Assembly (NCBI GenBank): GCA_002310015.1
Contig: DBYQ01000058.1
Coordinates: 1 to 63,380 of the forward strand
Length of the DNA stretch: 63,380 nucleotides
From: Bacteroidales bacterium UBA1182
GTDB lineage: Bacteria > Bacteroidota > Bacteroidia > Bacteroidales > Bacteroidaceae
Direction: 5' to 3'
Every line of letters starts with the position of its first letter. Within the stretch, counting starts at the first letter, position 1. This document shows positions 1 through 63,380 of the stretch, piece after piece. A model generated the notes under the pieces. It had not been told where the DNA came from and did not search any database. It saw only the letters and a program-made list of their open reading frames with translations. The position numbers were made by a program, and so were the translations under genes.

Positions 1-509
1 AGGCTTATGTGGATAATCTTAATAAGCTGCTGCCTGGAAGCGGGCTTTCTGAGGATTTGTCGCTGGAGGAGATTGTGTGCAAGGCTAATCCGGCTGGTGG
101 CGTATCGGCCAATCAGGGGGTTTTTAATAATGCGGGGCAGATACTTAACCATAATCTTTATTTTACGCAGTTCTGCAAGGGTGGTAAGGCGCTGGCGGAT
201 GGCGCTCTCAAGGCTCAGATTGTTAAGCAGTGGGGCGGCGTGGAGGCGTTCCAAGCGGAGTTCGTGGCCAAGGGCGTGGGTTTGTTTGGCAGCGGATGGG
301 TGTGGCTGTCCCGTGATGCCGATGGATCACTCGTGATTACGCAGGAGTCGGGCGCTTCTAACCCAGTTGTGCACGGTCTCAAGCCGTTGCTTACGTTCGA
401 TGTCTGGGAGCACGCCTACTACCTTGATTATCAGAACCGCCGAGCCGCCCATCTGGATGCCCTCTGGCAGATCCTGGATTGGAGTGTGATAGAAAAACGT
501 TATAAATAG
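1..509 (+). CDS. sodB: Fe/Mn superoxide dismutase, 5' end cut by window edge
   Basis: Frame is open from the window start. Motifs NNAGQILNHNLYF, GSGWVWL and DVWEHAYYLDYQNRR are typical of Fe/Mn SOD. Stop TAG at 507-509. Confidence 0.9.
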   Translation, partial: AYVDNLNKLLPGSGLSEDLSLEEIVCKANPAGGVSANQGVFNNAGQILNHNLYFTQFCKGGKALADGALKAQIVKQWGGVEAFQAEFVAKGVGLFGSGWVWLSRDADGSLVITQESGASNPVVHGLKPLLTFDVWEHAYYLDYQNRRAAHLDALWQILDWSVIEKRYK

Positions 510-580
510 TACCATTGGGGTCTGTCCCCTTTGGTATCATTTTTGAAAAAAAGTACCAAAGGGGACAGACCCCAATGGTA
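510..580. repeat. REP doublet (two inverted units, ACCA variant)
   Basis: taccattggggtctgtcccctttggta (510-536) and gtaccaaaggggacagaccccaatggta (553-580) are perfect reverse complements separated by a tcatttttgaaaaaaa spacer. Confidence 0.9.
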
Positions 581-596
581 TCATTTTTGAGATATT

Positions 597-1049
597 ATGC
601 TGAAAGTTGGAGATAAGATGCCTCAGTTTGAGGTGGTGGACCAAGATGGTCAGGTGGTTCGGTCATCGGACTTTATAGGGAATGGCCGCAAGACGATTGT
701 GTATTTTTACCCCAAGGACAACACGTCGGGCTGCACGGCCGAGGCGTGCTCGTTCCGCGATAATTACGCAGCGCTGACGGCTGCGGGGTACAACGTGGTG
801 GGGGTTAGCAAGGATTCTGCAAAGTCGCACACGGGTTTCCGCGCCAAGTATGAGCTGCCGTTTAGGCTGTTGGCCGATACCTCTACGGAGATGCTGCAGG
901 CGTTTGGAGCTTGGGGCGAGAAGAAGATGTACGGCAAGACTGTTCTGGGCACTTTGCGCCGGACTTTTATCTTTACTGAGGATGGCATCCTGGAGCGCAT
1001 CATCGAGAAAGTTGACACCAAGAATGCTGCAGAACAGGTGCTAAAATGA
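597..1049 (+). CDS. bcp: thiol peroxidase / peroxiredoxin Bcp
   Basis: FYPKDNTSGCTAEACSFRD peroxidatic Cys motif. 150 aa. The TGA stop lies in the REP flank aaaatgataca. Confidence 0.85.
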   Translation: MLKVGDKMPQFEVVDQDGQVVRSSDFIGNGRKTIVYFYPKDNTSGCTAEACSFRDNYAALTAAGYNVVGVSKDSAKSHTGFRAKYELPFRLLADTSTEMLQAFGAWGEKKMYGKTVLGTLRRTFIFTEDGILERIIEKVDTKNAAEQVLK

Positions 1050-1120
1050 TACAATTGGGGTCAGACCCCTTTTGTATCATTTTTGAAAATAGTACAAAAG
1101 GGGTCTGACCCCAATTGTAC
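1049..1120. repeat. REP doublet (REPIN-like)
   Basis: atacaattggggtcagaccccttttgtat (1049-1077) and gtacaaaaggggtctgaccccaattgtac (1092-1120) are in inverted orientation with a catttttgaaaata spacer. Confidence 0.9.
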
Positions 1121-1132
1121 TATTTTGTGGAG

Positions 1133-1471
1133 ATGAAGGATTATTTGGATAGAATGACGGTGGAGGAGGCTCGGGTGTTTCAGACGGAGGTGCTGAACAT
1201 CGTTAGCCAGATTCCTCGCGGGAAGGTGACGACATATGGTAATGTCGCGGCCTTGGCGGGGTGGCCGAGCCATTCACGGATGGTGGGAAGGACGCTCAGA
1301 TATATGCCTGGGGCGGAATTGCTGCCCTGTCATCGGGTGGTGAATAAGGAGGGACGGACGGCTCCGGGGTGGAGTGAGCATCGGCCGTTATTGGAGGCTG
1401 AGGGAGTGCAGTTCAAGAGCAACGGGCACGTGGATATGCATCGGCATCTTTGGCATCCGGAGATTATTTGA
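1133..1471 (+). CDS. MGMT-family protein (methylated-DNA-protein-cysteine methyltransferase DNA-binding domain)
   Basis: GKVTTYGNVA and PCHRVV active-site-like motifs. ATG at 1133 chosen because the longer ORF start lies inside the REP. Confidence 0.7.
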   Translation: MKDYLDRMTVEEARVFQTEVLNIVSQIPRGKVTTYGNVAALAGWPSHSRMVGRTLRYMPGAELLPCHRVVNKEGRTAPGWSEHRPLLEAEGVQFKSNGHVDMHRHLWHPEII

Positions 1472-1484
1472 AAAGCTGACACAT

Positions 1485-2516
1485 ATGTTGTGGAGTTTGT
1501 TATTGACGTCATGTTTCATCATTCCGCCCGGCGATGAGGGGGCGGAGCTGAAGGAGCGTGATTATGGGTTCAGGACTGTGATTGAGGCCGATGTTAAGAA
1601 GGTGACGGCTCAGATGGGGAGCGGTGATTATTCGGGCATCACGTATCTGGGCGGGACGCGGTATGCGGTGGTGGATGACAAGAGGCGTGGCGGCGGGATT
1701 GTGCTGGTGGACATGGACGTTAATTTAAGCGGTAAGGTTAAGGAGGTTTCGGTGAGTGTTCCTGAGGGGACGGTTTCATCGGACATTAGCGATAGGGACA
1801 ATGAGGGGGTGGCTTATAGGGCCGGTTCTTTTGGGGCTGGGACGCTGTTTGTGAGCGCGGAGGCGGATCAGTCTATCAGGGAGTATGGGCTGGACGGGGT
1901 GCCTACGGGGCGTTTTTTAGCGGTTCCCGATGATATGGCTCGGGGCAAGATTAAGAGCAACAGGGGCTTTGAGGCGCTGACTTACAATGAGTTCACGGGG
2001 CTGTTTTGGACTACTACAGAGGATGTGTTGCTTGAGGATGCTTCTTTGGATGCCGGTCTGTTGCGGCTGCAGAGTTTCGGGGCCGATTTGCGGCCTGCGG
2101 GCAGGTTTTTGTATCAGATGGACAGGCCGATGAAGAGTGAGGCTGAGGCTGCTTTGGCGGAGTCATATGTGTTTGGGGTGCCTGCGCTGACGGCTCTCGA
2201 TGACGGGCGGCTGATCGTTTTGGAGCGTGAGGTGTTTGTGCCTAAGGGGGGCGTTTTGGGGAAGTTAAGGAAGTCATTTTGTAGGGTGAATCTTTATGTG
2301 GTGAAACCTGTTGTTGGGGCATCGGAAGTTTTGAGCAAGACGCTGATGTGCAGTTTCACGACTAAGCCGGCATCGGGCAGGTTTGCTGATTATGAGGGGA
2401 TGTGCCTGGGGCCTTTAGTGCCGGACGGGGGGCGGACGCTGATCCTGATCTCAGATTCCCAACATGGAGCCGGCGGGGTGGTTAAGGATTTTGTCAAGGT
2501 GATTGTTTTTAGGTAA
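1485..2516 (+). CDS. esterase-like activity of phytase family protein (secreted)
   Basis: YSGITYLGG, DNEGVAY, NRGFEALTYN, VLEREV and LILISDSQ blocks resemble the phytase-like esterase family. ATG at 1485 follows the MGMT stop. Confidence 0.55.
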   Translation: MLWSLLLTSCFIIPPGDEGAELKERDYGFRTVIEADVKKVTAQMGSGDYSGITYLGGTRYAVVDDKRRGGGIVLVDMDVNLSGKVKEVSVSVPEGTVSSDISDRDNEGVAYRAGSFGAGTLFVSAEADQSIREYGLDGVPTGRFLAVPDDMARGKIKSNRGFEALTYNEFTGLFWTTTEDVLLEDASLDAGLLRLQSFGADLRPAGRFLYQMDRPMKSEAEAALAESYVFGVPALTALDDGRLIVLEREVFVPKGGVLGKLRKSFCRVNLYVVKPVVGASEVLSKTLMCSFTTKPASGRFADYEGMCLGPLVPDGGRTLILISDSQHGAGGVVKDFVKVIVFR

Positions 2517-2528
2517 ATGATACAAAAG

Positions 2529-2602
2529 TGTACCAAAGGGGACAGACCCCAATGGTATCATTTTTTGAAAATAGTACAAAAGGGGTCTGACCCCAATTGT
2601 AC
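2529..2602. repeat. two REP units in direct orientation
   Basis: tgtaccaaaggggacagaccccaatggta (2529-2557) and gtacaaaaggggtctgaccccaattgtac (2574-2602). Confidence 0.9.
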
Positions 2603-2610
2603 TATTTTGC

Positions 2611-2618
2611 TATATTTG
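2611..2618 (+). promoter_or_regulatory. candidate Bacteroidetes -7 box TATATTTG
   Basis: Matches TAnnTTTG. It lies only about 6 nt before the serB ATG, so it implies a very short leader or none. Confidence 0.3.
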
Positions 2619-2623
2619 CTGAT

Positions 2624-3853
2624 ATGAAAGAGGAGCAGATTTTAATTCGGATTACGGGACAGGACCGGCCGGGACTGACGGCGGCGGTCATGGGGATTTT
2701 GGCAAAGTATGATGCTACGGTGCTGGACATCGGCCAGGCTGATATTCATAACACGCTGTCATTGGGCATTTTGATGCGTATGGACGAGATGAAGAGCGGC
2801 CTTGCTATGAAGGAGCTGCTGTTCAAGGCTACGGAGCTGGGCGTGAATATCGGTTTTTCTCCGATTAGCGACGATGAGTATGAGGATTGGGTAGGGCATC
2901 AGGGTAAGAACCGGTATATTTTGACTGTGCTGGGGCGTCAGCTTGAGGCTCGGCAGATTCAGGCAGCTACTCAAATTCTTGCTGATCAGGGGCTTAATAT
3001 TGATTCTATTCTTCGTCTTACGGGTCGGAAAAGTATTAAAAAACTTGATAAGCAGACGCGTGCTTGCATTGAATTTTCTTTGCGCGGCGAGCCGGTGGAC
3101 AGGCAGAAGATGCATGTTGAGCTGATGAAGATTTCGCAGCAGATGGAGATGGATTTCTCTTTCCAGAAGGACGATATGTTCCGCAGGATGAGGCGGTTAA
3201 TCTGTTTTGATATGGATTCTACGCTCATTCAGGCGGAGTGCATTGACGAATTGGCTGAGCGCAATGGCGTGGGTGCCCAGGTTCGCGCTATTACTGAGAG
3301 CGCGATGCGCGGTGAGATTGATTTCAAGGAGAGTTTTACTCGTCGTGTGGCGTTGCTTAAAGGACTGGATGTCAGTGTGATGCGTGATATTGCTGAGCAT
3401 CTGCCTATGACTGAGGGTGTGGACCGTCTGATGTCAGTTTTGAAGACTTGCGGGTATAAGATTGCTATTCTTTCTGGTGGATTTACGTTCTTTGGCGAGT
3501 ATCTGCAACGGCGTTATGGCATTGATTATGTGTACGCTAACGAGCTTGAGATAGGCGAGGACGGTAAATTGACCGGGCGATATGTGGGTGAGATTGTGGA
3601 TGGGCACAGGAAAGCTGAGTTGCTGCATCTGATTGCTCAGGTGGAGAAGGTGAATCTGGCTCAGACTATTGCTGTGGGCGATGGTGCAAATGCCCTGCCG
3701 ATGATCTCTGAGGCTGGTTTGGGAATTGCGTTCCATGCAAAACCGCGCGTTGTGGCCAATGCAGGGCAGAGTATCAATACCATCGGCCTTGATGGCGTTC
3801 TCTATTTCCTTGGCTTCAAGGATTCCTACCTTGGTGAGCAGGGCAAACTTTAA
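2624..3853 (+). CDS. serB: phosphoserine phosphatase SerB with N-terminal ACT-like domains
   Basis: HAD motif FDMDSTLI and GDGANALPMISEAGLGIAFHAKP. The N-terminal half is regulatory. Confidence 0.85.
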   Translation: MKEEQILIRITGQDRPGLTAAVMGILAKYDATVLDIGQADIHNTLSLGILMRMDEMKSGLAMKELLFKATELGVNIGFSPISDDEYEDWVGHQGKNRYILTVLGRQLEARQIQAATQILADQGLNIDSILRLTGRKSIKKLDKQTRACIEFSLRGEPVDRQKMHVELMKISQQMEMDFSFQKDDMFRRMRRLICFDMDSTLIQAECIDELAERNGVGAQVRAITESAMRGEIDFKESFTRRVALLKGLDVSVMRDIAEHLPMTEGVDRLMSVLKTCGYKIAILSGGFTFFGEYLQRRYGIDYVYANELEIGEDGKLTGRYVGEIVDGHRKAELLHLIAQVEKVNLAQTIAVGDGANALPMISEAGLGIAFHAKPRVVANAGQSINTIGLDGVLYFLGFKDSYLGEQGKL

Positions 3854-3857
3854 AAAA

Positions 3858-3887
3858 GGTACCAAAGGGGTCAGACCCCAATGGTAC
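3858..3887. repeat. single REP unit
   Basis: ggtaccaaaggggtcagaccccaatggtac between convergent serB and the 3887-4639 ORF. The TAG stop of the minus-strand ORF overlaps its flank. Confidence 0.9.
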
Positions 3888-4639
3888 TATTTTTTGTTGT
3901 GTTCACGCCAGAATTTGTAAAGTTCCTCTCTTTCTTGTTTTATGGTTTCAACTGATGGGACATATCCTTTATTTTCATAGTATCGGAGCATTTCATCAAG
4001 ATAGTAATGTGATTTAGATTCGGTCTCATAGTCTATCTGATTCATGAAACGGGCTTTTTCAAGCAAGAACTCACGATACCGATTGATGCGTTCAAAAAGT
4101 TCTTTCGGTTTGGTATGTATGGTGATTGATGGATTTCCACAATCTCTTGCGAAAGTGATTTCTTTAATGTAGAAATAGTCACAATCTAGTGCGGCTTTTA
4201 CAAATTCGAAAATAAGGGTGTCGCCTGGATGAGGAACGGCGGGAAGTCCGAAACTGAAAGAACATGTTCGGCCATACTCAAAACCGGAAAACAGGAAGGT
4301 GCAGAGATTTTCACCTTCTGATGCAAATAATTGTGGCTTGGAATAGTTCAATTCAAACAGATCCTTATAGATGAGTGGAAGCCATTTGTTGATATTTTGA
4401 GGTGTTTCATTCAGCCTCTCTGCAATCCATTTAATGGTTAATTCCCTCTCCCTAGCTTCGCAAATGTCAGAATACCAATATTCAGCAATCTGAATAAAGC
4501 CTTCAATTATGTGCTCGTAAGGCTTTCCCTGCCCACTCAATAACCTGAGCCAGCGCGCCTCACTAAACAGACAGAATTTGATCTGTTTGTTTTTGGGGAC
4601 GTAATTCTCCAAAGCTGGGCAATCCATCTTTAAATCCAT
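3887..4639 (-). CDS. hypothetical protein (possible HTH segment), low-GC orphan
   Basis: 250-aa ORF with no family I recognise. ELTIKWIAERLNETPQNINKWL looks helix-turn-helix-like. The DNA is visibly more AT-rich than its neighbours. Confidence 0.5.
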   Translation of the reverse strand: MDLKMDCPALENYVPKNKQIKFCLFSEARWLRLLSGQGKPYEHIIEGFIQIAEYWYSDICEARERELTIKWIAERLNETPQNINKWLPLIYKDLFELNYSKPQLFASEGENLCTFLFSGFEYGRTCSFSFGLPAVPHPGDTLIFEFVKAALDCDYFYIKEITFARDCGNPSITIHTKPKELFERINRYREFLLEKARFMNQIDYETESKSHYYLDEMLRYYENKGYVPSVETIKQEREELYKFWREHNKK

Positions 4640-4668
4640 AGTTGTAGTGTTGGTTAGTATGTTGATAA

Positions 4669-5244
4669 TCAGAATAATATCCGATATGCATCGGCTTTTT
4701 TCTCCAGGGAGAGCGGGTAGGCGCGTGAGGTGGAGGGCATGCGGTAGAAGTCTATGGGGCGGACGATGTTGTTTTGACTGATTGGAATGCTTATGTTGAT
4801 TTTGCTTCCGATGGGCGGGATGGGGCAGTTGAAGGTGCTGGCGATGACTTCTGTGGCTTTTTGGCCGGTGGTGACTATGGTGGTACAGAGGGGAATTTGT
4901 TGGAGCAGTGATGGGATATCGGTCGGCGTTATTACCTCTAGGAAGGCATCGGAGGCATTGTCTTTCAGACGGCGGATTTGGGTGGCGGTGTCGTAGAAAG
5001 CCAGTCCGTTTTGTGTGCAGAAGTCTTTTATGGCTTGCTCATTGAAGCGTTTTTCTTTGATGATGCAGAAGTGGTCTTTATCATTGAAATGTATCAGGCC
5101 GATGATGCGCCAGAAGTCGTTGATCCAGTTGGGGTAATAGAACGGCATGCTCCAGCGGTGGGGCTGGGGCGGGAAACTGCCCAGAAACAGCATCCTGGCG
5201 TTCTCAGGCAAAAATGGCTCAAACGGGTGCTGCTCTATATCCAT
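4669..5244 (-). CDS. uracil-DNA glycosylase superfamily protein (hypoxanthine/deoxyinosine-DNA glycosylase-like)
   Basis: N-terminal LFLGSFPPQP...YYPNWINDFW pattern resembles the UDG-like hypoxanthine-DNA glycosylase family. Confidence 0.5.
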   Translation of the reverse strand: MDIEQHPFEPFLPENARMLFLGSFPPQPHRWSMPFYYPNWINDFWRIIGLIHFNDKDHFCIIKEKRFNEQAIKDFCTQNGLAFYDTATQIRRLKDNASDAFLEVITPTDIPSLLQQIPLCTTIVTTGQKATEVIASTFNCPIPPIGSKINISIPISQNNIVRPIDFYRMPSTSRAYPLSLEKKADAYRILF

Positions 5245-5265
5245 CGCTCACAAAGATACAAAATG

Positions 5266-5337
5266 ATACAAAAGGGGTCAGACCCCAATTGTATCATTTT
5301 TGAAAATAGTACAATTGGGGTCTGACCCCTTTTGTAC
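5266..5337. repeat. REP doublet immediately upstream of the RAYT-like gene
   Basis: atacaaaaggggtcagaccccaattgtat (5266-5294) and gtacaattggggtctgaccccttttgtac (5309-5337), in inverted orientation. Confidence 0.9.
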
Positions 5338-5345
5338 TTTTTTTA

Positions 5346-5353
5346 TATCTTTG
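5346..5353 (+). promoter_or_regulatory. candidate -7 box TATCTTTG
   Basis: TAnnTTTG match 27 nt upstream of the ATG at 5380. Confidence 0.45.
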
Positions 5354-5379
5354 CGATATAATCAATTTGTTTGCAAACC

Positions 5380-6192
5380 ATGGCACGAAAATTAAGATTG
5401 GCCAGCGATTCTGGCATTTACCATGTGATTCTGCGCGGGGTGAACCGGCAGGACATTTTCGAGAACGAGAAAGATTTTCTCAAGTTTTTGAGTCTGATGG
5501 AGCGCTTGGCGTTTCCGGTGGATGAGACTGGGCATCGGGTTCCTCCTTTGCTGGTCATTTACGCTTATTGCCTGATGCCTAATCATGTGCATCTGCTGCT
5601 TAGGGAACAGCCCGGAATGTTGGTATCGGACGCAATAAAGTGGATATCAGGCACTTATGCGGGTTATTTTAATTTAAAGTACGAGCATGTTGGGCACCTT
5701 TTTCAGGACCGTTTCAGGAGTGAGGTGGTGAATGATTGGGAGTATTTTGTGACTTTGTTGCGGTACATTCATCAGAATCCGGTGGCTGGAGGGCTGGCGG
5801 ACAATGTGAGGTATTACAGGTGGAGCAGTTGGCGCGAGTATGATCCGGAGATGGTTTGTGATGTTCCGATATGTGCGACTCAGGCTGTTTTCACTAAGAT
5901 TTCGTTCGATGCGCTGGAGGAATTGGTTGATACGCCGCTGCCAAAAACGCAGAGAATTCTGGATTTTGATAGCGATTCCGGGAGGCGGGTGACCGATGAG
6001 AGGTTGCGTGAGTATATTAAGGCGGAGTTTGGGATTGCGGAAGTGCCTGCTATTCAGCATCTTGAGAAGGAGAAACGGAATGAGATTGTAAAAAAACTGC
6101 TGGAGTTTTGTGGAAATGTGATGCAGATTTCTCGCGTGACCGGTATCAGCCGCGGGGTTATCAGCAGGCTCAATAGAGCAATTGGGGTCTGA
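5380..6192 (+). CDS. IS200-like Y1 (HUH) transposase, REP-associated tyrosine transposase (RAYT)-like, with C-terminal HTH
   Basis: HUH motif in YCLMPNHVHLLL and catalytic Tyr context LLRYIHQNPV. C-terminal NVMQISRVTGISRGVISRL looks like an HTH. No TnpB gene or IS ends seen. The last codons and the stop lie inside a REP unit. Confidence 0.8.
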   Translation: MARKLRLASDSGIYHVILRGVNRQDIFENEKDFLKFLSLMERLAFPVDETGHRVPPLLVIYAYCLMPNHVHLLLREQPGMLVSDAIKWISGTYAGYFNLKYEHVGHLFQDRFRSEVVNDWEYFVTLLRYIHQNPVAGGLADNVRYYRWSSWREYDPEMVCDVPICATQAVFTKISFDALEELVDTPLPKTQRILDFDSDSGRRVTDERLREYIKAEFGIAEVPAIQHLEKEKRNEIVKKLLEFCGNVMQISRVTGISRGVISRLNRAIGV

Positions 6193-6325
6193 CCCCTTTT
6201 GCATCATTTTTTGAAAAATAGAGCAATTGGGGTCTGACCCCAATTGCACGTTTTTTGTATATTTGCGTGATGAATTCGAGTAAAATAGTACAAAAGGGGT
6301 CTGACCCCAATTGCACCAATTGCAC
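6176..6325. repeat. three REP units downstream of the RAYT-like gene
   Basis: gagcaattggggtctgaccccttttgc (6176-6202), gagcaattggggtctgaccccaattgcac (6221-6248) and gtacaaaaggggtctgaccccaattgcac (6288-6316), followed by a duplicated caattgcac. Confidence 0.9.
6258..6265 (+). promoter_or_regulatory. candidate -7 box TATATTTG
   Basis: TAnnTTTG match between REP units, upstream of manA. Confidence 0.35.
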
Positions 6326-6332
6326 ATATCCG

Positions 6333-7355
6333 ATGCTGTTTGAGCCGAACCTGCACACGGTGGTGTGGGGCGGGGAGCGGTTGTGCCGATGGAAGGGGCT
6401 TCCGGAGCAGGACCATGTGGGCGAGAGCTGGGAGGTGAGCGCTGTAGAGAGTTCGCCTTCAGTTGTTGCTAATGGTTCATGGACAGGGAAAACACTTCCG
6501 GAGGTGGTGGCATCGGCCCCAGAGGAGATTCTGGGCAAGGCTGTGGCTAGGCGTTACGGCGGACGGATGCCTCTGCTGGTGAAGTTTATCGACGCACGGA
6601 ATGATCTGAGCATTCAGGTTCACCCCAATGATGAGATGGCTCTGCGCGAGCATAACAAGCTGGGTAAGAGCGAGATGTGGTATGTTTTGGATGCTGAGCC
6701 GGGGGCTTGTATTTATGCTGGTTTCAAGAAGAAGCTTGGGGCCGATGAGTACAAGCGGATGGTGGAGGATGGGACTATCACTGAGGCACTTGCGCGGCAT
6801 GAGGCGCATGCGGGTGATGTTTTTTACATTCCGGCGGGGCGTGTGCATGCCATTTGCTGTGGAATATTATTGGCCGAGATTCAGCAGTCATCGGACGTAA
6901 CTTATAGGATATTTGACTATAACAGGTTGGGGCTGGACGGCAAGCCGCGCGAACTCCATACTGCCTATGCTGCTCAGGCACTTAACTACAAGGTGGAGCG
7001 GAAATACAGGACTGATTATGCGGTGCGGAATGACCGGGCGAACCTGATTATGGAGTCTAAGTTCTTTAGCGCCCGCGTGACGGAGGTGGATCATGAGTTT
7101 CATCGGAATCTGCTTAAATACGACAGTTTTATCATTACGATGTGCCTCAAGGGCGATTGTGTGATTAAGGTGCGTGCTACTGGTGATGAGGTGATTTTGA
7201 AGGAGGGGTTCAGTTGCTTGATTCCGGCGGCGGTTGCGGACTATGATATCAGGCCTGTTGGGGGTTCCTGCAAGGTTTTGGATGCGTTTATTGATAATCA
7301 GCGGGGAGGTTTGATGAATAGGATTCATCGGCTTTTCCACAAGAACAAATATTGA
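6333..7355 (+). CDS. manA: mannose-6-phosphate isomerase, class I
   Basis: GESWEVS, PLLVKFIDARNDLSIQVHPND, GKSEMWYVL, AGRVHAI and SSDVTYRIFDYNR. The start is uncertain: the ATG at 6270 would read through a REP unit in frame. Confidence 0.85.
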   Translation: MLFEPNLHTVVWGGERLCRWKGLPEQDHVGESWEVSAVESSPSVVANGSWTGKTLPEVVASAPEEILGKAVARRYGGRMPLLVKFIDARNDLSIQVHPNDEMALREHNKLGKSEMWYVLDAEPGACIYAGFKKKLGADEYKRMVEDGTITEALARHEAHAGDVFYIPAGRVHAICCGILLAEIQQSSDVTYRIFDYNRLGLDGKPRELHTAYAAQALNYKVERKYRTDYAVRNDRANLIMESKFFSARVTEVDHEFHRNLLKYDSFIITMCLKGDCVIKVRATGDEVILKEGFSCLIPAAVADYDIRPVGGSCKVLDAFIDNQRGGLMNRIHRLFHKNKY

Positions 7356-7370
7356 AAATTAAGCAAAATG

Positions 7371-7445
7371 ATACCATTGGGGTCTGTCCCCTTTGGTATC
7401 ATTTTCAAAAAAAACAGTACAAAAGGGGTCTGACCCCAATTGTAT
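7371..7445. repeat. REP doublet
   Basis: ataccattggggtctgtcccctttggtat (7371-7398) and gtacaaaaggggtctgaccccaattgtat (7417-7445), inverted. Confidence 0.9.
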
Positions 7446-7466
7446 CATTTTTTAGAGAAAAGAGAT

Positions 7467-8516
7467 ATGGCAAATCATGTGGTAATTATGGCGGGGGGTA
7501 TCGGGAGTAGATTCTGGCCCCTGAGTACTCCGGAGTTTCCTAAGCAATTTATTGATATTCTGGGTTGTGGACGGTCGCTGATTCAGCTGACTGTGGACCG
7601 GTTCAAGGGTATTTGCCCATCGGAAAACTTTTGGGTGGTGACTAACAAGGATTACGTGGATATTGTTAAGCAGCAGATTCCTGGTATTCCTTTAAAGCAT
7701 ATTTTAGCTGAGCCAGCGGCGCGAAATACGGCTCCGTGCATTGCCTGGGCGTGCTGGAGCATTAAGGAGGAGGATCCTGATGCAAATGTTGTCGTTACTC
7801 CCAGCGATGCGGTTGTAATGAACCCTGAGGAGTTCAGGCGCGTGATATCGGGCGCATTGGAGTTTACATCGGGCCACGACTTTATCGTGACTATCGGAAT
7901 CAAACCGAATAGGCCGGAAACTGGGTATGGTTATGTAAAAACGGTACAAAAGGGGTCTGACCCCAATTGTATCATTTTGGTGGAGGAGTTTAAGGAGAAG
8001 CCGGATCTGGAGACGGCTAAGAGGTATTTGGCGGATGGAAATTACCTTTGGAATGCGGGGATTTTTGTGTGGAATGTGAAGACGATTACCGATTCTATCA
8101 GGGCTTATAAGCCGATTTTGGCGGGGCAGATGGATAAAATGATACAAAAGGGGTCTGACCCCAATTGTACTGTTTTGGAGATTTTCCCGACTTGTGAGAA
8201 GATTTCTATTGACTATGCGGTGATGGAGCCGGCTGCTGCTGAGGGGAAGGTTTATACTTTTCCGGCGGATTTTGGGTGGAGCGATCTGGGGAACTGGCAG
8301 TCGCTGCATGAAAAGTTGCAGAAGGATGCGGATAATAATGCATCGGTGGGTAATGTACATTTCTATGAATCAAGCAATTGCGTGGTTCATGTTGAGGACG
8401 CCAAGAAGGTTGTGATTCAGGGATTGGACGGGTATATTGTATCGGAAAAGGGGGGACAAATTCTGATTTGCAAGCGTAGCGAGGAGCAGCGCATTAAAGA
8501 GTTTGGAGCAAAATGA
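7467..8516 (+). CDS. manC: mannose-1-phosphate guanylyltransferase
   Basis: VIMAGGIGSRFWPLS, ETGYGYV, FKEKPDLETAKRYL and SIDYAVMEP. The ORF contains two REP units in frame. The TGA stop lies in a REP flank. Confidence 0.85.
   Translation: MANHVVIMAGGIGSRFWPLSTPEFPKQFIDILGCGRSLIQLTVDRFKGICPSENFWVVTNKDYVDIVKQQIPGIPLKHILAEPAARNTAPCIAWACWSIKEEDPDANVVVTPSDAVVMNPEEFRRVISGALEFTSGHDFIVTIGIKPNRPETGYGYVKTVQKGSDPNCIILVEEFKEKPDLETAKRYLADGNYLWNAGIFVWNVKTITDSIRAYKPILAGQMDKMIQKGSDPNCTVLEIFPTCEKISIDYAVMEPAAAEGKVYTFPADFGWSDLGNWQSLHEKLQKDADNNASVGNVHFYESSNCVVHVEDAKKVVIQGLDGYIVSEKGGQILICKRSEEQRIKEFGAK
7944..7972. repeat. REP unit inside manC coding sequence
   Basis: gtacaaaaggggtctgaccccaattgtat is identical (29/29) to the intergenic copy at 7417-7445. 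It is translated as VQKGSDPNCI. Confidence 0.9.
8142..8170. repeat. REP unit inside manC coding sequence
   Basis: atacaaaaggggtctgaccccaattgtac with the aaaatg/tgtttt flanks seen at intergenic copies. It is translated as IQKGSDPNCT. Confidence 0.9.
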
Positions 8517-8690
8517 TGCAATTGGGGTCTGACCCCTTTTGCACTTGTCATTTTCAAAAAAAACAGTACAAAAGGGGTCTGACCCCAATTGTATCATTTT
8601 CAAAAAAAAACAGTGCAAAAGGGGTCAGACCCCAATTGCACCAATGGCACATGCAAAAAGAGTACCAAAGGGGTCTGACCCCAATGGTAC
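8517..8690. repeat. cluster of four REP units
   Basis: Units at 8517-8544 (inverted form) and at 8566-8594, 8613-8641 and 8662-8690 (direct form), including GTGC and ACCA variants. Confidence 0.9.
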
Positions 8691-8715
8691 TTTTTTAATT
8701 TTAAATAATTATGAT

Positions 8716-8723
8716 TATCTTTG
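8716..8723 (+). promoter_or_regulatory. candidate -7 box TATCTTTG
   Basis: TAnnTTTG match 42 nt upstream of the ATG at 8765. Confidence 0.45.
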
Positions 8724-8764
8724 CGGTCTGAATGTGAAATAATATTTTAAAATAAGGATAATAA

Positions 8765-11461
8765 ATGAAGAAAATTCTGGCTTGTATTGCATTCTTGCTG
8801 CCGCTGGTGGTTTACTCACAGAGTGCATCGATGATTTCAATGGCTCGCAATGAGCTGCAGAAACGTGGACTTGAAGAGACTGAGGTACGCGCGCGTCTGC
8901 TTGAAAACGGTATTGACGTGGATAATATTCCGCCGACTGAGTATCAGAACTATCAGGGTAGAGTTACGGCTATTATTAACCAGATGCAGGCCGAGAAGGC
9001 TCAGGCTTCATCTAATGCTACTCCTGCGGCCCCGGCCGGTGAGAGTGCCATTGCTGCAGCTGCAAGCGAGGCTCTTACTCCGGAGGATTTCCCGCAGACG
9101 ACTCAAGGTGAGGCTGCCGCAGAGGAGGCTCTTGAGGAGGCTCTCAAAGAGAATCATGTATCACCAACGGCTGGTGATGACATTTACGGCCACTCACTGT
9201 TTACAGGCAAGTCACTGGATGTGTATCGCACTACAGACGGTGCCCAGGCTCCTGAAACCTACGTTATGGGTGAGGGCGATGAGGTGCATATCTCAATATT
9301 CGGTTCGTCACAGACTGAGATTCATCAGCGTATTGGTGCCGATGGTTCAATACAACCTGCTAACAGCTCCAAGATATTCCTTAAGGGTATGACCCTGGAG
9401 CAGGCCCGTCAGGCTATCAGAAGTAAGCTGGCTTCATCTTACTCATTCCGTCCGGACCAGATTGCGGTTACCATTACTACGGCACGTACCGTGATGGTGA
9501 ACATATACGGTGAGGTAGGTGTTCAGGGCGGTTTTACACTCTCAGCACTTAACTCTGCATTCAATGCCCTGGCTGCAGCCGGCGGTCCTACAAGAATAGG
9601 TTCCGTACGTAACGTTCAGTTGAGCCGCGGTGGCAAGACAAGCCGTCTGGACCTGTACAGGTATATGACCAAGCCCGATCCCAATGCACAGTATGACCTG
9701 CAGAACGGTGATGTGCTGTTTGTGCCGGTGGCTGACAACATTGTAACTATTGAGGGTGCAGTAAACCGCCCCATGCGTTATGAGATGGTGGCTGGTGAGA
9801 CTGTAAAGGACCTGATACGCTATGCCGGTGGCGTGACATACAACGTTTATCCTGATTACCTGCAGATAGAGCGCCAGGAGGGCGGTGAGATAAAGATCCT
9901 GGAGTATGAGCTGGATAATGTGCTTTCAGGATCACAGAGGATAGAGCTCAAGAACGGTGATGTGGTAAGGGTACGCACATCGAACAAACCGCTTGAGAAC
10001 TACGTATCAATTAAGGGTGATGTGTTCTACGGAGGCCGATATGCGATTGAGAATAACGGTACCCTGCAGACTCTTATTGAGAAGGCTCAGCCCCGTTACA
10101 CAGCTATGACCGATTTTGTGTTTGTAGAGCGTACACGTCCCGACGAGACTGTTGAGGTGCTCACCATACCGTTCCCCGGCGTAAACGGCAATCCGGATTT
10201 TGAACTGCAGCCAAGAGATGCAGTGCTTGTTAAGGAGCAGTCAACATACCGTGACCTGGCAACAATCTCGGTAAGCGGTCAGGTGCGTGAACCTTTCTCA
10301 CGTCAGTTTGGTGTGAATGACAGGATGACAGTGGAGCAGGCTATAGGTTATGCAGGCGGTCTTAAGCCCAGTGTATTCCCTGTAGCTTACATATTCCGCC
10401 GTGACCTGACCAATCCCTCAAAACAGGAGTACCTGCGTATATTGCTGGATAGGGATGGCGATACCCTGCTGCAGCCCGGTGACCAGTTGAAAATATATGA
10501 CAACACCACTTATACAAACGTAGGTGAAGTCCGCGTGAGCGGTGCCGTAAAAAACCCGTTTGGAGTAGAGTTTGACAAGTCACTGACAGTGCATGACATG
10601 CTTGAGATGGCAGGCGGATTAGAGGTAGGTGCAGCATACGACCGCGTTGAGGTGTTCCGTATCAACATCTCTACAAAGGATGAGGTTAAACTTGACCAGA
10701 TTACCCTGACTGTTGATGACCAGTACAATCTGGTGGGTAACTCAGAATTCCAGTTGCAGCCGTATGACCATATAGTTGTACGCCGTACTCCTAACTTTAC
10801 CATGGGACGAACGGTTGAGGTTAACGGCCGCGTAAAATATCCGGGTGTATATGTACTGGAGGATAATAAAACACAGTTGTGGGAGATTATCCAGATGGCA
10901 GGCGGCCTGCTTGATGATGCAGCCCCGTATGCACGCCTGTTCCGTACTTATCGTAACCGCGGTAGTATAGGACTGGACCTTAGGGAGGTGAAGAGTAACA
11001 AGGGAAGACTCAAGTCTGACCCCATACTGATGGATGGTGACGTAATCAACATAACACGTATGGAGAACGTTGTTTCAATACGTGAGACCGGAACCAGAAT
11101 GGCTCAGTATGTACCTGAGGAGTATGCATCAAGCCAAAAGACAATCCTGTTCCAGGGTAAGCACAATGCCGCCTGGTATATACGCCATTATGCCGGCGGA
11201 TTCCAGAAGGCTGCCGATAAGAACAGCGTTACGGTTACGTACCCCAACAACCAGACAGAATCAACCAAACGCGGATTCCTTTGGATACGCCGTTATCCTA
11301 AAGTTGAATCAGGCGGTATGATTACACTGCGCATTGATGATGAGAAACGTGAGAAGATAGAGAAGCCTAAGGAGAAGATTGACTGGGGTGATGAACTGAG
11401 AACATCTCTCAGTACACTCACATCGGTTATATCATTGGTAATTCTTATTGACAAACTGTAG
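8765..11461 (+). CDS. large polysaccharide export protein with multiple SLBB-type repeats
   Basis: Signal peptide followed by a repeated G-D-x-(I/V/L)-x-V pattern (GDEVHISIFG, NGDVLFVPV, NGDVVRVR, PGDQLKIY, DGDVINI), as in Wza/SLBB export proteins. 898 aa. Confidence 0.7.
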   Translation: MKKILACIAFLLPLVVYSQSASMISMARNELQKRGLEETEVRARLLENGIDVDNIPPTEYQNYQGRVTAIINQMQAEKAQASSNATPAAPAGESAIAAAASEALTPEDFPQTTQGEAAAEEALEEALKENHVSPTAGDDIYGHSLFTGKSLDVYRTTDGAQAPETYVMGEGDEVHISIFGSSQTEIHQRIGADGSIQPANSSKIFLKGMTLEQARQAIRSKLASSYSFRPDQIAVTITTARTVMVNIYGEVGVQGGFTLSALNSAFNALAAAGGPTRIGSVRNVQLSRGGKTSRLDLYRYMTKPDPNAQYDLQNGDVLFVPVADNIVTIEGAVNRPMRYEMVAGETVKDLIRYAGGVTYNVYPDYLQIERQEGGEIKILEYELDNVLSGSQRIELKNGDVVRVRTSNKPLENYVSIKGDVFYGGRYAIENNGTLQTLIEKAQPRYTAMTDFVFVERTRPDETVEVLTIPFPGVNGNPDFELQPRDAVLVKEQSTYRDLATISVSGQVREPFSRQFGVNDRMTVEQAIGYAGGLKPSVFPVAYIFRRDLTNPSKQEYLRILLDRDGDTLLQPGDQLKIYDNTTYTNVGEVRVSGAVKNPFGVEFDKSLTVHDMLEMAGGLEVGAAYDRVEVFRINISTKDEVKLDQITLTVDDQYNLVGNSEFQLQPYDHIVVRRTPNFTMGRTVEVNGRVKYPGVYVLEDNKTQLWEIIQMAGGLLDDAAPYARLFRTYRNRGSIGLDLREVKSNKGRLKSDPILMDGDVINITRMENVVSIRETGTRMAQYVPEEYASSQKTILFQGKHNAAWYIRHYAGGFQKAADKNSVTVTYPNNQTESTKRGFLWIRRYPKVESGGMITLRIDDEKREKIEKPKEKIDWGDELRTSLSTLTSVISLVILIDKL

Positions 11462-11465
11462 TAAT

Positions 11466-12626
11466 ATGGACGAGAATATGAACAATGCGCCTATGACGGA
11501 TGAAGGGGAGGGTATAGATATAATGGTGCTGGTAAAACAGCTATGGGACGGCCGTAAGACTGTAATAATCTGGACCTGTGTGTTCATGGCGTTAGGCCTG
11601 ATAGCCGCATTTACCATGATTCGTAAATACGAGGTGAGTACTGTAATGGTTCCCCAGCTGAACTCCAAGCAAAACGCATCATTGAGCAGTCTGGCATCAC
11701 TTGCGGGATTTGACTTGAGTACGGTCAATACGGGTAGTGAGCTATCGCCGCTTATCTATCCGCAGATTGTGGGCAGCGTTACTTTCATGAAAGAACTGAT
11801 GTACACTCCGCTTCATTATGCTAAGTGTGATACCGCTATCTGCATGTTTGATTATGCGCAGAGTGATTATGCCAAGCCTTCAGTGGTAGGTGCTATATTT
11901 GGAGGTTTAATAAAATATACCATCGGATTGCCGCGTGTGATCCTTAAAGCTATTAGAGGAGAGAAAGAGCCTATAGTATTACCTGAAGGTGAAGGTACGG
12001 CCGATAATACCCCCAAGCCAGTGGTTATAAGTGAGGATGAGGAGGAGATCCTTAAGGAACTTGCAGAAAATGTTTCACTTGCAGTTGATAAGAAAGAAGG
12101 TTATATCACTCTGAATGTAATAGGTTCAGAGCCTATACAGGCTGCGGAACTGGCCATGAAGGCGCAGCAACTGCTTCAGGAGGAACTTACACGTTTCCGT
12201 ATTGAGAAATCAGAAAGTGAGCTGGAATATATCCAGGCCCGTTATAATGAGATAAAATCGGAGACTGAGTCATATCAGGAGCAACTGGCCAGGATTACAG
12301 ACCGTTCACAAAGTGTGACCAATACACGTGACCGCATTGAGCGTGACCGCATCCAGACCAAGTACTCTATCTCAAGTTCCATTTACAGTGAACTGGCCAA
12401 GCAGTTGGAGCAGGCCAAGATGCAGGTTAAGAAGGATACTCCTGTGTTTACTGTAATCCAGCCTATTACTGTTCCTAATAAGCCTTCAAACAGCCGTGCA
12501 AAGACTCTTATCATATGGACGTTCTTTGGCGTGGTTTTGGGCTGTGGCGTGGTTCTGGGGAAGGAGTATTTGCCTAAGCTTTTGGCTCAGTTTAAAGACG
12601 AGGAGGAGGAAAAGATTGAAAATTGA
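11466..12626 (+). CDS. Wzz-like chain-length determinant protein (no kinase domain)
   Basis: N-terminal IDIMVLVKQLWDGRKTVII plus a TM segment, a coiled-coil middle and a C-terminal TM segment. The final residues KIEN and the stop are encoded by a heptamer array. Confidence 0.7.
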   Translation: MDENMNNAPMTDEGEGIDIMVLVKQLWDGRKTVIIWTCVFMALGLIAAFTMIRKYEVSTVMVPQLNSKQNASLSSLASLAGFDLSTVNTGSELSPLIYPQIVGSVTFMKELMYTPLHYAKCDTAICMFDYAQSDYAKPSVVGAIFGGLIKYTIGLPRVILKAIRGEKEPIVLPEGEGTADNTPKPVVISEDEEEILKELAENVSLAVDKKEGYITLNVIGSEPIQAAELAMKAQQLLQEELTRFRIEKSESELEYIQARYNEIKSETESYQEQLARITDRSQSVTNTRDRIERDRIQTKYSISSSIYSELAKQLEQAKMQVKKDTPVFTVIQPITVPNKPSNSRAKTLIIWTFFGVVLGCGVVLGKEYLPKLLAQFKDEEEEKIEN

Positions 12627-12835
12627 AAATTGAAAATTGAAAATTATAAAAAAGGTTCGGAAATTTTCCGAACCTTTTTTAATGTCGCGGGAATTAAAGC
12701 AGGTGTTTTTTTACGCAGGTGCTTGTAATTTTCAATTTTCAATTTTCAATTATGTAACTTCGTTCCATGATTTTTGTCACGACTCGGTCAAACAAGCAAG
12801 CTTGATGACTCTCGCTGCTCCAAAAATTTTCAATT
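12615..12835. repeat. heptamer-armed cassette H1 (module A plus module B)
   Basis: (ATTGAAA)x4 at 12615-12645, then a terminator hairpin, then the AATGTCGCGGG and TTACGCAGGTGC boxes, then (TTTTCAA)x3 at 12727-12751. Module B (cgttccatgatttttgtcacgactcgg...ctgctccaaaaattttcaatt) runs to 12835. Confidence 0.9.
12648..12680. terminator. bidirectional rho-independent terminator hairpin (cassette core)
   Basis: aaaaaaggttcggaaattttccgaacctttttt: an A-tract, a 9-bp stem and a T-tract, between convergent genes. Confidence 0.7.
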
Positions 12836-12838
12836 CGC

Positions 12839-13822
12839 TTAGAGCATGTTTTCTTTTGCCATGGGAGACCAGGGACCATCCTGAGCCATGAAGATGATTG
12901 AAAGCTCCGTGACCTCAAAGGTGTGCCACTGGCCTTTGGGGATGTTCACACCGAACACGCCGGTATCGCCACCCATGTGTATGCGCTGAATCTCAATGCC
13001 CTTGTCATTATAGAATACGGTATCCATGCGGCCACGCATGAGCATTACTGTCTCACTTGAGAGGTTGTGCTTGTGAATGGCTGTTTTGGTGCCGGGCAGC
13101 ATGACGTTGAGCAGACGCTGTGACTGATCCTCTTCAGTGTTGCGCAGGTCATAGTTCATACGCAGACGCGGTGACTCCTGAGCCAGCATCTGTATCTTGT
13201 TGAGCAGGGTGTCATCAAGAACTACCTGACGCTCCAGGAATTTACGGTCAATGCCCTTGAACACGCGGAACATGGCCTTGCGTACAGCTTCAATATCGCC
13301 ACATTCACCATCTACCTCATGATACTTGCCGTTGTTCTTATAATAGGTGATAAGCGGCTCGGTCTGCTTGTGGTAGGTTGCTATGCGATTCTTGATGGTC
13401 TCCTCATTGGCGTCATCGGCACGGCCTTCAATCTGGGCACGATGCGAGAGGCGTTCCTTAATGGTCTCATCCTTAATCATTATGGAGATTACGGCATTGA
13501 CCTTCTCACCGCGGCGGGCAAGCATCTCATCCAGGTCTGACGCCTGGCCAAGTGTGCGGGGGAACCCGTCAAGGAGGAATCCTGCCACATTCTTATATGT
13601 ATTGAACGTGTTCTCAATCATTCCCTCAACAACGCTGTCAGGTACCAGATTACCTGCGTCAATAAGCTCTTTGGCCTGCTTGCCAAGTTCTGTGCCTGCT
13701 GCTATCTCTGCACGGAGCATCTCACCGGTGCTTATGTGCTTGAGGTTATATTTTTGAGAGATGGCACCTGCCTGTGTGCCTTTACCTGCCCCTGGAGGGC
13801 CGAATAGGATGTAGTATTTCAT
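12839..13822 (-). CDS. adk: adenylate kinase fused to a C-terminal WbuC-like cupin domain
   Basis: N-terminal half: GPPGAGKGTQ P-loop, ISTGEMLR and GFLLDGFPRT. C-terminal ~130 aa: LPGTKTAIHKHNLSSETVMLMRG...GQWHTFE, a cupin pattern. It is a single uninterrupted 327-aa ORF. Confidence 0.75.
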   Translation of the reverse strand: MKYYILFGPPGAGKGTQAGAISQKYNLKHISTGEMLRAEIAAGTELGKQAKELIDAGNLVPDSVVEGMIENTFNTYKNVAGFLLDGFPRTLGQASDLDEMLARRGEKVNAVISIMIKDETIKERLSHRAQIEGRADDANEETIKNRIATYHKQTEPLITYYKNNGKYHEVDGECGDIEAVRKAMFRVFKGIDRKFLERQVVLDDTLLNKIQMLAQESPRLRMNYDLRNTEEDQSQRLLNVMLPGTKTAIHKHNLSSETVMLMRGRMDTVFYNDKGIEIQRIHMGGDTGVFGVNIPKGQWHTFEVTELSIIFMAQDGPWSPMAKENML

Positions 13823-13990
13823 ATTAAAGAGGTTTGCTTTTATCGGACGTCAAAGTTAATCTATTTAATGTAATTCTTATATAAGGTACTGTTATAAAAA
13901 TCCATAAAAGAGAGGCTGATAAAATTACGCGCAATTTGTAGTGTTTTTTACATTAAATGATTATGTTTGTAGAAATTAAACCGATGCGTT

Positions 13991-14371
13991 ATGAGAATTA
14001 GACTGTTGTTTGCCTTAGGGCTTCTGGCTCTATTGGAGTTATCCGTTATAAGTTGCGATAATGATGAGGTTAAGGTGGATGATGTGAAAACGGTAATGAC
14101 CGACTCCGTAACCATACCCGTCTTTGCATCCGTGGCCGATACTTCAATGGTGGTGCTCAAAGAGCTTACCAATGCTGACCGGTGGCACGCTGAGATGGTT
14201 CAGAGCGGAAACTGGTGCTCTCTGTCCAAGACAGACGGAATAATAGGCGATACTCTTTTTATCTACGTGAAAGAGAATACAAACCGTATGGGACGCTATG
14301 CATGGCTTAAGATTGAAGCCGGTACGCTTATTATGCAGTATCTGGTAAGGCAGAATGCGTCAAAGAAATAG
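13991..14371 (+). CDS. BACON domain lipoprotein
   Basis: Lipobox LSVISC. The W...W.SL...G...L.I.V.EN....R.A.L.I...Q pattern matches a BACON domain. Confidence 0.5.
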   Translation: MRIRLLFALGLLALLELSVISCDNDEVKVDDVKTVMTDSVTIPVFASVADTSMVVLKELTNADRWHAEMVQSGNWCSLSKTDGIIGDTLFIYVKENTNRMGRYAWLKIEAGTLIMQYLVRQNASKK

Positions 14372-14408
14372 ATTTCATTTTTAATTTATTGATTACAAAT
14401 AAGTTTAT

Positions 14409-15392
14409 ATGACTCAAGGAAATGTACGTCCGGCCTCGATGGAGCGTATCACTACGCCCGCATTGGCCAAGAAATTCATTGATGAACAGATTAAGGAGCT
14501 CAGGGCTCAGATTGGTGACAAAAAGGTTCTGCTGGCACTGTCCGGTGGCGTGGATTCATCGGTAGTGGCTGCATTGCTCATTAAAGCGGTGGGCAAGCAG
14601 CTGGTTTCAGTGCATGTAAACCACGGACTGCTGCGCAAGGGCGAGCCCGAGCAGGTGGTGCGCGTGTTCCGCGATGAGTTGAACGCCAACCTGGTATATG
14701 TGGATGCCACTGACCGTTTCCTGAACAAGCTGGCCGGCGTGGCTGATCCAGAGCAGAAGCGCAAGATAATAGGCGCCGAGTTTATCCGCGTGTTTGAGGA
14801 GGAGGCACGCAAGCAGGAGGGTATCAGTTTCCTGGCCCAGGGTACCATCTATCCCGATATTGTGGAGTCAGGTCCCGTAAAGAGCCATCACAACGTGGGT
14901 GGTCTGCCCGATGACCTTAAGTTTGAGCTGGTGGAGCCTATCAAGCTGCTGTTCAAGGATGAGGTTCGCGTGGTAGGTAAGGAGCTTGGCCTGCCAGATA
15001 ACATGGTGTTCCGTCAGCCGTTCCCGGGCCCGGGTCTGGGCGTGCGCTGCACGGGTGCAATTACTAGAGACAGGTTAGAGGCCCTGCGTGAGAGCGATGC
15101 CATTCTGCGCGAGGAGTTTGCGGCTAATGGCTTGGAGGGCAAGGTTTGGCAGTACTTTACCATCGTGCCCGATTACAAGTCAACGGGCGTTAAGGATAAC
15201 AAGCGCAGCTGGGATTGGCCGGTGATCATCCGCGCCGTGAATACCCGGGATGCTATGACGGCTACTATTGAGGAGATTCCATACAAACTGTTGCACCATA
15301 TTACTCAGCGCATCATTACGGAGGTTCCGGGTGTGAATAGAGTGCTTTATGATTTGACTCCGAAACCTACGGGCACTATTGAGTGGGAGTAA
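14409..15392 (+). CDS. guaA: GMP synthase ATP-pyrophosphatase/dimerisation portion only (no GATase domain)
   Basis: SGGVDSSV PP-loop, HHNVGGLP and the canonical C-terminus TGTIEWE. Only 327 aa, with no class-I amidotransferase domain upstream. Confidence 0.8.
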   Translation: MTQGNVRPASMERITTPALAKKFIDEQIKELRAQIGDKKVLLALSGGVDSSVVAALLIKAVGKQLVSVHVNHGLLRKGEPEQVVRVFRDELNANLVYVDATDRFLNKLAGVADPEQKRKIIGAEFIRVFEEEARKQEGISFLAQGTIYPDIVESGPVKSHHNVGGLPDDLKFELVEPIKLLFKDEVRVVGKELGLPDNMVFRQPFPGPGLGVRCTGAITRDRLEALRESDAILREEFAANGLEGKVWQYFTIVPDYKSTGVKDNKRSWDWPVIIRAVNTRDAMTATIEEIPYKLLHHITQRIITEVPGVNRVLYDLTPKPTGTIEWE

Positions 15393-15394
15393 AA

Positions 15395-15954
15395 AATTGA
15401 AAATTGAAAATTGAAAATTGAAATTTTTTATCATGAGAGACAATGTTTTACATAGTAAAAGCAGAGATTTTGCTATACGCATTATTAACTGTTACAAATA
15501 TCTGAATAGTGAAAAACAGGAATATATCATGTCTAAACAACTTCTACGTTGTGGGACAAGTATTGGAGCTAATACTATAGAAAGTAAGAACGCTCAAAGT
15601 CGTCCTGATTTTCTAAGTAAACTCAATATTGCATTGAAGGAGGCCGATGAAACCAGTTACTGGTTGGACCTCCTTCATGTTTGCAATTATATTAATGACG
15701 AATCTTTCAACTCATTAGATAAGGATTGTCGTGAAATAATCGGTTTATTAACTACAATCATCAAAAGACTAAAACAATCAACTTTCTAATTTTCAATTAA
15801 CAACTTCGTTGTTGATTTTTGTCGCGTTCAATGGTCTTTACACCCCCTTCGTTTCCCCCGTTATCGGGGGACAGAAACGGGATAGCCCAAGCGAGCTTAG
15901 TCTCTCCTCTCACTGCTCCAAAAATTTTCAATTTTCAATTTTCAATTTTCAATT
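15395..15954. mobile_element. heptamer-armed cassette H2 carrying a four-helix-bundle gene plus module B
   Basis: (TTGAAAA)x4 at 15395-15425, the CDS at 15433-15789, an internal aattttcaatt at 15788-15798, module B with an extra insert, and (TTTTCAA)x4 ending at 15954. Same layout as H1, with the ORF in place of the terminator module. Confidence 0.6.
15433..15789 (+). CDS. four-helix-bundle protein (23S rRNA intervening-sequence protein / Avd-like family)
   Basis: SRDFAIRIINCYKYL, QLLRCGTSIGANTIES and ALKEADETSYWLDLL are characteristic of the four-helix-bundle S23p family. The DNA is markedly AT-rich. Confidence 0.8.
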   Translation: MRDNVLHSKSRDFAIRIINCYKYLNSEKQEYIMSKQLLRCGTSIGANTIESKNAQSRPDFLSKLNIALKEADETSYWLDLLHVCNYINDESFNSLDKDCREIIGLLTTIIKRLKQSTF

Positions 15955-16453
15955 AGATTGAGAGGCCGAAGGTTTTCTTGATGGGACTCATCACAAACAT
16001 GGACTGGATGGAGCCGACGGTATCGGTGGTGCCAAGGACGTTCATGATGAACTCCTTGTAGGAGCGCATATCGGGACAATATACTTTGAGCAGGTAGTCA
16101 AACTCACCGGAGATGTTGTAGCACTCAGCCACCTCTTTCATATTACGCGCGGCTTCCTCAAAGGTGTAGGCGGTCTCGCGGGTCATCTCGCGGAGCTTGA
16201 CGCAGCAGAACACCACAAAGCCCAGGTTGAGCTTCTCAGGGTCAAGCACTGCTATATACTTCTTTATATAGCCTTCGCGCTCCAAACGTTTCTGACGCTC
16301 AAACACCGGAGTGGTGGAGAGGTGCACCTTGGCGGCAAGTTCCTTGGTGGTGAGGCGTGAATTATCCTGCAGGCAGGTGAGGATTTTGATGTCTGTGGCG
16401 TCCAGTTCGCCGGCTTTTGGCTCGATTAGAGTTGAAATATTCTCCTTTTCCAT
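15953..16453 (-). CDS. Lrp/AsnC family transcriptional regulator
   Basis: DATDIKILTCLQDNSRLTTKELAAKVHLSTTPVFERQKRLEREGYIKKY HTH followed by a RAM domain. ATG at 16453 chosen; the longer ORF start is implausible. Confidence 0.85.
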   Translation of the reverse strand: MEKENISTLIEPKAGELDATDIKILTCLQDNSRLTTKELAAKVHLSTTPVFERQKRLEREGYIKKYIAVLDPEKLNLGFVVFCCVKLREMTRETAYTFEEAARNMKEVAECYNISGEFDYLLKVYCPDMRSYKEFIMNVLGTTDTVGSIQSMFVMSPIKKTFGLSI

Positions 16454-16555
16454 AGTTATTGGGATGTTTTGTTGATTCTTGTTCTTGAAATTTCTGCAAA
16501 TGTAGTCAAGTTTTCCTTTGTTCCAAATTTTCTTGGTGACATTTTCTATCAGCGG

Positions 16556-16563
16556 TATCTTTG
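16556..16563 (+). promoter_or_regulatory. candidate -7 box TATCTTTG
   Basis: TAnnTTTG match 60 nt upstream of the metY ATG. Confidence 0.45.
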
Positions 16564-16622
16564 CATCGTCAAAAGAACAAAACGACAAAACTAGATTACA
16601 AACAATTAAAAAATATACAACT

Positions 16623-17909
16623 ATGGCAAACAACAAATTCCATCTTGAGACTTTAGCTCTTCATGTAGGCCAGGAACAGGCTGATCCCGCATCTGATGCA
16701 CGCGCAGTGCCTATTTATCAGACAACATCTTATGTGTTCCGTAACTCACAGCATGCAGCTGACCGTTTTGGTCTGCGTGATGCAGGTAATATCTATGGCC
16801 GTCTGACCAACTCTACGCAGGATGTGCTTGAGAAGCGTATCGCAGCCCTGGAGGGTGGTGTTGCCGCTCTGGCAGTGGCATCGGGCGCAGCAGCCGTAAC
16901 TTATGCTCTGCAGAACATTGCACAGGCTGGTGACCACATCGTAGCCGCAAACAACCTGTACGGCGGTTCTTTCAACCTTATTACACACACGCTTTCTACT
17001 CAGGGCATCACTAATACCATTGTCGATGTGAATGACCTGGAGGCTCTGGAAAAAGCCATCCAGCCCAATACCAAGGCTATTTATGCCGAGACATTCGGTA
17101 ACCCCAACAGTGATGTTACCAATCTGGATGCAATAGCAGAGATAGCTCACAAGCACGGAATAGTATTCATCGTGGATAACACATTCGCTCCCATTCTTAT
17201 CCGTCCGCTGGAGCATGGCGCTGACATCGTGGTTCATTCTGCAACCAAGTTCATCGGTGGTCATGGTTCATCACTGGGTGGTGTGATAGTGGACGGCGGT
17301 ACTTTCAACTGGAAGGCCAACCCTGACAAGTATCCTACACTGGCCAAGCCCGATCCCTCTTACCACGGCGCAGTTTTTGCCGATGTGGCCGGTGCTGCTG
17401 CATTCGTAACCCGTATCCGTGCCGTCATCCTGCGTGATACCGGTGCTGCCATCAGCCCGTTCAATGCATGGATCCTGCTGCAGGGTGTTGAGTCTCTGCC
17501 TCTGCGCATTGAGCGTCACGTGGAGAATGCACTTAAGGTGGTGAAGTATCTGGCAGGTCATCCTAAGGTAGCTAAGGTTAACCATCCTTCACTGCCGGAG
17601 CACAAGGATCACAAGTTGTATCAGAAGTATTTCCCCAACGGCGGCGGATCAATATTTACCTTTGAGATAAACGGCACGCAGGAGGATACCTGGAAGTTCA
17701 TCGATTCACTGCAGATTTTCTCACTGCTGGCCAATGTGGCTGATGTAAAGAGCCTTGTGATACATCCTTACACCACTACACACTCACAGATGACCTCCAA
17801 GGAGCTTGCCGAGCAGCATATCACTCCTACAACTGTACGTCTTTCAATCGGTGTTGAACATGTTGATGACATTATTGCTGATCTTAATCAGGCTTTTGCC
17901 AAAATATGA
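16623..17909 (+). CDS. metY: O-acetylhomoserine aminocarboxypropyltransferase / sulfhydrylase (PLP)
   Basis: LETLALHVGQ, VPIYQTTSYVF, SATKFIGGHG (PLP lysine) and RLSIGVEH. Confidence 0.85.
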   Translation: MANNKFHLETLALHVGQEQADPASDARAVPIYQTTSYVFRNSQHAADRFGLRDAGNIYGRLTNSTQDVLEKRIAALEGGVAALAVASGAAAVTYALQNIAQAGDHIVAANNLYGGSFNLITHTLSTQGITNTIVDVNDLEALEKAIQPNTKAIYAETFGNPNSDVTNLDAIAEIAHKHGIVFIVDNTFAPILIRPLEHGADIVVHSATKFIGGHGSSLGGVIVDGGTFNWKANPDKYPTLAKPDPSYHGAVFADVAGAAAFVTRIRAVILRDTGAAISPFNAWILLQGVESLPLRIERHVENALKVVKYLAGHPKVAKVNHPSLPEHKDHKLYQKYFPNGGGSIFTFEINGTQEDTWKFIDSLQIFSLLANVADVKSLVIHPYTTTHSQMTSKELAEQHITPTTVRLSIGVEHVDDIIADLNQAFAKI

Positions 17910-17939
17910 TAAAGTGTCCAAGTTGTTTTAAGTTTTAAC

Positions 17940-17947
17940 TAATTTTG
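17940..17947 (+). promoter_or_regulatory. candidate -7 box TAATTTTG
   Basis: TAnnTTTG match upstream of metA. Confidence 0.35.
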
Positions 17948-18009
17948 CCTTGTATTCACTGCCTTATTTTAAGGTGGTGAATGCTTGGTTTAATAAACAT
18001 ACTAAGAAA

Positions 18010-18927
18010 ATGCCTCTCAAACTGCCCGATAAACTGCCTGCAATAGAGATTCTTAAGGGGGAGAACATCTTTGTGATGGACACCTCAAGGGCATCGCATC
18101 AGGATATACGTCCGTTGCGTATTGTCATCTTGAACCTGATGCCCATAAAGATTACGACAGAGACAGACCTGATACGTCTGCTCTCAAATACGCCTTTGCA
18201 GATTGAGCTTAAGCTGATGAAACTGCGCAGTCATACATCGAAAAACACCCCCGTGGAGCATATGAGGGTGTTTTATCAGACGTTTGAGAGCTTACGTGAT
18301 GAGAAATTTGACGGCTTTATCATAACCGGAGCTCCGGTGGAGCATATGGAGTTTACGGATGTGGAGTACTGGAATGAGCTGACCGAGATTATGGATTGGG
18401 CCAGGACTCATGTGACATCGACCCTGTATATTTGTTGGGCCGCGCTTGCCGGACTGTATCATTTTTACGGAGTGCCCAAGTATCAGCTCAAGAACAAGAT
18501 GTTCGGTATTTTCAAGCACAATACCACCCGTGAGCCGCTGCCTATCTTCCGCGGTTTTGATGATGAGTTCTATGCTCCTCACAGCCGTCATTCTGAGCTG
18601 CGTCGTGATGATATTCTGAGCCATCCTGACCTCAAGCTGCTCTCTGAGTCCGATGAGGCCGGGGTGTTCATGGTATCGGCACGTAATGGTCGTGAGATTT
18701 TCATTACCGGTCACTTTGAGTACTCTCCTGATACTCTTGACAAGGAGTACAAGCGTGACTTGGATAAGGGGCTTCCGATAGATATTCCCAAGCACTATTA
18801 CCGGGGCGATGATCCGTCTCAGGGGCCTTTGGACCGGTGGCGGGCTCATGCCAATCTGTTCTATCAGAATTGGCTTAATTATTATGTTTATCAGGAGACT
18901 CCGTATAACCTTCAGGACATTAGGTAA
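18010..18927 (+). CDS. metA: homoserine O-acyltransferase (MetA family)
   Basis: MPLKLPDKLPAIEIL, LRIVILNLMP, FDGFIITGAPVE and ICWAA match the MetA family. Confidence 0.85.
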   Translation: MPLKLPDKLPAIEILKGENIFVMDTSRASHQDIRPLRIVILNLMPIKITTETDLIRLLSNTPLQIELKLMKLRSHTSKNTPVEHMRVFYQTFESLRDEKFDGFIITGAPVEHMEFTDVEYWNELTEIMDWARTHVTSTLYICWAALAGLYHFYGVPKYQLKNKMFGIFKHNTTREPLPIFRGFDDEFYAPHSRHSELRRDDILSHPDLKLLSESDEAGVFMVSARNGREIFITGHFEYSPDTLDKEYKRDLDKGLPIDIPKHYYRGDDPSQGPLDRWRAHANLFYQNWLNYYVYQETPYNLQDIR

Positions 18928-19100
18928 ATTGAAAATTGAGAATTGAAAATTGAGAATTGAAAATTGAAAATTGAAAATTGTAAAAAGCCTTCGAAATGGA
19001 TTTCGAAGGCTTTTTAATGTCGCGGGCTATTACGCAGATATTTGTAACGCAGGTGCTTGTTAATTTTCAATTTTCAATTTTCAATTCTCAATTTTCAATT
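18927..19100. repeat. heptamer-armed cassette H3 (module A)
   Basis: Eight TTGA(A/G)AA units at 18927-18979, a hairpin, the AATGTCGCGGG box, two ACGCAG(G/A)T boxes, and TTTTCAA/TTCTCAA units at 19062-19100. Confidence 0.9.
18982..19015. terminator. bidirectional terminator hairpin (cassette core)
   Basis: aaaaagccttcgaaatggatttcgaaggcttttt. The stem sequence differs from the other cassettes but keeps the same architecture. Confidence 0.65.
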
Positions 19101-19141
19101 TATACTTATAATTCAGTATTGATAATGCAGGGGATTGGTTG

Positions 19142-19149
19142 TAATTTTG
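19142..19149 (+). promoter_or_regulatory. candidate -7 box TAATTTTG
   Basis: TAnnTTTG match 20 nt upstream of the feoAB ATG. Confidence 0.4.
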
Positions 19150-19168
19150 CGGGCAAAATTAGCTGTTT

Positions 19169-21598
19169 ATGACTCTGAGGGAACTTAAGATAGGTGAGAG
19201 TGCTGTGATTGCCTCGGTTGGAGGTGAGGGGGCACTGAGGCAGCATTTTCTGGATATGGGGTTGCTGCCGGGCGTGGAGGTTAAGCTTTTGAAGTTTGCT
19301 CCGATGGGTGATCCGATGGAGCTTCTGGTTCGCGGATACACTCTTTCTCTCCGTCTTGAAGAAGCATCTCAAATTACAGTTGACGCACCGGATGGCAGCC
19401 AACAGCCCGAAAAAACAGTACCAAAGGGGTCTGACCCCAATGGTACTGTTTTTGAAAAAAAGGTACCATTGGGGTCAGACCCCTTTGGTACTGTTTTGGT
19501 CGATTTTGGGTATAATTTGTCTTTGCATGAGCATAACTCTCATCCGGGTTTGGGTGAGGCTGGTAAGTATCATGATGCTACTCATGAGAATGCGGTTCCT
19601 AAGGGTACGGTGTTGAGGTTTGCTTTGGCCGGTCAGCAGAATTGCGGCAAGACTACCTTGTTTAATCAGCTTACGGGTTCTAATCAGCATGTGGGTAATT
19701 TCCCGGGTGTGACTGTAGATAGAAAGGATGGGCAGATTAAGGGGCATCCGGATACTCTTGTCACAGACTTACCTGGTATATATTCTTTATCGCCTTACAC
19801 GCAGGAGGAGACGGTTTCACGCCAGTTCATTATTGAGCAGAAGCCTAACTGCATTATCAATATCGTCGATGCTACAAACATTGAACGCAACCTGTATCTG
19901 ACGGTTCAGCTCATGGAGCTGGGTGTGCCTATGGTGCTGGCTCTCAATATGATGGACGAGCTGACGGGTAATGGCGGATCGGTCCGCGTGAATGAGATGG
20001 AGCGAATCCTGGGTATTCCGGTGGTTCCGATATCGGCCGCAAAGGGCGAGGGTATCAAGGAGCTTGTGGAGCACGCCATTCATGTGGCTGAGTATCAGGA
20101 GGTTCCGGCCAGGACCGATTTCTGCACAAAGGATGATCACGGGGGTGCTGTTCACCGTTGCCTGCACAGCATAATGCATCTGGTTGAGGACCACACCGAA
20201 AGGGCTGGCATTCCGGGCCGATTCGCAGCCGGCAAGCTTGCTGAGGGCGATGCTCAAGTGCTTGAACAGCTACAACTTACACAGAACGAGAAAGAAACGA
20301 TGGAACACATAATCCTGCAGATGGAGGAGGAGCGTGGGATGGACCGCGCGGCTGCCATTGCAGATATGCGTTTCTCGTTTATTGAGCGCCTTTGCTCGCA
20401 GACGGTTGTCAAGCCGCAGAAGAGCAAAGAGTATATAAGGAGTCGCCGCATTGACCGCGTTCTGACCGGCCGATGGACAGCAATTCCAATCTTCCTGATA
20501 GTGATGTGCCTGGTGATATGGCTCTCAATCGATGTGTTGGGTGCACCGCTGCAGGATTGGCTTGACCAGCTGATTCAGGGCCTGGCAGGCATCTGTGTGG
20601 CTGGTATGGAGAAGGCCGATATTTCACCTGCAATCATATCGCTTGTTGAGGATGGCATTTTTGGCGGCGTGGGAAGCGTGCTGAGCTTTGTGCCTATCAT
20701 CATAATCCTGTTCTTCTTCCTTAGTCTGATTGAGGACAGCGGATATATGGCACGTATCGCGTTTGTGACCGATAAGCTGCTGCGTAAACTGGGTCTGTCG
20801 GGTCGTTCTATCGTGCCGTTGCTCATCGGCTTTGGCTGTTCTGTTCCGGCGGTTATGGCCACTAGAACGTTGCCATCGGCCCGTGACAGAAAGATGACCA
20901 TTCTGCTCACTCCGTTTATGAGCTGCAGCGCCAAGATTCCTATTTACGGATTCTTTACCAATGCGTTTTTCCCGGGCAAGGGCGGTCTGATTCTGGCCGG
21001 CTTGTACCTGCTGTCGATATTTGTAGGCGTGATTGTGGCGCTGGTGACCAAACTTTTCCGCAAGAATTACGTGGCTGCGCCGTTTGTGATGGAGCTGCCC
21101 AATTACCGCATGCCGGGACTCAAGAATGTGAGCCATCTGCTTTGGGACAAGACGAAGGACTTTGTGCAGAGGGCGTTCACGGTGATATTCGTGGCGACGA
21201 TCGTGATTTGGCTGCTGCAGACGTTTGATTTCCGATTCAATATGGTGGAGAACGGCGAGGGTAGCATGATGGCCTGGGTTGCTGGCGTGCTGGAGCCGCT
21301 GTTCCGTCCGCTGGGCCTTGGCGATTGGCGCATTGTTACCTCTTTTGTAAGCGGTTTCCTGGCTAAGGAGAGCGTGGTTGCTACGATGGAGGTGCTTGGC
21401 GTGACCGAGTCGCTGACTGTTATTACCGCTGTTCCGATGCTCATATTTAGCCTGCTCTACACGCCTTGCGTTGCTGCAATCAGCAGCGTTCGCCGCGAAC
21501 TTGGTGACAGGTGGGCAATCTATGTCGTAATCTTCCAGTGCGTCATCGCCTGGGTTGTGGCTTGGTTTGGTTATTTAATAGCACAGGCAGTATTATGA
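19169..21598 (+). CDS. feoB: ferrous iron transporter, FeoA-FeoB fusion
   Basis: The N-terminal FeoA domain ends ...LRLEEASQITV. FeoB G-domain LAGQQNCGKTTLFNQLTG and NFPGVTVD, followed by the polytopic membrane part. A REP doublet sits in frame in the linker. Confidence 0.9.
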   Translation: MTLRELKIGESAVIASVGGEGALRQHFLDMGLLPGVEVKLLKFAPMGDPMELLVRGYTLSLRLEEASQITVDAPDGSQQPEKTVPKGSDPNGTVFEKKVPLGSDPFGTVLVDFGYNLSLHEHNSHPGLGEAGKYHDATHENAVPKGTVLRFALAGQQNCGKTTLFNQLTGSNQHVGNFPGVTVDRKDGQIKGHPDTLVTDLPGIYSLSPYTQEETVSRQFIIEQKPNCIINIVDATNIERNLYLTVQLMELGVPMVLALNMMDELTGNGGSVRVNEMERILGIPVVPISAAKGEGIKELVEHAIHVAEYQEVPARTDFCTKDDHGGAVHRCLHSIMHLVEDHTERAGIPGRFAAGKLAEGDAQVLEQLQLTQNEKETMEHIILQMEEERGMDRAAAIADMRFSFIERLCSQTVVKPQKSKEYIRSRRIDRVLTGRWTAIPIFLIVMCLVIWLSIDVLGAPLQDWLDQLIQGLAGICVAGMEKADISPAIISLVEDGIFGGVGSVLSFVPIIIILFFFLSLIEDSGYMARIAFVTDKLLRKLGLSGRSIVPLLIGFGCSVPAVMATRTLPSARDRKMTILLTPFMSCSAKIPIYGFFTNAFFPGKGGLILAGLYLLSIFVGVIVALVTKLFRKNYVAAPFVMELPNYRMPGLKNVSHLLWDKTKDFVQRAFTVIFVATIVIWLLQTFDFRFNMVENGEGSMMAWVAGVLEPLFRPLGLGDWRIVTSFVSGFLAKESVVATMEVLGVTESLTVITAVPMLIFSLLYTPCVAAISSVRRELGDRWAIYVVIFQCVIAWVVAWFGYLIAQAVL
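19418..19491. repeat. REP doublet inside the feoAB coding sequence
   Basis: gtaccaaaggggtctgaccccaatggtac (19418-19446) and gtaccattggggtcagacccctttggtac (19463-19491). Translated as VPKGSDPNGTVFEKKVPLGSDPFGTV. Confidence 0.9.
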
Positions 21599-21732
21599 AC
21601 GCCGCAACCATAATAGCAATCATCGCCATAACAGGACTGGTCGTAGTCGCTGTCATCGGCGCAATAAACAATCGCAAGAAGGGAAACTCCTGCTGCGGCT
21701 GCTCTATGAAAGATTGCTGCAACAAGAAATGA
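21595..21732 (+). CDS. FeoB-associated Cys-rich membrane protein
   Basis: 45 aa: one TM helix, then KKGNSCCGCSMKDCCNKK. Its ATG overlaps the feoB TGA (ATGA). Its stop lies in a REP flank. Confidence 0.65.
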   Translation: MNAATIIAIIAITGLVVVAVIGAINNRKKGNSCCGCSMKDCCNKK

Positions 21733-21805
21733 TACAAAAGGGGTCAGACCCCAATTGCATCATTTTTGAAAAATAGTGCAATTGGGGTCTGACCCCTTTT
21801 GTATC
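21732..21805. repeat. REP doublet between convergent genes
   Basis: atacaaaaggggtcagaccccaattgcat (21732-21760) and gtgcaattggggtctgaccccttttgtat (21777-21805). Confidence 0.9.
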
Positions 21806-23187
21806 ATTTCTTCAACATCATCAGGATGGTAAGGGATAATATTTGCACCTAGGACGCGGTTGGCGGTGGGGGTGATTAGGATGTCGTCTTCTATTCGGAT
21901 TCCTCCGAAATCTATGTAGTTTTCTATTGCTTGGTAATTCATGAAGTCTTTGTGCATATGTTCTGCGCGCCATTTGTCTATCAGGGCGGGGATGAAGTAG
22001 ATGCCGGGCTCATCGGTTAGGACGAAGCCGGGCTGGAGGCGCTTGCCGTAGCGGAGGCAGTTGGTTCCGAACTGATTAGAGGGCTGGACTTCTTCATCAA
22101 AGCCTACGTAGTTCTGGCCCAGGGCTTCCATATCGTGTACGTCCATGCCCATCATGTGGCCAAGGCCGTGCTGCATGAAGAGGGCGTGTGCTCCGGCGGC
22201 GACGGCGTCATCAGTATTGCCGCGCATGAGGCCCAGGTCCTTGAGGCGGTCAGTCATGAGGCGGCAGACGTCCAGGTGCATGTCTAGCCATCGCATGCCG
22301 GGATGGGCTTTCTCGATGACGAGGTCATGACACGCCTCTACGATGGAGTAGATATCCAGCTGCTTGCTGGTGAACTTACCGCTGACGGGCATGGTTCGGG
22401 TGTTGTCACTGCAGTAGTTGTTGACGGTTTCGGCGCCGGCATCAACCAGGAGGAGGCGTCCAGGCTCAAGAGGCTTCATAGAGGGGCCACCATGAAAGAT
22501 CTCGCCGTGCATGGTTACTATGCTGTTGAACGATACTTTGGCTCCCTGGCCCATGGCAATGCCCTCCATAATACCTGCAATTGATTTCTCAGTCACGCCA
22601 GGGCGGCAGTGTTTCATGGCGGCGCAGTGCATCTGGTAACCTATGGCCATAGCGCGCTCAATCTCTGCAACCTCACCATCGGATTTTATGGAGCGCATGC
22701 TTACAACGGCCTTGATAAGTTCTACCGATGCGGCATCGCGGGTTTGGAGCGGGTGGATGCCTAGCATATCGGACAAGAGGATCATGTGGTCATGACGGTA
22801 GGGGGGCAGGAAGTGTATTTTACGGCCCAGGCGACGGGCATCGGCCACCAGATCCTTTAGTTTGCTGTATGGGGCACTGTTCTGTATGCCGCAATCAGCA
22901 GCCATATCTGCAACGGAGGGTACGAATCCGGTCCAGATGATATCATCGAGGTCAATATCATCACCCAGAAGCCATTCCTGACCGCTGTCGGCATCGATTA
23001 CTGCGGCAAGTGATTCGCGCTGCTGACCTGTAAAATAGAGGAATGTGCTGTCCTGACGGAAGGTGTAGGCGTTTGAGGGGTAGTTGCATGGAGCGTCATT
23101 GTTACCAAGCAGGATAATTAGGCCATTGCCAATTTTCTCTCTCAGAACGCTGCGGCGATGAGAATATGTTTTCTTATCAAATAGCAT
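21760..23187 (-). CDS. Xaa-Pro aminopeptidase (aminopeptidase P, M24B)
   Basis: HGLGHMMGMDVHD, EPGIYF and GGIRIEDD metal-ligand blocks. The C-terminal [17 protein letters not shown] is encoded by the REP doublet. Confidence 0.85.
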   Translation of the reverse strand: MLFDKKTYSHRRSVLREKIGNGLIILLGNNDAPCNYPSNAYTFRQDSTFLYFTGQQRESLAAVIDADSGQEWLLGDDIDLDDIIWTGFVPSVADMAADCGIQNSAPYSKLKDLVADARRLGRKIHFLPPYRHDHMILLSDMLGIHPLQTRDAASVELIKAVVSMRSIKSDGEVAEIERAMAIGYQMHCAAMKHCRPGVTEKSIAGIMEGIAMGQGAKVSFNSIVTMHGEIFHGGPSMKPLEPGRLLLVDAGAETVNNYCSDNTRTMPVSGKFTSKQLDIYSIVEACHDLVIEKAHPGMRWLDMHLDVCRLMTDRLKDLGLMRGNTDDAVAAGAHALFMQHGLGHMMGMDVHDMEALGQNYVGFDEEVQPSNQFGTNCLRYGKRLQPGFVLTDEPGIYFIPALIDKWRAEHMHKDFMNYQAIENYIDFGGIRIEDDILITPTANRVLGANIIPYHPDDVEEMIQKGSDPNCTIFQK

Positions 23188-23414
23188 GATGATGTGTTTT
23201 GCTTACTATTTATGGAACAAAAATAAACATATTCCAGACAGAGATTCTCAGAATCTGTTTAATTTTGTTCCGTAAAGATTATTATGGACTGTTTTTTTCT
23301 CTGTTATTATCGTTTCAGAGGGAATAATGGAGGTCCATTTTGACAGAGGAACGATGAGAACAGAGGAAAAAAGAGGCTGTAAGAAATTTATGGAAACAAA
23401 TTTAAACAGATTCT

Positions 23415-23422
23415 TAACTTTG
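23415..23422 (+). promoter_or_regulatory. candidate -7 box TAACTTTG
   Basis: TAnnTTTG match 43 nt upstream of the ATG at 23465. Confidence 0.4.
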
Positions 23423-23464
23423 CCGCGTTTTTTGAATCTTAATTACAGAAGACCATTAACAACG

Positions 23465-24223
23465 ATGATCATGAAACGGTTTATTTCAATTATGGCAATG
23501 ATGCTCCTGGCAAGCGGGATTATGTATGCCGATGAGATTTGGAGAGATGAGACGCTGAGATACGGCATGTATCTGGGTCCGATAAAGGCGGGTGAGGCCA
23601 GTCTTGCAACCAAGAACATAGAGTATAACGGTCAGAAGATGGTACAGATGGATCTGATAGCCCGTACCACAAGCGCCGTGGAGAAAATATTCAGCCTGAA
23701 CGATACCCTTACGACGATTGTAAGTCCGGCAAACTCTGCTCCGGTATATTTCCAGAAGCACTGCTTTGAGGGTGATGACATTGTGCGTGAGAAGGTGAAC
23801 TTTACCAATGAGAGTGATGGCCGATGCACAGCCGCAATGCAGAAGATTTACAAGAACGGCCGTGTGAAGGATTGTCTGGAGACCAGCGATACTCAGGTTT
23901 ATGACATGGTGAGCGTGGTGGGTTTTGCGCGTGCTATAGATGCCGGCAGCCTGTCAAAAGGCAAGCGTTTCAACTTTAAGCTGGCCGATGCCTGCGATAT
24001 CATTGACGAGGTGCTGATATATCAGGGCAAGGAGAGCCTGAAGATATCGGGCAAGAAGTATAATTGCATGGTGTTCAGGCTTGTGGAGCCTTATGAGGAT
24101 AAGGGCAAGAAGAAGGAGCGCGATATCCTGACTATTTATGTGAATGATGACAGTGAGCGCACAATTGTGCAGATGGATATTAAGTTTAAGGTTGGGTCGG
24201 CTAAGGCGAAAATTATAAGATAA
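23465..24223 (+). CDS. DUF3108-like secreted protein
   Basis: Signal peptide MIMKRFISIMAMMLLASG. The GPIKAGEASL motif and all-beta composition resemble DUF3108. Confidence 0.5.
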   Translation: MIMKRFISIMAMMLLASGIMYADEIWRDETLRYGMYLGPIKAGEASLATKNIEYNGQKMVQMDLIARTTSAVEKIFSLNDTLTTIVSPANSAPVYFQKHCFEGDDIVREKVNFTNESDGRCTAAMQKIYKNGRVKDCLETSDTQVYDMVSVVGFARAIDAGSLSKGKRFNFKLADACDIIDEVLIYQGKESLKISGKKYNCMVFRLVEPYEDKGKKKERDILTIYVNDDSERTIVQMDIKFKVGSAKAKIIR

Positions 24224-24329
24224 ATTGAAAATTTTTGGAGCAGTGAGAGCCATCAAGCTTGCTTGTTTGGCCGAGTCGCGACAAAAATCAACAACGAAGT
24301 TGTTAATTGAAAATTGAAAATTGAAAATT
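24223..24329. repeat. heptamer-flanked cassette H4 (module B only)
   Basis: aattgaaaatttttggagcagtgagagccatcaagcttgcttgtttggccgagtcgcgacaaaaatcaacaacgaagttgttaattgaaaattgaaaattgaaaatt. It is the reverse complement of the module B seen in H1. Confidence 0.9.
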
Positions 24330-24460
24330 AGGCGCTTCGCTTGGTGAAAGCGTCCCTTCGGGCCGAGTGGAAAATTTGTATATTGGGGTTTTAACTTTGG
24401 GGATTAAACCTTATATATGTAGAAAGAATCAAATTATAAACCTTAAATACAATTAAGCAA

Positions 24461-25435
24461 ATGAGAAAATTTATGGTAGCCGCCATGATGCTTGCGGCAG
24501 TAAGCCTGTCAGTCAATGCGGCTAAGAAGGATAAGAAGGAGGCTTCAGAGCCTGTTCTTGGTATCAAATCAGGTGTTATAACTATGGCCAACAATATGGG
24601 CCAGTTCCAGGGCATGGGCGGCGGCGCCGGTTTCGGCGGTGGCGCAGGAATGGCTATGGGTGGCTTTGGCGGCGGTGCCGGTATGGGCATGGGCGGCGGC
24701 CAGCGTCCTCAGGGCCAGGGCGGCCAGGGCGGCCAGCGTCAGATGAACTTTGATCCCAGCACCATGGTTACCAAGATATATTTTGATGACTACGGTAAGA
24801 AGACTGTAACCGTTACCACACGTGGTGAGGCCGGTACAACCCGTTCACTCGCCATTGGTGAGGATAACTACCAGATCAACGACGCTGAGAAGAGCGCTAC
24901 CAAGATGCCATCATTTGGCGGACGTCGTGGCGGTCAGGGCGGCGGTGGCGGCCGTGGCATGGGTATGGGCATGGGTATGATGGGCGGCATGGGCGCTCAG
25001 ACCACTCCTATGTTCGACTGGGAAAATCTGGATGCCAAGACCATCAAGAAGAACAAGATCAAGGAGCTTGGTGAGGAGGAAGTTGCAGGCGTAATGTGCA
25101 AGATGTACTCCATCACTCAGAGCAACCAGGGTTATTCAACACAGATGACCCTCTGGATATACAAGAACCTCACTATGAAGAGCGAGACCGTAACTGATTA
25201 CGGCACAATGGGCCAGACTGTTGAGAAGCTTGAAGAGACCGATGTTGATCCCGCACTGTTTGAACTCCCCAAGGATTACAAGGTAGAGGAGATGCAGATG
25301 GGTAACTTTGGCGGCGGCATGGGAGGCGGCTTCGGCGGCGGCATGGGCGGCGGTGACTTCGGTGGCGGCGGCTTTGGTGGCGGTGCCGGTGGATTCGGCG
25401 GTGGCATGGGCGGCGGCTTTGGCGGCGGCTTCTAA
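24461..25435 (+). CDS. secreted protein with three Gly/Met/Phe-rich low-complexity modules
   Basis: Signal peptide. Low-complexity blocks at aa 47-93, 151-179 and 281-324 (GGGAGFGGGAGM..., GGGMGGGFGGG...) interrupt a globular beta-rich domain. Confidence 0.7.
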   Translation: MRKFMVAAMMLAAVSLSVNAAKKDKKEASEPVLGIKSGVITMANNMGQFQGMGGGAGFGGGAGMAMGGFGGGAGMGMGGGQRPQGQGGQGGQRQMNFDPSTMVTKIYFDDYGKKTVTVTTRGEAGTTRSLAIGEDNYQINDAEKSATKMPSFGGRRGGQGGGGGRGMGMGMGMMGGMGAQTTPMFDWENLDAKTIKKNKIKELGEEEVAGVMCKMYSITQSNQGYSTQMTLWIYKNLTMKSETVTDYGTMGQTVEKLEETDVDPALFELPKDYKVEEMQMGNFGGGMGGGFGGGMGGGDFGGGGFGGGAGGFGGGMGGGFGGGF

Positions 25436-25437
25436 TC

Positions 25438-25582
25438 AATTGAGAATTGAAAATTGAAAATTGAAAATTACATGCACTTGCGTAAAAAGCACCTGCGTTA
25501 ATTCCCGCGACATTAAGAAAGGGTTCGGAGACTTCCGAACCCTTTCTTATAATTTTCAATTTTCAATTCTCAATTTTCAATT
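25438..25582. repeat. heptamer-armed cassette H5 (module A, inverted relative to H1)
   Basis: Left arm aattgagaattgaaaattgaaaattgaaaatt, then gcacctgcgtta and cccgcgacatt boxes, a hairpin, and right arm aattttcaattttcaattctcaattttcaatt. Confidence 0.9.
25515..25548. terminator. bidirectional terminator hairpin (cassette core)
   Basis: aagaaagggttcggagacttccgaaccctttctt between convergent genes. Confidence 0.6.
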
Positions 25583-26396
25583 CGTACTTCGTTACTCCGT
25601 AGCCGAACCAATATCCCAGAGCCCCATCAAGATTACCCACAACATTATAGGAGTAGGGAATGAGTGCCAATGAACCAAAGGCGGAATTTTCACCGAACTT
25701 ACTCCAGAACTCGTATGCGGAGGCGTCAATGGCAGCTAATTTGAATGATACGCTGTCATTATACCTATGATACAGTTGCTGCGATCGGAAGGGGTTGCTG
25801 TCACCGCGGTTTACAAAAACCAGTTCATCTTCTTTAATAAGTTCCCTGTCATAGAGGCCCAGGAATGATGCGTTGTAGGTGGAGTCCTGACCGATTACCT
25901 TGGTAAAGAAACGGTAATATCGGTTTTCATCAGGCTTGATATGTGCCTTAAGGACGTATAGCGTATCATCATCTTCAGATACTTTTACCGATATGGAATC
26001 AATGGAGCCGGGAGTCTTTATTGAGGTGGTTCCCGATGCTGTCATGCCGTTCCAGGATACATCAAGCCTATATTCTCCACCCACAACTCCCTTGAGAGCA
26101 TTGTTGGTATAATAGAGCCCGAGCAGGTAATCCTGAGTGAATGTAGGCAGGAGCTTGTATGTCTGCTCATTATATGTGACTGTAACCTGGGCGTTCCATG
26201 CAAGATGCCCAATGAGGTCAGCGGCGTTCTGGGATTTCTCAGTAGCGGCTACGGTTGAGGTGACAAAGACCACAGGAGACTCTCCGTTCTCTATCCAGCC
26301 CTCTACGACAAGCTGGTCTGGATATTCCTTGAGACGGTCTGTCATGCAGGAGCATATCAGAAGCAGTGCGGATAATATGGCAATATATCTTTTCAT
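25563..26396 (-). CDS. DUF4249-like lipoprotein
   Basis: Lipobox LLLICSC. Positioned directly downstream of a TonB-dependent receptor, as is typical for DUF4249. The C-terminus KIEN and the stop are encoded by the heptamer array. Confidence 0.55.
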   Translation of the reverse strand: MKRYIAILSALLLICSCMTDRLKEYPDQLVVEGWIENGESPVVFVTSTVAATEKSQNAADLIGHLAWNAQVTVTYNEQTYKLLPTFTQDYLLGLYYTNNALKGVVGGEYRLDVSWNGMTASGTTSIKTPGSIDSISVKVSEDDDTLYVLKAHIKPDENRYYRFFTKVIGQDSTYNASFLGLYDRELIKEDELVFVNRGDSNPFRSQQLYHRYNDSVSFKLAAIDASAYEFWSKFGENSAFGSLALIPYSYNVVGNLDGALGYWFGYGVTKYELKIEN

Positions 26397-26398
26397 AT

Positions 26399-28396
26399 TC
26401 AGAAATGGCAGTTGTAACTGATTGACGGCATGACGGGGATGATGAAACATGCCATGTGGTACTTGAATGACATATCATCCTCATCAACCTTGATATAACC
26501 CATGGTCTCATTACTGTGGGCGGTGGCGTTATATAATGAGAGGTTCACTGAATGACGGTATCTGCCGCGTGACTTTAGGTGGTAGGTGGCAGAGAGGTCT
26601 AGCCTGACATAGGGATTGAGCTGGCCTGAATTGAAATCGTCATATTGAATGATGACGCTGTTGGATATGAAGTAGAGGTTACGGGGCGGAGTGAAAGGGT
26701 TGCCCGATGCCGCCACGAATGATCCGCCAAACTCATACCTGCCTGTGGCATAGTTTATTACGGCGTTGAACTCATGCTGCCGCTCATGGGATGACGGAAA
26801 CAGCTTGGGGTAACTGATGCCGTCACCTTCACGCAGCGAACGTCCGTAGGAGTAGCTTATCCAGCCTGTAAGCCGGCCGGCCTGACGGGCAAGCATGACA
26901 CTTGCGCCGTAGTTGTAACCGGATGATACATGTATGTTGTTATCAAGACTGTACGGACGTGTGAGCAGGTCAACCAGGAAACCGGTGTATTCAATCTGGT
27001 TATGGAGCCTGTGTGCATAGGCCTGGACGGTGAGTGAGTATTTCTCATCCAGGAATGATTTCTCATAAGTGAGGGTGGTGAAGAGTGACTCCTGAGGCTT
27101 GAAGTATCGGCCGGCAGCAATCCAGAACTCTATGGGTAGGCTGCAGTCTGTCATTCCTGTCTGGGCCAGATACTGATGCCTGATGCCGGCATCGAGTGTT
27201 ATGACACCATATCTGAATAGGTCGTACTGCAGATTGACGGCAGGGTCAAGATTAAAATAGTTGTATCCTGCCGCTTCACTGTAGGCCGATGTAATCAGGC
27301 TGGGGGTAAGACTGAAAGAGTGGCCCAGTGTAAAGCGTTTGTCCAGGTAGATATCGGCCTCAAATGCATGCTGGTTTTCCTGGCCTGAGGTGCCGGCCTT
27401 GTTGCTTGAAACAGAGGGGTCCTGAGGCAGTATGTCATAATATGAAAGGGAGGCGTTAAGCTTTATGTCATGGGCTAACCTGTTATCGGATTTGATGCCG
27501 TAATGGATGGTATGGGCAGGCATCACTCCCTTGGTGGTCTCCTGATAGATGTGTCCGTCAAGCATGAACCCTGACATGAAAACCGATGTTGAGGTTGACC
27601 ATCCATCTTTACTGTGTCTCCATCGGGCGGCGGCAAAGGCATTGCCCCAGTCTGCACCTACATTCATCTTGTAATCAGCATAGTTGCACTCACCACGGTC
27701 ATGGCTGAAGAACACGTTGACATCAAATGTGTTATGATTGTCCGGCTTGTAGAGGAACGTGAGGTTGGCATCAGTGAAGCCGTAACGTAGAGGGTTGCCG
27801 TTGAATTGGAGCAGGTTACCGTAAAAGGTGTTGATGAATGTTCTCCTGGCGGAGAGTGACAGCGCGGTTTTGCCGGTCAATGGGGTGATGATGTTGAACT
27901 GGGCTGATATAAGTCCTAACGTGGCTGTACCGGATAGTAAGTGAGGGATGGTGTCATCAGGTTCCAGACTCAACTGTCCGCCCAGGAATGAGCTGTTGGT
28001 GACATTGCGGAAGGTGACATCGGGAAAATGGTCCTGATTGAAGGTGGAGAACAAGCCGGAGAAATGGGATGAGCCATAAACCGGAACGCCAGACAGCAGG
28101 AACTGGTTGTGATAGTTCTCACATCCATGTACGTGCAGACCGCCTGCGCTCTCTGAATTGGTGCTGATGCCGGGTAATGACTGCAGGTATCTCATGGGGT
28201 CTGTATATCCAAACAGCTTGGGGTAATTGTCCATAATGCGGGCGTCAATCCTGATGCCGCTTGTGATGCTGCCGGATATGGCTGAGTAGTTACGGTGGGC
28301 GGAGAGGGTTACCTCATCAAGCATGATCTCTAAGGTATCACTCTGGGCTAAGGCATTGGACGTAAAGGAGAATGTCAATACCATAAGCACTGACAT
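26399..28396 (-). CDS. TonB-dependent receptor
   Basis: Plug motifs DPMRYLQSLPGIS and GGLHVHG, a long beta-barrel region, and a C-terminal aromatic residue (ends NCHF). Start uncertain: ATG at 28396 or TTG at 28444. Confidence 0.75.
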   Translation of the reverse strand: MSVLMVLTFSFTSNALAQSDTLEIMLDEVTLSAHRNYSAISGSITSGIRIDARIMDNYPKLFGYTDPMRYLQSLPGISTNSESAGGLHVHGCENYHNQFLLSGVPVYGSSHFSGLFSTFNQDHFPDVTFRNVTNSSFLGGQLSLEPDDTIPHLLSGTATLGLISAQFNIITPLTGKTALSLSARRTFINTFYGNLLQFNGNPLRYGFTDANLTFLYKPDNHNTFDVNVFFSHDRGECNYADYKMNVGADWGNAFAAARWRHSKDGWSTSTSVFMSGFMLDGHIYQETTKGVMPAHTIHYGIKSDNRLAHDIKLNASLSYYDILPQDPSVSSNKAGTSGQENQHAFEADIYLDKRFTLGHSFSLTPSLITSAYSEAAGYNYFNLDPAVNLQYDLFRYGVITLDAGIRHQYLAQTGMTDCSLPIEFWIAAGRYFKPQESLFTTLTYEKSFLDEKYSLTVQAYAHRLHNQIEYTGFLVDLLTRPYSLDNNIHVSSGYNYGASVMLARQAGRLTGWISYSYGRSLREGDGISYPKLFPSSHERQHEFNAVINYATGRYEFGGSFVAASGNPFTPPRNLYFISNSVIIQYDDFNSGQLNPYVRLDLSATYHLKSRGRYRHSVNLSLYNATAHSNETMGYIKVDEDDMSFKYHMACFIIPVMPSISYNCHF

Positions 28397-28440
28397 AGTC
28401 CTTTTTAATCTTGCTCCTAAATATGTATTATATCTGATTG

Positions 28441-30534
28441 TCAATGTATTATCTCAAGTTGTCTGAGTAAAGCTTCAGGTTCGGGGTCATGGCCTCTGAA
28501 ATCACGGTACAACTGGGCGGCATCGATGCTGCCGCCTGATTCCAGAAGATGGCGGAACTTGCCTGCGGTCTCCTTGTCAAATATACCTTTCTCCTCAAAG
28601 AGACTGAAACCGTCGGCGGCAAGTACCTCTGCCCACTTGTATGAGTAGTAGCCTGCCGCATACCCACCGCTGAAAAGGTGTGATATTGAGGTTGATATGA
28701 TGCAATCGGGTACAGAGGGCAGGACATCGGTCGGTTTGAGGACACTTTTCTCAAAATCAAGGACAGACTGGTCAGGCAAGGCGGTAAGTGTATGCCATGA
28801 CATATCCAGAATGCCGAACTGAATCTGTCGCATATGATAGTAGGCTGACATATAGTTCTTGGAGGCCTTAATCTTGGCTATCAGAGAGTCGGGGAGAGGC
28901 TGGCCTGTCTGATAGTGCTTGGCAAAGGTGGTGAGATACTCTTTCTCATATGCCCAGTTCTCCATGATCTGTGAGGGCAGCTCAACAAAGTCATGATCAA
29001 CGTTGGTGCAGGTGAGCGAGGGGTATCGGCCCTTGGCCAGGATGCCGTGCAGCGAGTGCCCGAACTCATGGAGCATGGTGGTGAATTCATCATGTGTTAT
29101 GAGTGAGGGGGTATCGGCAGTAGGCTTGGTGAAGTTGGTTACAAGGCTTATGAAGGGACGCTCCTCAATGCCGTTCTCAATCTTGAGACCACGGAACTGG
29201 GTCATCCAGGCTCCGTTGCGCTTGCTGGCACGCGGGAAGAAATCAGCATAGAACAGTGCCAGGAATGAGCCATCGGCATCACGAACCTCATAAGCCTTTA
29301 CATCAGGATGATATACGGGGACATCGGCAGGCTTGAAGGTGATTCCGTACAGGCGATTGGCAAGACTGAAAATGGCGTCTATGCAATCCTCAAGACGGAA
29401 ATACGGCTTAAGTTCCTCATCTGAAAGATTATATTGACTGATGCGCTGTTTCTCATTGTAGTAGCTGAAATCCCATGGCATAAGCTCATCGGCCTCAAAT
29501 CCTATTGTTTTGGCGTACCGGTTTAGTTGGGCAAGCTCATCCTTGGCTACCGGCAGGGCGGGATCCTTAAGCTTGTCAATAAACTCCCAGACGGCCTTGC
29601 CGCTGCCTACCATACGCATCTCAGTCTGGTAATCGGCATAATCCTTATAACCCAGCAGGGCGGCCTCCTTGTAGCGCAGGTCAACGATCTTGCGTATTAC
29701 CTCCGTGTTGTCAAACTCATCCTGGAAGGCACGGCGGTTATAGGCCCGATACATCTTCTCACGCAGGTCACGGCGGTCACTGAACTTGATGAATCCGCTG
29801 TAACTGGGGTAGGAGAGGTCAAAGAGCCAGCCTTCTGTATCCTTCTCTCTGGCAGCCTGAGCAGCCATGTCACGTATGTATCCGGGCAGACCTGCCAGAT
29901 CAGACTCTTGAGTAAGGACCATAGTGAAGGCATTGGTTGATGCCAGCAGATTACGGCCATATTGCAGCGTAAGCAGTGAGAGCTGTTCCTCATACTCACT
30001 GTAAGTTTTCTTGTCATCCTGGCTCAGGTTGGCTCCGTTGCGTTCAAATCCCTTGTACTGTTTTTTGAGCAGCATCTGCTGGTCAGGGGCAAGATCAAGT
30101 GAGTCACGCTGCTCATATACGGCTTTGACACGTTTGAAGAGCTTTTCATTGAGGCTCACATACATATCATATTCCGTAAGCATGGGTGATACTTTCTCTG
30201 CTATGTCCTGAAGCTCATCGTCTGAATCGGCCTCAAGTATATTGTAGAAGATGTCTGCTACGCTGTTGAGCCTGCTTCCGGCATATTCAAGCGCCTCGAC
30301 GGTGTTTTGGAACGTGGGGGCATCAGGGTTAGCTACAATGGCATCAATCTCCTGCTTGCCTTCCTTGATGGCTTGTTCAAAGGCCGGCAGATAGTGTCTG
30401 TTTTCAATCTTGTCAAACTGTGGCGCACCGAAAGGAAGTGCTGATTCTGTAAGTAAAGGGTTGTTCTGCATATTACATGCTGTTAGTGTTGCCAAAATGA
30501 CTGTTGTAAAAATATGGTTTCTTATTTTACCCAT
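28441..30534 (-). CDS. dcp: peptidyl-dipeptidase Dcp (M3 family)
   Basis: HEFGHSLH zinc motif with a downstream FVELPSQIMENW block. 697 aa with a lipoprotein-like N-terminus. Confidence 0.85.
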   Translation of the reverse strand: MGKIRNHIFTTVILATLTACNMQNNPLLTESALPFGAPQFDKIENRHYLPAFEQAIKEGKQEIDAIVANPDAPTFQNTVEALEYAGSRLNSVADIFYNILEADSDDELQDIAEKVSPMLTEYDMYVSLNEKLFKRVKAVYEQRDSLDLAPDQQMLLKKQYKGFERNGANLSQDDKKTYSEYEEQLSLLTLQYGRNLLASTNAFTMVLTQESDLAGLPGYIRDMAAQAAREKDTEGWLFDLSYPSYSGFIKFSDRRDLREKMYRAYNRRAFQDEFDNTEVIRKIVDLRYKEAALLGYKDYADYQTEMRMVGSGKAVWEFIDKLKDPALPVAKDELAQLNRYAKTIGFEADELMPWDFSYYNEKQRISQYNLSDEELKPYFRLEDCIDAIFSLANRLYGITFKPADVPVYHPDVKAYEVRDADGSFLALFYADFFPRASKRNGAWMTQFRGLKIENGIEERPFISLVTNFTKPTADTPSLITHDEFTTMLHEFGHSLHGILAKGRYPSLTCTNVDHDFVELPSQIMENWAYEKEYLTTFAKHYQTGQPLPDSLIAKIKASKNYMSAYYHMRQIQFGILDMSWHTLTALPDQSVLDFEKSVLKPTDVLPSVPDCIISTSISHLFSGGYAAGYYSYKWAEVLAADGFSLFEEKGIFDKETAGKFRHLLESGGSIDAAQLYRDFRGHDPEPEALLRQLEIIH

Positions 30535-30610
30535 TTAGTAAAAGATATTGCATAATAGTGAATGCGAAATTACAAAATAATACTACCTTTACGGAACTAA
30601 ACCTATAATT

Positions 30611-31882
30611 ATGTTTAAGAGATCCTTTTTAATGATTGTGGCAGCCGTGTTGCCGGCTGTTATGTTTGCGCAGATACCTGGTTATCGTGCCACGTATTTT
30701 GTGGATGGAAATGAGGAGAAAGACCAGTACCGTTCACATGTCTCACTTGAATCCTTGGAAGCAGGCGGTAGTGCCGTGTATGCTACAAATGGAGTACGTC
30801 TGGTGCTTACCCGTATTCGTCTGAACAAGACATCAGGCTCAATACCCGATGCTGACCGCCGTGAGACCGGAAAGAATTCCGTGGTCCTGGCCGATGGAGG
30901 CAGTAAAGTAACTATGGAGTTCTGTGAGGTTAACTCACATGCTCAGTCGGCCGATGGCGTGACTGCAAGCGGTGAGGGTACTAAAGTGACACTTCAGGAA
31001 GGAATGGTGAGCACCTCAAGAAACGGATCGGCTGCTCTCAATGCCACGAACAACAGTAAGATTATAGTACAAAAGACCATAGTAAATACCTATTCAAACC
31101 AAAGTCCTGCCTTTTACACTTGTAAGGATGGCACGATAGAGGTTACTGAAGCCAAGGGGGAAAACGCAGGTCAGGCAGCACCTTCATTTTATGTTTCAGG
31201 AGGTACTATAAAGGCTGAAAAATGTGAGCTGTCATCGGCCAAATGGACTATAGGAAGTCTTGATGATGGCCTGATGGAGCTTAATGAGAATAAGCTTAAG
31301 GCTGGCAGCGTATGCGGATTTCTGGTTTATGGAGCTGACGGCAAGCAGAGGGAAAAGCGTTCTGCCGGCACACTTATCCTTGATAAGAATGAGATAACCG
31401 TTACAGAAGGCCCGCTGCTTTTCGTAACCAATGCAGGCGGTACCATCTCGCTGTCACGCAATAAGATATCCTGCAAGAATGATGAGGTGATATCAGTTAA
31501 GGCCGATGAATGGGGCTCCAAGGGTTCAAATCAGGGTGATGCCACCATTGAGCTTGAGAAACAGGCCCTTAACGGCGATATCTATGTGGACAGCATAAGC
31601 AGCCTGGTGCTTACCCTTAAAAAGAGTGCCAAGCTGAACGGCAGCATCACCGGCAATGCCAGCGACAGCCGCAATGTGAAGGTGTTCATTAAAAAGGGTG
31701 CCAAATGGAACCTGAAAGGAGACTGCTATCTCTCTTCAATATCATTTGAGCAGCCTCTGGAAAAGGGACTCAAGCAGCTCAAGGGCAAGCATGTGATATA
31801 TTATGATCCCAACGTGGATACTGAGTTGGGTGGTAAGGAGTACAAGACTGGCGGCGGTGTGCTGCGTCCCATTAAAAAGTAA
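30611..31882 (+). CDS. secreted repeat protein, probable parallel beta-helix fold (hypothetical)
   Basis: Signal peptide. Periodic G-x-T/I-x-V/L segments (GGSKVTMEFCEV, GEGTKVTLQEG, KDGTIEVTEA, GGTIKAEKCEL, GGTISLSRNKI). No catalytic motif recognised. Confidence 0.4.
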   Translation: MFKRSFLMIVAAVLPAVMFAQIPGYRATYFVDGNEEKDQYRSHVSLESLEAGGSAVYATNGVRLVLTRIRLNKTSGSIPDADRRETGKNSVVLADGGSKVTMEFCEVNSHAQSADGVTASGEGTKVTLQEGMVSTSRNGSAALNATNNSKIIVQKTIVNTYSNQSPAFYTCKDGTIEVTEAKGENAGQAAPSFYVSGGTIKAEKCELSSAKWTIGSLDDGLMELNENKLKAGSVCGFLVYGADGKQREKRSAGTLILDKNEITVTEGPLLFVTNAGGTISLSRNKISCKNDEVISVKADEWGSKGSNQGDATIELEKQALNGDIYVDSISSLVLTLKKSAKLNGSITGNASDSRNVKVFIKKGAKWNLKGDCYLSSISFEQPLEKGLKQLKGKHVIYYDPNVDTELGGKEYKTGGGVLRPIKK

Positions 31883-31887
31883 CGCTT

Positions 31888-32331
31888 ATGAAAAGGATAT
31901 TATATTCTCTGTTGGCTTTGATACTATCTGTTCCGATGATGGCGGAGGACATTGACATAACTCTTGAGCAGTTGCCTCAGAAGGCACAGAGTATAATATC
32001 CAAGGCGTTCCCTGATGCCAAGATAAAGAAAACCAATATAGAACGCCGTGCCAGCCTTATACAGTATGAGGTGAAGCTGGCCGGCGGCATAAAGCTGCAG
32101 TTCCGCAAGGACGGCAGCCTGACGGAGTGCGAATGTACCAAGGATCCGGTTCCGGATGTCCTTATTCCGTCCAAGATCAGGGCATTCATCAAGAAGGAAT
32201 ACCCTGAGAGCAAAATAATGAGAATAGAGCATGACAGCAAATTATATGAAATAGATCTGGATGATGGCATTGAACTCAGTTTCAACAGTTCATACAGACT
32301 TATTGACATAGACCGTGTAGAACAGAAATGA
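31888..32331 (+). CDS. PepSY-like domain protein
   Basis: Signal peptide and two LP..(A/I)..FIKK.(F/Y)P...I......YE(V/I) repeats typical of PepSY-like beta-lactamase-inhibitor-like proteins. Confidence 0.55.
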   Translation: MKRILYSLLALILSVPMMAEDIDITLEQLPQKAQSIISKAFPDAKIKKTNIERRASLIQYEVKLAGGIKLQFRKDGSLTECECTKDPVPDVLIPSKIRAFIKKEYPESKIMRIEHDSKLYEIDLDDGIELSFNSSYRLIDIDRVEQK

Positions 32332-33515
32332 CAGCAATGATATTTGTAAGAAAGGCGATCAGGAGATGTGTGTTATTTGCATTTCTCCTCATTATGGTTT
32401 CATGTGAAAAGACTCAGGACCTTAGGAATGATACGACAAAAACCGTGTTGGTTTATATGGCCGCAGACAATAATCTTTCAGCTTTTGCCCGGAGGAACAT
32501 CTATTCAATGCGTAGTTCCATGGGCTCTGACCTGGATTTTGCCAACCTGCTGGTTTTTGTTGACAGACAAAGTGTAAATCCCGTGCTGTTGCACATTCAT
32601 GACTACAGGATTGATACCGTTAAGGTTTATGATAAACTGAACAGCGCGGATGCATCGGTACTGAAGGAGGTCATTGAAACTGTAACAGATAACTGGAAGG
32701 CCGAATCCTATGGCCTGGTCTTGTGGTCACACGGTATGGCATGGGTGCCTAAACCGCAGATGCATACTATTGCAAGTGACCAAGGATGGGCCCCGATGCG
32801 TGAGAGACCCAAGACAAAGACTTTTGCCGCAGAAAACCTGCCTGACGACAAATACACCTGTATGGAGATTGATGATCTTGTTGATGCCATTCCGGAGGGA
32901 GTATTTGATTACATTGCATTTGATGCATGTTATATGGGCAGTGTGGAGGTGGCTTATGCACTGAGGAACAAGACTAAATACATTATATCATCCAGCTGTG
33001 AGATTGTGGATGAGGGCTTTCCGTATGGGACCGTTACACGTGATTTCATAAACGGCAATCTCCTGAAGATGTGCAGCGAGTTCTATTCATATTATAACAG
33101 GCAATCAGGATGGCATCAGACTGCAAGCATATCGCTGGTTGATACGGATGGTCTGGATAGCCTTGCCAGGTGTTTCAGGAAGATAGTAGCTGCACATAAG
33201 AGTGAGATTCCCACATTGGACATAAGTGACATACAGCATTGTGACAGATTTAACAAACACATAATGTTTGACCTGGAGGATTTTGTGGATAAACTGGGAA
33301 CAGAGAGGGATGACCTTATGGAATTCCGCCTTCAGCTTGAAAAATGCATACTGTATAAGAATGCCACTCCATATATATGTCTGGATGATCCAAAGTGGAT
33401 AAAGATGGTATCATTCAGCGGATTAAGCGTCTATATTCCTTTGGAGACTTTTGAGGCATCGGGACTTAATGATGATTATCGGGATACGGAATGGAGTCGG
33501 GATACGGAGTATTAA
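32328..33515 (+). CDS. clostripain-family (C11) cysteine peptidase lipoprotein
   Basis: VLVYMAADNNLS, VLWSHGMAW (His) and FDACYMGSVEVAY (Cys). Lipobox MVSC. ATGA overlap with the upstream gene. Confidence 0.75.
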   Translation: MTAMIFVRKAIRRCVLFAFLLIMVSCEKTQDLRNDTTKTVLVYMAADNNLSAFARRNIYSMRSSMGSDLDFANLLVFVDRQSVNPVLLHIHDYRIDTVKVYDKLNSADASVLKEVIETVTDNWKAESYGLVLWSHGMAWVPKPQMHTIASDQGWAPMRERPKTKTFAAENLPDDKYTCMEIDDLVDAIPEGVFDYIAFDACYMGSVEVAYALRNKTKYIISSSCEIVDEGFPYGTVTRDFINGNLLKMCSEFYSYYNRQSGWHQTASISLVDTDGLDSLARCFRKIVAAHKSEIPTLDISDIQHCDRFNKHIMFDLEDFVDKLGTERDDLMEFRLQLEKCILYKNATPYICLDDPKWIKMVSFSGLSVYIPLETFEASGLNDDYRDTEWSRDTEY

Positions 33516-33546
33516 GAATTAAGAATTGAAAATTGAAAATTGAAAT
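33514..33546. repeat. solo heptamer array H6
   Basis: aagaattaagaattgaaaattgaaaattgaaat directly after the C11 stop, with no internal module. Confidence 0.85.
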
Positions 33547-33577
33547 AGATTACTAACTGATATTATATGTCCTTTTT

Positions 33578-35902
33578 ATGAAGAAGCTTTTGACGTTTAC
33601 AGTCCTGCTTGGTGCGGGGCTGATTGTATTTGGTTGCAAGGGGGATCCTACATTGCCTCGTGATGTTAAGAATTACGATGATCCGCTCATGCAGCATGAG
33701 AAAGAGATATCGGGCATAATAAGCAAGATGACACTTGAGGAGAAGGTGGCAATGCTGCACGGCAAGCATATGTTTACATCTGAGGGTGTTCCGTCACAGG
33801 GTATTGCCGATATGGTTTATGCCGACGGTCCCTTTGGTATCCGTGAGGAGATGGAACCTCATTCATGGAACTCTCTGCATCTTACTACAGACTCTGCCAC
33901 TTTCTTCCCTACAGGATCGGCCCTGGCTGCAACCTGGAGTGATGGGATAGCTTATCTTTATGGAACAGGTATGGCCCGTGAGGCCCGTCTGCGTGGTAAG
34001 GATATGATTTTAGGACCTGCTATCAATATCCAGCGTATTCCTACCGGCGGACGTACATACGAGTATCTGAGTGAGGATCCGTATCTGAGTTCAGTGCTGT
34101 CAGTAGCATATACCAAAGGTGTTCAGAACAACGGCGTGGCTGTTTGTGTAAAGCATTTTGCACTGAATAACCAGGAGACCAACCGCGGTAGTGTGAACGT
34201 TATTGTAAGCCCGCGTGCCATGCGTGAGATATATCTGCCTCCGTTTGAGGCAACAGTGGTTGAGGGTAACGCATTCGGTGTGATGTCGGCTTACAACAAG
34301 ATCAACGGTTACTGGTGTGCCGAGAACTATGAGTTGCTTAACTCTATCCTGCGTAAGGACTGGGGATTCAAGGGTATGGTGATATCAGACTGGGGCGGCA
34401 CTCACAGCACTGTCGAGTCTGTCGTTGCCGGTCTGAACGTGGAGATGCCTAACTCTCAGTATCTGGGCCAGGCTCTGCTGGATTCAGTTGCAGCCGGTGC
34501 TGTGTCTGAGGATGTTATCGATGAGCGTGTGCGTGAGATTCTGCGCGTGCGCCTGGCTGTTGACCCGGTCCCTGAGAATAAGGCAAATGTTGAGATGACT
34601 GCCAAACCTGAGCAGGCTCAGATTGCATATCAGGTGGCTTTACAGTCTATAGTTCTGCTTAAGAATGAAGGCAGTCTGTTGCCTATAGATTTGAATAAGG
34701 TCAAGACTATTGCCGTAATAGGTGATAATGCCGACAAGATTATGGCTACAGGTGGAGTAGGTGCCGGTGTAAAGGCTCTGTATGAGATTACTCCTCTGGC
34801 CGGTCTTAAGAACCGTATTGGTGATAAGGCCAAGATTGTTTATGCCCAGGGTTATACTTCACAGCAGGCTCGCGGTGGATTTGGAGGATTCGGTGGTGGT
34901 TTTGGCGGTTTTGGCCGTCGTGGCGGTGCTACTGCTACTCCCGCTAAGCCTGACGATACTGCCAAGAAGCTGCAGGATGAGGCTGTAAAGGTAGCCAAGA
35001 GTGCCGATATGGTGCTGTTCATCGGTGGTGATAACCGTTCACATGAGACTGAGGGTAGTGACCGCCGCAGCATGGATCTGCCTTATAATCAGGAAAATGT
35101 GCTTGAGGCAGTAGCTAAGGTCAATCCCAACGTGGTATTCATTGCAGTTGCAGGCGCTCCGGTTGACCTTAACCGTGTTCAGGCCTGCTGTCCTGCAATT
35201 GTCCAGTCATGGTTTAACGGTACAGAGGGTGGCAATGCTTTGGCTGATATTCTTACGGGTGAGTCTTCACCGAGCGGCCGTCTGCCTTTCTCATATCCCT
35301 TCAATCTTGAGGACAGCCCCGCATATGCCACAGGCAGTTTTCCGCAGACCGATGCTCCCGTAAATCAGGATGTATTTGTATCACTGGTTCAGGAGGACAG
35401 CAAGGCTGAGGAGATGCTTAAAGGCGCTACCGGTCGTGGCACAGCTCTCTACAGCGAGGACATGCTGGTGGGTTACCGCTGGTTTGATACCAAGCAGAAG
35501 CCGGTGATGTATCCTTTCGGTTACGGACTGGGTTATTCTGAGATTGAGTATTCAGACTTTGCCGCAGACAAGAGTGAATATCGTGACGGTGAAGTAATTA
35601 CAGTGACATTAAAGGCCCATAATAAAGGCAAATATGTACAGTGTGATGTTCCGCAGGTATATGTACACCGTGTTGATTCAAAGATAGAATGGCCTTACAA
35701 GGAGCTTAAGGGATTCACTAAGACAGTGATTTATATTAATCCGGATCCCACCGATGTGGAAATAAAAATACCGGTTGAGTCACTCAAGTACTGGGATGAG
35801 GCCAAACATGATTGGGTTCTGGAGCCCGGTAAGATTGAACTGCTGCTGGCTCATGATGCCGGCAATGTGGCAGGCAAAGTTGAATTGAGAATTGAGAATT
35901 GA
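33578..35902 (+). CDS. glycoside hydrolase family 3 (beta-glucosidase-like) lipoprotein
   Basis: GPAINIQRIPTGGRTYEYLSEDPYL, KHFALNNQE and VISDWGG (nucleophile Asp). The inter-domain linker contains ARGGFGGFGGGFGGFGRRGG. The C-terminus LRIEN and the stop are encoded by a heptamer array. Confidence 0.85.
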   Translation: MKKLLTFTVLLGAGLIVFGCKGDPTLPRDVKNYDDPLMQHEKEISGIISKMTLEEKVAMLHGKHMFTSEGVPSQGIADMVYADGPFGIREEMEPHSWNSLHLTTDSATFFPTGSALAATWSDGIAYLYGTGMAREARLRGKDMILGPAINIQRIPTGGRTYEYLSEDPYLSSVLSVAYTKGVQNNGVAVCVKHFALNNQETNRGSVNVIVSPRAMREIYLPPFEATVVEGNAFGVMSAYNKINGYWCAENYELLNSILRKDWGFKGMVISDWGGTHSTVESVVAGLNVEMPNSQYLGQALLDSVAAGAVSEDVIDERVREILRVRLAVDPVPENKANVEMTAKPEQAQIAYQVALQSIVLLKNEGSLLPIDLNKVKTIAVIGDNADKIMATGGVGAGVKALYEITPLAGLKNRIGDKAKIVYAQGYTSQQARGGFGGFGGGFGGFGRRGGATATPAKPDDTAKKLQDEAVKVAKSADMVLFIGGDNRSHETEGSDRRSMDLPYNQENVLEAVAKVNPNVVFIAVAGAPVDLNRVQACCPAIVQSWFNGTEGGNALADILTGESSPSGRLPFSYPFNLEDSPAYATGSFPQTDAPVNQDVFVSLVQEDSKAEEMLKGATGRGTALYSEDMLVGYRWFDTKQKPVMYPFGYGLGYSEIEYSDFAADKSEYRDGEVITVTLKAHNKGKYVQCDVPQVYVHRVDSKIEWPYKELKGFTKTVIYINPDPTDVEIKIPVESLKYWDEAKHDWVLEPGKIELLLAHDAGNVAGKVELRIEN

Positions 35903-36017
35903 AAATTCTTGGAGCAGTGAGAGGAGAGACTAAGCTCGCTTAGGCTATCCCGAGTCGCGACAAGAATCATGGAACGAAGTGACATAATTGAGAATTGAGT
36001 TTTCAGTTTTGCAATTT
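35883..36017. repeat. heptamer-flanked cassette H7 (module B)
   Basis: aattgagaattgagaattgaaaatt, then cttggagcagtgagaggagagactaagctcgcttaggctatcccgagtcgcgacaagaatcatggaacgaagtgacat, then aattgagaattgag and degenerate ttttcagttttgcaattt. Confidence 0.9.
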
Positions 36018-36785
36018 AAGCATGTAGAAACAAGATGTAGTGAAGAAATCACGCAGGTAGGGTATGGCACCAACCCAACGCCACAGCCTGCGCGGCTTCA
36101 GGTGGAACTTGGTCTCATAGTGCGGATTGATGAAATAAAGACGGCGGTCAAGGATGCTGAACGGCGTGTTCTTAACCACACGCTCAAATTTCTCAACAGG
36201 ACATTTGCAGCATTTGATATCCATAAGGTCATTGATACGGTTCTGGCTCTCCTTGAAGAGTTTAAGGATAAAACGGTACAGGAACCTGGGCAGCAGGTGT
36301 ATCCATGGCAGATGTGACAGGATGCGGCTTTTACACATCTGCTGATGGCCGCCAAAAGGCATCTGCCAGGCCGGAAATGACATGAACATATATCCGCCGG
36401 GCTTGAGCATCAGCTCACATTTTGCTATGAACTCTTTTTTATCAAAGATGTGTTCAATTACGTCATGACATACTATGAGATCAAACTCATGCTCCAGTTC
36501 CTTAACCTTGAATACATCCTGGGCAATGAATCGGCCATCGGCCCCTTCTTCTGCAAAAATGCTGGTGGCTGCGGCTATCTTCTTGGAGTCCAAATCAACG
36601 CCAACCACACTGCATCCCTTGCGTGCAAAGGGGAGCAGGATACCACCTTCACCACAGCCTATCTCAAGTACCTTCAATCCCTCAGTTATCTTGATGAAAC
36701 CATCTATGTAGGGTAGGAAAAATTTCTGGCCCGTAATGACTAATTCATTGAAATATTGACGGTTATCAAAATGTCTGGATTGCAT
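36003..36785 (-). CDS. class I SAM-dependent methyltransferase
   Basis: VLEIGCGEGGILLPFARKGCSVVGVDLD motif I. The last codons KLQN and the stop lie in the degenerate heptamer arm. Confidence 0.8.
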   Translation of the reverse strand: MQSRHFDNRQYFNELVITGQKFFLPYIDGFIKITEGLKVLEIGCGEGGILLPFARKGCSVVGVDLDSKKIAAATSIFAEEGADGRFIAQDVFKVKELEHEFDLIVCHDVIEHIFDKKEFIAKCELMLKPGGYMFMSFPAWQMPFGGHQQMCKSRILSHLPWIHLLPRFLYRFILKLFKESQNRINDLMDIKCCKCPVEKFERVVKNTPFSILDRRLYFINPHYETKFHLKPRRLWRWVGAIPYLRDFFTTSCFYMLKLQN

Positions 36786-36870
36786 GTCAGATGCGGTTTT
36801 GTTTGATTGTTTGCGAAGGTAGTAATTTTTATTAATTTCGCGCCGAAATCAAATAAAAAAAGATATAGGG

Positions 36871-37605
36871 ATGGCTATCAGGAAGCAGGTTCATACATAT
36901 GTGGTAAAGAGCTTTGAATGTGACAGGAAGGATACTTTAAGACTGCTTACGCTACTTAATCTGTTCCAGGATATTGCCGATGACAGCGCCAACGAAATAG
37001 GCATCGGATATGATTATCTGCGCACAGTAGGCAAGGCATGGATCCTGATAGCCATGAATGTGGAGATAGACCGCATGCCGCATCTTCAGGAGGAGATTAC
37101 TGTAAAGAGTTGGCCGTCGGATACATCGGCCCTATATACGGAGCGTGAGTTTGAGGTGTGGAGCGCTGACGGAGAGCGTATAATACGTGCCTGCAGCCAA
37201 TGGATAGTGATTGATTTCAATACACGCCGCCCGGTACATCTCAAGGAGTGGCTGCCTGAGTATGAGCCTATCCGTGAAAAAGTCATTCTTGAGGGCCGGT
37301 TCCCTAAACTTCCGGCAGTGGAGCGTGATGACTATACTGAGCAGTTCCTGGTGCGATATGATGACATAGACCGCAACAACCACGTAAACAATGCCATCTA
37401 CTCTCTATGGGCCAGCGAGAGCCTGCAACCTGAGTTCCGTCTTGACCGTGAGCCGGCCAGCATAGAGATAAACTTCAAGAAGGAGGGGCTGTTTGGTGAG
37501 AAGATAAAGGTACACACCCAGATGGATGGAGAGACCTCACTGCACAGCATTCAGGCTATTGAAGATGGCCGTGAACTGGCCCGGGTACGCTTTACGTGGC
37601 GGTGA
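36871..37605 (+). CDS. acyl-ACP thioesterase
   Basis: Double hot-dog layout. HTYVVKSFECD and RYDDIDRNNHVNNAIY blocks as in FatA/B-like bacterial thioesterases. Confidence 0.7.
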   Translation: MAIRKQVHTYVVKSFECDRKDTLRLLTLLNLFQDIADDSANEIGIGYDYLRTVGKAWILIAMNVEIDRMPHLQEEITVKSWPSDTSALYTEREFEVWSADGERIIRACSQWIVIDFNTRRPVHLKEWLPEYEPIREKVILEGRFPKLPAVERDDYTEQFLVRYDDIDRNNHVNNAIYSLWASESLQPEFRLDREPASIEINFKKEGLFGEKIKVHTQMDGETSLHSIQAIEDGRELARVRFTWR

Positions 37606-37608
37606 GTA

Positions 37609-38373
37609 TTAGCCGACATTCCATGCCAGGCTCTCGTGAACGGTTTCAAAGGATTCAACATGTGCCTTCAGCTTCAACTTCTGCAGGGCATTCACGTCCT
37701 TACCGGTAAGGACTTTAGCATCAAGGGCTTTGCGGAAGAGAGAGAGACGGTGAAGGTCTGAGCCGTAGAAATCATATTTATCTTCCCACAGGAGGTGACG
37801 GGCTTTTACAGCCGCTTCTTCACCGTACATGCCGGTAAGGGACATTATGCTCAACTGGAACTGTACGCCCATATCCTTGAGCCGGTCATAATCCTTGACA
37901 TTCATGTAGAAATAACGTTCTGGATGGGCCAGGACGGGGAAAAGGCCGTGACTGCGTATCTGGTCAAGGGTATCATACAGATGCATGGGCGGATTGAAAT
38001 ATGATGTCTCTACCAGCAGATGTGTGCCATCTCCCATGGTGAGCAGGTCATCATCACTGAAACGCTGTTCAAATGTGGAGTCAATCATATTCTCTGAAGC
38101 CAGATGCATGATGAGAGAGCCATTGTAGGCGGCACGCAACTTATTGTATCCCTGACGCAGAGAATGGGTTGAATTGGGAAAGTCATCCATGATATGAGGT
38201 GTAAGCCATACCTCAGTCACGCCGGCCTCCTCAAAGTAGGAGAGTGCAGCCAGGGATTTCTCAAGATTCCTGACGCCGTCATCCACTCCCGGGAGGATAT
38301 GGCAGTGATAATCTACGGATCCATTAAGGAATCCTATTTCATCTAATGAGTAATGATGGGAAAAGGGCCACAT
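37609..38373 (-). CDS. capsule tyrosine-protein phosphatase, CpsB/CapC (PHP) family
   Basis: DYHCHILPGVDDG N-terminal motif and LAHPERY. Confidence 0.8.
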   Translation of the reverse strand: MWPFSHHYSLDEIGFLNGSVDYHCHILPGVDDGVRNLEKSLAALSYFEEAGVTEVWLTPHIMDDFPNSTHSLRQGYNKLRAAYNGSLIMHLASENMIDSTFEQRFSDDDLLTMGDGTHLLVETSYFNPPMHLYDTLDQIRSHGLFPVLAHPERYFYMNVKDYDRLKDMGVQFQLSIMSLTGMYGEEAAVKARHLLWEDKYDFYGSDLHRLSLFRKALDAKVLTGKDVNALQKLKLKAHVESFETVHESLAWNVG

Positions 38374-38376
38374 ATG

Positions 38377-40845
38377 CTATGCTTCTTCTTCAGATGATCC
38401 GTAAGTGTGATAACCATAACCATAGCTATATCCATATTTGCCGTAGCCATAACCGTATTTATAACCATAATGGCCGATTCTTTCAGTGCCATTGAGAACT
38501 ACACTGATGTTGTTGTAGCGCTTGGAGGTGTAATAATGATCCAGCTGCGGCAGCATGGCACGCTCAGTAAGGCCAGCCATAACCACTAAGATGCAGGAGT
38601 CAGCCAGCGGTGCCACCACGTCAGGGTCAGTAACAATACCAATGGGCGGGCAGTCCAGGAAGATGTAGTCATAATGTGAACGGAGAGCATCCAGCATCTT
38701 GCCAAGGCGCGGCTCAGCCAGCAGCTCGGCAGGATTGGGCGGCATCATACCTACGGGCATGATGTCAAGGGAACTTCCTTCAACATCATGGACAATGAGC
38801 GACTCAAAATCATCAGTCTTGCCGCTAAGATAATCGGCAACACCTTTCTTGGGTTTATCTACCAGAAGACTGAGCGTGAGTTTTCTCAAGTCAAGGTCTA
38901 TAACCAGCACACGGCGGTTCTTGACGGCCAGGGCTGCAGGCAGGTTGGTTGAGATGAATGTCTTTCCGGAATTTACATTGAATGAGGTGACCATTATCAC
39001 CTGGCTTCCGTTATCTGTACTGCGCATGAATTCCAGATTGGTACGCACTACGCGGAAAGCCTCGTTGACAACGTTACGGCTATGTTCTTTTACTACTATC
39101 TCACGTTTCTTTTCCTCATACGTGCTCTTGCCGGCAACGGTACGGATCCAGGCCAATGCCCTTTCATGGAAATGCTTCTTGGCTGAAATGGATGGGATCT
39201 CTCCAAGGAAAGGTACGGAGAGGTTTTCCATGTCTTTTCTGCCACGGACTGTTGTATTCAGGACCTCACGCAGATAGAGGAAGCCGAAAGGCATGGCTAG
39301 TCCAAGGATAAGAGCCGCCAGAAGAATCATCTTCTTATTGGGGGCGACAGGAGAGGAGGAGCCTCCCGGAGAAGCGATGAGACGGGTGGTATAGGCTGTA
39401 AATGCCTGTGACAGCTCATTCTCCTCACGCTTCTGGAGCAGGAATATGTAGAGTGCCTCCTTTACCTTCTGCTGGCGTTCATCGGACAGAATCTCACCGG
39501 CCTGGCGCGGCACGGCAATGACTCTGGCATCAAAATCATGCTGTACCTGCTCTGTAGAGCGGATCTGGATGTTGAGTGACTTGATGTAGTTGTCAAGGGA
39601 TGTAAGGATGGCCTGACGGAGGGAGGCCATCTGTCCGTCCAGGTCTTTAACCAAAAGGTTGTCCTCACTGGAGTTCTCAGCCAGACGGTTGCGTTGAAGC
39701 ATATCGGTATTGAACTGGGTAATCAGCGACTGGGTATTGGCATCGCTGAGACCTACGTTGGCAGGGAGGAGCGCTCCGGCCGATGCGCCAAGGACATCAG
39801 AGCGGAGGATATGGGCTATTGACAACTGGTTGTTAAGGTCTATCAACAGTTTGCCGGCCTCAGTGGAAAGCTGCATATCCTGCGATACGGCGTTGTTGTC
39901 AGGAAGGCGGTGTGAGCTACGGAATGAGACGATGGTCTTGTCAACCGAGCCAAGTTCCTGCTCAATGATACTGAGACGCTCGTTGATGAACTCATTGGCT
40001 GAGGTGGAGATGATATTCTTATCCTTGATCCAGTTCTCATTATATACGTTGATGACCATCCACAGGATGTCATCGGCCCTTTGGATGATAACGTCCTTGT
40101 AGGTGAGTTCTATGACAGTGGTGTTCTTGCCTGAGAGGGATGCCGTGAGACTGCTCATGCATCTGTTTGTGGCGGCACGATAACCTACACGGTTAACATA
40201 GATGGGGTCTGTAAATTCCTGTTGTGCAAACGTGAATGCCCGTTCCACTACAATACGGCCCGCAGGCGTATCGGTGGTATCTCCGTATGCGACTAAGAGC
40301 GTGGTCTCTTCATCCTTTACCTTATCCTTGGTAAAGTGGGACAGGATGACGTGTGAAGAATCAGAAGGAGTTACTGTGAGCGATGCCGGTTCATTGAACT
40401 CTACAGAGAGGAACCTTACCTTGATGGGCAGGTTATTGCCATAACGGGGAATGCTGTGAAAGGTGCCTTTTGAGCTGTAGCTTACGTCCAGGTCAAGGTT
40501 GCGCACCACTGACATCATCAGGTCAGGTGACTGGAAATTGACAAGCTCATTGTTCACGTTCACGCGGCTAACGCCGAAACCCAGATCTGAAAAAGAGGAG
40601 GTGACATCCAGGGCCGATGAGCTTTTCATGTCTTCCTTTATAAGGATGGATGCACTGCGGCTATAGACGGGCGTATAATGGAGGACATAAAGTATTCCGG
40701 CCAACAGGCATACAACGGCAGATAGGACAAACCATTTCCAATGGTCCAGGACGATGACCAAAATGTCACGGAGCGTAAGCCCGCTATTATCTCCCAGGGT
40801 ATCAGTCTGTATGTTGTTTAGGGAATTGGGATAGTTATTATCCAT
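38377..40845 (-). CDS. polysaccharide biosynthesis tyrosine autokinase (Wzc-like)
   Basis: Wzz domain with two TM segments. Walker A SFNVNSGKTF, Walker B VLVIDLDLR, and a Tyr-rich tail GHYGYKYGYGYGKYGYSYGYGYHTYG. Confidence 0.85.
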   Translation of the reverse strand: MDNNYPNSLNNIQTDTLGDNSGLTLRDILVIVLDHWKWFVLSAVVCLLAGILYVLHYTPVYSRSASILIKEDMKSSSALDVTSSFSDLGFGVSRVNVNNELVNFQSPDLMMSVVRNLDLDVSYSSKGTFHSIPRYGNNLPIKVRFLSVEFNEPASLTVTPSDSSHVILSHFTKDKVKDEETTLLVAYGDTTDTPAGRIVVERAFTFAQQEFTDPIYVNRVGYRAATNRCMSSLTASLSGKNTTVIELTYKDVIIQRADDILWMVINVYNENWIKDKNIISTSANEFINERLSIIEQELGSVDKTIVSFRSSHRLPDNNAVSQDMQLSTEAGKLLIDLNNQLSIAHILRSDVLGASAGALLPANVGLSDANTQSLITQFNTDMLQRNRLAENSSEDNLLVKDLDGQMASLRQAILTSLDNYIKSLNIQIRSTEQVQHDFDARVIAVPRQAGEILSDERQQKVKEALYIFLLQKREENELSQAFTAYTTRLIASPGGSSSPVAPNKKMILLAALILGLAMPFGFLYLREVLNTTVRGRKDMENLSVPFLGEIPSISAKKHFHERALAWIRTVAGKSTYEEKKREIVVKEHSRNVVNEAFRVVRTNLEFMRSTDNGSQVIMVTSFNVNSGKTFISTNLPAALAVKNRRVLVIDLDLRKLTLSLLVDKPKKGVADYLSGKTDDFESLIVHDVEGSSLDIMPVGMMPPNPAELLAEPRLGKMLDALRSHYDYIFLDCPPIGIVTDPDVVAPLADSCILVVMAGLTERAMLPQLDHYYTSKRYNNISVVLNGTERIGHYGYKYGYGYGKYGYSYGYGYHTYGSSEEEA

Positions 40846-40856
40846 AGTATAATCTA

Positions 40857-41711
40857 TTATCTTATCACGCTGACGAGTAATGTAACAATTGAGGTGGCAA
40901 GAGAGCTGAGGGATATCCAGAATGAGGTGGAACGGACATTGTTGCCGTTGATGGTGGATTCACGCTGCCGCTTCTCATTGGGCGTTACATATATGACATC
41001 GCCCTGCTGTACATAGAATGCGGGCGAAGCATATATCTGTTCTATATCCAGCAGATTGAGCCTGTACAGGACGTCATGCTCCACCTCGTGACGCACCAGG
41101 GCCACATCTTCCCTTTGTCCGTTTATGGTCAGGTCACCGGCCAGACTAAGCGCATCAAATAGGGTGAAACGGTCACGGTCAATCTTATAACGTCCGGGTC
41201 TGGAGACCTCGCCCAGCACCGAGAATCCCAGGTTCATGAATTCAACAATCACTACGGGATCCTTGATCTGACGGCTTTTTATGAGAAGTGTTTTGATGGA
41301 GTTCTCAGCCTCTTCACGTGTGAGGCCTGCCAGATGAATCTTGCCAAGCACCGGAAAATCAATGTCTCCATGGGAATCGACCGTATAACCGGATATGCTT
41401 TGTGAATTGGCACTCATGTTTCCGCCTGTGCCCGTAAGAGACTGTGATTCAGCCAGACGCTTACCGTAATACGGAAGGTTGAACATGGATGCCACTTGCG
41501 GATCACGGCTATTGACCACAATTGAAATCTGGTCAGTGGGTTGGAGACGGATGTAATCAACTTTAAGGGGAGTCAGCTCTGCGTTATGAGGCGCATCCTG
41601 GAAGTAGACAATATTTGCCGGAGTGCTGCAGGCGACAAGAAGGGCTAACCCTAACAAAATAGGAATAGTCCGGATAAAACCGGAACAGGTATATAACAAC
41701 TGTTTGACCAT
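40857..41711 (-). CDS. polysaccharide export protein (Wza-like, Poly_export plus SLBB)
   Basis: Lipobox LLVACS. YRLQPTDQISIVV-type Poly_export region and an SLBB block GDVIYVTPNE. ATG at 41711 preferred over TTG at 41723. Confidence 0.75.
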   Translation of the reverse strand: MVKQLLYTCSGFIRTIPILLGLALLVACSTPANIVYFQDAPHNAELTPLKVDYIRLQPTDQISIVVNSRDPQVASMFNLPYYGKRLAESQSLTGTGGNMSANSQSISGYTVDSHGDIDFPVLGKIHLAGLTREEAENSIKTLLIKSRQIKDPVVIVEFMNLGFSVLGEVSRPGRYKIDRDRFTLFDALSLAGDLTINGQREDVALVRHEVEHDVLYRLNLLDIEQIYASPAFYVQQGDVIYVTPNEKRQRESTINGNNVRSTSFWISLSSLATSIVTLLVSVIR

Positions 41712-41880
41712 ATTATGGTACAATCAATAATTGGAATTGGACAAATGGTTAGAGCAACAGATTATGTTATAATCAATTACAACTAACCGGACTTAACTTG
41801 TTTACAGCTTCAAAAAATAAATTGGCGCGAAATTATAAAAAAACTCCAAACATGTAATACGTTGGTAGTCTATTTAATAT

Positions 41881-42357
41881 TTATTCACCTTCAACTTTGC
41901 AGCCTGAAGCGGGGAAGACTTTATCGTCCAGCTTGAACTTGGGTGTGCAGAAGTAGATGAGCTCTGCGCGGGTGAGGACGGTGTTATCGGCATCCATTAA
42001 TTCGGCCTCGATGAACGCTACGTTACGCATCATCTTTGTTATGTGTGCGCGGACGGTAATCTCATCCAACAAGGTGCTGACGGGTTTGAGGTACTCCATG
42101 TTCATCTTTGAGGTGACGCCGTTGGTCTGGAGCTTGCGGCATACCACCCAGCCGGCGGTCTCGTCTATCAGGAGAGCCTGAAGACCTCCGTGCAGGGTGT
42201 TCTGCCAGCTCTCGTAATCATGTGTGGGGTGGAACTTGGTAACTATGTAGTCACCGTCTTCCCAGAACTCCAGATGGAGTCCGATGGGGTTTGTGGGGCA
42301 GCATACAAAGCAGTTGTAACCTTCTGTGCCTATCCAAGGGTTAATTATCTTTTTCAT
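41881..42357 (-). CDS. PaaI-family hot-dog thioesterase
   Basis: N-terminal CFVCCPTNPIGL and the HGGLQALLIDETAGW hot-dog motif. Confidence 0.7.
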   Translation of the reverse strand: MKKIINPWIGTEGYNCFVCCPTNPIGLHLEFWEDGDYIVTKFHPTHDYESWQNTLHGGLQALLIDETAGWVVCRKLQTNGVTSKMNMEYLKPVSTLLDEITVRAHITKMMRNVAFIEAELMDADNTVLTRAELIYFCTPKFKLDDKVFPASGCKVEGE

Positions 42358-42371
42358 ATTTCATCATTTTA

Positions 42372-42400
42372 GTACAAAAGGGGTCAGACCCCAATTGTAT
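42372..42400. repeat. single REP unit
   Basis: gtacaaaaggggtcagaccccaattgtat between the acyl-CoA ligase stop and the thioesterase start. The ligase TGA stop lies in its tcatttt flank. Confidence 0.9.
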
Positions 42401-44025
42401 CATTTTTTGTTTTTGTCTTGGTAGAGGAAGCGGCGGATCTTGTGCGTGGCGGTCTTGTTGAAGGGTTCTTTCATGACCTCTACGTCCTTGATCTTGAGGA
42501 AATGGCTCACCTTGGAGTTGACAAATTCCATCACCTCTTTCTTGCGGCGCTCTATGTTTTCAAGGAACTTTTCCTGTCCCTCCAGATTCCAGTCAACAGC
42601 GCCCTCGTTGAACTGGACAAGAGCTACAAGCTGTCCGGCGCGGCTTATTACGAGTGATTCATTCACGTCCGATATCTTGTTGATGACGCTCTCTATCTCC
42701 TCAGGGTAGATGTTCTCGCCCGATGCGCCTATGATTACGTTGCCTGATCGGCCCAGGATGGAGTATCGGCCCTTCTTGTCCATGGTGGCGATATCACCGG
42801 TGCGCATCCAGCCGTCATCAGTCATTACGGCACGGGTACGGGCGTAATCCTTGTAGTATCCCAGCATTACGTTGGGCCCTTTTACCTGCAGTTCGCCCTG
42901 ACCGGTCTCCGGGTTGACATCGGCCAGACGTACCTGCACCTCATATGATGCGGTGCCTGTAGTACCCAGATGTGTGCGCTTGGGGCCGGCATCGCATATC
43001 AGCGGGGCGGTCTCAGTGAGGCCGTAGCCTATTGCGTAGGGGAACTTGATGTTGCGCAGGAACTCCTCAACCTCGCGGTCCAGCTTGGAGCCGCCTATGC
43101 CAAAGAAACGTACGCGGCCGCCAAACTGCTGCTTTACCTTCTTGCCTACCAGGAAGTAGAGTATACGTGGGAAGTGTTTCTTGAGGTAGCGCAGGTACTT
43201 GCTGCCGGCTATTGTGGGGAATATCTTGCCGCGGATGACCTTCTCGATGATGAGTGGTACCGATAATATCGTGGTGGGGCGTATCTTGAGCAGAGCCTGG
43301 CTCAGTATGGTGGGAGTGGGAGGCTTCTGGATGTAATAGACGGGGCAGCCGGTGGAGAGCGGATAGAGCATGCCTATGCTCATCTCGTATGTATGGGCCA
43401 GCGGCAGGATGGACAGGAATACGTCCTTGCGGCGATATACCTTGTGCGCATACCATGCCTCAAGCACGTTGTGGCAGAAGTTGCGGTGGCTCAGCATCAC
43501 GCCTTTGGCATTACCTGTGGTGCCCGATGTGTAGATGATGGCGGCAATATCAGTGGCATCGGGTACTTTACTGCGTCCATCGCATGTATAGCTCTCATCC
43601 TCAGCTTTGATAAGGTCAAATGTGCTGATATCTATTATGATATTCAGGCGGTTATATGATTCTCTACTTATCTTGAGGAGTTGTTTTTGGCTTACGAATG
43701 CGGCCTTTGCTTCAGAGTGGACTAGGATATTCTCAACCTCATTTGGTGAAAGATCAGGTAACATGGGCACTGCAATTCGGCCGTGTGCTGTTATTGCGAA
43801 GAAGGCTACTGCCCAGTTGGGCATGTTCTCTGAGAGGATGGCTACCTTATCGGCCGGATTGAGTCCGAATGTGCCAAGCAGGCCTGACAGCTGATCGGCC
43901 TTGTCCCTGAACTGTGAGTATGTGTAGCTGCAGCCACCGTCCACAAAATCCGATGCAAGGCGGTTGCGGTTTACGTTTGTTGTGTATTCAAGCAGATCGG
44001 CAAGTGTTGTGAATCTGTGTCTCAT
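42400..44025 (-). CDS. long-chain fatty acid--CoA ligase (AMP-binding)
   Basis: AIIYTSGTTGNAKGVMLSHRN AMP-binding motif, GYGLTE and TGDIA. Confidence 0.85.
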   Translation of the reverse strand: MRHRFTTLADLLEYTTNVNRNRLASDFVDGGCSYTYSQFRDKADQLSGLLGTFGLNPADKVAILSENMPNWAVAFFAITAHGRIAVPMLPDLSPNEVENILVHSEAKAAFVSQKQLLKISRESYNRLNIIIDISTFDLIKAEDESYTCDGRSKVPDATDIAAIIYTSGTTGNAKGVMLSHRNFCHNVLEAWYAHKVYRRKDVFLSILPLAHTYEMSIGMLYPLSTGCPVYYIQKPPTPTILSQALLKIRPTTILSVPLIIEKVIRGKIFPTIAGSKYLRYLKKHFPRILYFLVGKKVKQQFGGRVRFFGIGGSKLDREVEEFLRNIKFPYAIGYGLTETAPLICDAGPKRTHLGTTGTASYEVQVRLADVNPETGQGELQVKGPNVMLGYYKDYARTRAVMTDDGWMRTGDIATMDKKGRYSILGRSGNVIIGASGENIYPEEIESVINKISDVNESLVISRAGQLVALVQFNEGAVDWNLEGQEKFLENIERRKKEVMEFVNSKVSHFLKIKDVEVMKEPFNKTATHKIRRFLYQDKNKK

Positions 44026-44573
44026 TTTGTAAGGTATTTGTTGGGATGACGTCCTTTAAGGTTCATGCTTTCATATATTTCCTGGATGCGGCGGGTATCG
44101 GCGTTGGCATCATCTGTAAGCTCAAATTTCTGATCTACCGCGATTCTTTTGCGGCCCCAGTCAAAGTAGCAGAGGTAAACGGGGATGTTTGCTGCCTTGG
44201 CAATGAAGTGATAGCCGGTTTTCCAGCGGCTCACTGGCTTGCGTGTGCCCTCTGGGGCGATTGCCAGATGCATCAGGTCTGTCTTTTCCATCTCTTTAAG
44301 TACGGAACGGACCACTGCGCCGGGATGCTTTCTATCCACAGGTATGCCTCCGATGGCTCTCAAGATCCAGCCTAAGGGCGGGAAGAAGAGGCTTTTCTTT
44401 ACCATGCAGAAAGTTTTGCCGCCTATGGATACGTAGAACAGGTATGCCACAACAAAGTCAAGCATTGATGTATGGGGTACTCCCAGAAGTATGCACTTGG
44501 GTTCAGGGGGGAGGAATGTGCTCTTTTCCCAGCCCCAGACTTTGAGTATCCATCCGCAGAATTTACGCCACAT
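44022..44573 (-). CDS. 1-acyl-sn-glycerol-3-phosphate acyltransferase family protein
   Basis: HTSMLD (HX4D) and IAPEGTR motifs. ATGA overlap with the downstream ligase gene. Confidence 0.7.
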   Translation of the reverse strand: MWRKFCGWILKVWGWEKSTFLPPEPKCILLGVPHTSMLDFVVAYLFYVSIGGKTFCMVKKSLFFPPLGWILRAIGGIPVDRKHPGAVVRSVLKEMEKTDLMHLAIAPEGTRKPVSRWKTGYHFIAKAANIPVYLCYFDWGRKRIAVDQKFELTDDANADTRRIQEIYESMNLKGRHPNKYLTK

Positions 44574-44597
44574 AAGGTTTGTTTTTTAATAAGGCTG

Positions 44598-44605
44598 CAA
44601 AATTA
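44598..44605 (-). promoter_or_regulatory. candidate -7 box TAATTTTG (minus strand)
   Basis: The reverse complement of caaaatta matches TAnnTTTG, about 25 nt upstream of the ATG at 44573. Confidence 0.4.
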
Positions 44606-44682
44606 CTCATTCACTATGGTACTTTTTGTATACTTATTATAAATGTGGTTAATGCGCTTGGGTTTGTGGCGAAATGAGTGGG

Positions 44683-44868
44683 GGAATTGAGGGGTTATAC
44701 CCTCCTGAAACTACGCGCCTTGCGGCGCTATCCCTCCCATCCCTAATAAGACGCTCTGAAAGACGTGAACAAGTTCCCATCTTCCAGAGCATCTTCTTAG
44801 TGACGGGCCCCTCCCTCTGACGCGCCGAGGGTGGCGACGGTTTCTGGAGGGTATAACCCCTCAATTCC
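44683..44868. other. GC-rich multi-hairpin element (candidate structured RNA or MITE)
   Basis: A perfect 23-bp closing stem (44683-44705 with 44846-44868), extended by gaaac/gtttc. A central 17/20-bp hairpin at 44743-44800. Two C-rich unpaired tracts and two small GC hairpins. Confidence 0.45.
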
Positions 44869-44887
44869 GCTCACTGGGAGAGATATG

Positions 44888-44959
44888 ATACAATTGGGGA
44901 CAGACCCCTTTTGTATCATTTTCGAAAATAGTACAAAAGGGGTCTGACCCCAATTGTAT
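44888..44959. repeat. REP doublet
   Basis: atacaattggggacagaccccttttgtat (44888-44916) and gtacaaaaggggtctgaccccaattgtat (44931-44959), inverted. Confidence 0.9.
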
Positions 44960-44969
44960 CATTTTTGTT

Positions 44970-44977
44970 TATCTTTG
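44970..44977 (+). promoter_or_regulatory. candidate -7 box TATCTTTG
   Basis: TAnnTTTG match 24 nt upstream of the ATG at 45001. Confidence 0.45.
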
Positions 44978-45000
44978 CAGTCGTTTTAGAAAACTTTGAA

Positions 45001-46146
45001 ATGAGTAAGAGTTACGAGGAGATTAATGATAAGATCCGCAAGGGTAAGGCAGTGGTGCTTACGGCCGAGGAGGTATCGGAAATGGCCAAGACCATGAAGC
45101 CCAAGGAGATTCTTGACAAGGTTGATGTGGTTACTACCGCTACATTCGGCGCAATGTGCTCAAGCGGCGCGTTCCTGAACTTTGGTCACGCTAATCCGCC
45201 TATCCGCATGGAGAGGATTGAGATAAACGGCGTGCCTGTAAGCGGCGGCCTGGCTGCTGTGGATACTTTTGTGGGTGCTACTGACTGCAACCCGCAGAAC
45301 CCCACATACGGCGGCGCACACATAATCCAGGAGCTGATTGACGGTAAGGAACTGACTCTGGAGGCTTGGGGTAAGGGCACTGACTGCTACCCGCGCAAGC
45401 ATATCAAGACCCAGATAAGCCTTAAGACCATCAATGAGGCCATACTGATGAATCCGCGTAACGCATATCAGAACTATAATGTGGCAGTGAACTCTACAGA
45501 CCGCACGCTCTATACTTATATGGGCACTCTGCTGCCGCGCATGAAGAATGCGTCGTACAGCTCGGCTGGTGAGCTTTCACCTTTGCTGAATGATCCTGAG
45601 TGCAGGACCATAGGATTGGGTACACGCATTTTCCTTTGCGGAACTCAGGGTTATGTGGTTTGGAACGGCACTCAGTTCAACTGCTCAAAGCCGCTCAATG
45701 AATATGGCGTTCCGATGGGTAATGCTCGTACATTGGCCCTGATGGGTGAGATGCGTGAGATGTCGAGCGAGTTCCTGCGCGGAGCTTATTTTGAGAAATA
45801 CGGTGTTACGATGTACGTAGGCGTGGGTGTTCCAATTCCGCTGCTGGATGAGGACTTGGCTCACCGCGTAAGTATACGTAACAGCCAGATTGATACTTTC
45901 ATTGAGGATTACGGCTGTAAGGGTGACCTTATTGGTAAGGTTAATTATGAGCAGTTGCGCTCCGGTGAGATTGAATTCATGGGTAAGAAGATCCATACCG
46001 CTCCGCTTTCAAGTCTTTATAAGGCACGCAAGATTGCCGCCATTCTTAAGGATTGGATAGAGAAGGGACAGTTTGAACTGACCGCTCCTGTACGCCCGAT
46101 GCCTACGGGGACGTCACTTCAGGGACTTAAAGATTTAAACTTGTAA
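45001..46146 (+). CDS. homocysteine biosynthesis protein (DUF39 / COG1900, aspartate-semialdehyde sulfurtransferase-like)
   Basis: N-terminus SKSYEEINDKIRKGKAVVLTAEE and VDVVTTATFG are typical of the DUF39 family. ~381 aa. Confidence 0.75.
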   Translation: MSKSYEEINDKIRKGKAVVLTAEEVSEMAKTMKPKEILDKVDVVTTATFGAMCSSGAFLNFGHANPPIRMERIEINGVPVSGGLAAVDTFVGATDCNPQNPTYGGAHIIQELIDGKELTLEAWGKGTDCYPRKHIKTQISLKTINEAILMNPRNAYQNYNVAVNSTDRTLYTYMGTLLPRMKNASYSSAGELSPLLNDPECRTIGLGTRIFLCGTQGYVVWNGTQFNCSKPLNEYGVPMGNARTLALMGEMREMSSEFLRGAYFEKYGVTMYVGVGVPIPLLDEDLAHRVSIRNSQIDTFIEDYGCKGDLIGKVNYEQLRSGEIEFMGKKIHTAPLSSLYKARKIAAILKDWIEKGQFELTAPVRPMPTGTSLQGLKDLNL

Positions 46147-46157
46147 ATCAGCACGTT

Positions 46158-46568
46158 ATGACAAAGAAAGTAGTTATTTCATTCCCTGATGGCGAGGCCA
46201 GCCGCCCGCTTATTTATGAGCTGATTAAGAAGTTTGACATCATGGTCAGCATCATCAAGGCCGATATTGACGGAGGTCGACGTGGCAAACTTGTACTTGA
46301 ACTTGATTCTGACTCTGAGCATATCCGCAGGGCCATTGATTTCATGAAGGAGAGTGGGGTGGATGTAAGTCCGCTTGAAAAGAAAATAAGCTATGATGAC
46401 AGCAAGTGCGTGAGCTGCGGTGCATGTACATCGGCCTGTCCATCAGGTGCCCTCTCAATCGGCGCCCCGGATTGGAAGCTCCGTTTCCAGCCCGATAAGT
46501 GCGTGGTATGCAAGCTCTGCATCACTGCATGCCCGCTCAAGCTCTTCCACATAGAGTTTGCTGACTGA
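46158..46568 (+). CDS. NIL domain / 4Fe-4S ferredoxin protein
   Basis: N-terminal NIL-like domain, then two CxxCxxCxxxCP clusters (CVSCGACTSACP, CVVCKLCITACP). Confidence 0.75.
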   Translation: MTKKVVISFPDGEASRPLIYELIKKFDIMVSIIKADIDGGRRGKLVLELDSDSEHIRRAIDFMKESGVDVSPLEKKISYDDSKCVSCGACTSACPSGALSIGAPDWKLRFQPDKCVVCKLCITACPLKLFHIEFAD

Positions 46569-46581
46569 TATTACAGTTCCT

Positions 46582-47331
46582 ATGGAATATAAGGAACGCA
46601 CATACAGGACCCGTTTTGCTGGCGATGCCCGCCGCTGGTTCTGCGTAAAGTTCCTTGAATCAGACCTTTGGATAGGAGTCGACAGCGGCTCCTATTCTGC
46701 GTCTATGGAGGCCGATGTTTATGCGATGCTCGTGGAGTTACGCCGCGCTATGGATGCGTATCTGCTTATGGATCCCGGGTATAAGGCCGCTCTTACGCCT
46801 TATGATGCAGGTCTTGAAGCTCTTTCCATCCTGCAAGAGATGTCGCGCGTGAGCCACAAAACCGGAATTGGCCCCATGAGTGCTGTAGCCGGTGCTGTTG
46901 CTCTGCGCGTAGCCGATTTTATCAAGAGCAGGTATGCCGTAAAAGAGGTAATCGTAGAGAACGGAGGTGATATCTACGCCGAAGCAACGAGCGATATGGA
47001 TATAAGCGTCTTTGCCGGTCAGTCCCCATTATCCGAAAGAGTAGGGCTCCACATCCCCGCATCGGCCTTCCCCCTAGGAATCTGCACCTCCAGCGGCACC
47101 GTAGGCCCCTCCCTAAGCCTAGGTAGAGCCGATGCCATGCTGATAATCTGCAAAGACGTCCTGCTAGCCGACAGCTACGCGACAGCCTTTGCCAACCGCA
47201 TCCAAACCGTAAACGACCTCCAACCCGTAATAGATCGCATTTCTAATACTCCTGCTATTCAAGGAGCGTTAGCCGTAAAAGACGACCGCCTTGCAGTATG
47301 CGGCCTCTACGAGCTGAGACTTTTCAAATAA
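46582..47331 (+). CDS. UPF0280 (COG2122, ApbE-like) family protein
   Basis: ERTYRTRF...VKFLESDLWIGVD N-terminal pattern and GPMSAVAGAVA. ATG at 46582 preferred over TTG at 46558. Confidence 0.65.
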   Translation: MEYKERTYRTRFAGDARRWFCVKFLESDLWIGVDSGSYSASMEADVYAMLVELRRAMDAYLLMDPGYKAALTPYDAGLEALSILQEMSRVSHKTGIGPMSAVAGAVALRVADFIKSRYAVKEVIVENGGDIYAEATSDMDISVFAGQSPLSERVGLHIPASAFPLGICTSSGTVGPSLSLGRADAMLIICKDVLLADSYATAFANRIQTVNDLQPVIDRISNTPAIQGALAVKDDRLAVCGLYELRLFK

Positions 47332-47383
47332 AAGGGCTAAAGACCCAAACTGAAAAAGTCTCGCACATTATTTTATTTCGCTA

Positions 47384-47478
47384 ACGCGAAAAGCGCGCGA
47401 CCAGTGGGAGGGGCCCGCGCCATAGGCGTGGGAGGGCCGGCCGAAGGCCGCTTTTGGAAGGGTATCACCCCTTTTTTA
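47384..47478. other. GC-rich hairpin element related to 44683-44868 (truncated, opposite orientation)
   Basis: Shares GGGAGGGGCCCG (12/12), TGGGAGGG and the terminal GGA(A/G)GGTAT(C/A)ACCCCT hairpin, in the same order as the minus strand of the first element. Followed by a T-run. Confidence 0.5.
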
Positions 47479-47537
47479 TTTGGAAAGTCGCTGTTAAATA
47501 CCTATCTTCGCAAGCAATAAAACCAACCAAATATAGT

Positions 47538-50096
47538 ATGAGAAAGATTTTATTAGTCCTAAGCGTGTTTGCGCTTACGTGTGCATCGGCCATTGCTGCC
47601 GATAACAAAGGCATTTCATTTAATGAATTATCCGGTGACAGATTTACCCTTATTGAGAACGGCAAACCCGTGCAGATTCTGGCCGATGAGGCTGATAAGA
47701 GCGGTGTTCAGATTGCTCTGAAGGCTTTGCAGAAGGATTTCAAGGCTGTAGCAGGGCAGGAGGCTAAGGTGATTTATGATGCAGCCGGCATAAGCGGTAA
47801 GCCTGTGATTGTAGGTACAATTGACAGCAAGTACATTGCCCAGATTATCAAGGCTAAGAAGATCAACAAGAAGGATCTGCAGGGCAAGCGTGAAAAGTAC
47901 ATCATGACTGTTGTGGAGAATCCTATCAAGGGTATTGATGAGGCTATGGTGATTGCAGGTAGCGATATGCGCGGTGCCATTTACGGTATATATGAATTGT
48001 CTGAGCAGATTGGCGTATCTCCCTGGTACTACTGGGCTGACGTTCCAATTGAGCATCAGGATAACATTTCATTGGCTAAGGGCACTTATACCGCAGGTGA
48101 GCCTGCAGTGACCTATCGTGGCATATTCCTGAATGATGAGGCTCCGTGCCTTACCACATGGGTCAAGAATACATTCGGCACACAGCGCGGCGGACATGAG
48201 TTCTACGCATGCTGCTTTGAACTGATCCTGCGTCTGCGCGGTAACTTTATGTGGCCCGCCATGTGGGACTGGGCATTCTATGCTGATGATCCTGAGAACT
48301 CCAAGACAGCCAATGACATGGGCGTGATAATGGGAACATCTCACCATGAGCCGATGGCCCGCAACCATCAGGAATGGGCCCGTAACCCCAAGGCATACGG
48401 CGGCCAGTGGGACTATACCACCAACAAGCAGGAGCTGCAGAGGTTCTTCCGTGAGGGCGTGGAGCGCGCCAAGAATACCGAGGACCTTATTACTATAGGT
48501 ATGCGCGGTGACGGCGATGCCGAACTGCGCGGCAGCGACGAGGACAATATGAAGATGCTGGAGGGCCTCTTTGCCGACCAGCGCCAGATAATCAAGGAGG
48601 TAACCGGAAAGCCTGCCGAGCAGCGTCCGCAGGTATGGGCACTCTACAAGGAGGTTCAGACCTATTATAACAAGGGTTTGCGCGTGCCTGACGATGTGAT
48701 CATCCTTTTGTCCGATGACAACTGGGGCGATATCCGCCGTCTGCCCAATGCCGAGGAGCGCAAGCGTAAAGGCGGCTGGGGTATGTACTATCATGTGGAC
48801 TATGTAGGTGCACCGCGTAACTCAAAGTGGTTGAATATCACTCCGATACAGCACCTTTGGGAGCAGATGCAGCTTACATACGATTACGGAGTTGACAAAA
48901 TCTGGGTGCTTAATGTTGGTGACCTCAAGCCTATGGAGTATCCCATCACACTGTTCCTGGATATGGCCTGGAACCCCACATCATTCACCGTTGACAACCT
49001 GCTGGATCACACCTACGAGTTCTGCAAGGAGTTCTTCGGTGAGGAGGAGGCTCAGGAGGCTGCTCGCATACTGAACCTTTGCTGCAAGTACAACGGCCGT
49101 ATAAGCGCCGAGATGCTTGATGCCCGTCAGTACTACACACTTGAGACCGGTGAGTTTGAGCAGGTTTGCGATGATTACGCACGTCTGGAGGCTGAGGCTC
49201 TGCGTCAGTATCTGAGACTCAAGCCTGAGTACCGCGATGCTTATCAGCAGATAATACTGTTCCCCGTACAGGCTATGGGTAACATCTATGACATGTACTA
49301 CAGCCAGGCCATGAACCAGAAGCTGGCCCGCAACAATGATCCGGCTGCAAACTACTGGGCTGAGCGTTGCGAGCGTGACTTTAAGCGTGATGCCGAGCTC
49401 TGCGCCTATTATAATAAGGAGATGGCCGGCGGCAAGTGGAACGGCATGATGATCCAGAAGCACATTGGCTATACATCATGGAACGATAATTTCCGCGCCG
49501 ATACACAGCCGCGCGTAAGCCGCGTTGAGGTGGGAGAGAAGAATGGAGGATACGTTTTCACTCAGAAGGATGGCGTTGTTGCCATGGAGGCTGAGCACTA
49601 CTATTCACAAAATGCAGTTACCACCGGTTCAGCCAAGTGGACTACAATTCCTTTCATGGGCCGAACGCTGTCAGGCGTGGCTTTGATGCCTTACAGCCAG
49701 CCTACCGATGGCGCCAGCATGACCTATAAGTTCAATCTTAATGATGATGTTGATAATCTCTCAGCTGTGATTGCAGTTAATGCCACATTGACATTCTACC
49801 GTCTTGAGGGACACCGCTACATGGTAAGCCTGGATGGCGGTCAGGAGGTTGAAGTTGTGTTCAATGAGCGTCTGAATGAGGATCAGCGTAACATTTACTC
49901 AGTTTACTATCCCACAGTTGCTACCCGTGTCAAGGATGACCGCGTACAGCTGGGCAAGGCTGCCAAGGGCGAGCATACACTGACTATCCGTCCTATTGAG
50001 CCGGGAACCGTGTTTGAGAAGGTTGTGATTGATGCTGGCGGGTATATTAAGAGCTATCTCTTCATGCCGGAGTCTCCGTACGTCAGGGAAAATTGA
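47538..50096 (+). CDS. glycoside hydrolase family 115-like protein (alpha-glucuronidase)
   Basis: Signal peptide. GSDMRGAIYGIYELSEQIGVSPWYYWADVP and YRGIFLNDEAP blocks as in GH115. The last codons and the stop fall in a heptamer array. Confidence 0.65.
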   Translation: MRKILLVLSVFALTCASAIAADNKGISFNELSGDRFTLIENGKPVQILADEADKSGVQIALKALQKDFKAVAGQEAKVIYDAAGISGKPVIVGTIDSKYIAQIIKAKKINKKDLQGKREKYIMTVVENPIKGIDEAMVIAGSDMRGAIYGIYELSEQIGVSPWYYWADVPIEHQDNISLAKGTYTAGEPAVTYRGIFLNDEAPCLTTWVKNTFGTQRGGHEFYACCFELILRLRGNFMWPAMWDWAFYADDPENSKTANDMGVIMGTSHHEPMARNHQEWARNPKAYGGQWDYTTNKQELQRFFREGVERAKNTEDLITIGMRGDGDAELRGSDEDNMKMLEGLFADQRQIIKEVTGKPAEQRPQVWALYKEVQTYYNKGLRVPDDVIILLSDDNWGDIRRLPNAEERKRKGGWGMYYHVDYVGAPRNSKWLNITPIQHLWEQMQLTYDYGVDKIWVLNVGDLKPMEYPITLFLDMAWNPTSFTVDNLLDHTYEFCKEFFGEEEAQEAARILNLCCKYNGRISAEMLDARQYYTLETGEFEQVCDDYARLEAEALRQYLRLKPEYRDAYQQIILFPVQAMGNIYDMYYSQAMNQKLARNNDPAANYWAERCERDFKRDAELCAYYNKEMAGGKWNGMMIQKHIGYTSWNDNFRADTQPRVSRVEVGEKNGGYVFTQKDGVVAMEAEHYYSQNAVTTGSAKWTTIPFMGRTLSGVALMPYSQPTDGASMTYKFNLNDDVDNLSAVIAVNATLTFYRLEGHRYMVSLDGGQEVEVVFNERLNEDQRNIYSVYYPTVATRVKDDRVQLGKAAKGEHTLTIRPIEPGTVFEKVVIDAGGYIKSYLFMPESPYVREN

Positions 50097-50205
50097 GAAT
50101 TGAAAATTATAAAAAAGGTTCGGAAAACTCCGAACCTTTTTTAATGTCGCGGGTTATTACGCAGGTGCTTGTTAATTTTCAATTTTCAATTTTCAATTCT
50201 CAATT
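50091..50205. repeat. heptamer-armed cassette H8 (module A)
   Basis: aattgagaattgaaaatt, a hairpin, AATGTCGCGGG, TTACGCAGGTGCTTGTT, then aattttcaattttcaattttcaattctcaatt. Confidence 0.9.
50111..50142. terminator. bidirectional terminator hairpin (cassette core)
   Basis: aaaaaaggttcggaaaactccgaacctttttt between convergent genes. Confidence 0.7.
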
Positions 50206-50937
50206 CTAAAAGTCCAAGCTTACCGTGAGCCCAAAAGCGGGGGACTTATCGGTAGGTAGGAATACTGTGGGTTCAAACTCAAACTGCAGGAGTTTGGCAG
50301 CCTGCCTTAATTCAAGTTCATTGTTGTACTCATCCGCTATCTTTTCTATCGCTCGTTTAGCCTTACCTCTGCCTATGCGGCCCCAGCAATAGAATGTGAG
50401 TGCCGGTACTGCTAATGCTCCTGAGATTATGTATAGCTTCTCTGACAGCCCAGGATCATCATCCGATCTGTGAGTGGCCGCTATAAGTGTAAGGATTGCG
50501 GTGGGAACAATAAGTATGGTTCCTATGGTTTCCTTATTATCGGCTTTAATGAAACTTTTACGGGCAGCATCAAATCTCTCAAACTGAACGGAATCCAGAA
50601 GCTGCTTCAAATCATCGTCACGGATAGCGTTGCCTGCGCCTCGGCCCTCTACGAAAGTAAGGTTAGCACTGCTTCTTTCAAGAGCCGTGCTGTCATTAAG
50701 GGTGTTGAAGCTACCCCAGCCGCCAAAGCCGCCGCCCATACCGCCACGACCTCCACCGCCTCCAAAGCCGCCTCCGCCGCCCATGCCCATACCGCCGCCG
50801 AAGCCGCCGCCTCCGCCCATACCACCGCCTCCACCGAAGCCACCTCCGCCGCCTCCGCCACGCTGAGCAAAGGTTACAACAGAAATCATCAGTATAAAAA
50901 ACAGTGTAATGGTTCTTTTGAGGTTCATATCGGGCAT
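50206..50937 (-). CDS. Gly-rich membrane-associated protein (hypothetical)
   Basis: Signal peptide, a ~50-aa block QRGGGGGGGFGGGGGMGGGGGFGGGMGMGGGGGFGGGGGRGGMGGGFGGWG, and two predicted TM helices. Ends in ...TVSLDF. An alternative ATG lies at 50928. Confidence 0.6.
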   Translation of the reverse strand: MPDMNLKRTITLFFILMISVVTFAQRGGGGGGGFGGGGGMGGGGGFGGGMGMGGGGGFGGGGGRGGMGGGFGGWGSFNTLNDSTALERSSANLTFVEGRGAGNAIRDDDLKQLLDSVQFERFDAARKSFIKADNKETIGTILIVPTAILTLIAATHRSDDDPGLSEKLYIISGALAVPALTFYCWGRIGRGKAKRAIEKIADEYNNELELRQAAKLLQFEFEPTVFLPTDKSPAFGLTVSLDF

Positions 50938-50999
50938 AGTAATTTACCGGGTTAGAGTTCTAATTTCCTATTAGACTCCATTCAGCCTTTTTGGTTTAA

Positions 51000-52745
51000 T
51001 CACTTCCAGTTTTTATCAAGGAAAGCTATGCGGTCAGCAAACCATTTCTTGAGTATGCCTATTTCCTCATCGTAACTGGAGACGGTGTATGCTGAGAACA
51101 TACCTGCTGCTCCGCCGCCACCGAAACCTCCGAATCCTCCACCGCCGGGGAATCCTCCTCCAAAGCCGCCGAATCCACCAAATCCGCCGTTCTGCTGTCC
51201 CTGGGTATTCTGACTGTCATCTCTCTTGGGAACCAGAAGGTCTGAATATTTTGTATACTGACGGGCCTGAGCCTCCTGAAGTTGAGCGGCGTGCTCATCA
51301 ATGAAACGGTTTATGCTTTCAATGCTCAGATAGTCCTTGCGGAGTTCTTTCCAGCGTGCCTTGACCTTAGCCATGAAAGCGGGATCCTCTGTGAGGCGTT
51401 TCCACATAGCGGGGGTGGGGTTGGTCTCGCTGCCTTCATAAACCCATGCCTCAATATTGTTGGCATTGGCGAAATTGCAGTTGCCGTATGCCAGGTTGTA
51501 ATCCCATACTGTGCCGGCATGCAGTTTACCGCCAGTACCGTCCTCATTCTGCTTGGTCTTATAGAAATAGGTACTGCGCTTGAGGCCATCGGCATTAAGG
51601 CTGAGCTCAGTATGAATGAAGTAATCCACAAATGATTCCACATCAATGTATTTGGCGTAGCCGTTAACCGGATCTGCAAAATCATCGCTCTGGATTACCT
51701 TCTCAACGGTATTTACGTAATTGGCGATATACTCCTGCTGCTTATCGGTCATCTTGCTGGCCTTGGGGTATAAGATGGTCCATGTTACGGTAGCCCTGCC
51801 GCCAAAACCGCCCCCAAAGCCGCCCATTCCGCCTCCGAATCCGCCGAACATGCCGCCTACGTTGGTGTTCATGATGCCGGGAACATCAGATGTGAATGAT
51901 TTCTCACCTTCATCGGGCGGGTCAACACGTACTATGTAACCACCTGTGATATCGATACCTGTGGTATCCTTAGAGGTGAGCTTGGCTATGTCAATGCGGT
52001 TCTTGCCGCGTTTGATCTTTTCACAAAGTGTGTAAACGCCTATGTACTTGCCGTTCATGACTACCTCACAATAGCGTGTGTGCGGTGCCCAATGGCCCAT
52101 GTTATTCCACATGTCAAATGCAAACGCGTCACGCATCATTGAGACGTCATTATATGGAGCCAGCAGCACCCAGTCATTATCGGCCGGCATGCCTAAAAGT
52201 TCCACATCATTGGCCTTGCCTTCAGAGGTTACTGTCTCAAATGTAAAACGCTTCTGATCAAAGAACAGTGATGAATTTCCGCGAAGCTTTATCTTGATGT
52301 TTCCGTCATATCCGTTAGCCGGATCAGTTATTTTATTGCGTTTCTTGCCATTGTCAATGATCTTCATTGTGGCACCAGACTTCTCCCTGTTGGTGAGTGT
52401 CTTGCCCTCTGTCTGGATAATCACGATAGGCAGGTTTGATGATGTAAACTCCACATCATTACGGGTTGTGGTAGGGTCATATTCCGTACCCATTCCAAAG
52501 CCGCCGCCAAAGCCTCCGAATCCGCCTCCGCCGGGGAAACCGCCTGGCATCTGGCCTCCTTCCTGATCCTGAACGGGGAAACGTCCGCCAAAACCACCGG
52601 GGAATCCGCCACCTGGGAAACCGCCTCCCTGAAATCCTCCGCCACCTCCGGGAAATCCTCCACCGGGAAACTGTGAACACACTGTCAAGGGCAATAAGAC
52701 TACTGCACCGATTATAAGAAATTTTCTGACTGACTTAAATGACAT
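51000..52745 (-). CDS. CotH kinase family protein with three Gly/Phe-rich insertions
   Basis: CotH-like core (DWVLLAPYNDVSMMRDAFAFDMW, GKYIGVYTLCEKI, GLKRSTYFYK). GGF/GGFPGG blocks follow the signal peptide, occur mid-protein and occur near the C-terminus. Confidence 0.7.
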   Translation of the reverse strand: MSFKSVRKFLIIGAVVLLPLTVCSQFPGGGFPGGGGGFQGGGFPGGGFPGGFGGRFPVQDQEGGQMPGGFPGGGGFGGFGGGFGMGTEYDPTTTRNDVEFTSSNLPIVIIQTEGKTLTNREKSGATMKIIDNGKKRNKITDPANGYDGNIKIKLRGNSSLFFDQKRFTFETVTSEGKANDVELLGMPADNDWVLLAPYNDVSMMRDAFAFDMWNNMGHWAPHTRYCEVVMNGKYIGVYTLCEKIKRGKNRIDIAKLTSKDTTGIDITGGYIVRVDPPDEGEKSFTSDVPGIMNTNVGGMFGGFGGGMGGFGGGFGGRATVTWTILYPKASKMTDKQQEYIANYVNTVEKVIQSDDFADPVNGYAKYIDVESFVDYFIHTELSLNADGLKRSTYFYKTKQNEDGTGGKLHAGTVWDYNLAYGNCNFANANNIEAWVYEGSETNPTPAMWKRLTEDPAFMAKVKARWKELRKDYLSIESINRFIDEHAAQLQEAQARQYTKYSDLLVPKRDDSQNTQGQQNGGFGGFGGFGGGFPGGGGFGGFGGGGAAGMFSAYTVSSYDEEIGILKKWFADRIAFLDKNWK

Positions 52746-52807
52746 ATGTACGTTATGATTTATATATAGATTATCATTTGAATCGTCAAAAGTTAAATCA
52801 ATAACTC

Positions 52808-52848
52808 AAAAGGGGATGTTCCTGTAAACTGTCGGAACATCCCCTTTT
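52808..52848 (-). terminator. rho-independent terminator hairpin
   Basis: aaaaggggatgttcc ... ggaacatcccctttt: a 15-nt arm pair with A/T tracts, directly downstream of the SGNH gene. Confidence 0.7.
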
Positions 52849-52872
52849 AATTAGTTTTTATATTAAGTTACC

Positions 52873-54072
52873 TCATTTCTCAAACAACTTGAGGTCTATG
52901 CAGTTGCCCATCTGCACATAGCCTTCAGCATTGGGGTGCAGATAATCGTTCTCAAACAGATACTTGGGGTTGAGCTGTGCAGGATCATCGGGATTACCCA
53001 TGGCTGCATCAAAGTCAATGACACCGTCAAAATAACCTCCGTTGCGGATCCACTGGTTGAGTTGCTGACGTCCTGCCTCATGGTTCTCACTGTAATAGTT
53101 GTTGCCCTTGAACTGCATTACGGGAGCACCGTAGACAAGAATGTCGCGCTCGTGTGCCTCATCTATGATCTGTTTGTAAACTTCTATGATCTGCTTTGCT
53201 TTTGCGGTTGCATCACCATAGCCGCCCAGGTCATTGACACCCTCAAACAGGATGATGTATTTTACGCCCTCCTGCTGGAACAGGTCACGCGGATAACGGC
53301 TCTTGCCGGTAGGGCCGAGACCGCCGTTAAGTATGCAGTTTCCGCCAAGCCCCATGTTCAGCACTGATACACGCTTGGTCTTCTTATTGGCAAGCAGACG
53401 GCGTGACAGGTTATCGGTCCAACGGTTCTGCTCATTGGTGGTTGAACCACGACCATCAGTTATGGAGTTGCCCAGGACTACTATGGCGCGGGCCTTCTTC
53501 TCAGCCTTGATCTCAATGGCGTTAATGATGTACCAGTGGGCAGTCTTTACAGCATTTGTAAAGTCTGAGCCCTGACCTTCAATAAGATATGAATCAGTAC
53601 GTGAGCCGGGGTGGCCTGTCACGCTGGTTGATGAAGCCTCACCCAGATGCATGGTGATGGCAACATTCTCACGTGTACCCATGGGGAACTTGACTGGATC
53701 TGACGTAACGAGTTTACCGGGCTCTATGGTAACTGATTTCTTGCCACCGAATGTGAGGCTTACCTCTGTTCCAGCAATGATGTCACTGCTGCTGCCGGCT
53801 GTGGCTGCACGTGCTATCTCTGCTGCGTTGATGGTTACAGGACCCTGGCTGAACTCATTAGAGAACTTTACGCGGACTTCCTTGCCGCTGATGGACGTCT
53901 GTACTATCTGACGTATTGAATTGTTGCCAAGGCCTGGGGCTGGGGGACAGTTGTGGGGCTCAACCACCTGCTCTGCGGTGGCCCATGTAGCTACCCAATG
54001 CTTTTTTGCGCTGGCTGAACTGATTGTCAAAAATGACAGGACTACTGTAAGTAATGCACTTTTAATTCTCAT
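52873..54072 (-). CDS. SGNH/GDSL hydrolase family protein (secreted esterase)
   Basis: Signal peptide and an N-terminal beta domain. Block I VVLGNSITDG, GVNDLG, and a C-terminal DYLHPN (catalytic Asp/His region). Confidence 0.75.
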   Translation of the reverse strand: MRIKSALLTVVLSFLTISSASAKKHWVATWATAEQVVEPHNCPPAPGLGNNSIRQIVQTSISGKEVRVKFSNEFSQGPVTINAAEIARAATAGSSSDIIAGTEVSLTFGGKKSVTIEPGKLVTSDPVKFPMGTRENVAITMHLGEASSTSVTGHPGSRTDSYLIEGQGSDFTNAVKTAHWYIINAIEIKAEKKARAIVVLGNSITDGRGSTTNEQNRWTDNLSRRLLANKKTKRVSVLNMGLGGNCILNGGLGPTGKSRYPRDLFQQEGVKYIILFEGVNDLGGYGDATAKAKQIIEVYKQIIDEAHERDILVYGAPVMQFKGNNYYSENHEAGRQQLNQWIRNGGYFDGVIDFDAAMGNPDDPAQLNPKYLFENDYLHPNAEGYVQMGNCIDLKLFEK

Positions 54073-54293
54073 AGTTTTATGGTTTTGGTTGTTAATGTTC
54101 AGAAATCTTTTTCAAAGGTACGTAAAAAGAGTGTTCTGATGAAACCAAAACCATAAATACTATAGAAAAAACCACATCGAGTTGAACATTATTAATATCG
54201 GACTGTCACATCAATAAATGTTTCATCTGTTCCAAATATTAAGATTTGTTCCAAAAGCGCACGTCAACTATGGAACATTCAGAAATATTGGAG

Positions 54294-54301
54294 TATCTTT
54301 G
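54294..54301 (+). promoter_or_regulatory. candidate -7 box TATCTTTG
   Basis: TAnnTTTG match 27 nt upstream of the ATG at 54328. Confidence 0.45.
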
Positions 54302-54327
54302 TCTTTGTAGAATTAATCCCGGGTTTT

Positions 54328-57300
54328 ATGCGTAAACCAATTATTGCTTTACTGACCGCATTGTGTATTGCCATAACCGCAAATGCGCAAAGAATATATC
54401 ATTTCCCTATCGGACAGGTATCCGATAACCGTTTCCATGCCATCTGTGAGGATTTGTCAGGATTCATGTGGATTGGAACGGAGAATGGTCTTAACCGTTA
54501 TGACGGATACAATTTCCATCAGTTCTTCCATGATGACAATGATTCACTTTCACTTCTGAGCAATTATGTAAGAAGCCTGTACATAGATGCTGACGGAACA
54601 TTATGGATAGGAACAAACCGCGGATTACAATATCTAAGATCAAGTGAGAAAAGTTTCCATACGGTTCCGTTCCCCGGGAGCAGGTCACCTTATATTGAGA
54701 AAATCAGCCAGTTCAGTGACGGAAAGATATGGATTGCAGCACGCGGCAACGGCATTTTCTGGGTAGATCCCAAGGATCCGGTGCAGGCCAACAGTGTTGT
54801 AAGTGTCAATACGTTCTCTACGGCTCAGAGGGTATTCCGTACATTGCTTGAGGATCAGGAAGGAACCATCTGGCTGGGTTCCACAACAGGAATTCTGCTG
54901 TACGACCCTAAGACAGACAAGATAACGGAGTTCCGTCCTGACATGCTTGACCATGACATTACCGGTATCAACAAGGATGAAAACGGCAATGTCTATATTA
55001 CCACCAATAACCATCTTTATATGTGGAACTCTGACAGGCGTACTCTTACGCGGCTTACGCCCGATGAAGGTATCTGGGAGATAACCCATTCTTTCATTGA
55101 CAAGGATGGCCTTAAGATATCCATACGCGGTAAGGGACTTCTTGCCCTCACCAATGAGAGGAAGCTTGAAAGGGTGGAGCTTAAACCGTTTGACCGCAGT
55201 CTGGAGAAACTTGATGTCAGCGCTTACTACCGTGATAAAGCCGATAACATCTGGATAGGATGCTTTCTTTCCGATTATATACTTGTAACAAAGGAGAGGA
55301 ATGAGTTTGACTATTGGAAATTCTCTGATTATCAGGAGGATGTATCGGGAACTGTCACTGCGATGATTACTGATACCAAGGGCCGGCTCTGGATAGGATA
55401 CAACAACAACAGCCTGACCTGTATGTCAAATGAGGGTGAAGTGTTGAAGGAAGGCAAAGGTTCTGCTTACATTAACTGCATGTTCCGTGACAACCGTAAC
55501 AGGATATGGGTGGGTTATCCCAATGGAGGTCTTGCCATACTTGATACCGAAACCGGACGGTTGCGCCCCGTAATGACCAATGAGTACTCAAATGTCTCAT
55601 CAATAGCAGAGGATCTGCAGGGACGAATCTATTATTCAGAACTTGGAAGCGGTTTCAGCAGGCTGGATCCGTCAGATATGAAACCTGCGCTGTACACAAG
55701 TTTTGCCCAAAGCGGCAGGAACGGCCAGTGGCTCAGCAATGACTGGATACATACCATGGTTGTTGATTCCTGGAACAGGCTCTGGATAGGACATGACAAC
55801 GGTGTTGACTGCTTTGATGTTGACCACAACACATTCCTGCCCAACAATAAGATATTGGCCGCCATGGGTACATCGGGCTGTACCTGTATTCTTGAAGAGG
55901 GTAATGGCATAATGTGGTTCGGAACTACCAAGGGCGTGATAATATATGATTCCACAAATGGTGAAACACGCCTTCTGAACACCTCAAAAGGACTCTCAAA
56001 CGATGATATCCGTGGTATGATAAAGGATAATGACGGATATGTATGGGTGGCAACCCCGAACGGCCTTAACCGTATTAATTCCGAGAATCTGGAGATAAGC
56101 CGTTTCTTTACGGAGGAGAAGGCATTCAACAGGGTATCAGCGTTCTCTGCAGTTGATGGAAGGGCATATTTTGGAAGCAATGCAGGTATTACGGCTTTCA
56201 GCCCATACAACATAACAACCGGATCCAAGGTCAACCAAGTGATTATGACCGGGTTCTATCTTAACGGTGAACAGATTACCCATGAATCACTGTCGGGCGG
56301 AAAACGTATCTCAGAGAAGCCCCTGAGCATGTCTGACCAGTTCAGGCTGGCATACAGGGACAACTCCTTTACGCTTGAATTCAGTACGCTCAATTATGGT
56401 GATGAGGCCAGCCTGATTTATGAGTATTCACTTAATCCGGACAAGAGGGAGTGGACAAGCAATCCGGCGGGTGTCAACAGGTTTACGTTCTCAAGGCTGG
56501 GATTCGGGCGATACACGCTTTCCGTTAGAGCCAGACTGAATGATATCGTCTCAGAACCAAAGACTTACAATATCAAGATTGAAGCGCCCTGGTATGCCAC
56601 ATCCCTGGCTGTATGTATCTATCTGATTATTGTGCTGGCTATTCTGATGGTTATATTCAAGCTCCGCCGTAAATCACGTGAGAGGGAGATGGATGAGGCC
56701 AAGTTCCAGTCATTCATCAATGTGGCCCATGAGATTTGTGCTCCTATGACTATGGTCATTTCACCGTTGGAGGATATGCTGCGCGATGACAATACTCCTG
56801 CCACGATGTTGCCTAACCTGCGTCAGATGCACAAGAGCTCCACCAGAATACTGTCGCTTATAAACCAGCTGCTGGATATGCGTAAGTATGATGAGGGCCA
56901 GATGCAACTTCATTTTGCTGAAACTGACCTCATAAACTTCCTGATGGGCCCGTTTGAGCTATACACGCAGACGGCTGAGAAACGAAACATAAACTTCCGT
57001 TTCAACCATCCCATGGTAGAGCAGCCTGTCTGGATTGACCGTGACAGCATTGACAAGGTTATGATGAACCTGCTGTCAAATGCCTTCAAATACACGCCCG
57101 ATGACGGTACGATTGAAATAGATGTTGAGGTAGGGACCGATGACCATGAGAGCGGCCCGCTGCACAATTATGTTGAGGTTTCTGTGATTGATACCGGCAT
57201 CGGCCTGGACAAGGATGACGTGAACAGGGTGTTCCAACGTTTCTACAGGGTTGACAATGATGTTACATCGGTCACCATGGGAATGGGTATCGGACTTAAT

Positions 57301-58308
57301 TACAGCCAGATGCTTATAAACATGCATAACGGAACCATTAAGGCCGGCAATCGTACGGACGGACAGAAGGGTAGTGTATTCTCTTTCCGCCTGCCGCTTG
57401 GAAACAGTCATATAGCAAAAGAGGATATGGTTGATCCAGAGGAGGTTGTGCGCCAGCAACTGGACCGCAACAGGGCAAGTATGGATCTGGATGAACCGGA
57501 AGAAACCAACCAGGCTAAAGGAACCTTTAAAGTGCTGGTTGTGGATGATGATGATTCAATGCTTGATTATCTGACAGACAGTCTCAAACAGAGCTACAAG
57601 GTGATTACCGCTCGTAACGGCAAGGAGGGACTGAAGATTGCCGTATCACAGATCCCTGATATTATATTAACTGATGTGGTTATGCCTGAGATGGATGGCA
57701 TCCAACTGGTAAAGGCACTTAAGGGTAACTCACTGGTAAGCCATATCCCTGTCATCATGCTGTCAGGCAAGAACAAGCTTCAGGACCGTACTTTAGGACT
57801 TGATACCGGTGCAGACAGCTATCTGCCCAAACCGTTCTATATCAGTGAGCTTAAGTCACTTATGGCCAACCTTATCAATAACCGCCTCATCGTTAAGGGC
57901 AAGTACTCAGGCCAGCAGGAACAGGCAGAACAGGTGGCTCCCGTACAGTTTGAATCAAGTGACGAGCTGTTCATGAAGCGTGTCATGTCAATTGTCAACA
58001 AGAACATCTCAAACAGCGAGTTCAATATATCCTTCATGGTTGACGAGGTGGGTATGAGCCGCACGCAGCTGCATCGCAAGCTGAAGGAACTTACCGGATT
58101 CTCCGCTGCAAGGTTCCTGCAGAATATCCGCATGCAACAGGCCATGAAACTGCTCAAGGAGAAGAAGGTGAACGTTTCCCAGATTGCCTACAGCGTAGGT
58201 TTCTCTTCACAGACACACTTCTCTACCACCTTCAAGCAGTACTACGGCGTTAGCCCCACGGAGTATATTAAGCAGATTGAAGCTGAAGAGAAAAAAATTG
58301 AAAATTGA
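54328..58308 (+). CDS. hybrid two-component system sensor kinase / response regulator with AraC-type HTH (HTCS)
   Basis: Periplasmic beta-propeller repeats (WIGT.NGL), a TM segment, the HisKA H-box FINVAHEICAPM, an HATPase domain, a REC domain (VLVVDDDD...TDVVMPEMDG) and a C-terminal AraC HTH. The final KIEN and the stop come from a heptamer array. Confidence 0.9.
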   Translation: MRKPIIALLTALCIAITANAQRIYHFPIGQVSDNRFHAICEDLSGFMWIGTENGLNRYDGYNFHQFFHDDNDSLSLLSNYVRSLYIDADGTLWIGTNRGLQYLRSSEKSFHTVPFPGSRSPYIEKISQFSDGKIWIAARGNGIFWVDPKDPVQANSVVSVNTFSTAQRVFRTLLEDQEGTIWLGSTTGILLYDPKTDKITEFRPDMLDHDITGINKDENGNVYITTNNHLYMWNSDRRTLTRLTPDEGIWEITHSFIDKDGLKISIRGKGLLALTNERKLERVELKPFDRSLEKLDVSAYYRDKADNIWIGCFLSDYILVTKERNEFDYWKFSDYQEDVSGTVTAMITDTKGRLWIGYNNNSLTCMSNEGEVLKEGKGSAYINCMFRDNRNRIWVGYPNGGLAILDTETGRLRPVMTNEYSNVSSIAEDLQGRIYYSELGSGFSRLDPSDMKPALYTSFAQSGRNGQWLSNDWIHTMVVDSWNRLWIGHDNGVDCFDVDHNTFLPNNKILAAMGTSGCTCILEEGNGIMWFGTTKGVIIYDSTNGETRLLNTSKGLSNDDIRGMIKDNDGYVWVATPNGLNRINSENLEISRFFTEEKAFNRVSAFSAVDGRAYFGSNAGITAFSPYNITTGSKVNQVIMTGFYLNGEQITHESLSGGKRISEKPLSMSDQFRLAYRDNSFTLEFSTLNYGDEASLIYEYSLNPDKREWTSNPAGVNRFTFSRLGFGRYTLSVRARLNDIVSEPKTYNIKIEAPWYATSLAVCIYLIIVLAILMVIFKLRRKSREREMDEAKFQSFINVAHEICAPMTMVISPLEDMLRDDNTPATMLPNLRQMHKSSTRILSLINQLLDMRKYDEGQMQLHFAETDLINFLMGPFELYTQTAEKRNINFRFNHPMVEQPVWIDRDSIDKVMMNLLSNAFKYTPDDGTIEIDVEVGTDDHESGPLHNYVEVSVIDTGIGLDKDDVNRVFQRFYRVDNDVTSVTMGMGIGLNYSQMLINMHNGTIKAGNRTDGQKGSVFSFRLPLGNSHIAKEDMVDPEEVVRQQLDRNRASMDLDEPEETNQAKGTFKVLVVDDDDSMLDYLTDSLKQSYKVITARNGKEGLKIAVSQIPDIILTDVVMPEMDGIQLVKALKGNSLVSHIPVIMLSGKNKLQDRTLGLDTGADSYLPKPFYISELKSLMANLINNRLIVKGKYSGQQEQAEQVAPVQFESSDELFMKRVMSIVNKNISNSEFNISFMVDEVGMSRTQLHRKLKELTGFSAARFLQNIRMQQAMKLLKEKKVNVSQIAYSVGFSSQTHFSTTFKQYYGVSPTEYIKQIEAEEKKIEN

Positions 58309-58436
58309 GAATTGAAAATTGAAAATTATAAAATAGGTTCGGAAATTTTTTCCGAACCTATTTTAATGTCGCGGGCTATTTAACGCAGGTGCAAGTTACG
58401 CAGGTGCGTGTAATTTTCAATTTTCAATTTTCAATT
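58296..58436. repeat. heptamer-armed cassette H9 (module A)
   Basis: aattgaaaattgagaattgaaaattgaaaatt, a hairpin, AATGTCGCGGG, two ACGCAGGTGC boxes, then aattttcaattttcaattttcaatt. Confidence 0.9.
58330..58364. terminator. bidirectional terminator hairpin (cassette core)
   Basis: aaaataggttcggaaattttttccgaacctatttt between convergent genes. Confidence 0.65.
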
Positions 58437-59268
58437 ACTCCATGGAGTGGAGGAGGGTGATTTCATCGGCCCAGAGGGTTTCGTCGGGCGTTTCAAGGAT
58501 GAAGGGGATGTGGTTCAGGTTGGAGTCCTGCATAATCTTCTTGAAGAAATCAAGCCCCAGGAATCCTTTGCCGATGGAATCGTGACGGTCCACACGTGAA
58601 CCCAACTCCTTCTTGCTGTCATTAAGATGTATGGCGCGGAGATAGTTGTAGCCTATTTCCTGATCAAATTCCTCCCAGACACGCTCATATTCGTTCTTTA
58701 GGTCATAGCCGGCAGTATAGGTGTGACAGGTGTCGATGCATACTCCAACGCGCGATTTGTCATTCACGCCGTCTATGATACGCTTTATCTGCCAGAATGC
58801 GAATCCTATGTTTGAGCCTTGACCTGCGGTATTCTCAATTACAGCTGTCACGCCTTTGGTCTTATCAAGAGTAATATTGATGCTCTCCGCTATGCGGTCC
58901 ATGCATTCCTCTGGGGTAATCTGCTTGAGGTGACTGCCTGGGTGGAAGTTGAGCATGGTGAGTCCAAGCTGCTCGCAACGCTGCATCTCTTCCAGAAATG
59001 AGCCGCGTGATTTCTCCAAACCTTCTGCATCGGGACTACCCAGATTTATCAGATAACTGTCATGAGGAAGTATATACTTAGCCTCAATTCCGGACTTTAA
59101 GACTTGATTCTTAAATTGCTCTATTTCACTTTGTTGCAGAGGTGAGCCAAACCACTGGCGCTGGTTCTTTGTAAACAGGGCAAAAGCCGTGGCGCCAACT
59201 GCCATAGCATTAATGGGAGCATTGAAAACACCCCCTGAAGCTGAAACGTGTGGACCAATTTTCTTCAT
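58435..59268 (-). CDS. nfo: deoxyribonuclease IV (endonuclease IV)
   Basis: [31 protein letters not shown] and LNDSK motifs. ATG at 59268 preferred over TTG at 59277. Confidence 0.9.
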
Positions 59269-59282
59269 ATTTTTCAAAAATA

Positions 59283-59311
59283 GTACAAAAGGGGTCTGAC
59301 CCCTTTTGTAT
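59283..59311. repeat. single REP unit, fully symmetric variant
   Basis: gtacaaaaggggtctgaccccttttgtat has AAAA/TTTT on both sides, so the palindrome is near perfect. It lies between the mutS2 stop and the nfo start. Confidence 0.9.
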
Positions 59312-59315
59312 CATT

Positions 59316-61862
59316 TTAGCCTAAATCTACGACTGTAATGCCATGGCCGCCAAACTGTATATGCTCGTCATGATAATCTTTGACGGCAGGTACAGTATGC
59401 AGATACTGGCGTATCAGGTTGCGCAGTATGCCGTTACCGGTGCCATGAAGGATACGCACGCGGCTCATGCCTATAAGCGTGGCGTCATCAATAAAGTGCA
59501 TCACAGTCTGGATAGCCTCATCACCACGCATACCACGTACGTCAATATCCGGTTTGAAAGCCAGTTTACGGTTGTATATGTCATCGTGGGTCTGCTTGCT
59601 TACGTATGTAGCGGAACGCACATCCTGCGTCTTTACGGCCTCGGCAGGCTCCAGACGGTTAGCCTTTACTATGCTGGTAATATGCCCGAAAGCTACCGTA
59701 ATGTCATTCTTATTGATTGAAATCACATCACCAACCTGAGTCTGACCGATAAGACGGACTGTGTCACCAATTTTGAATGACTGCTTGGGGGAACTCTTTA
59801 ATTGAGAATTGAGAGTTGAGAATTGAGAATTATCTGAATTATCTGAATTCTGTGCTGATTCCAGCTTCTGGTGGTGCAGGGCTTTGTCACGTTTGCGCTG
59901 TTCACGGCGTTCCTGACTCTGACGGATGCGCTCCATCTTACGCTGTATCTTGAGCTCCTCCTCGCTGTTCTGACGGTCATCAAGAGTATCCTTGAACTCT
60001 GTAAGTTCCTGGCGGGCCAGACGGGTAAGTTCCTTATCGGCCTGAGCCTCCTTGATGGTGCGAATGGTATTCTCAATCATGGCGTTGGAGTCCTGGATAA
60101 GCTGATCAGCCTTCTCCTTGGCTTCACGGATGATTGATTTACGTTCCTTTTGCAGTGATTCCAGCTCCTGACGGTGCTGTTCTATCTGCTGATCCAGCTG
60201 TTTTTCAAGCTGATGCACGTTCTGACGTTTGTTTTCCCAGTAACGCTTGTCGCGGACAATATCCTGCAGGTACTTGTCGGCATTAACGTAATCGCGTCCT
60301 ACAATCTGTGTGGCATCCTCAATGACATCCTCAGGAAGACCGATCTTGCGGGCTATCTCAACGGCAAATGAGCTGCCGGGATTACCTATTTGCAATATAT
60401 ATAGCGGCTGCATGAGATGACGGTCATAGAGCATGGCACCGTTACGTATGCCATCATTGCCATCAGCAAAGTGCTTGAGATTCTGATAATGTGTTGTTAT
60501 TATGCCAAATACGCGGTTGCGATTGAAACGTGCCAGAACAGCCTCAGCTATTGCGCCGCCAATGCCCGGCTCCGTTCCGCTTCCAAACTCATCTATAAGA
60601 ATGAGGCTGCGGTTATCGGCATTCTTAAGCATATTCTTCATGTTAAGCAGATGGCTGGAGTAGGTGCTCAGGTCATCATCTATGCTCTGCTCATCACCTA
60701 TATCAATGAATATGCTCTTGAATATGCCTGCGTGGCTGTTGGGACGCATCGGAACAGGTATTCCGCATTGGAGCATGTACTGCAGAAGGCCTACAGTCTT
60801 AAGACAGACGGATTTACCGCCTGCGTTGGGGCCCGATATAAGCAGTATGCTATTCTTGGAGTCAAGGTCTATGTCCAGTGGAACCACCGTCTTGTCATGT
60901 TTGGCAAGAGACTGCTTTAACAGCGGATGCACGGCCTGTACCCAGTCAACCATCGTCTTGCGTTCAAGAATGGGCTTACAGGCGTCAAAATCAAGAGCAA
61001 GGCGGGCTTTGGCACGTATGAAATCAATCTTGGCCATGAATCCGTATGATTCAAGTATGGACGGAATCTCCGGGCGTATGCTGTCTGTAAAAGAGATAAG
61101 GATACGTGTGACCTCACGCTTTTCATCGGCCTCAAGTTCACGTATGCGGTTATTGGCCTCAACAACCTCCTCAGGCTCGATGAAAACGGTCTTGCCCGAT
61201 GCCGATTCATCATGTACTATACCGCGTATCTTACGCTTTAATCCGGGCGCTACGGGCAGCACCAGACGGCCGTCACGCATGGTTGGAGCGGCATCTTTGT
61301 CAACTACACCGTCTGTCTGCGCCTGACGCAAAATGCTGTTCAGGATACGTGATATGCTGAAAGATGTGTTGGCCAGATCCATGCGGATGCGGTATAGTTC
61401 CGGTGATGCATTGTCCTTAAGCTTGCCGAACTTGGTAAGTATGCGGGCTATCCCTTGGGTAATAGTGGGGAATACAGCCACGCTGTCAGCAAGTTCCGTC
61501 AGATTGGGGTAGAGACCCTGGTTATCCTCCTTGGAGAGGAACTCCACAATGCCGCTTATTGTCTCAAGTGAGCGCCATAAACCAAGCAGTTCAGCCTCAT
61601 CAAGCCATGTGCCCATAACTTTGATGCGGGCCAGAGCCTCACGAAGGTCATGGTAGTTCTGATCAGGAAATGATTTGCCTTCAGTGAGTATCCTGACAAA
61701 CTCCATTGTCTCATCAAGAGCTTTTTCAATGGGCCCATAATCGGTCTGAAACTGCATTTCCTCAACCTGTTGCACGCCAAGCGGACAGATGCAACGGTCT
61801 GCAAGCATCTGCCTTATCTCATCAAAACCGGTCTTATGTTCAAAATTGTCAGGATAAATCAT
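59316..61862 (-). CDS. mutS2: endonuclease MutS2 (MutS domain V ATPase plus C-terminal Smr)
   Basis: Walker A ISGPNAGGKS and the IDEFGSGTEP block, a long coiled coil, and a C-terminal Smr domain (LHGTGNGILR). A heptamer array lies in frame before the Smr domain. Confidence 0.9.
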   Translation of the reverse strand: MIYPDNFEHKTGFDEIRQMLADRCICPLGVQQVEEMQFQTDYGPIEKALDETMEFVRILTEGKSFPDQNYHDLREALARIKVMGTWLDEAELLGLWRSLETISGIVEFLSKEDNQGLYPNLTELADSVAVFPTITQGIARILTKFGKLKDNASPELYRIRMDLANTSFSISRILNSILRQAQTDGVVDKDAAPTMRDGRLVLPVAPGLKRKIRGIVHDESASGKTVFIEPEEVVEANNRIRELEADEKREVTRILISFTDSIRPEIPSILESYGFMAKIDFIRAKARLALDFDACKPILERKTMVDWVQAVHPLLKQSLAKHDKTVVPLDIDLDSKNSILLISGPNAGGKSVCLKTVGLLQYMLQCGIPVPMRPNSHAGIFKSIFIDIGDEQSIDDDLSTYSSHLLNMKNMLKNADNRSLILIDEFGSGTEPGIGGAIAEAVLARFNRNRVFGIITTHYQNLKHFADGNDGIRNGAMLYDRHLMQPLYILQIGNPGSSFAVEIARKIGLPEDVIEDATQIVGRDYVNADKYLQDIVRDKRYWENKRQNVHQLEKQLDQQIEQHRQELESLQKERKSIIREAKEKADQLIQDSNAMIENTIRTIKEAQADKELTRLARQELTEFKDTLDDRQNSEEELKIQRKMERIRQSQERREQRKRDKALHHQKLESAQNSDNSDNSQFSTLNSQLKSSPKQSFKIGDTVRLIGQTQVGDVISINKNDITVAFGHITSIVKANRLEPAEAVKTQDVRSATYVSKQTHDDIYNRKLAFKPDIDVRGMRGDEAIQTVMHFIDDATLIGMSRVRILHGTGNGILRNLIRQYLHTVPAVKDYHDEHIQFGGHGITVVDLG
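59800..59849. repeat. heptamer array plus 9-mer duplication inside mutS2 coding sequence
   Basis: aattgagaattgagagttgagaattgagaatt followed by atctgaatt x2. Read on the minus strand it encodes NSDNSDNSQFSTLNSQL. Confidence 0.85.
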
Positions 61863-61873
61863 GTAAGAATCTG

Positions 61874-63232
61874 TTATTCAAACAATAATCTGATATTGCT
61901 TACACCTGTACGGTTGTGTAACCAATGCTTGATCAGTTCTACATCGGGCTCATCCTCCATATCTTCCTTGAAGGACATGATACAGAGATATATGGTGTCA
62001 GTAGGAGCACCGTCAATATCGTATGAGATGTGCCGTTGCAGCGACATTTCTTTTATCTGCGGAACAAATATGCCAAGCTCACGTGACATGCTGCTTACTG
62101 CAAGGGTATCGGCAGTACGTATGGATGACAACTGCTCCTGCAGGCGTGATATCTGGCGGTTCTTCTCGTTCAGCATTTCCGTATAGTTGCTCTGCAGGGC
62201 CGTAATGGCTATCCCGCCATCCTCCTGATTGGCCTGACGCACCACCAGGTCCACCTTGGGCAGATGGTAAACGCTTGACATCTGGCCACGGATATTGTTT
62301 ACCACATTCTCTGACAGAGGTTCGCCAAACAGACGTACTTCTATGACTGATTGCTTTTTACGTCCGGTTTTATATTGGGCCGATGACTCAACCACAAACG
62401 TGTTGTCATAATTGAAAGCCTCATCGACAAAGTGTTTGTAGTTGGCCTCAAAAGCGGATCTCTGTATGATTGAAATAGCAATCAGGATACTGGGGAATGT
62501 TACAAGAACAATGATTGAAATCATGATGCTCTTGAGTTTCTTGAGCTTAAGCGGCTCCAGCTCACCAATCATCTGGAATTTCATTACTCTGGTAACTATG
62601 AATGATGCCAAAGCAATAAAAATGGAGTTGATGGTAAAAAGATACAAGGCACCCAGCATGAATTTGAACTGGAATGTGGCCAGGCCATAGCCTACGGTGC
62701 AGAGTGGGGGCATAAGAGCTGTTGCAATGGCCACACCCGGAATTACTGTACCGGTACGATCCTTACGTGTCTGTGCTACCATTCCTGCCAGACCGCCAAA
62801 CAGGGCGATAAGAATATCGTAAGTAGTAGGCTGGGTACGTGCCAACAGCTCGCTCTGCGTTGATGAAATTAGCGGCAGGGTAAAGAATATGGCCGATGTC
62901 ACCAAACTTACTACAATCATTATAAGGAAGTTGCGCAGGGATTCCTTAAGCAGGTTGAAATCAAATACTCCCATTGAATAACCCATACCGATTATAGGAC
63001 CCATAAGTGGGGATATGAGCATGGCGCCGATGATTACGGCCGTAGAGTTTGTGTTCAAGCCGAGAGAAGCAATGAATATGGCGAATATGAGAACCCAAAG
63101 GTTTGTGCCACGTATCATTATTCCCTTATGCACATTGGAGTTAACCTCTTCCTGTGATGCGGCATCAGCTCCAAGAGCGAATCTCTCCAGAACTCTATGT
63201 TTAATGAATTCGATTACCTTGTTTTTGTCCAT
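61874..63232 (-). CDS. DUF389-family integral membrane protein
   Basis: GAMLISPLMGPI and multiple TM helices in the N-terminal half, as in DUF389/TIGR00341 proteins, followed by a soluble C-terminal domain. Confidence 0.6.
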   Translation of the reverse strand: MDKNKVIEFIKHRVLERFALGADAASQEEVNSNVHKGIMIRGTNLWVLIFAIFIASLGLNTNSTAVIIGAMLISPLMGPIIGMGYSMGVFDFNLLKESLRNFLIMIVVSLVTSAIFFTLPLISSTQSELLARTQPTTYDILIALFGGLAGMVAQTRKDRTGTVIPGVAIATALMPPLCTVGYGLATFQFKFMLGALYLFTINSIFIALASFIVTRVMKFQMIGELEPLKLKKLKSIMISIIVLVTFPSILIAISIIQRSAFEANYKHFVDEAFNYDNTFVVESSAQYKTGRKKQSVIEVRLFGEPLSENVVNNIRGQMSSVYHLPKVDLVVRQANQEDGGIAITALQSNYTEMLNEKNRQISRLQEQLSSIRTADTLAVSSMSRELGIFVPQIKEMSLQRHISYDIDGAPTDTIYLCIMSFKEDMEDEPDVELIKHWLHNRTGVSNIRLLFE

Positions 63233-63355
63233 ATTATAAATACTGGTAATTTATTTTTCTGCAAAGTAATCAAAAAAGTTGGATAGTGTTTGCTGTTTCC
63301 AAAAAAAATATCCACCTTTGCACCGCTCAAACGGAGAGAAAGCCGCGATGAGTAT

Positions 63356-63380
63356 GGAAGGATGGCAGAGTGGTCGAATG
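63356..63380 (+). tRNA. 5' part of a class II tRNA (probably tRNA-Ser), cut by window edge
   Basis: GGAAGGATGGCAGAGTGGTCGAATG matches an acceptor stem plus a long D-arm of the GCAGAGTGGTCGAATGC type. The anticodon is not in the window. Confidence 0.55.

Follow-up and report, generated by a model that had tools for sequence, protein, structure and literature searches.

A RAYT-like transposase gene set among copies of its probable cognate REP/REPIN family in a rumen Bacteroidales genome

The locus described here raises the question of whether a lone tyrosine transposase gene and the palindromic repeats on either side of it belong to one system, in which the enzyme acts on the repeats, or whether they are neighbors of separate origin. 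The window, by which we mean the whole 63,380-nt stretch of DNA that was analyzed, comes from a Bacteroidales genome from cattle rumen. A first-pass annotation had proposed that it holds a RAYT/REPIN system in a lineage where such systems may be undescribed. Taken together, the fold of the protein, the repeats that flank its gene and the dispersal of those repeats argue for a RAYT/REPIN-type (REPtron/TIRtron) system in which the enzyme acts on its cognate repeats, a reading to which we assign a probability of about 70%; the RAYT part of the earlier proposal therefore stands, but the enzyme class is one that has already been described. Relatives of the locus were compared as loci with flanks of up to 10 kb. 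The gene and all repeat sites in the window are listed in Table 1.

Table 1. The RAYT-like gene and the REP sites of the window.
Feature	Position	Strand	Details
Inverted REP doublet between SOD and AhpC genes	503..587	.	core + profile search
Inverted REP doublet 3' of AhpC	1043..1126	.	coincides with synteny break vs L082
Direct REP doublet 5' of SerB-like gene	2524..2608	.	
Single REP unit	3853..3893	.	between convergent genes
Inverted REP doublet directly 5' of RAYT gene	5260..5343	.	REPIN-like; units 5260-5300, 5303-5343
RAYT-like Y1 HUH tyrosine transposase gene	5380..6192	+	270 aa; ATG 5380, TGA 6190-6192
Three REP units 3' of RAYT gene	6170..6322	.	6170-6210, 6215-6255, 6282-6322
Inverted REP doublet	7365..7451	.	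PMI / ManC gap
REP unit in frame within ManC	7938..7978	+	loop after GYGYVK; encodes ..VQKGSDPNCIIL..
Second in-frame REP unit within ManC	8136..8176	+	loop after QMDKM
Four-unit REP cluster 3' of ManC	8510..8696	.	first unit supplies ManC stop (8514-8516)
Inverted REP doublet in frame	19412..19497	+	FeoA-FeoB fusion linker (aa 82-110)
Inverted REP doublet	21726..21810	.	encodes last 15 aa + stop of M24 peptidase (minus-strand gene)
Single REP unit	42366..42406	.	intergenic
Inverted REP doublet	44882..44965	.	between divergent genes
Single REP unit	59277..59317	.	perfect palindrome variant (AAAA...TTTT)

The gene product carries a Y1 domain at residues 13–133 (Pfam Y1_Tnp, E=9.6e-13), which includes the sequences NHVHLL (aa 68–73; H69 at nt 5584–5586, H71 at nt 5590–5592) and YIHQNPV (aa 129–135; the catalytic-type Y129 at nt 5764–5766), with an RWSSW serine motif after the Tyr motif. 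The ORF had been singled out for its HUH and Tyr motifs, with the proviso that these residues be conserved; the Pfam match bears this out, as do 45 homologues across which H69, H71, Y129, Q132, N133 and P134 are invariant. The AF2 model (pLDDT 84) predicts a C-terminal five-helix, HTH-like domain at residues 206–267 (nt 5995–6180), to which Pfam HTH matches are sub-threshold: for this protein, HTH_29 and HTH_5; among 45 homologues, HTH_23 in 6 and HTH_28 in 2. The best Foldseek match of the model is 4er8_A (E=1.5e-7, TM 0.72 on target), the E. coli REP-associated transposase with a bound REP hairpin, which ranks above the IS608 and ISDra2 TnpA structures. A phmmer search of the PDB returned marginal ISDra2 matches only and missed 4ER8; hhalign aligned the protein with E. 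coli RayT (E=6e-6) over a span running HUH..YIxxNPV..G..V..W.S, at ~24% identity over 85 residues. Some close homologues are already named "RayT" in JGI annotation.

Sequence motifs, the architecture with its C-terminal HTH-like tail and the flanking GGGGWSAS motif suggest that the protein is a member of the "TIRYT" / subclass 2.1 / Group 1 RAYT class or a close neighbor of it, the TIRYT class of PMC3733652 being probably the same as subclass 2.1 and as RAYT Group 1. An HTH-bearing class of this kind has been described previously (PMC3733652, PMC6006769), and flanking inverted GGGGWSAS repeats are a published hallmark of TIRYT genes (PMC3733652). The window protein shares with this class the NHVH sequence, FQ at the W position (HLFQDRF), SS (RWSSW) after the Tyr helix, a predicted HTH-like extension at the C-terminus, to which HTH_23 and HTH_28 match weakly in some homologues, inverted GGGGWSAS repeats on both sides of the gene, low copy number and a wide phyletic spread that includes Clostridia. 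It differs from subclass 2.1 in its Tyr motif, YIHQNP, where the class has Y[IV]HLNP or YIELNP (PMC6006769). A further difference is the true palindromic REP/REPIN family, with about one unit per 2–4 kb, that flanks the gene, whereas REPs are said to be absent near subclass 2.1 genes (PMC6006769) and the flanking 16-mers of Group 1 reach only about 12 copies (PMC5581495). No Bacteroidales example of a TIRYT / subclass 2.1 / Group 1 system was found in the literature searched.

Three other placements were considered and fit the protein poorly. YIHQNP is the signature given for subclass 2.6 in Table 1 of PMC6006769, but these Bacteroidetes RAYTs (Group 5) are ~179 aa long with a WQ motif and a 21-aa alphaC-beta4 insert, and have atypical flanking structures such as GCTAGCGCGAGCG.. 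(PMC6006769). The window protein, at 270 aa, has FQ and not WQ and carries the HTH-like tail, and its repeat is unrelated to the examples of Table S1, so that the Y motif alone agrees. The classical GTAG-REP RAYTs (Group 2 / subclass 2.2) are excluded by a score of 53 bits against NCBIfam REP_Tyr_transpos (NF047646; cut-off 80), by NHVH in place of DHLH and by repeats without a GTAG foot. With the IS200/IS605 insertion sequences (IS608, ISDra2 TnpA) the protein shares the Y1 HUH fold and presumably a hairpin-guided chemistry on single strands, but it scores 18 bits against transpos_IS200 (NF033573; cut-off 55), it carries YIHQNP at the place of their Y[IV]ENQ, and its gene occurs once in the window, has no TnpB and lacks asymmetric left and right ends.

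The repeat had been described as a 29-nt palindrome present five times around the gene, with two units upstream (5266–5294, 5309–5337) and three downstream (6176–6204, 6221–6249, 6288–6316). These positions are correct in 29-nt coordinates, but the true unit is a 41-nt hairpin, AAAAYRGTAC-AAAA-GGGGTCWGACCCC-AATT-GTAYYATTTT, whose invariant part is GGGG.C.G.CCCC, and it is not limited to the gene: 28 sharp copies occur at 15 sites in the window, mainly as REPIN-like inverted doublets (8/9 doublets are inverted). A profile search of the window returned the same 28 units and no decayed copies. Allowing up to three mismatches, the 29-nt palindrome has 20 matches in the window against 0.00 expected from shuffles, and the 13-nt core has 28 against 0.05. 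In the invariant apex of the repeat, GGGGWC-W-GWCCCC, the GGGGWSAS head found beside genes of this class across bacteria occurs twice, in inverted orientation and without a gap, and the core of the window repeat carries GGGGWSAS on both strands. As predicted for DNA, a single unit folds with -14 kcal/mol (z ~ -7) and doublets with -33 to -45 kcal/mol, the doublet upstream of the gene forming one 84-nt hairpin (-32.7 kcal/mol, z = -10.8). Compensatory changes were seen in 9/17 stem pairs, with 110 double-change cells against 40 ± 8 after shuffling (0/500 shuffles as high), a symmetric covariation that a palindromic double-stranded binding site would also give.

The repeats are dispersed well beyond the gene. 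Eighty sampled rumen-metagenome loci held 164 units, and a RAYT gene was present in 1/80 of them; singlets are the majority in these loci (94 vs 33 doublets). Few repeats, by contrast, accompany the homologue of the gene in Xylanibacter ruminicola D31d. The repeat was absent from the viral contigs searched. No Rfam family matched at gathering score, and the sub-threshold matches, all of them between the long palindromes and eukaryotic miRNA hairpin models, were set aside as meaningless.

The physical link between gene and repeat is close. As stated in the first-pass annotation, the stop codon lies within a repeat unit: the TGA falls inside the core GGGGTCTGACCCC at 6184–6196, and the final five codons also come from this unit. 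Repeats stand on both sides of the gene in the window, in L001, L082, L083–90 and L002, and in Prevotellaceae and Clostridia homologues. Among 78 homologue loci, 31, drawn from several phyla, have inverted repeats bearing GGGGWSNS (forward upstream, reversed downstream), against ~0.4 expected. In every relative the gene is flanked by its own genome's repeat variant, which differs by lineage, and the repeat type changes along with the protein lineage.

These associations bear on the view that the repeats are unrelated host elements, such as bidirectional terminators, protein-binding sites or uptake sequences, beside which a transposase gene has landed. REPs are known insertion targets. The hairpin with its A-tract and T-tract looks like a bidirectional intrinsic terminator, most intergenic repeat sites are gene 3' ends, and several units adjoin promoter-like TAnnTTTG boxes, all of which would suit a host element. 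Such an origin is nevertheless very improbable, as it leaves unexplained the GGGGWSNS flanks in different phyla, the change of repeat type with protein lineage, and the agreement of the flanking GGGGWSAS repeats with the TIRYT hallmark (PMC3733652). As to the promoter-like boxes, the usual Bacteroidetes spacing between the -33 element and TAnnTTTG is 19–21 nt. The spacing from the TTTG of the repeat to TAnnTTTG is ~12 nt, and the repeat was therefore rejected as a source of the -33 element.

Copy number and position speak to the behavior of the gene. The earlier annotation had it as a single copy in the window, with no IS termini and no TnpB partner, and had named a multi-copy gene with IS200-type ends as the finding that would count against a RAYT. 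Tblastn found no second copy in the 63-kb window, and each of eight Bacteroidales species genomes contributed one RAYT-like locus. The ORFs flanking the gene have no Pfam match or encode PMI, none being TnpB-like, and no IS200-type ends were detected in its symmetric flanks. The gene lies directly upstream of PMI-ManC-Poly_export (capsule export) in lineages of 100, 80, 79, 71 and 57% identity; its position is fixed in five of six lineages, down to 57% protein identity. Searches of plasmids, phages and viral contigs yielded no close relative of the gene. We consider it improbable, given this record, that the gene is an autonomous, IS-like "TIRtron", selfish rather than domesticated and still moving itself, with the dispersed repeats as MITE-like derivatives of its ends. 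Such an element would account for L082, where the REP-gene-REP block (window 5259–6211) sits ~6 kb from its usual position, but this relocation falls where REP-bounded gene blocks are generally shuffled. It would also be in keeping with the presence of distant homologues on plasmids and with the published finding that, of the non-IS-like RAYT groups 1–5, Group 1 duplicates most often and is in part carried on plasmids (PMC5581495).

Comparison of the repeats themselves between genomes indicates that they evolve in concert, as units at orthologous sites resemble the other units of their own genome and not their orthologues: likeness is 87.5% among units of the same genome, 76.5% between orthologous sites of different genomes and 76.0% for the unrelated baseline (p=6e-10). 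The sites are shared across species while their contents differ, a 41-nt mini-palindrome in one lineage standing against a roughly 90-nt REPIN in another, and an outer stem being changed in L087. Unit number also varies. L180 is without the first 3' unit, its gene ending RRLDK* with the next REP directly after, and at a site with a doublet in L084 there is just one unit in L083. Between strains 97.8–99.9% identical over 12–20 kb no gain or loss of a repeat was seen, and any activity must therefore be slow or have stopped. Strain pairs at 94–99.9% identity were likewise free of repeat indels. When 121 loci were compared all against all, filled and empty sites could be paired in only three cases, too few to define a target.

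The stillness of the repeats among close strains and their occupation of the same sites across species would fit a relic, in which the gene serves a different role in processing single-stranded DNA or has merely not yet been lost, and the repeats are immobile terminators or structural elements homogenized only by gene conversion; that many units lie at gene 3' ends as a hairpin with a T-run, where a terminator scan picks them up, is in line with this. We regard a relic as unlikely. The catalytic residues are strictly kept over deep divergence, the window holds no decayed copies, and unit number is polymorphic (L180 vs the window, L083 vs L084). Radically different repeat types at orthologous sites are moreover not easily produced by conversion alone without an amplifying master copy.

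Under the RAYT/REPIN reading, a single-copy, vertically inherited Y1 HUH transposase would thus be encoded amid its cognate repeats, which are non-autonomous, and an inverted doublet, the usual form of the units in the window, would act as one long hairpin (REPIN). The proposed steps draw on the established biochemistry of IS608 TnpA and E. coli TnpA-REP, and from this analogy we infer that the enzyme is active on the repeats. Acting in trans on single-stranded DNA, it would recognize the hairpin and GGGG head; Tyr129 would cleave at the HUH-bound metal site to give a 5'-phosphotyrosine intermediate, and rejoining would follow. The expected outcome is low-rate copying or replacement of REP/REPIN units. 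Repeated action of the enzyme, or gene conversion among units, may then keep the repeats of a genome homogeneous, and gene conversion without the transposase could also explain this homogeneity. Units would persist where they do no harm, namely in intergenic DNA, at the ends of genes, and as in-frame stretches of surface loops or linkers.

The E. coli RayT (YafM, TnpA-REP) is the closest structural match and shares the core from HUH through YIxxNPV to W.S, but has no C-terminal HTH tail. Its system is likewise a single-copy gene between its own hairpin repeats, and the E. coli REPs/BIMEs are also dispersed, often in inverted pairs and mostly at gene 3' ends; they are distinguished by a 5' GTAG guide, where the repeat described here has a conserved GGGGWC apex. 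The Pseudomonas REPIN-RAYT system (Group 3; PMC3116915) resembles the present one in having inverted doublets that form long hairpins as the unit, a single-copy, vertically inherited RAYT, and a homogeneous, lineage-specific and long-persisting repeat population. It involves another RAYT group, another repeat head and another phylum, and differs further in that the present unit can take the form of a 41-nt palindrome, collapsed and "double-headed", and that a notable share of units lies in frame within genes. In the literature, the REPIN-RAYT partnership is associated with Group 2 and 3 RAYTs, mainly of Proteobacteria. The present locus, together with its relatives, points to a member or neighbor of Group 1 / subclass 2.1 with a dense, co-evolving REP/REPIN population, which would extend the partnership to uncultured rumen Bacteroidales and to a different enzyme subclass. 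The relatives form a series from simple flanking inverted repeats through ~90-nt REPINs to the collapsed 41-nt palindrome, and so offer natural material on how REPs arise from transposon ends.

Four units of the window, in ManC and FeoAB, lie in frame within coding sequences, and the repeats are therefore not strictly "extragenic". The Pfam NTP_transferase domain of ManC runs across its in-frame units, and in the FeoA-FeoB fusion, where Pfam FeoA is matched at 1–72 and FeoB_N at 150–302, the linker between them holds a doublet with a DNA fold of -44.9 kcal/mol. Across lineages, the two ManC loops, a PMI loop and the FeoAB linker each hold their own genome's repeat type. The contrast between ManC alleles that carry repeats and those that lack them (L083, L086) was considered as a case of excision and proved to reflect a recombination mosaic. 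REPs within genes are on record for other species (PMC3733652). Like those of Di Nocera 2013 and the Rickettsia palindromic elements, the units here are palindromes in frame in loops or linkers of functional genes, with one open frame per strand; unlike them, they are tied to a RAYT-type gene. Tentatively, and with odds that we put well below even, the RAYT may continually rewrite repeats in place, new variants homing to sites already occupied by a repeat, such that orthologous sites (the ManC, PMI and FeoAB loops among them) are overwritten by the current master; the enzyme might also move the DNA between two repeats, including gene cassettes and its own gene, giving a shuffled REP-bounded array. 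If in-place rewriting does occur, it would be a transposase-driven source of variation in protein loops. The repeats also appear to break metagenome assemblies and to put "foreign" peptides into annotated enzymes.

That the window holds a real RAYT/REPIN-type system, as the first-pass annotation proposed, is well supported: the transposase has the Y1 fold and its active site is intact, the repeat forms a hairpin, the flanking arrangement is conserved, and the RAYT gene is inherited vertically as a single copy and has co-evolved with its repeat. The gene encodes 270 aa from an ATG start and carries the HUH motif NHVHLL (H69, H71) and the tyrosine context YIHQNPV (Y129) that were first read from the sequence. 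The protein matches Pfam Y1_Tnp above threshold; its best NCBIfam model is REP_Tyr_transpos, which at 53 bits lies below the cut-off of 80, and the NCBIfam IS200 model gives only 18 bits. Some of the close relatives among its 6,511 homologues are labelled "REP element-mobilizing transposase RayT" by JGI, and H69, H71, Y129, Q132, N133 and P134 are invariant across 45 homologues (51–91% identity), so the catalytic residues on which the proposal turned are indeed conserved. An AlphaFold model (pLDDT 84) comprises a Y1 core and a five-helix C-terminal domain at residues 206–267; its top PDB match is 4ER8, the E. coli TnpA-REP with bound REP hairpin (E=1.5e-7; TM 0.72 on target), with the IS608 and ISDra2 TnpA structures ranking behind. 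The stretch that aligns with E. coli RayT (~24% identity) runs from the HUH motif over YIxxNPV..G..V to the W.S motif. Weak HTH matches fall in the C-terminal tail, to HTH_29 and HTH_5 in the window protein and to HTH_23 or HTH_28 in some homologues.

The window contains a single copy of the gene, as originally claimed, and a scan of species representatives gave one per Bacteroidales genome. Immediately downstream of it come PMI-ManC-Poly_export-Wzz, both in the window and in the related loci L001, L083-86, L087-89 and L090; the gene has therefore kept this site over a divergence of its protein down to 57% identity. The related locus L082 is the one exception: there a REP-gene-REP block, the equivalent of window 5259-6211, is ~6 kb away, in an array of gene blocks that have repeats at their boundaries. 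Plasmid and phage collections yielded only relatives of <40% identity to the protein, and the repeat was absent from the viral contigs searched. Many metagenome contigs with close homologues are just 0.9–2.5 kb, about the length of the gene, pointing to assembly breaks at the repeats on either side.

Five copies of a 29-nt palindrome were placed at the gene by the first-pass annotation, two upstream and three downstream; all five were confirmed, and the first of the downstream copies has the RAYT stop codon in its core. The repeats do bracket the gene on both sides, but they are not limited to its flanks: the 29-nt pattern has 20 window matches (≤3 mismatches; 0 in shuffles), and the 13-nt core GGGGTCWGACCCC has 28 against 0.05 expected. 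The flanks of all 28 cores define a 41-nt unit, AAAAYRGTAC-AAAA-GGGGTCWGACCCC-AATT-GTAYYATTTT, and a profile built from these units recovered the same 28 from the window and no degenerate copies. As single-stranded DNA the unit forms a single hairpin (-13.7 to -14.1 kcal/mol, z ~ -7) that is interrupted by a 2x2 A.A internal loop, and this mismatch gives every unit a direction. Of the nine window doublets, eight are inverted pairs, spaced 43–46 nt, and each of these folds as a single long, almost perfect hairpin of -33 to -45 kcal/mol, the REPIN arrangement anticipated at first reading. Of the 15 repeat sites, 10 (20 of 28 units) are found in the 9 kb around the RAYT gene (window 1-9000 vs 9001-63380; P ~ 5e-6, binomial estimate), a clustering that could reflect local hopping or merely a variable short-gene region. 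When 79 units of five related genomes are aligned, apex positions A12, G15-18, C20, G22, C24-27 and T30 are invariant and the lower stem covaries, with compensatory changes in 9 of 17 pairs; double-change cells number 110 compared to 40 ± 8 in shuffles (0/500 reach 110) and 17–34 in slid controls. This covariation would equally be produced by a palindromic double-stranded binding site.

The window organism is from the bovine rumen, and among named relatives the nearest are Bacteroidaceae and Bacteroidales MAGs. Wherever a relative was examined, the RAYT gene has its own genome's repeat on both sides: in L082 (85% identity), L083-86 (80%), L001 (79%), L087-89 (71%), L002 (62%) and L090 (57%), and likewise in homologues from Prevotellaceae (41–48%) and Clostridia (33–37%). 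In 31 of 78 loci from many phyla, against ~0.4 expected from background frequencies, the motif GGGG[AT][CG]N[CG] precedes the gene in forward orientation and follows it in reverse. This is the arrangement called "TIRtron" in TIRYT genes, where the consensus is GGGGWSAS (PMC3733652). Every lineage has its own repeat variant: the core is GGGGTCWGACCCC in the window, GGGGACWGTCCCC in L001 and GGGGCCTGACCCC in L083, the outer stem is GTGA/TCAC in place of GTAC/GTAC in L087, and L002 and L090 carry ~90-nt REPINs (GCCATTGGGGACGGTTCCGTTTGGCxC..GxGCCAAACGGAACCGTCCCCAATGGC). Formally, the window unit is this REPIN minus its internal part, with the two GGGGWC heads abutting; a comparable origin has been proposed for "double foot" REPs (PMC6006769). 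Units at orthologous sites are 76.5% alike between genomes (seven sites, five genomes), compared to 76.0% for unrelated units, and the figure for different sites within a single genome is 87.5% (p=6e-10); the repeats have therefore been homogenised inside genomes, or inserted anew at the same positions. Some genomes have a second repeat subfamily: the L082 units beside the RAYT gene have the outer stem GCCA/TGGC rather than GTAC, and L002 has the palindrome GGGGCACAAAGGGGACGGTTCTTTTTGTGCCCC alongside its main REPIN.

The window system works like a REPtron, or REPIN-RAYT system. It agrees with the general definition of RAYTs, as far as sequence and model allow this to be judged, and falls outside IS200 as well as the classical GTAG-REP type (Group 2). 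TIRYT / subclass 2.1 / Group 1 is the best, though provisional, fit, because of the NHVH HuH motif, FQ at the W position, SS motif, HTH-like tail and GGGGWSAS flanks; the exception is the YIHQNP Tyr motif, which is shared with, and assigned to, the short Bacteroidetes subclass 2.6 (PMC6006769 table). Subclass 2.1 is described without nearby REPs (PMC6006769) and abundant flanking repeats in Groups 2 and 3 only (PMC5581495); Di Nocera et al. reported TIR families of moderate abundance, occurring as dimers and clusters (PMC3733652). The literature searched gave no description of such repeats in Bacteroidales, in line with the earlier suggestion that this IS200-like-plus-HTH type may be undescribed there. 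The system and its relatives are notable for a graded series from flanking inverted repeats through REPIN to mini-palindrome, and also for strong concerted evolution and recurrent in-frame copies. If the chemistry of IS608 TnpA and E. coli TnpA-REP is taken as the model, as we assume, RAYT would recognise the single-strand hairpin, centred on the GGGGWC apex, Tyr129 would cleave and rejoin the DNA, and the protein would act in trans on REP/REPIN units; its HTH-like tail may have a DNA-binding or regulatory role.

Coordinates of the RAYT gene, its repeats and associated features
Feature	Locus	Position	Detail
RAYT gene	window	5380-6192	stop TGA 6190-6192, from repeat; ..RLNRAIGV* instead of ..RLDK*
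29-nt palindrome, upstream	window	5266-5294, 5309-5337	
29-nt palindrome, downstream	window	6176-6204, 6221-6249, 6288-6316	
Variable interval	window	1043-5343	
Variable interval	L082	6900-16200	
Variable interval	L083	1650-9960	
Variable interval	L085	3920-9960	
Variable interval	L090	5900-9900	
TAnnTTTG, forward	window	2611, 5346, 6258, 44970	3-5 nt past unit end
TAnnTTTG, forward	window	8716	20 nt past unit
TAnnTTTG, reverse	window	5251, 59275	
Units in ManC (7467-8516)	window	7938-7978, 8136-8176	in frame; variable loops, alignment to T. maritima enzyme
ManC end from repeat	window	8514-8516	stop
FeoA-FeoB linker (FeoAB 19169-21598)	window	19412-19497	inverted doublet, in frame
M24 peptidase end from repeat	window	21760-21810	last 15 aa
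ManC loops	L001	12463-12701	local repeat
ManC loops	L082	17888-18126	local repeat
ManC loops	L083	12437-12675	local repeat
ManC loop 2	L090	about 12660	local repeat
ManC	L002	10146-11279	REPIN doublets
PMI	L002	9039-10142	in-frame copies
PMI	L090	about 11011	in-frame copies
GCCA/TGGC units	L082	9891-10841, 13045-13085	second subfamily
GGGGCACAAAGGGGACGGTTCTTTTTGTGCCCC	L002	3156-3341, 8205-8273, 11379, 16439	second palindrome

Current mobility is favoured by the homogeneous, lineage-specific repeat population, by one extra unit at the RAYT 3' end in the window relative to L180 (a relative whose gene ends RRLDK*, with the next REP directly after), by a single unit in L083 at the site of the L084 doublet, and by a 1.86-kb REP-DegT-REP-transporter-REP block in L083 that ends at the outer arms of repeats and is precisely absent from L085. 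Against it, strains 97.8–99.9% identical showed no repeat indels, and the repeat-free ManC allele of L086 proved a recombination mosaic rather than an excision. The interval from AhpC to RAYT/PMI differs in gene content among relatives (phytase-like, SerB, DegT, transporter, AbiEii, AAA ATPase and others), with each block bounded by repeats, and has the appearance of a REP-delimited array of shuffled cassettes. The Bacteroidetes -7 promoter consensus is TAnnTTTG, and boxes of this sequence stand near window units; five forward boxes follow units where ~0.45 are expected from the window box density. The repeats may have a constant spacing to core promoters, among them the RAYT promoter.

An exact-pattern scan of metagenomes returned at least 120 stretches, the first 80 of which (597 kb) contain 128 repeat sites with 164 units in all (94 singles, 33 doubles and one quadruple); a RAYT homologue is present in only one of these 80 loci, and 24 of the 164 units lie within long open frames. 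In the window, repeats provide the stop codon or C-terminal residues of three genes (RAYT, ManC and M24 peptidase). The two ManC loops that have units in the window also have the local repeat type in L001, L082 and L083, as does loop 2 in L090, and in L002 both loops contain a full REPIN doublet of ~25–30 aa each within an intact 377-aa ORF; in the repeat-free alleles of L086 and L087 the loops differ in length, and their hypervariable sequence is unrelated. PMI also has in-frame copies in L002 and L090, and more are found in unrelated genes on the rumen metagenome contigs L096 (CobB-like) and L102 and L140 (Peptidase_M56-like). Such copies are not new in kind, since intragenic REPs and Rickettsia RPEs are precedents. 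Two related metagenome contigs, L149 and L162, have a direct doublet at the FeoA-FeoB linker site, and one M56 peptidase loop contains four units read in another frame (..TKGVRPQL..). The contigs L087 (at 16511) and L088, which are 99.8% identical, differ by 24 nt in a tandem repeat of the hexamer ATGGTT within a Wzz/GNVR-like capsule-chain-length gene.

Follow-up and report, generated by a model that had tools for sequence, protein, structure and literature searches.

The stretch of DNA analysed here, a 63,380-nt contig of Bacteroidales bacterium UBA1182 that we call the window, carries a RAYT-like transposase gene, manA and manC together with many copies of a short palindromic repeat (REP), two of which are translated within manC (Table 1). 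The manC ORF matches PF00483 NTP_transferase (4e-38), and its product matches the T. maritima GDP-mannose pyrophosphorylase 2X5S by sequence (phmmer, 5e-63) and, as a model, 2X65 by structure (Foldseek, 1.6e-24; TM 0.66-0.69). It has what defines a ManC/GMP (EC 2.7.7.13), namely the NTP_transferase fold, the G-x-G-x-R-(F/L) loop, GYGY and F-x-EKP, and its catalytic motifs are invariant across 63 homologues; its TIGR01479 score falls below the cut-off for the sole reason that it lacks the C-terminal PMI domain. Just downstream lies a Wza-like polysaccharide export gene. The listed manA ORF crosses a REP, and the true start is therefore probably the one near 6333.

Table 1. Genes and repeat units of the window (positions counted from its first letter)
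Feature	Position	Strand	Remarks
REP inverted pairs	509/553, 1049/1092, 2530/2574, 5266/5309, 7371/7417, 19418/19463, 21732/21776, 44888/44931
REP inverted pair 5' of RAYT gene	5266..5337		cores 5266/5309
RAYT-like Y1 (HUH) transposase, 273 aa	5371..6192	+	NHVH aa 71-74, YIHQNP aa 132-137; PF01797
Three REP cores 3' of RAYT gene, upstream of manA	6184..6316		cores 6184, 6229, 6296
manA (type I phosphomannose isomerase)	6333..7355	+	between RAYT gene and manC; ORF listed from 6255
Extragenic REP pair, manA-manC gap	7371-7399 + 7417-7445		second unit 100% identical twin of site 1
manC, monofunctional mannose-1-phosphate guanylyltransferase (GDP-mannose pyrophosphorylase), 349 aa	7467..8516	+	stop 8514-8516 abuts next REP
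REP site 1	7938..7978	+	41-nt extended hairpin, core 7944-7972; encodes K158-L171 of ManC (KTVQKGSDPNCIIL)
REP site 2	8136..8176	+	core 8142-8170; encodes K224-L237 of ManC
Four extragenic REP units directly 3' of manC	8516..8690		units 8516, 8566, 8613, 8662
REP inverted doublet translated in FeoA-FeoB linker of ORF 19169-21598	19418..19491	+	TVPKGSDPNGTVFEKKVPLGSDPFGTV

The 29-nt unit GTACAAAAGGGGTCTGACCCCAATTGTAT at 7944-7972 recurs without mismatch at 7417-7445, 8566-8594 and 44931-44959. The earlier note had reported the first of these identities and had extended it to the flanks, and this is borne out: 7410-7452 and 7937-7979 agree at 42 of 43 nt, the sole mismatch lying in AAAAAC[A/G]GTAC...GTATCATTTT. 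With up to 3 mismatches allowed, the 29-mer has 19 matches in the window (0.00 expected), and the core GGGGTCWGWCCCC occurs at 28 sites where shuffles predict 0.11; 20 of these 28 lie within the first 8.7 kb, around the RAYT gene. A chance or native sequence motif is ruled out by the shuffles and by the REP-free orthologues considered below. As a 29-nt imperfect palindrome with 28 cores, extended to 41 nt by an A4/T4 outer stem, the unit has the size (20-40 nt) and copy number that characterize a REP. Units start with [G/A]TAC and end with GTA[T/C], and the GTAG/CGTC tetranucleotide is not among their features; GTAC is one base off GTAG and is itself palindromic. They commonly form inverted doublets of the REPIN or BIME-like kind, 43-46 nt apart, and two sub-variants, ACAAAA...TTGT and ACCAAA...TGGT, coexist in the window. 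The site 1 hairpin has a folding energy of -8.4 kcal/mol as DNA (z = -3.0); folded as RNA, the embedded hairpins reach -15.1 (site 1) and -12.1 kcal/mol. The family is not confined to extragenic DNA, i.e. the copies at 7944, 8142 and 19418/19463 lie inside ORFs, and the remaining 24 cores are extragenic or overlap stop codons.

Site 1 lies within the uninterrupted manC ORF (7440/7467-8516), between GYGYV (aa 153-157) and FKEKPD (aa 175-180), and is read as VQKGSDPNCI (V160-I169), as had been described; its designation as a first copy is also correct, a second copy lying in frame at 8142-8170. Site 2 is found 198 nt (66 codons) downstream of site 1, in the same orientation and phase. The junction peptides are GSDPNCIILVEEFK at site 1 and GSDPNCTVLEIFPTCEK at site 2, with variants such as GSVPNGIILVEEFK. 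A third in-frame case, the doublet in the FeoA-FeoB linker, varies in copy number, junctions and phase across genomes. A fixed translation phase as a general rule is ruled out by the feoAB of L046 (YKRGQSPIA) and by site 2 of L012 (KGDGSIWPL). REPs are also crossed by several spurious ORFs, for example an antisense ORF at 7704-8360 and the N-terminal extensions of manA and manC. For annotation this means that proteins in these MAGs bear both repeat-derived loops and spurious N-terminal extensions via REPs.

Whether ManC had gained this segment or had one replaced was left as an alternative in the earlier note, and alignment with orthologues speaks for replacement and against gain. In the nearest orthologues that are REP-free at site 1 (L010, L016) the GYGYV-FKEKP spacing is identical, with AVPVKDA[KD]MEI[QK]A opposite TVQKGSDPNCIIL; other REP-free orthologues are 3 aa shorter there (AVAGNQDIKA). 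The native loops of REP-free orthologues read AVAGNQDIKA or AVPVKDADMEIKA (site 1) and LATGQVD (site 2), giving a net length change by REP of 0 to +3 aa at site 1 and +5 aa at site 2. The segment in REP-free orthologues is not homologous to the REP peptide, so that the condition under which the earlier note would have counted its reading as refuted, a homologous segment in orthologues lacking the family, does not apply. Loops of similar length, unrelated in sequence (EIGEELEEGVHK; VDPRNFEELK) and free of repeat elements, are likewise present at the two sites in the T. maritima GMP. The REP therefore took the place of a loop, one that in REP-free orthologues is native, unrelated in sequence and similar in length, and did not create a new segment; a pure insertion of 12-14 residues is ruled out, the loops of the nearest REP-free relatives being equal or nearly equal in length. 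In the AlphaFold (AF2) model (pLDDT 73), loop 160-169 joins strands 155-159 and 170-177 at site 1, a turn that caps the beta-hairpin ahead of the EKP sugar-phosphate motif, and loop 226-233 joins helices 216-225 and 234-242 at site 2. Both REP segments are thus predicted to be surface-exposed, a placement based on secondary structure at moderate pLDDT (63-71).

Two other explanations of an open frame across a repeat have to be weighed here. The first is that manC is broken or decaying and its frame fortuitously open. REP frames are mostly open (4 of 6), so an ORF can cross a REP by chance, as several spurious ORFs of the window do; however, manC has a dN/dS of 0.05-0.10 in each of its pairings with 10 REP-bearing genomes, which come from independent MAG projects (318 codons; dS 0.2-1.2), its catalytic motifs do not vary, and more than 20 REP-bearing homologues from many metagenomes (clusters of up to 124 member sequences) have the ORF intact at full length, with both inserts kept in at least 11 genomes. 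These values reject the possibility of a pseudogene that the earlier note had raised, and a broken gene, a very improbable reading, is effectively refuted; the gene is under strong purifying selection, from which we infer that it is functional. The second is that short reads were mis-joined at REPs to give a chimeric manC, as a metagenome-like context and a very high REP density might suggest. Identical junctions nevertheless recur in MAGs that at least five projects (RUG, RGIG, UBA, T1900..., ruminal_MAG) produced independently, manC on either side of the repeats aligns collinearly with REP-free orthologues and 2X5S, and a repeat of 29-41 nt is below typical read and k-mer lengths; we regard the chance of such an artefact as negligible.

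A close association with a RAYT-like gene is evident from the comparison of related loci. This gene, present once in the window, lies 1.3 kb upstream of manC, and its TGA stop falls in the loop of the REP at 6184-6196. REP copies flank it on both sides, in the manner of a REPtron, both here and in L001-L009, and 13 related loci have the gene in synteny, at 56-94% identity. Of the 63 related loci whose upstream sequence extends to 3 kb or more, 12 have both the RAYT gene and the manC hairpin insert, 51 have neither and none is discordant, a count whose Fisher test is uncorrected for phylogeny, several of the genomes being close relatives. The encoded protein matches PF01797 (Y1_Tnp) above the cut-off (1e-12), with the HUH motif and the YxxxNP tyrosine; its best match is NF047646 REP_Tyr_transpos (3e-14), at 53 bits against an 80-bit cut-off. 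A PDB sequence search with it returned marginal matches to IS200-family TnpA (E ~0.2) and no solved RAYT. By motifs and host, i.e. NH[LIV]H / YIH[QN]NP in a member of the Bacteroidetes (PMC6006769 Table 1), the protein may provisionally be placed in TnpA-REP subclass 2.6, with FQ here for the WQ motif. Subclass 2.6 is dominated by Bacteroidetes, corresponds to RAYT group 5 of Bertels 2017, and has REPs described only as "atypical secondary structures" (Quentin et al. 2018, PMC6006769).

The reading frame fixes the junctions of the embedded units, so their orthology is unambiguous and their sequences can be followed from genome to genome. In each genome, sites 1 and 2 share the REP variant of the adjacent extragenic copies while site-specific flanks are conserved. 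The two cores differ by 1.1 nt within a genome versus 4.5 between genomes (0 of 20,000 permutations), and in-ORF copies differ from extragenic copies by 3.15 for their own locus versus 4.85 for other loci (p = 5e-5), again with no phylogenetic correction. The sites themselves keep their signatures, column 5 being C in all site 1 and T in all site 2 copies, and the 3' flank being TCA at site 1 versus CTG/CCG/CGG at site 2 in most genomes; in the canonical clade, 11-12 genomes share the same junctions, orientation and phase. At the protein level the changes in the REP segments are radical (D/V, K/L/M, Q..C to P..G), and DNA pairing is kept. Stem pair 11-31, for example, switches from AU to CG, and 7 compensatory cells are seen versus 2.8 expected. 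Formal covariation among the in-ORF copies is modest (3 pairs with double changes; a score reached by 52 of 500 shuffles), and the tracking of variants is the stronger evidence. Judged from these patterns, the constraint on embedded REPs probably acts on the DNA rather than the protein, and the data point to local concerted evolution of the manC REPs with their neighbours. About 20 kb was examined per relative, so that a "dominant variant" is a locally dominant one, and in that sense the feoAB-linker REPs of L004 are not of its dominant variant; the extragenic copies of L008 are mixed and mostly unlike its in-ORF copies. Homogenisation is therefore incomplete. Strict genome-wide homogenisation is ruled out by these copies of L008 and L004 and by the two sub-variants of the window.

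The same pattern could arise without any conversion, if the current variant were re-inserted in each genome and older copies were lost, with insertion being non-lethal only in these loops near the RAYT gene. Clearly independent inserts in the same loops of more distant lineages, with other boundaries and phases, seen as doublets with other junctions in L012, L015, L017 and L018 and as a site-2-only insert in L010, mean that recurrent insertion may occur; tandem copies (P0020, P0036, P0040, P0046, P0076), the differing copy number, junctions and phase of the feoAB linker, and the incongruence of REP variants with the manC tree all fit it as well. As a general explanation it would nevertheless demand nucleotide-exact re-entry and precise loss of the prior copy at two sites in every lineage, against the shared junctions, orientation and phase of the 11-12 canonical-clade genomes and the persistence of the flank signatures (column 5; 3' TCA vs CTG) across genomes, and we think it unlikely. 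A single origin per site is not proven, since an NJ tree lacking support values groups L007 with L010 and L011, which are REP-free at site 1. Odd inserts in the same loops of more distant relatives (L055 Xylanibacter ruminicola, L021/L045/L066) have the appearance of tandem-like low-complexity expansions.

It could also be asked whether the hairpins are retained because they are useful, either in manC mRNA or DNA (translational pausing, RNase protection, internal attenuation) or as the ends of a 66-codon in-frame deletion switch that would turn off GDP-mannose supply for the adjacent polysaccharide-export locus. The stability of the hairpins as RNA, their retention over dS ~1 with compensatory stem changes, the Wza-like gene just downstream of manC and the exact 198-nt spacing of two direct repeats are in keeping with such a use, but conversion from neighbours explains retention equally well, and REP-free relatives with the same manA-manC synteny manage without a hairpin. 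For the switch in particular, no 198-nt deletion allele is seen among 120 homologues and 80 loci. We consider exaptation in either form quite improbable.

We instead favour, as a probable account taken as a whole, that RAYT-associated REPs replaced two ManC loops in an ancestor, were tolerated there, and then co-varied with their neighbours; this agrees with the core reading of the earlier note, that a mobile palindromic repeat supplied a surface segment of ManC with the frame intact. In the ancestor of an uncultured rumen Bacteroidales clade, one REP unit would have entered each of two loops, presumably in a single event per site, and would have displaced most of what were naturally variable surface connections. 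The insertions would have survived because the net length change was a multiple of three, because the phase used has no stop codon, and because the GGGG-N5-CCCC core reads Gly-X-X-Pro-Asn, a hydrophilic turn-forming peptide, so that a palindrome in the DNA corresponds to a turn in the protein. We read the REP peptide as a tolerated passenger, presumably neutral for the protein, and not as a selected protein feature. The embedded units appear since to have escaped decay, their cores remaining REP-like and shifting with the extragenic neighbours while their flanks stayed unchanged, which would imply that nearby REPs exchange sequence, by gene conversion over short tracts or through the transposase. 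More speculatively, and with considerable doubt on our part, REPs at fixed addresses, the manC pair included, might be actively overwritten by the locally dominant variant with length, flanks and frame kept, either because the RAYT cleaves and exchanges strands at the feet of the hairpin or by conversion over very short tracts. Were this so, frame-pinned in-ORF copies would be natural reporters of REP renewal without transposition.

To our knowledge, RAYT-REP systems in Bacteroidales are barely described; a literature search on REPs in Prevotella or Bacteroidales genes found nothing specific. The REP/REPIN-RAYT systems, reportedly the subject of work by Nunvar in 2010 and 2013, by Bertels and Rainey in 2011 and by Ton-Hoang in 2012, resemble the present one in having a Y1 HUH gene flanked by cognate palindromes, with dispersed copies often in inverted pairs ~44 nt apart. 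Classical REPs differ in being extragenic by definition and in carrying GTAG, and the RAYT-like protein of the window, lengthened to 273 aa by a C-terminal extension, scores below the NCBIfam RAYT cut-off. Orthologous RAYTs of pseudomonads are flanked by different REP variants (Nunvar 2013), as are those of the related genomes here.

The likeness to Rickettsia RPEs drawn in the earlier note holds as an analogy, i.e. a mobile palindrome in frame in a functional gene, with a peptide added or replaced and tolerated at the surface, but not as membership. RPEs, as summarised in PMC10969869 (Ogata et al. 2000), are ~100-150 bp long, encode conserved 30-50 aa peptides and belong to alpha-proteobacteria; the manC unit measures 29-41 nt and 10-14 aa, has a RAYT-like neighbour where RPEs have no adjacent RAYT, shows no sequence relationship to them, and shares with them the in-frame insertion into a gene that, by its sequence, still appears functional. 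With the T. maritima GMP (PDB 2X5S/2X5Z/2X60/2X65) the protein shares enzyme family and fold, and the REP sites align to existing loops.

The closest precedent is provided by the intragenic (translated) REPs of Di Nocera, De Gregorio & Rocco 2013 (BMC Genomics 14:522; PMC3733652), which were reported from Opitutus, Rickettsia, Thauera and other hosts and are enriched in genes for DNA repair and replication. The manC REPs resemble these in being RAYT-type palindromes in frame, as singles or dimers, with some ORFs struck twice and the proteins full length; as there, a REP of an extragenic family is translated within an ORF that has shorter or different homologues. The families of that paper are tagged by GTAG or CGTC, whereas ours starts with [G/A]TAC; the host here is an uncultured rumen Bacteroidales with manC and feoAB as targets; and the paper is not known to report orthologous in-ORF copies co-varying with extragenic neighbours. 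What the present locus offers is an unusually clean case, namely two units in one gene for an understood enzyme with a solved homologue, a third case in feoAB, a RAYT-like neighbour, "empty-site" relatives with shared synteny, and at least 11 genomes at near-saturated synonymous divergence. In-ORF units reveal what extragenic REPs hide, i.e. concerted change of the core, compensatory stems included, with flanks that stay site-specific, and so give a practical handle on REP homogenisation and on RAYT-REP co-evolution in Bacteroidales. Mobile-repeat-encoded protein segments are already documented, and no new category is opened here; what is informative beyond the known systems is that the embedded copies appear, from their sequences, to keep changing together with their non-coding neighbours.

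The 29-nt REP unit GTACAAAAGGGGTCTGACCCCAATTGTAT embedded in manC at 7944-7972 (site 1, or S1) recurs base for base at 7417-7445, 8566-8594 and 44931-44959 of the window, and 7937-7979 matches 7410-7452 at all but one base, so that the identity between 7944-7972 and 7417-7445, flanks included, is borne out as the earlier note had claimed it. The GC-clamped core GGGGTCWGWCCCC occurs 28 times in the window versus 0.11 expected from dinucleotide shuffles; 20 of these cores lie in the first 8.7 kb, in a steep local density gradient around the RAYT-like (REP-associated transposase) gene. As DNA the site 1 hairpin folds at -8.4 kcal/mol (z = -3.0) and as RNA at -15.1 kcal/mol, and its outer A4/T4 stem implies a functional REP unit of about 41 nt; the GTAG/CGTC tag of the catalogued REP super-families is absent from the element.

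The manC ORF that holds the unit is uninterrupted, and its product is a monofunctional mannose-1-phosphate guanylyltransferase (PF00483 at 4e-38; T. maritima GMP 2X5S at 5e-63; Foldseek match to 2X65 at 1.6e-24). Site 1 is translated as V160-QKGSDPNC-I169, flanked by GYGYV and FKEKPD; the in-frame position, the peptide VQKGSDPNCI and the open frame described earlier are correct in every detail. A second unit (site 2, or S2; 8142-8170) lies 198 nt 3' of the first in the same orientation and phase. An antisense ORF of 218 aa (7704-8360, minus strand; …NDTIGVRPLLY…), with similar ORFs in relatives, spans both units; in all likelihood it is no gene and reflects open REP frames together with codon bias. 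Most REP frames being open, mechanical ORF calling also carries manA (6255-7355) and manC (7440-8516) upstream through REPs, and several database homologues of 358-380 aa seem to have received spurious N-terminal extensions of this sort in their annotation.

Among the 120 closest ManC homologues (71-95% identity, 334 to 403 aa), length variation is confined to sites 1 and 2, differences in start and stop calling aside. In this alignment, which the earlier note had called for, REP-free relatives have a short native connection at site 1 (GYGYVK-AVAGNQDIKA-VEAF or -AVPVKDADMEIKA-) and at site 2 (DKM-LATGQVD-EIFP), where the window has TVQKGSDPNCIIL and IQKGSDPNCTVL, respectively. Site 1 equals the nearest REP-free relatives (loci L010 and L016) in length and exceeds the others by 3 aa, and site 2 is 5 aa longer than in REP-free relatives; from these near-equal lengths we infer that the native hairpin was replaced by the REP plus its 3' flank ATCATTTTG (I-I-L), and of the earlier alternatives of a surface segment gained or replaced, only replacement stands. 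T. maritima GMP has loops of similar length and unrelated sequence at both sites. An AlphaFold2 model (63 homologues, mean pLDDT 73, pTM 0.73) places site 1 in a loop (160-169) between strands 155-159 and 170-177, at the tip of the beta-hairpin leading into the EKP motif, and site 2 in a loop (226-233) between helices 216-225 and 234-242, a loop at site 1 being what the earlier note had anticipated; surface exposure of both segments is probable from secondary structure and the natural variability of these positions. The GGGG-N5-CCCC core translates as Gly-X-X-Pro-Asn, and the modelled loops suggest that the DNA palindrome coincides with a protein turn.

We retrieved 80 related loci, every one of them from a MAG of an uncultured Bacteroidales of rumen or gut, with at least five independent projects represented. 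Both sites hold REPs, with the same junctions, in 11-12 genomes (the window, L001-L009, L014 and L046; site 2 is modified in L006 and L046), against which dN/dS of the window's manC is 0.05-0.10 with REP columns masked, at dS of 0.2 (L001) and 0.75-1.2 (the others). These values exclude an assembly artefact as well as a pseudogene, one of the outcomes that would have undone the original claim: manC is alive. Given that dS of 0.75-1.2 is near-saturating, the embedded units have persisted or were renewed over that divergence.

The RAYT-like ORF (5371-6192), with REPs on either side, encodes a Y1_Tnp domain (PF01797, 1e-12); its best NCBIfam match, REP_Tyr_transpos, scores 53 bits, below the cut-off of 80. 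Its motifs NHVH and YIHQNP agree with the signature of TnpA-REP subclass 2.6, which is Bacteroidetes-dominated and whose flanks are described no further than as 'atypical secondary structures' (Quentin et al. 2018, PMC6006769). The protein continues for about 130 aa past its Y1_Tnp core (aa 16-136); this C-terminal extension has an HTH-looking tail (…KKLLEFCGNVMQISRVTGISRGVISR…) and is matched by no Pfam family, and the ORF's TGA forms the loop of REP 6184-6196 (GGGGTC-TGA-CCCC). RAYT-manA-manC synteny is seen in L001-L010, L015, L017 and L018 (RAYT identity 56-94%). Upstream sequence of 3 kb or more was available for 63 loci; of these, manC carries hairpin-encoded peptides in 12/12 with the RAYT and 0/51 without it (Fisher's test, 4e-13, not phylogeny-corrected); L011, L013, L016 and L019, among the 51, keep manA-manC synteny and have neither RAYT nor REPs. 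The simplest reading of this association is that the surroundings of the RAYT gene would be under strong insertion pressure, with selection sparing only those insertions that fall in permissive loops, in frame and without a stop.

At the DNA level, S1 and S2 carry one shared variant per genome.

REP variants embedded in manC, by genome
Feature	Genome(s)	Sequence
In-ORF REP variant	window	ACAAAA-GGGGTCTGACCCC-AATTGT
In-ORF REP variant	L001	ACCAAA-GGGGTCTGTCCCC-AATGGT
In-ORF REP variant	L002, L004, L006	GGGGACTGTCCCC
In-ORF REP variant	L003, L007	CAATTGGGGCCTGACCCC
In-ORF REP variant	L008, L009, L014	ACCAATGGGGCCTGACCCCAATGGT

Over the roughly 20 kb per genome compared, this variant is also the dominant one among extragenic copies of the same locus, L008 and the feoAB copies of L004 excepted. 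The distance between S1 and S2 is 1.1 nt within genomes versus 4.5 nt between them (reached by 0 of 20,000 label permutations, phylogeny ignored), and in-ORF copies differ from extragenic ones by 3.15 nt at their own locus versus 4.85 nt at other loci (p = 5e-5, phylogeny ignored); the manC tree is an NJ tree without support values. Across genomes, S1 has C and S2 has T in column 5, and on the 3' side TCA flanks S1 and CTG, CCG or CGG flanks S2; in L003, L008 and L009, S2 has instead taken on the S1-type flank. Repeated de novo insertion, considered as the source of the co-variation, has a different signature, and conserved site-specific flanks around co-varying cores point instead to short-tract conversion or unit replacement. 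Variant differences are radical in the protein (D/V, K/L/M, Q...C to P...G) yet leave the DNA stem paired (pair 11-31 changes from A-T to C-G; 7 compensatory cells versus 2.8 expected, reached by 2 of 500 shuffles), which argues for a constraint on the nucleic acid, not the peptide.

Embedding extends beyond these units. In the FeoA-FeoB fusion (19169-21598; FeoA aa 1-72, FeoB_N aa 150-302), the linker contains a complete REP inverted doublet (19418-19491) translated in frame as TVPKGSDPNGTVFEKKVPLGSDPFGTV; the linkers of L003, L004, L009 and L046 carry one or two units with differing junctions, that of L046 in a different reading phase (YKRGQSPIA). More distant lineages (L010, L012, L015, L017, L018 and many metagenomic homologues) have independently acquired hairpins in the two manC loops, each in variants of its own and in one, two or as many as four units. 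Other low-complexity or tandem-like inserts at both loops (L055:~10600-10700, Xylanibacter ruminicola KHT3; L021, L045, L049, L050, L066, L070; for example SELPIDSQLSTFNSQLN, SQLSNSTLTTDSKLSTLNSKL and NENENENENEDENEN) indicate that the loops tolerate many insertion kinds, and one case is a cultured strain open to experiment. The site 2 segment VPANGQQPTAKV, conserved in a REP-free subclade of ManC homologues (P0100-P0120), vaguely resembles a decayed REP peptide (VPNGTVPNGTV) and is possibly an old fixed remnant. REPs also abut or overlap stop codons (8514-8544, 6184-6196, 509, 1049, 21776-21804): REP 8516 shares its first base with the manC stop, REPs start exactly where ORFs 9-509 and 597-1049 end, and REP 21776-21804 lies over the C-terminal ~15 codons of an M24 aminopeptidase ORF (21760-23187, minus strand).

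The finding is thus real and its first interpretation essentially right. Our literature search found no report of REPs within Prevotella or Bacteroidales genes and, in the portions of the literature covered, none of in-ORF REPs co-varying with their neighbours; the REPORTH preprint brings up conversion solely as something its tool might be used for later. What is added is evidence that the units persist under purifying selection, that they are strictly linked to the adjoining RAYT-like gene, and that REP units pinned by the reading frame evolve locally in concert. The category itself is already known: Di Nocera et al. 2013 (PMC3733652) catalogued translated intragenic REPs, as singles and dimers and at times two per ORF, Rickettsia RPEs are the classical example of palindromes inserted in frame (PMC10969869), and orthologous RAYTs with differing flanking REP classes are described among related strains (Nunvar et al. 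2013, PMC3686654). The manC REP works like all three; the resemblance to RPEs drawn in the earlier note holds for how the element works and fails for membership, its size and host being wrong for an RPE.

Follow-up and report, generated by a model that had tools for sequence, protein, structure and literature searches.

The window analysed here, a 63,380-nt stretch of contig DBYQ01000058.1 from Bacteroidales bacterium UBA1182, carries a family of short palindromic repeats (REP units), a probable gene for a REP-associated tyrosine transposase (RAYT) and, 1.3 kb downstream of that gene, manC, whose open reading frame (ORF) extends from 7440/7467 to 8516. Two REP units lie within the manC frame and are referred to below as site 1 and site 2, and a third unit adjoins the manC stop codon (Table 1).

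Table 1. Genes and REP units discussed in the text, in coordinates of the window
Feature	Coordinates	Strand	Remarks
Inverted REP pair (REPIN-like)	5260–5343		directly upstream of RAYT gene
Probable RAYT (REP-associated tyrosine transposase)	5371–6192	+	Y1_Tnp domain, HUH motif NHVH, Tyr motif RYIHQNP
Three REP units	6170–6322		directly downstream of RAYT gene, overlapping its end; upstream of manA
REP pair	7365–7451		manA–manC intergenic region
manC, mannose-1-phosphate guanylyltransferase, 349 aa	7467–8516	+	intact, purifying selection
REP unit, site 1	7938–7978	+	in-frame in manC, codes K158–L171 (KTVQKGSDPNCIIL), turn of predicted β-hairpin
REP unit, site 2	8136–8176	+	in-frame in manC, codes K224–L237 (14 residues); no counterpart in REP-free orthologs
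Third REP unit	8510–8550		left flank AAAATGA is manC last Lys codon + TGA stop
REPIN (two inverted units)	19412–19497	+	in-frame in FeoA–FeoB linker of feoAB fusion gene 19169–21598

The REP family and its putative transposase

With one mismatch allowed, the window contains 28 copies of the 13-nt core GGGGTCWGACCCC, compared with 0.11 expected from shuffles, and 20 of these 28 units fall at 0.5–8.7 kb, around the RAYT gene. The REP unit is an imperfect palindrome of 41 nt, composed of an A-run flank, an outer stem ([AG]TAC[AC]A / T[TG]GTA[TC]), a 2-nt bubble in which each side can be AA or TT, with every combination present, a GGGG/CCCC inner stem and a 5-nt loop (NCWGN). Among 238 distinct units the stem columns are 93–100% Watson-Crick, and the foot of the stem is [AG]TAC / GTA[TC] in 93–98% of units. 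Stem pair 11–31 varies in a compensatory manner: 168 units have A-T, 65 have C-G and 5 have a non-Watson-Crick combination. Inverted pairs with a spacing of 43–46 nt are located at 517/561, 1057/1100, 2538/2582, 5274/5317, 6184/6229, 7379/7425, 19426/19471, 21740/21784 and 44896/44939. Some units are shared with the ends of genes: the TGA stop codon of the RAYT gene is the centre of the core at 6184, and the unit at 8510–8550, which opens an array of four units reaching 8696, contributes its flank TGA as the stop codon of manC, an arrangement kept in 8 genomes. The REPIN in feoAB is read in the same register as the manC units, as VPKGSDPNGT / VPLGSDPFGT.

The RAYT ORF, which has REP units or pairs on both sides, matches Pfam Y1_Tnp at 1e-12, and its best NCBIfam match is REP_Tyr_transpos (NF047646) at 53 bits, which is below the curated cut-off of 80. 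Its motifs NHVH and YIHQNP match those of the Bacteroidetes subclass 2.6 of Quentin et al. 2018, the flanking structures of which were termed ‘atypical’ in that study. This gene presumably encodes the enzyme that mobilises the REP units. All 13 loci whose manC contains REP-type inserts have this gene in synteny upstream of manA-manC (56–94% identity) and none of the 52 loci without such inserts does, although the loci are phylogenetically related, such that these counts reflect effectively one or a few events. The synteny is consistent with co-divergence of RAYT and REP.

The window thus has the structural features of a REP-RAYT system, namely a stem-loop palindrome, dispersed high copy number, inverted pairs and a flanked Y1 (HUH) gene. 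It resembles the known REP/REPIN-RAYT systems in its short imperfect palindromes, which are numerous, mostly intergenic and often in inverted pairs about 44 nt apart, in the single-copy Y1 HUH transposase gene with repeats on both sides, and in the joint divergence of RAYT and REP variants. The hairpin foot, RTAC, sets the units outside the two REP superfamilies tagged by GTAG or CGTC (Di Nocera et al. 2013, PMC3733652), and the host, compared with those of the catalogued REP systems, belongs to an uncultured lineage of rumen Bacteroidales. Positions 5000–9000, scanned against Rfam by E-value, returned no REP family. The REP pairs gave sub-threshold matches to miRNA precursors, far below gathering scores, and we rejected them as members of a known RNA family because such matches reflect generic long hairpins.

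At site 2 the unit (AAAATGATACAAAAGGGGTCTGACCCCAATTGTACTGTTTT) has a hairpin with stem TACAA/TTGTA, a 2-nt bubble and stem GGGGT/ACCCC, with calculated folding energies of −7.1 kcal/mol for the DNA and −12.1 kcal/mol for the RNA (z about −2.3). Its flanks, aaaatgatac and gtactgtttt, are found again at intergenic copies, e.g. those at 1057, 5274, 19426 and 19471. In the translated ORF the REP peptide is bordered by LAGQMD on its N-terminal side and by EIFPTCEKISIDYAVMEP on its C-terminal side. A preliminary description of this DNA had proposed that a REP unit at 8136–8176 is read in-frame within manC, that its aaaatg/tgtttt flanks are those of intergenic copies and that one of its forward frames contains a TGA, and the sequence and the ORF translation bear out all of this (the TGA appears in GGG GTC TGA). 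The unit at site 1 shares the register of site 2 and reads VQKGSDPNCI. In a terminator scan the units of sites 1 and 2 were flagged on the antisense strand only, and we therefore rejected a terminator role for the sense-strand units of manC.

Two variable loops in a conserved enzyme

ManC matches Pfam NTP_transferase (PF00483) at 4e-38, has MAGGIGSRFWPLS as its GGxGxR(F/L)WP-type motif and, in a phmmer comparison with the PDB, aligns over residues 6–346 with the GDP-mannose pyrophosphorylase of T. maritima (2x5s, 5e-63). An AlphaFold2 model (pLDDT 72.7), for which the best Foldseek matches were 2x5s and 2x65, predicts that site 1 is the turn joining strands 155–159 and 170–177 and that site 2 is the loop joining helices 216–226 and 234–242.

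Three REP units lie in or touch this one 1-kb gene, where the REP density of the window is highest, which might suggest that manC is decaying, either as an interrupted pseudogene or as a dispensable paralog in which REP units pile up freely. However, the 349-codon frame is intact and begins with MANHVVIMAGG, the conserved N-terminus of the family, and about 170 columns are invariant across all 38 aligned relatives. Moreover, dN/dS between the window and its REP-bearing relatives, calculated outside the REP segments, is 0.04–0.10 at dS values of 0.2–1.2. These ratios and the preserved fold led us to reject a pseudogene, and decay in any form can be considered essentially refuted. Together, dN/dS and the predicted fold indicate that the host gene is functional.

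Homologs of manC are plentiful in uncultured rumen and gut Bacteroidales. The closest species representative, RUG10916, has 96% amino-acid identity, and all of the relatives compared are metagenome-assembled genomes. In the DNA alignment, the REP units of the window and of relatives L001-L009, L014 and L046 share the same junctions at each of the two sites. The insertions are old and common to 11 or more species-level lineages. At site 2, the loop of REP-free orthologs is shorter and unrelated in sequence (KMLATGRVDEIFP; pattern KMLATG(R/Q)VDEIFP), and at site 1 these orthologs read KAMAADCEIKA (pattern KA(M/V)A..(E/D)IKA). The absence of any similarity to REP in the loops of REP-free relatives with 80–87% identity, at both sites, led us to reject the possibility that the segment is ancestral.

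The net length changes relative to REP-free orthologs are +15 nt (+5 codons) at site 2 and +9 nt (+3 codons) at site 1, and the REP units replaced ancestral loop codons and did not merely extend the loops. No target-site duplication was found at either manC junction in the comparison with REP-free orthologs. Simple cut-and-paste insertion does not fit the present state, which calls for either subsequent deletions or a mechanism of replacement. Trimming after insertion seems likely, because cleaner insertions into a recognisable ancestral loop exist in other lineages (P0047, with KAVP|NVKKGTVPNFTF|KDADMKIQA, and P0067).

Among 198 relatives, 42 have REP units at both sites, 11 at site 1 only, 21 at site 2 only and 124 at neither. 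Because all four states of occupancy occur, the two sites must have been colonised independently and more than once, in agreement with the two independent insertions proposed earlier. Both loops are hypervariable in RAYT-free lineages as well, where they contain NENENE runs, SNLSPLT tandem repeats and long acidic inserts, and are sites of general tolerance to indels. Insertion age, loop replacement and concerted evolution with the REP pool of the genome (see below) did not figure in the preliminary description.

Other repeats that enter coding sequence offer partial parallels. Rickettsia palindromic elements (RPEs) belong to obligate intracellular Alphaproteobacteria, measure about 100–150 bp and encode a conserved peptide of 30–50 aa, and to our knowledge no associated transposase has been identified for them. 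They were reportedly described by Ogata et al. in 2000. RPEs are palindromic selfish repeats located in-frame in many functional genes, to whose products they add a conserved peptide, and their tolerance is explained by surface-compatible positions (PMC10969869, PMC3733652). The manC units are like RPEs in being in-frame palindromic insertions in a functional gene, but they are only 41 nt long and encode 13–14 aa, occur in a different lineage with an adjacent RAYT gene, and replace the loop rather than extend it (net +3 and +5 codons). MITEs such as ERIC, BOX, Nezha and others are small non-autonomous repeats that can also sit in ORFs and be translated (PMC10969869). In contrast to MITEs, the REP units have no IS-type terminal inverted repeats and no target-site duplication at the manC junctions, and the putative mobilising enzyme is of the Y1/HUH rather than the DDE type. 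The units accordingly belong neither to the RPEs, on account of their size, nor to the MITEs. REPs themselves have been found inside genes and read in-frame, sometimes two per gene, as in uvrA and uvrB (Di Nocera et al. 2013, PMC3733652).

Reading registers of the intragenic units

Registers were numbered by the codon position that the first G of the core occupies, and the full 41-nt unit was read on both strands for all units. Register 2, the GSDPN frame, contains no stop codon in 96% of the unit-strands of the window and in 92% of those from all loci. The corresponding values are 57% and 69% for register 0, which is closed by the TGA at the centre of the core if the centre base is T, and 34% and 39% for register 1, which is closed by TGA/TAG at positions 5–7 of the flanks AAAATGA/AAAATAG. 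Weighting by openness gives an expectation for the window of about 51:30:18 for registers 2:0:1, and two random stop-free insertions would both be in register 2 in about 1 of 4 cases.

A census of host genes covered 385 loci (2.8 Mb) with 502 distinct units. Because an unfiltered search for ORFs spanning a unit returned mostly manC antisense ORFs (register 0, minus strand) and high-GC junk (L104, L121, L180), a filter based on codon-usage log-likelihood was added, together with Pfam checks. This filter is weak, in that true manC flanks score only 0.04–0.2 per codon and the M56 case, which it missed, was retained because of its Pfam match and after inspection of the sequence. Only 6–7 independent host-gene sites were found. 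Those in register 2 are manC site 1, manC site 2, the feoAB linker (19412–19497) and a cobB-like gene, and those in register 0 are a PARG-like gene, an M56 peptidase gene and manC site 2 of L012, which carries a different REP family. No host site in register 1 was found in the 385 loci. The census agrees with the openness-weighted expectation, and the sites are too few to show more.

The preliminary description had held that only frame-compatible insertions could survive, and a stop filter does indeed operate, more strongly than was supposed, since the flank AAAATGA/AAAATAG closes register 1 in most copies, in addition to the frame closed at the core. It had also taken the shared frame of the two manC units as a sign of many insertion trials or of a frame bias. 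This second proposal is not upheld by the survey of related loci, given the marked differences in openness among registers, the use of register 0 in other host genes and the one-in-four chance that both units share register 2. The shared GSDPN frame needs no insertion bias, because that register alone is almost always free of stop codons.

A preference of the REP/RAYT machinery or of the target site for the GSDPN register might nonetheless be argued from the use of register 2 by each of the window's four in-frame units (two in manC and two in feoAB) and by the unit in the cobB-like gene, as well as from the G-x-x-P register of 136 of the 138 REP-type core peptides in manC relatives. However, an excess of register 2 is what a pure selection filter predicts if it is the sole register that is nearly always open, register 0 was used in the PARG-like gene, the M56 peptidase gene and manC site 2 of L012, and the manC relatives are not independent, with conversion and nested insertion keeping an inherited frame. 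Moreover, we know of no means by which a transposase could sense reading frame. We therefore consider such a bias very unlikely.

Concerted evolution of the intragenic units and its meaning

Sites 1 and 2 differ on average by 0.2 nt within the same genome but by 3.5–3.7 nt between different genomes (permutation p < 5e-5). Each genome or group of genomes listed in Table 2 has its own variant at both sites, and this intragenic variant also dominates among the neighbouring intergenic units in 9 of 10 genomes.

Table 2. REP variants present at both manC sites and the peptides they encode
Genome	Variant at both sites	Peptide
Window	ACAAAA-GGGGTCTGACCCC-AATTGT	QKGSDPNC
L001	ACCAAA-GGGGTCTGTCCCC-AATGGT	PKGSVPNG
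L002, L004	ACAAAA-GGGGACTGTCCCC-AATTGT	QKGTVPNC
L008, L009, L014	ACCAAT-GGGGCCTGACCCC-AATGGT	PMGPDPNG

The exception is L008, in which the intragenic units are of the L009 type and the neighbouring intergenic units are of another type. Sliding identity along L008 revealed a mosaic with no clean recombination breakpoint and no clear donor, and an explanation by such a breakpoint was not upheld. The L008 mismatch could reflect chimerism, and given that the comparison genomes are all metagenome-assembled, the identity of units within genomes might be suspected to result from repeat collapse during assembly or binning. However, units of 41 nt are far below the read length and the k=141 given for assemblies in the contig titles, site-specific flanks were kept, and the same pattern is present in more than 10 genomes assembled independently in different studies. 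An artefact of this kind is thus highly improbable.

The homogenised tract appears to comprise roughly the inner 25–31 nt, because the outer flanks mostly stay site-specific. Synonymous positions vary in only 2 of the 9 REP codon columns, compared with 188 of 242 in the rest of manC (Fisher p = 9e-4). The stem change ACAA/TTGT ↔ ACCA/TGGT is read in the protein as Q..C ↔ P..G, a covariation of residues that seems to be imposed by the DNA hairpin. The same concerted pattern, in another register, is found in the PARG-like gene of four other genomes (TKGDSPLLY vs TKGVRPQLY). These comparisons indicate that the intragenic manC units evolve in concert with the REP pool of each genome. The homogenisation might most parsimoniously be attributed to gene conversion over short tracts or to template switching among REP copies or, alternatively, to RAYT-mediated replacement at a retained target. 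In a limited literature search, we found no description of concerted evolution of intragenic REP copies with the genomic pool.

We propose the following history for the locus. A 41-nt REP palindrome, for which the RAYT-type Y1 transposase encoded 1.3 kb upstream is the presumed mobilising enzyme, would have entered a surface loop of ManC that tolerates indels and taken the place of ancestral loop codons there. It may have survived by landing in the only register open through the whole unit, the peptide of which, QKGSDPNC, is also hydrophilic and turn-forming. The β-hairpin turn 66 codons upstream would have been colonised in a separate event, and a third unit would have come to abut the stop codon. 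The enzyme would have stayed functional while the insertions were inherited through at least 11 species-level lineages and their inner ~25 nt were repeatedly homogenised to the dominant REP variant of each genome, with the result that the DNA hairpin was kept and the protein residues covary. The REP peptide would then probably have no function of its own. The comparisons above show that 8136–8176 is a copy of the genome's REP element, in-frame in manC and absent from REP-free relatives, and we consider the account as a whole very probable, the parts of RAYT and of gene conversion in it being presumed.

The intragenic hairpins or peptides might instead have been kept for a function, candidates for which are mRNA stabilisation or processing, translational pausing, a useful ManC loop, or binding of RAYT or another protein through which the element would be linked to capsule and mannose metabolism. 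The persistence of the units over dS ~1, the changes that preserve the hairpin by compensation and the reduced synonymous divergence are all compatible with exaptation, as are the avoidance of a terminator-like hairpin+TTTT form by both sense-strand units and the position of RAYT as a conserved neighbour of the manA-manC operon. However, homogenisation by gene conversion gives the same conservation without function, the enzymes of REP-free relatives look like working enzymes with unrelated loops, and the unrelated inserts (NENENE, SNLSPLT) in the same loops of RAYT-free lineages point to tolerance rather than need. Furthermore, some relatives carry a partly deleted unit (P0028). On balance, exaptation appears unlikely.

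A stronger form of the conversion account is that intragenic REP units are active members of the population and undergo continual exchange or conversion with the other copies of the genome, perhaps through the nearby RAYT with a preference for action in cis. The two ManC loops would then be ‘owned’ by a mobile element, and Q..C ↔ P..G and D ↔ V would be dictated by the co-evolution of DNA hairpin and transposase, not by protein function. We offer this only tentatively, as a possibility that is clearly less probable than not. If it is true, the exact orthology provided by flanking codons would make such sites a natural clock for rates of REP replacement.

That palindromic repeats can lie in-frame in functional genes is already established, both for RPEs and for intragenic REPs, including genes with two. 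What is added here is a mechanical explanation of the recurrent frame and clear concerted evolution of copies embedded in coding sequence. In-frame palindromic repeats in working genes mean that selfish DNA can write protein sequence, and a Bacteroidales REP/RAYT system from uncultured rumen lineages joins the known examples. The recurrent ‘GSDPN’ peptide has a simple mechanical reason, in that just one register is reliably free of stop codons. For annotation, short conserved peptides of the type of QKGSDPNC, PKGSVPNG or QKGTVPNC in many rumen Bacteroidales proteins should be read as repeat-encoded sequences and not as functional motifs. Finally, copies anchored in a conserved gene are exact orthologous markers with which REP turnover and gene conversion can be followed, which is hard to do with intergenic copies.

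Inserts in the two manC loops

Both manC units (window positions 7952-7964 and 8150-8162) carry CCCC followed by AATT on the sense strand, and the terminator-like form, a hairpin followed by TTTT, is present on the antisense strand only. Among the manC units that the DNA alignment compared within the window's clade, every one has a 3' bubble starting with AA; TT stands at this position in about half of all 238 distinct REP units.

At these same two sites, seven related loci (L006, L010, L012, L015, L017, L018 and L046) carry other REP families or arrangements, among them the CCAAAGGGGACGGTTCTGTTTGGCCCC type and REPIN dimers. The unit in L006 and L046 has an extra loop of 21 nt, and in L012 the two sites differ in the register of their REPINs, with KGDGS read at site 2 and KGTV at site 1. 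In P0028, a ManC protein of a relative, the site 2 sequence is MTVQKGTVLEIFP; this resembles a REP that has lost an internal segment in frame. In lineages that are free of RAYT genes (L021, L045, L049, L066 and L070), the same loops at both sites hold unrelated low-complexity or tandem inserts, such as SNLSPLTFNLSPLT, NENENENE and GSQLSNSTLTTDSKLSTLNSKL.

In the related locus L008 (RUG450), the intragenic units at 3477 and 3675 are of the variant typical of L009 (ACCAAT-GGGGCCTGACCCC), whereas the intergenic units nearby (202-2951 and 4181) belong to the L002 or window types. The manC gene of L008 is a mosaic when compared with L002 and L009. This mismatch might have arisen by recombination between lineages; alternatively, it is possible that homogenisation of the intragenic units has lagged, or that the bin is chimeric.

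In-frame REP units in other genes

Several other genes, in the window and in related loci (L handles), contain REP units that are translated in frame. The feoAB orthologs in L173, L213, L219 and L275 each carry the REP variant of their own genome, and the variant in the PARG-like gene is likewise genome-specific. In the latter gene the unit sits within the match to the catalytic domain and reads TKGDSPLLY or TKGVRPQLY. The three units of the M56/BlaR1-like peptidase apparently lie in a loop that connects transmembrane helices near the N-terminus; because the Pfam match is limited to the part of this protein downstream of the REPs, its true start was judged by eye. Nearer the N-terminus than the REP, the cobyrinate a,c-diamide synthase-like protein contains what appears to be a degenerate REPIN of a different family, the stretch HKGDGSFCALLKENNCKSEDNLKGTKRTVPNVPF.

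Features of the window and of related loci
Feature	Position	Strand	Remarks
feoAB	window 19169-21598		FeoA (1-72) fused to FeoB
REPIN in feoAB	window 19412-19497		inverted pair of REP units, in-frame, inter-domain linker; VPKGSDPNGT...VPLGSDPFGT
Microbial PARG-like gene, one REP unit each	L166:3521, L332:1408, L365:5833, L378:4241		in-frame, register 0
M56/BlaR1-like membrane peptidase, three REP units	L125:3694-3835		register 0
Cobyrinate a,c-diamide synthase-like protein, one REP unit	L259:4697	-	register 2, after GHEFHYS
Probable RAYT (Y1/HUH transposase)	window 5371-6192	+	motifs NHVH and RYIHQNP; REP pairs on both sides
REP units flanking probable RAYT	window 5260-5343, 6170-6322
manA	window 6255-7355		type I phosphomannose isomerase; flanks manC
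Third REP unit, at manC end	window 8510-8550		manC stop at 8514-8516
Wza-like polysaccharide export protein	window 8765-11461		SLBB domains; flanks manC

REP units at gene ends around manC

The probable RAYT upstream of manC is a protein of 273 aa; past the Y1 domain it extends C-terminally by about 130 aa, and this part gave no Pfam match. Its TGA stop codon forms the centre of the core of REP 6184. The end of manC also lies in a REP: the AAAATGA flank of the third unit supplies both the last Lys codon and the TGA stop, an arrangement that is kept in 8 genomes. In REP-free relatives, manC ends in ...GAS* or ...SAN* with different stop codons. This unit is followed by three more, reaching as far as 8696. 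Upstream, the true start of manA is probably the ATG after REP 6296. Together, manA, manC and the Wza-like gene mark this neighbourhood as a locus for capsule or exopolysaccharide precursors.
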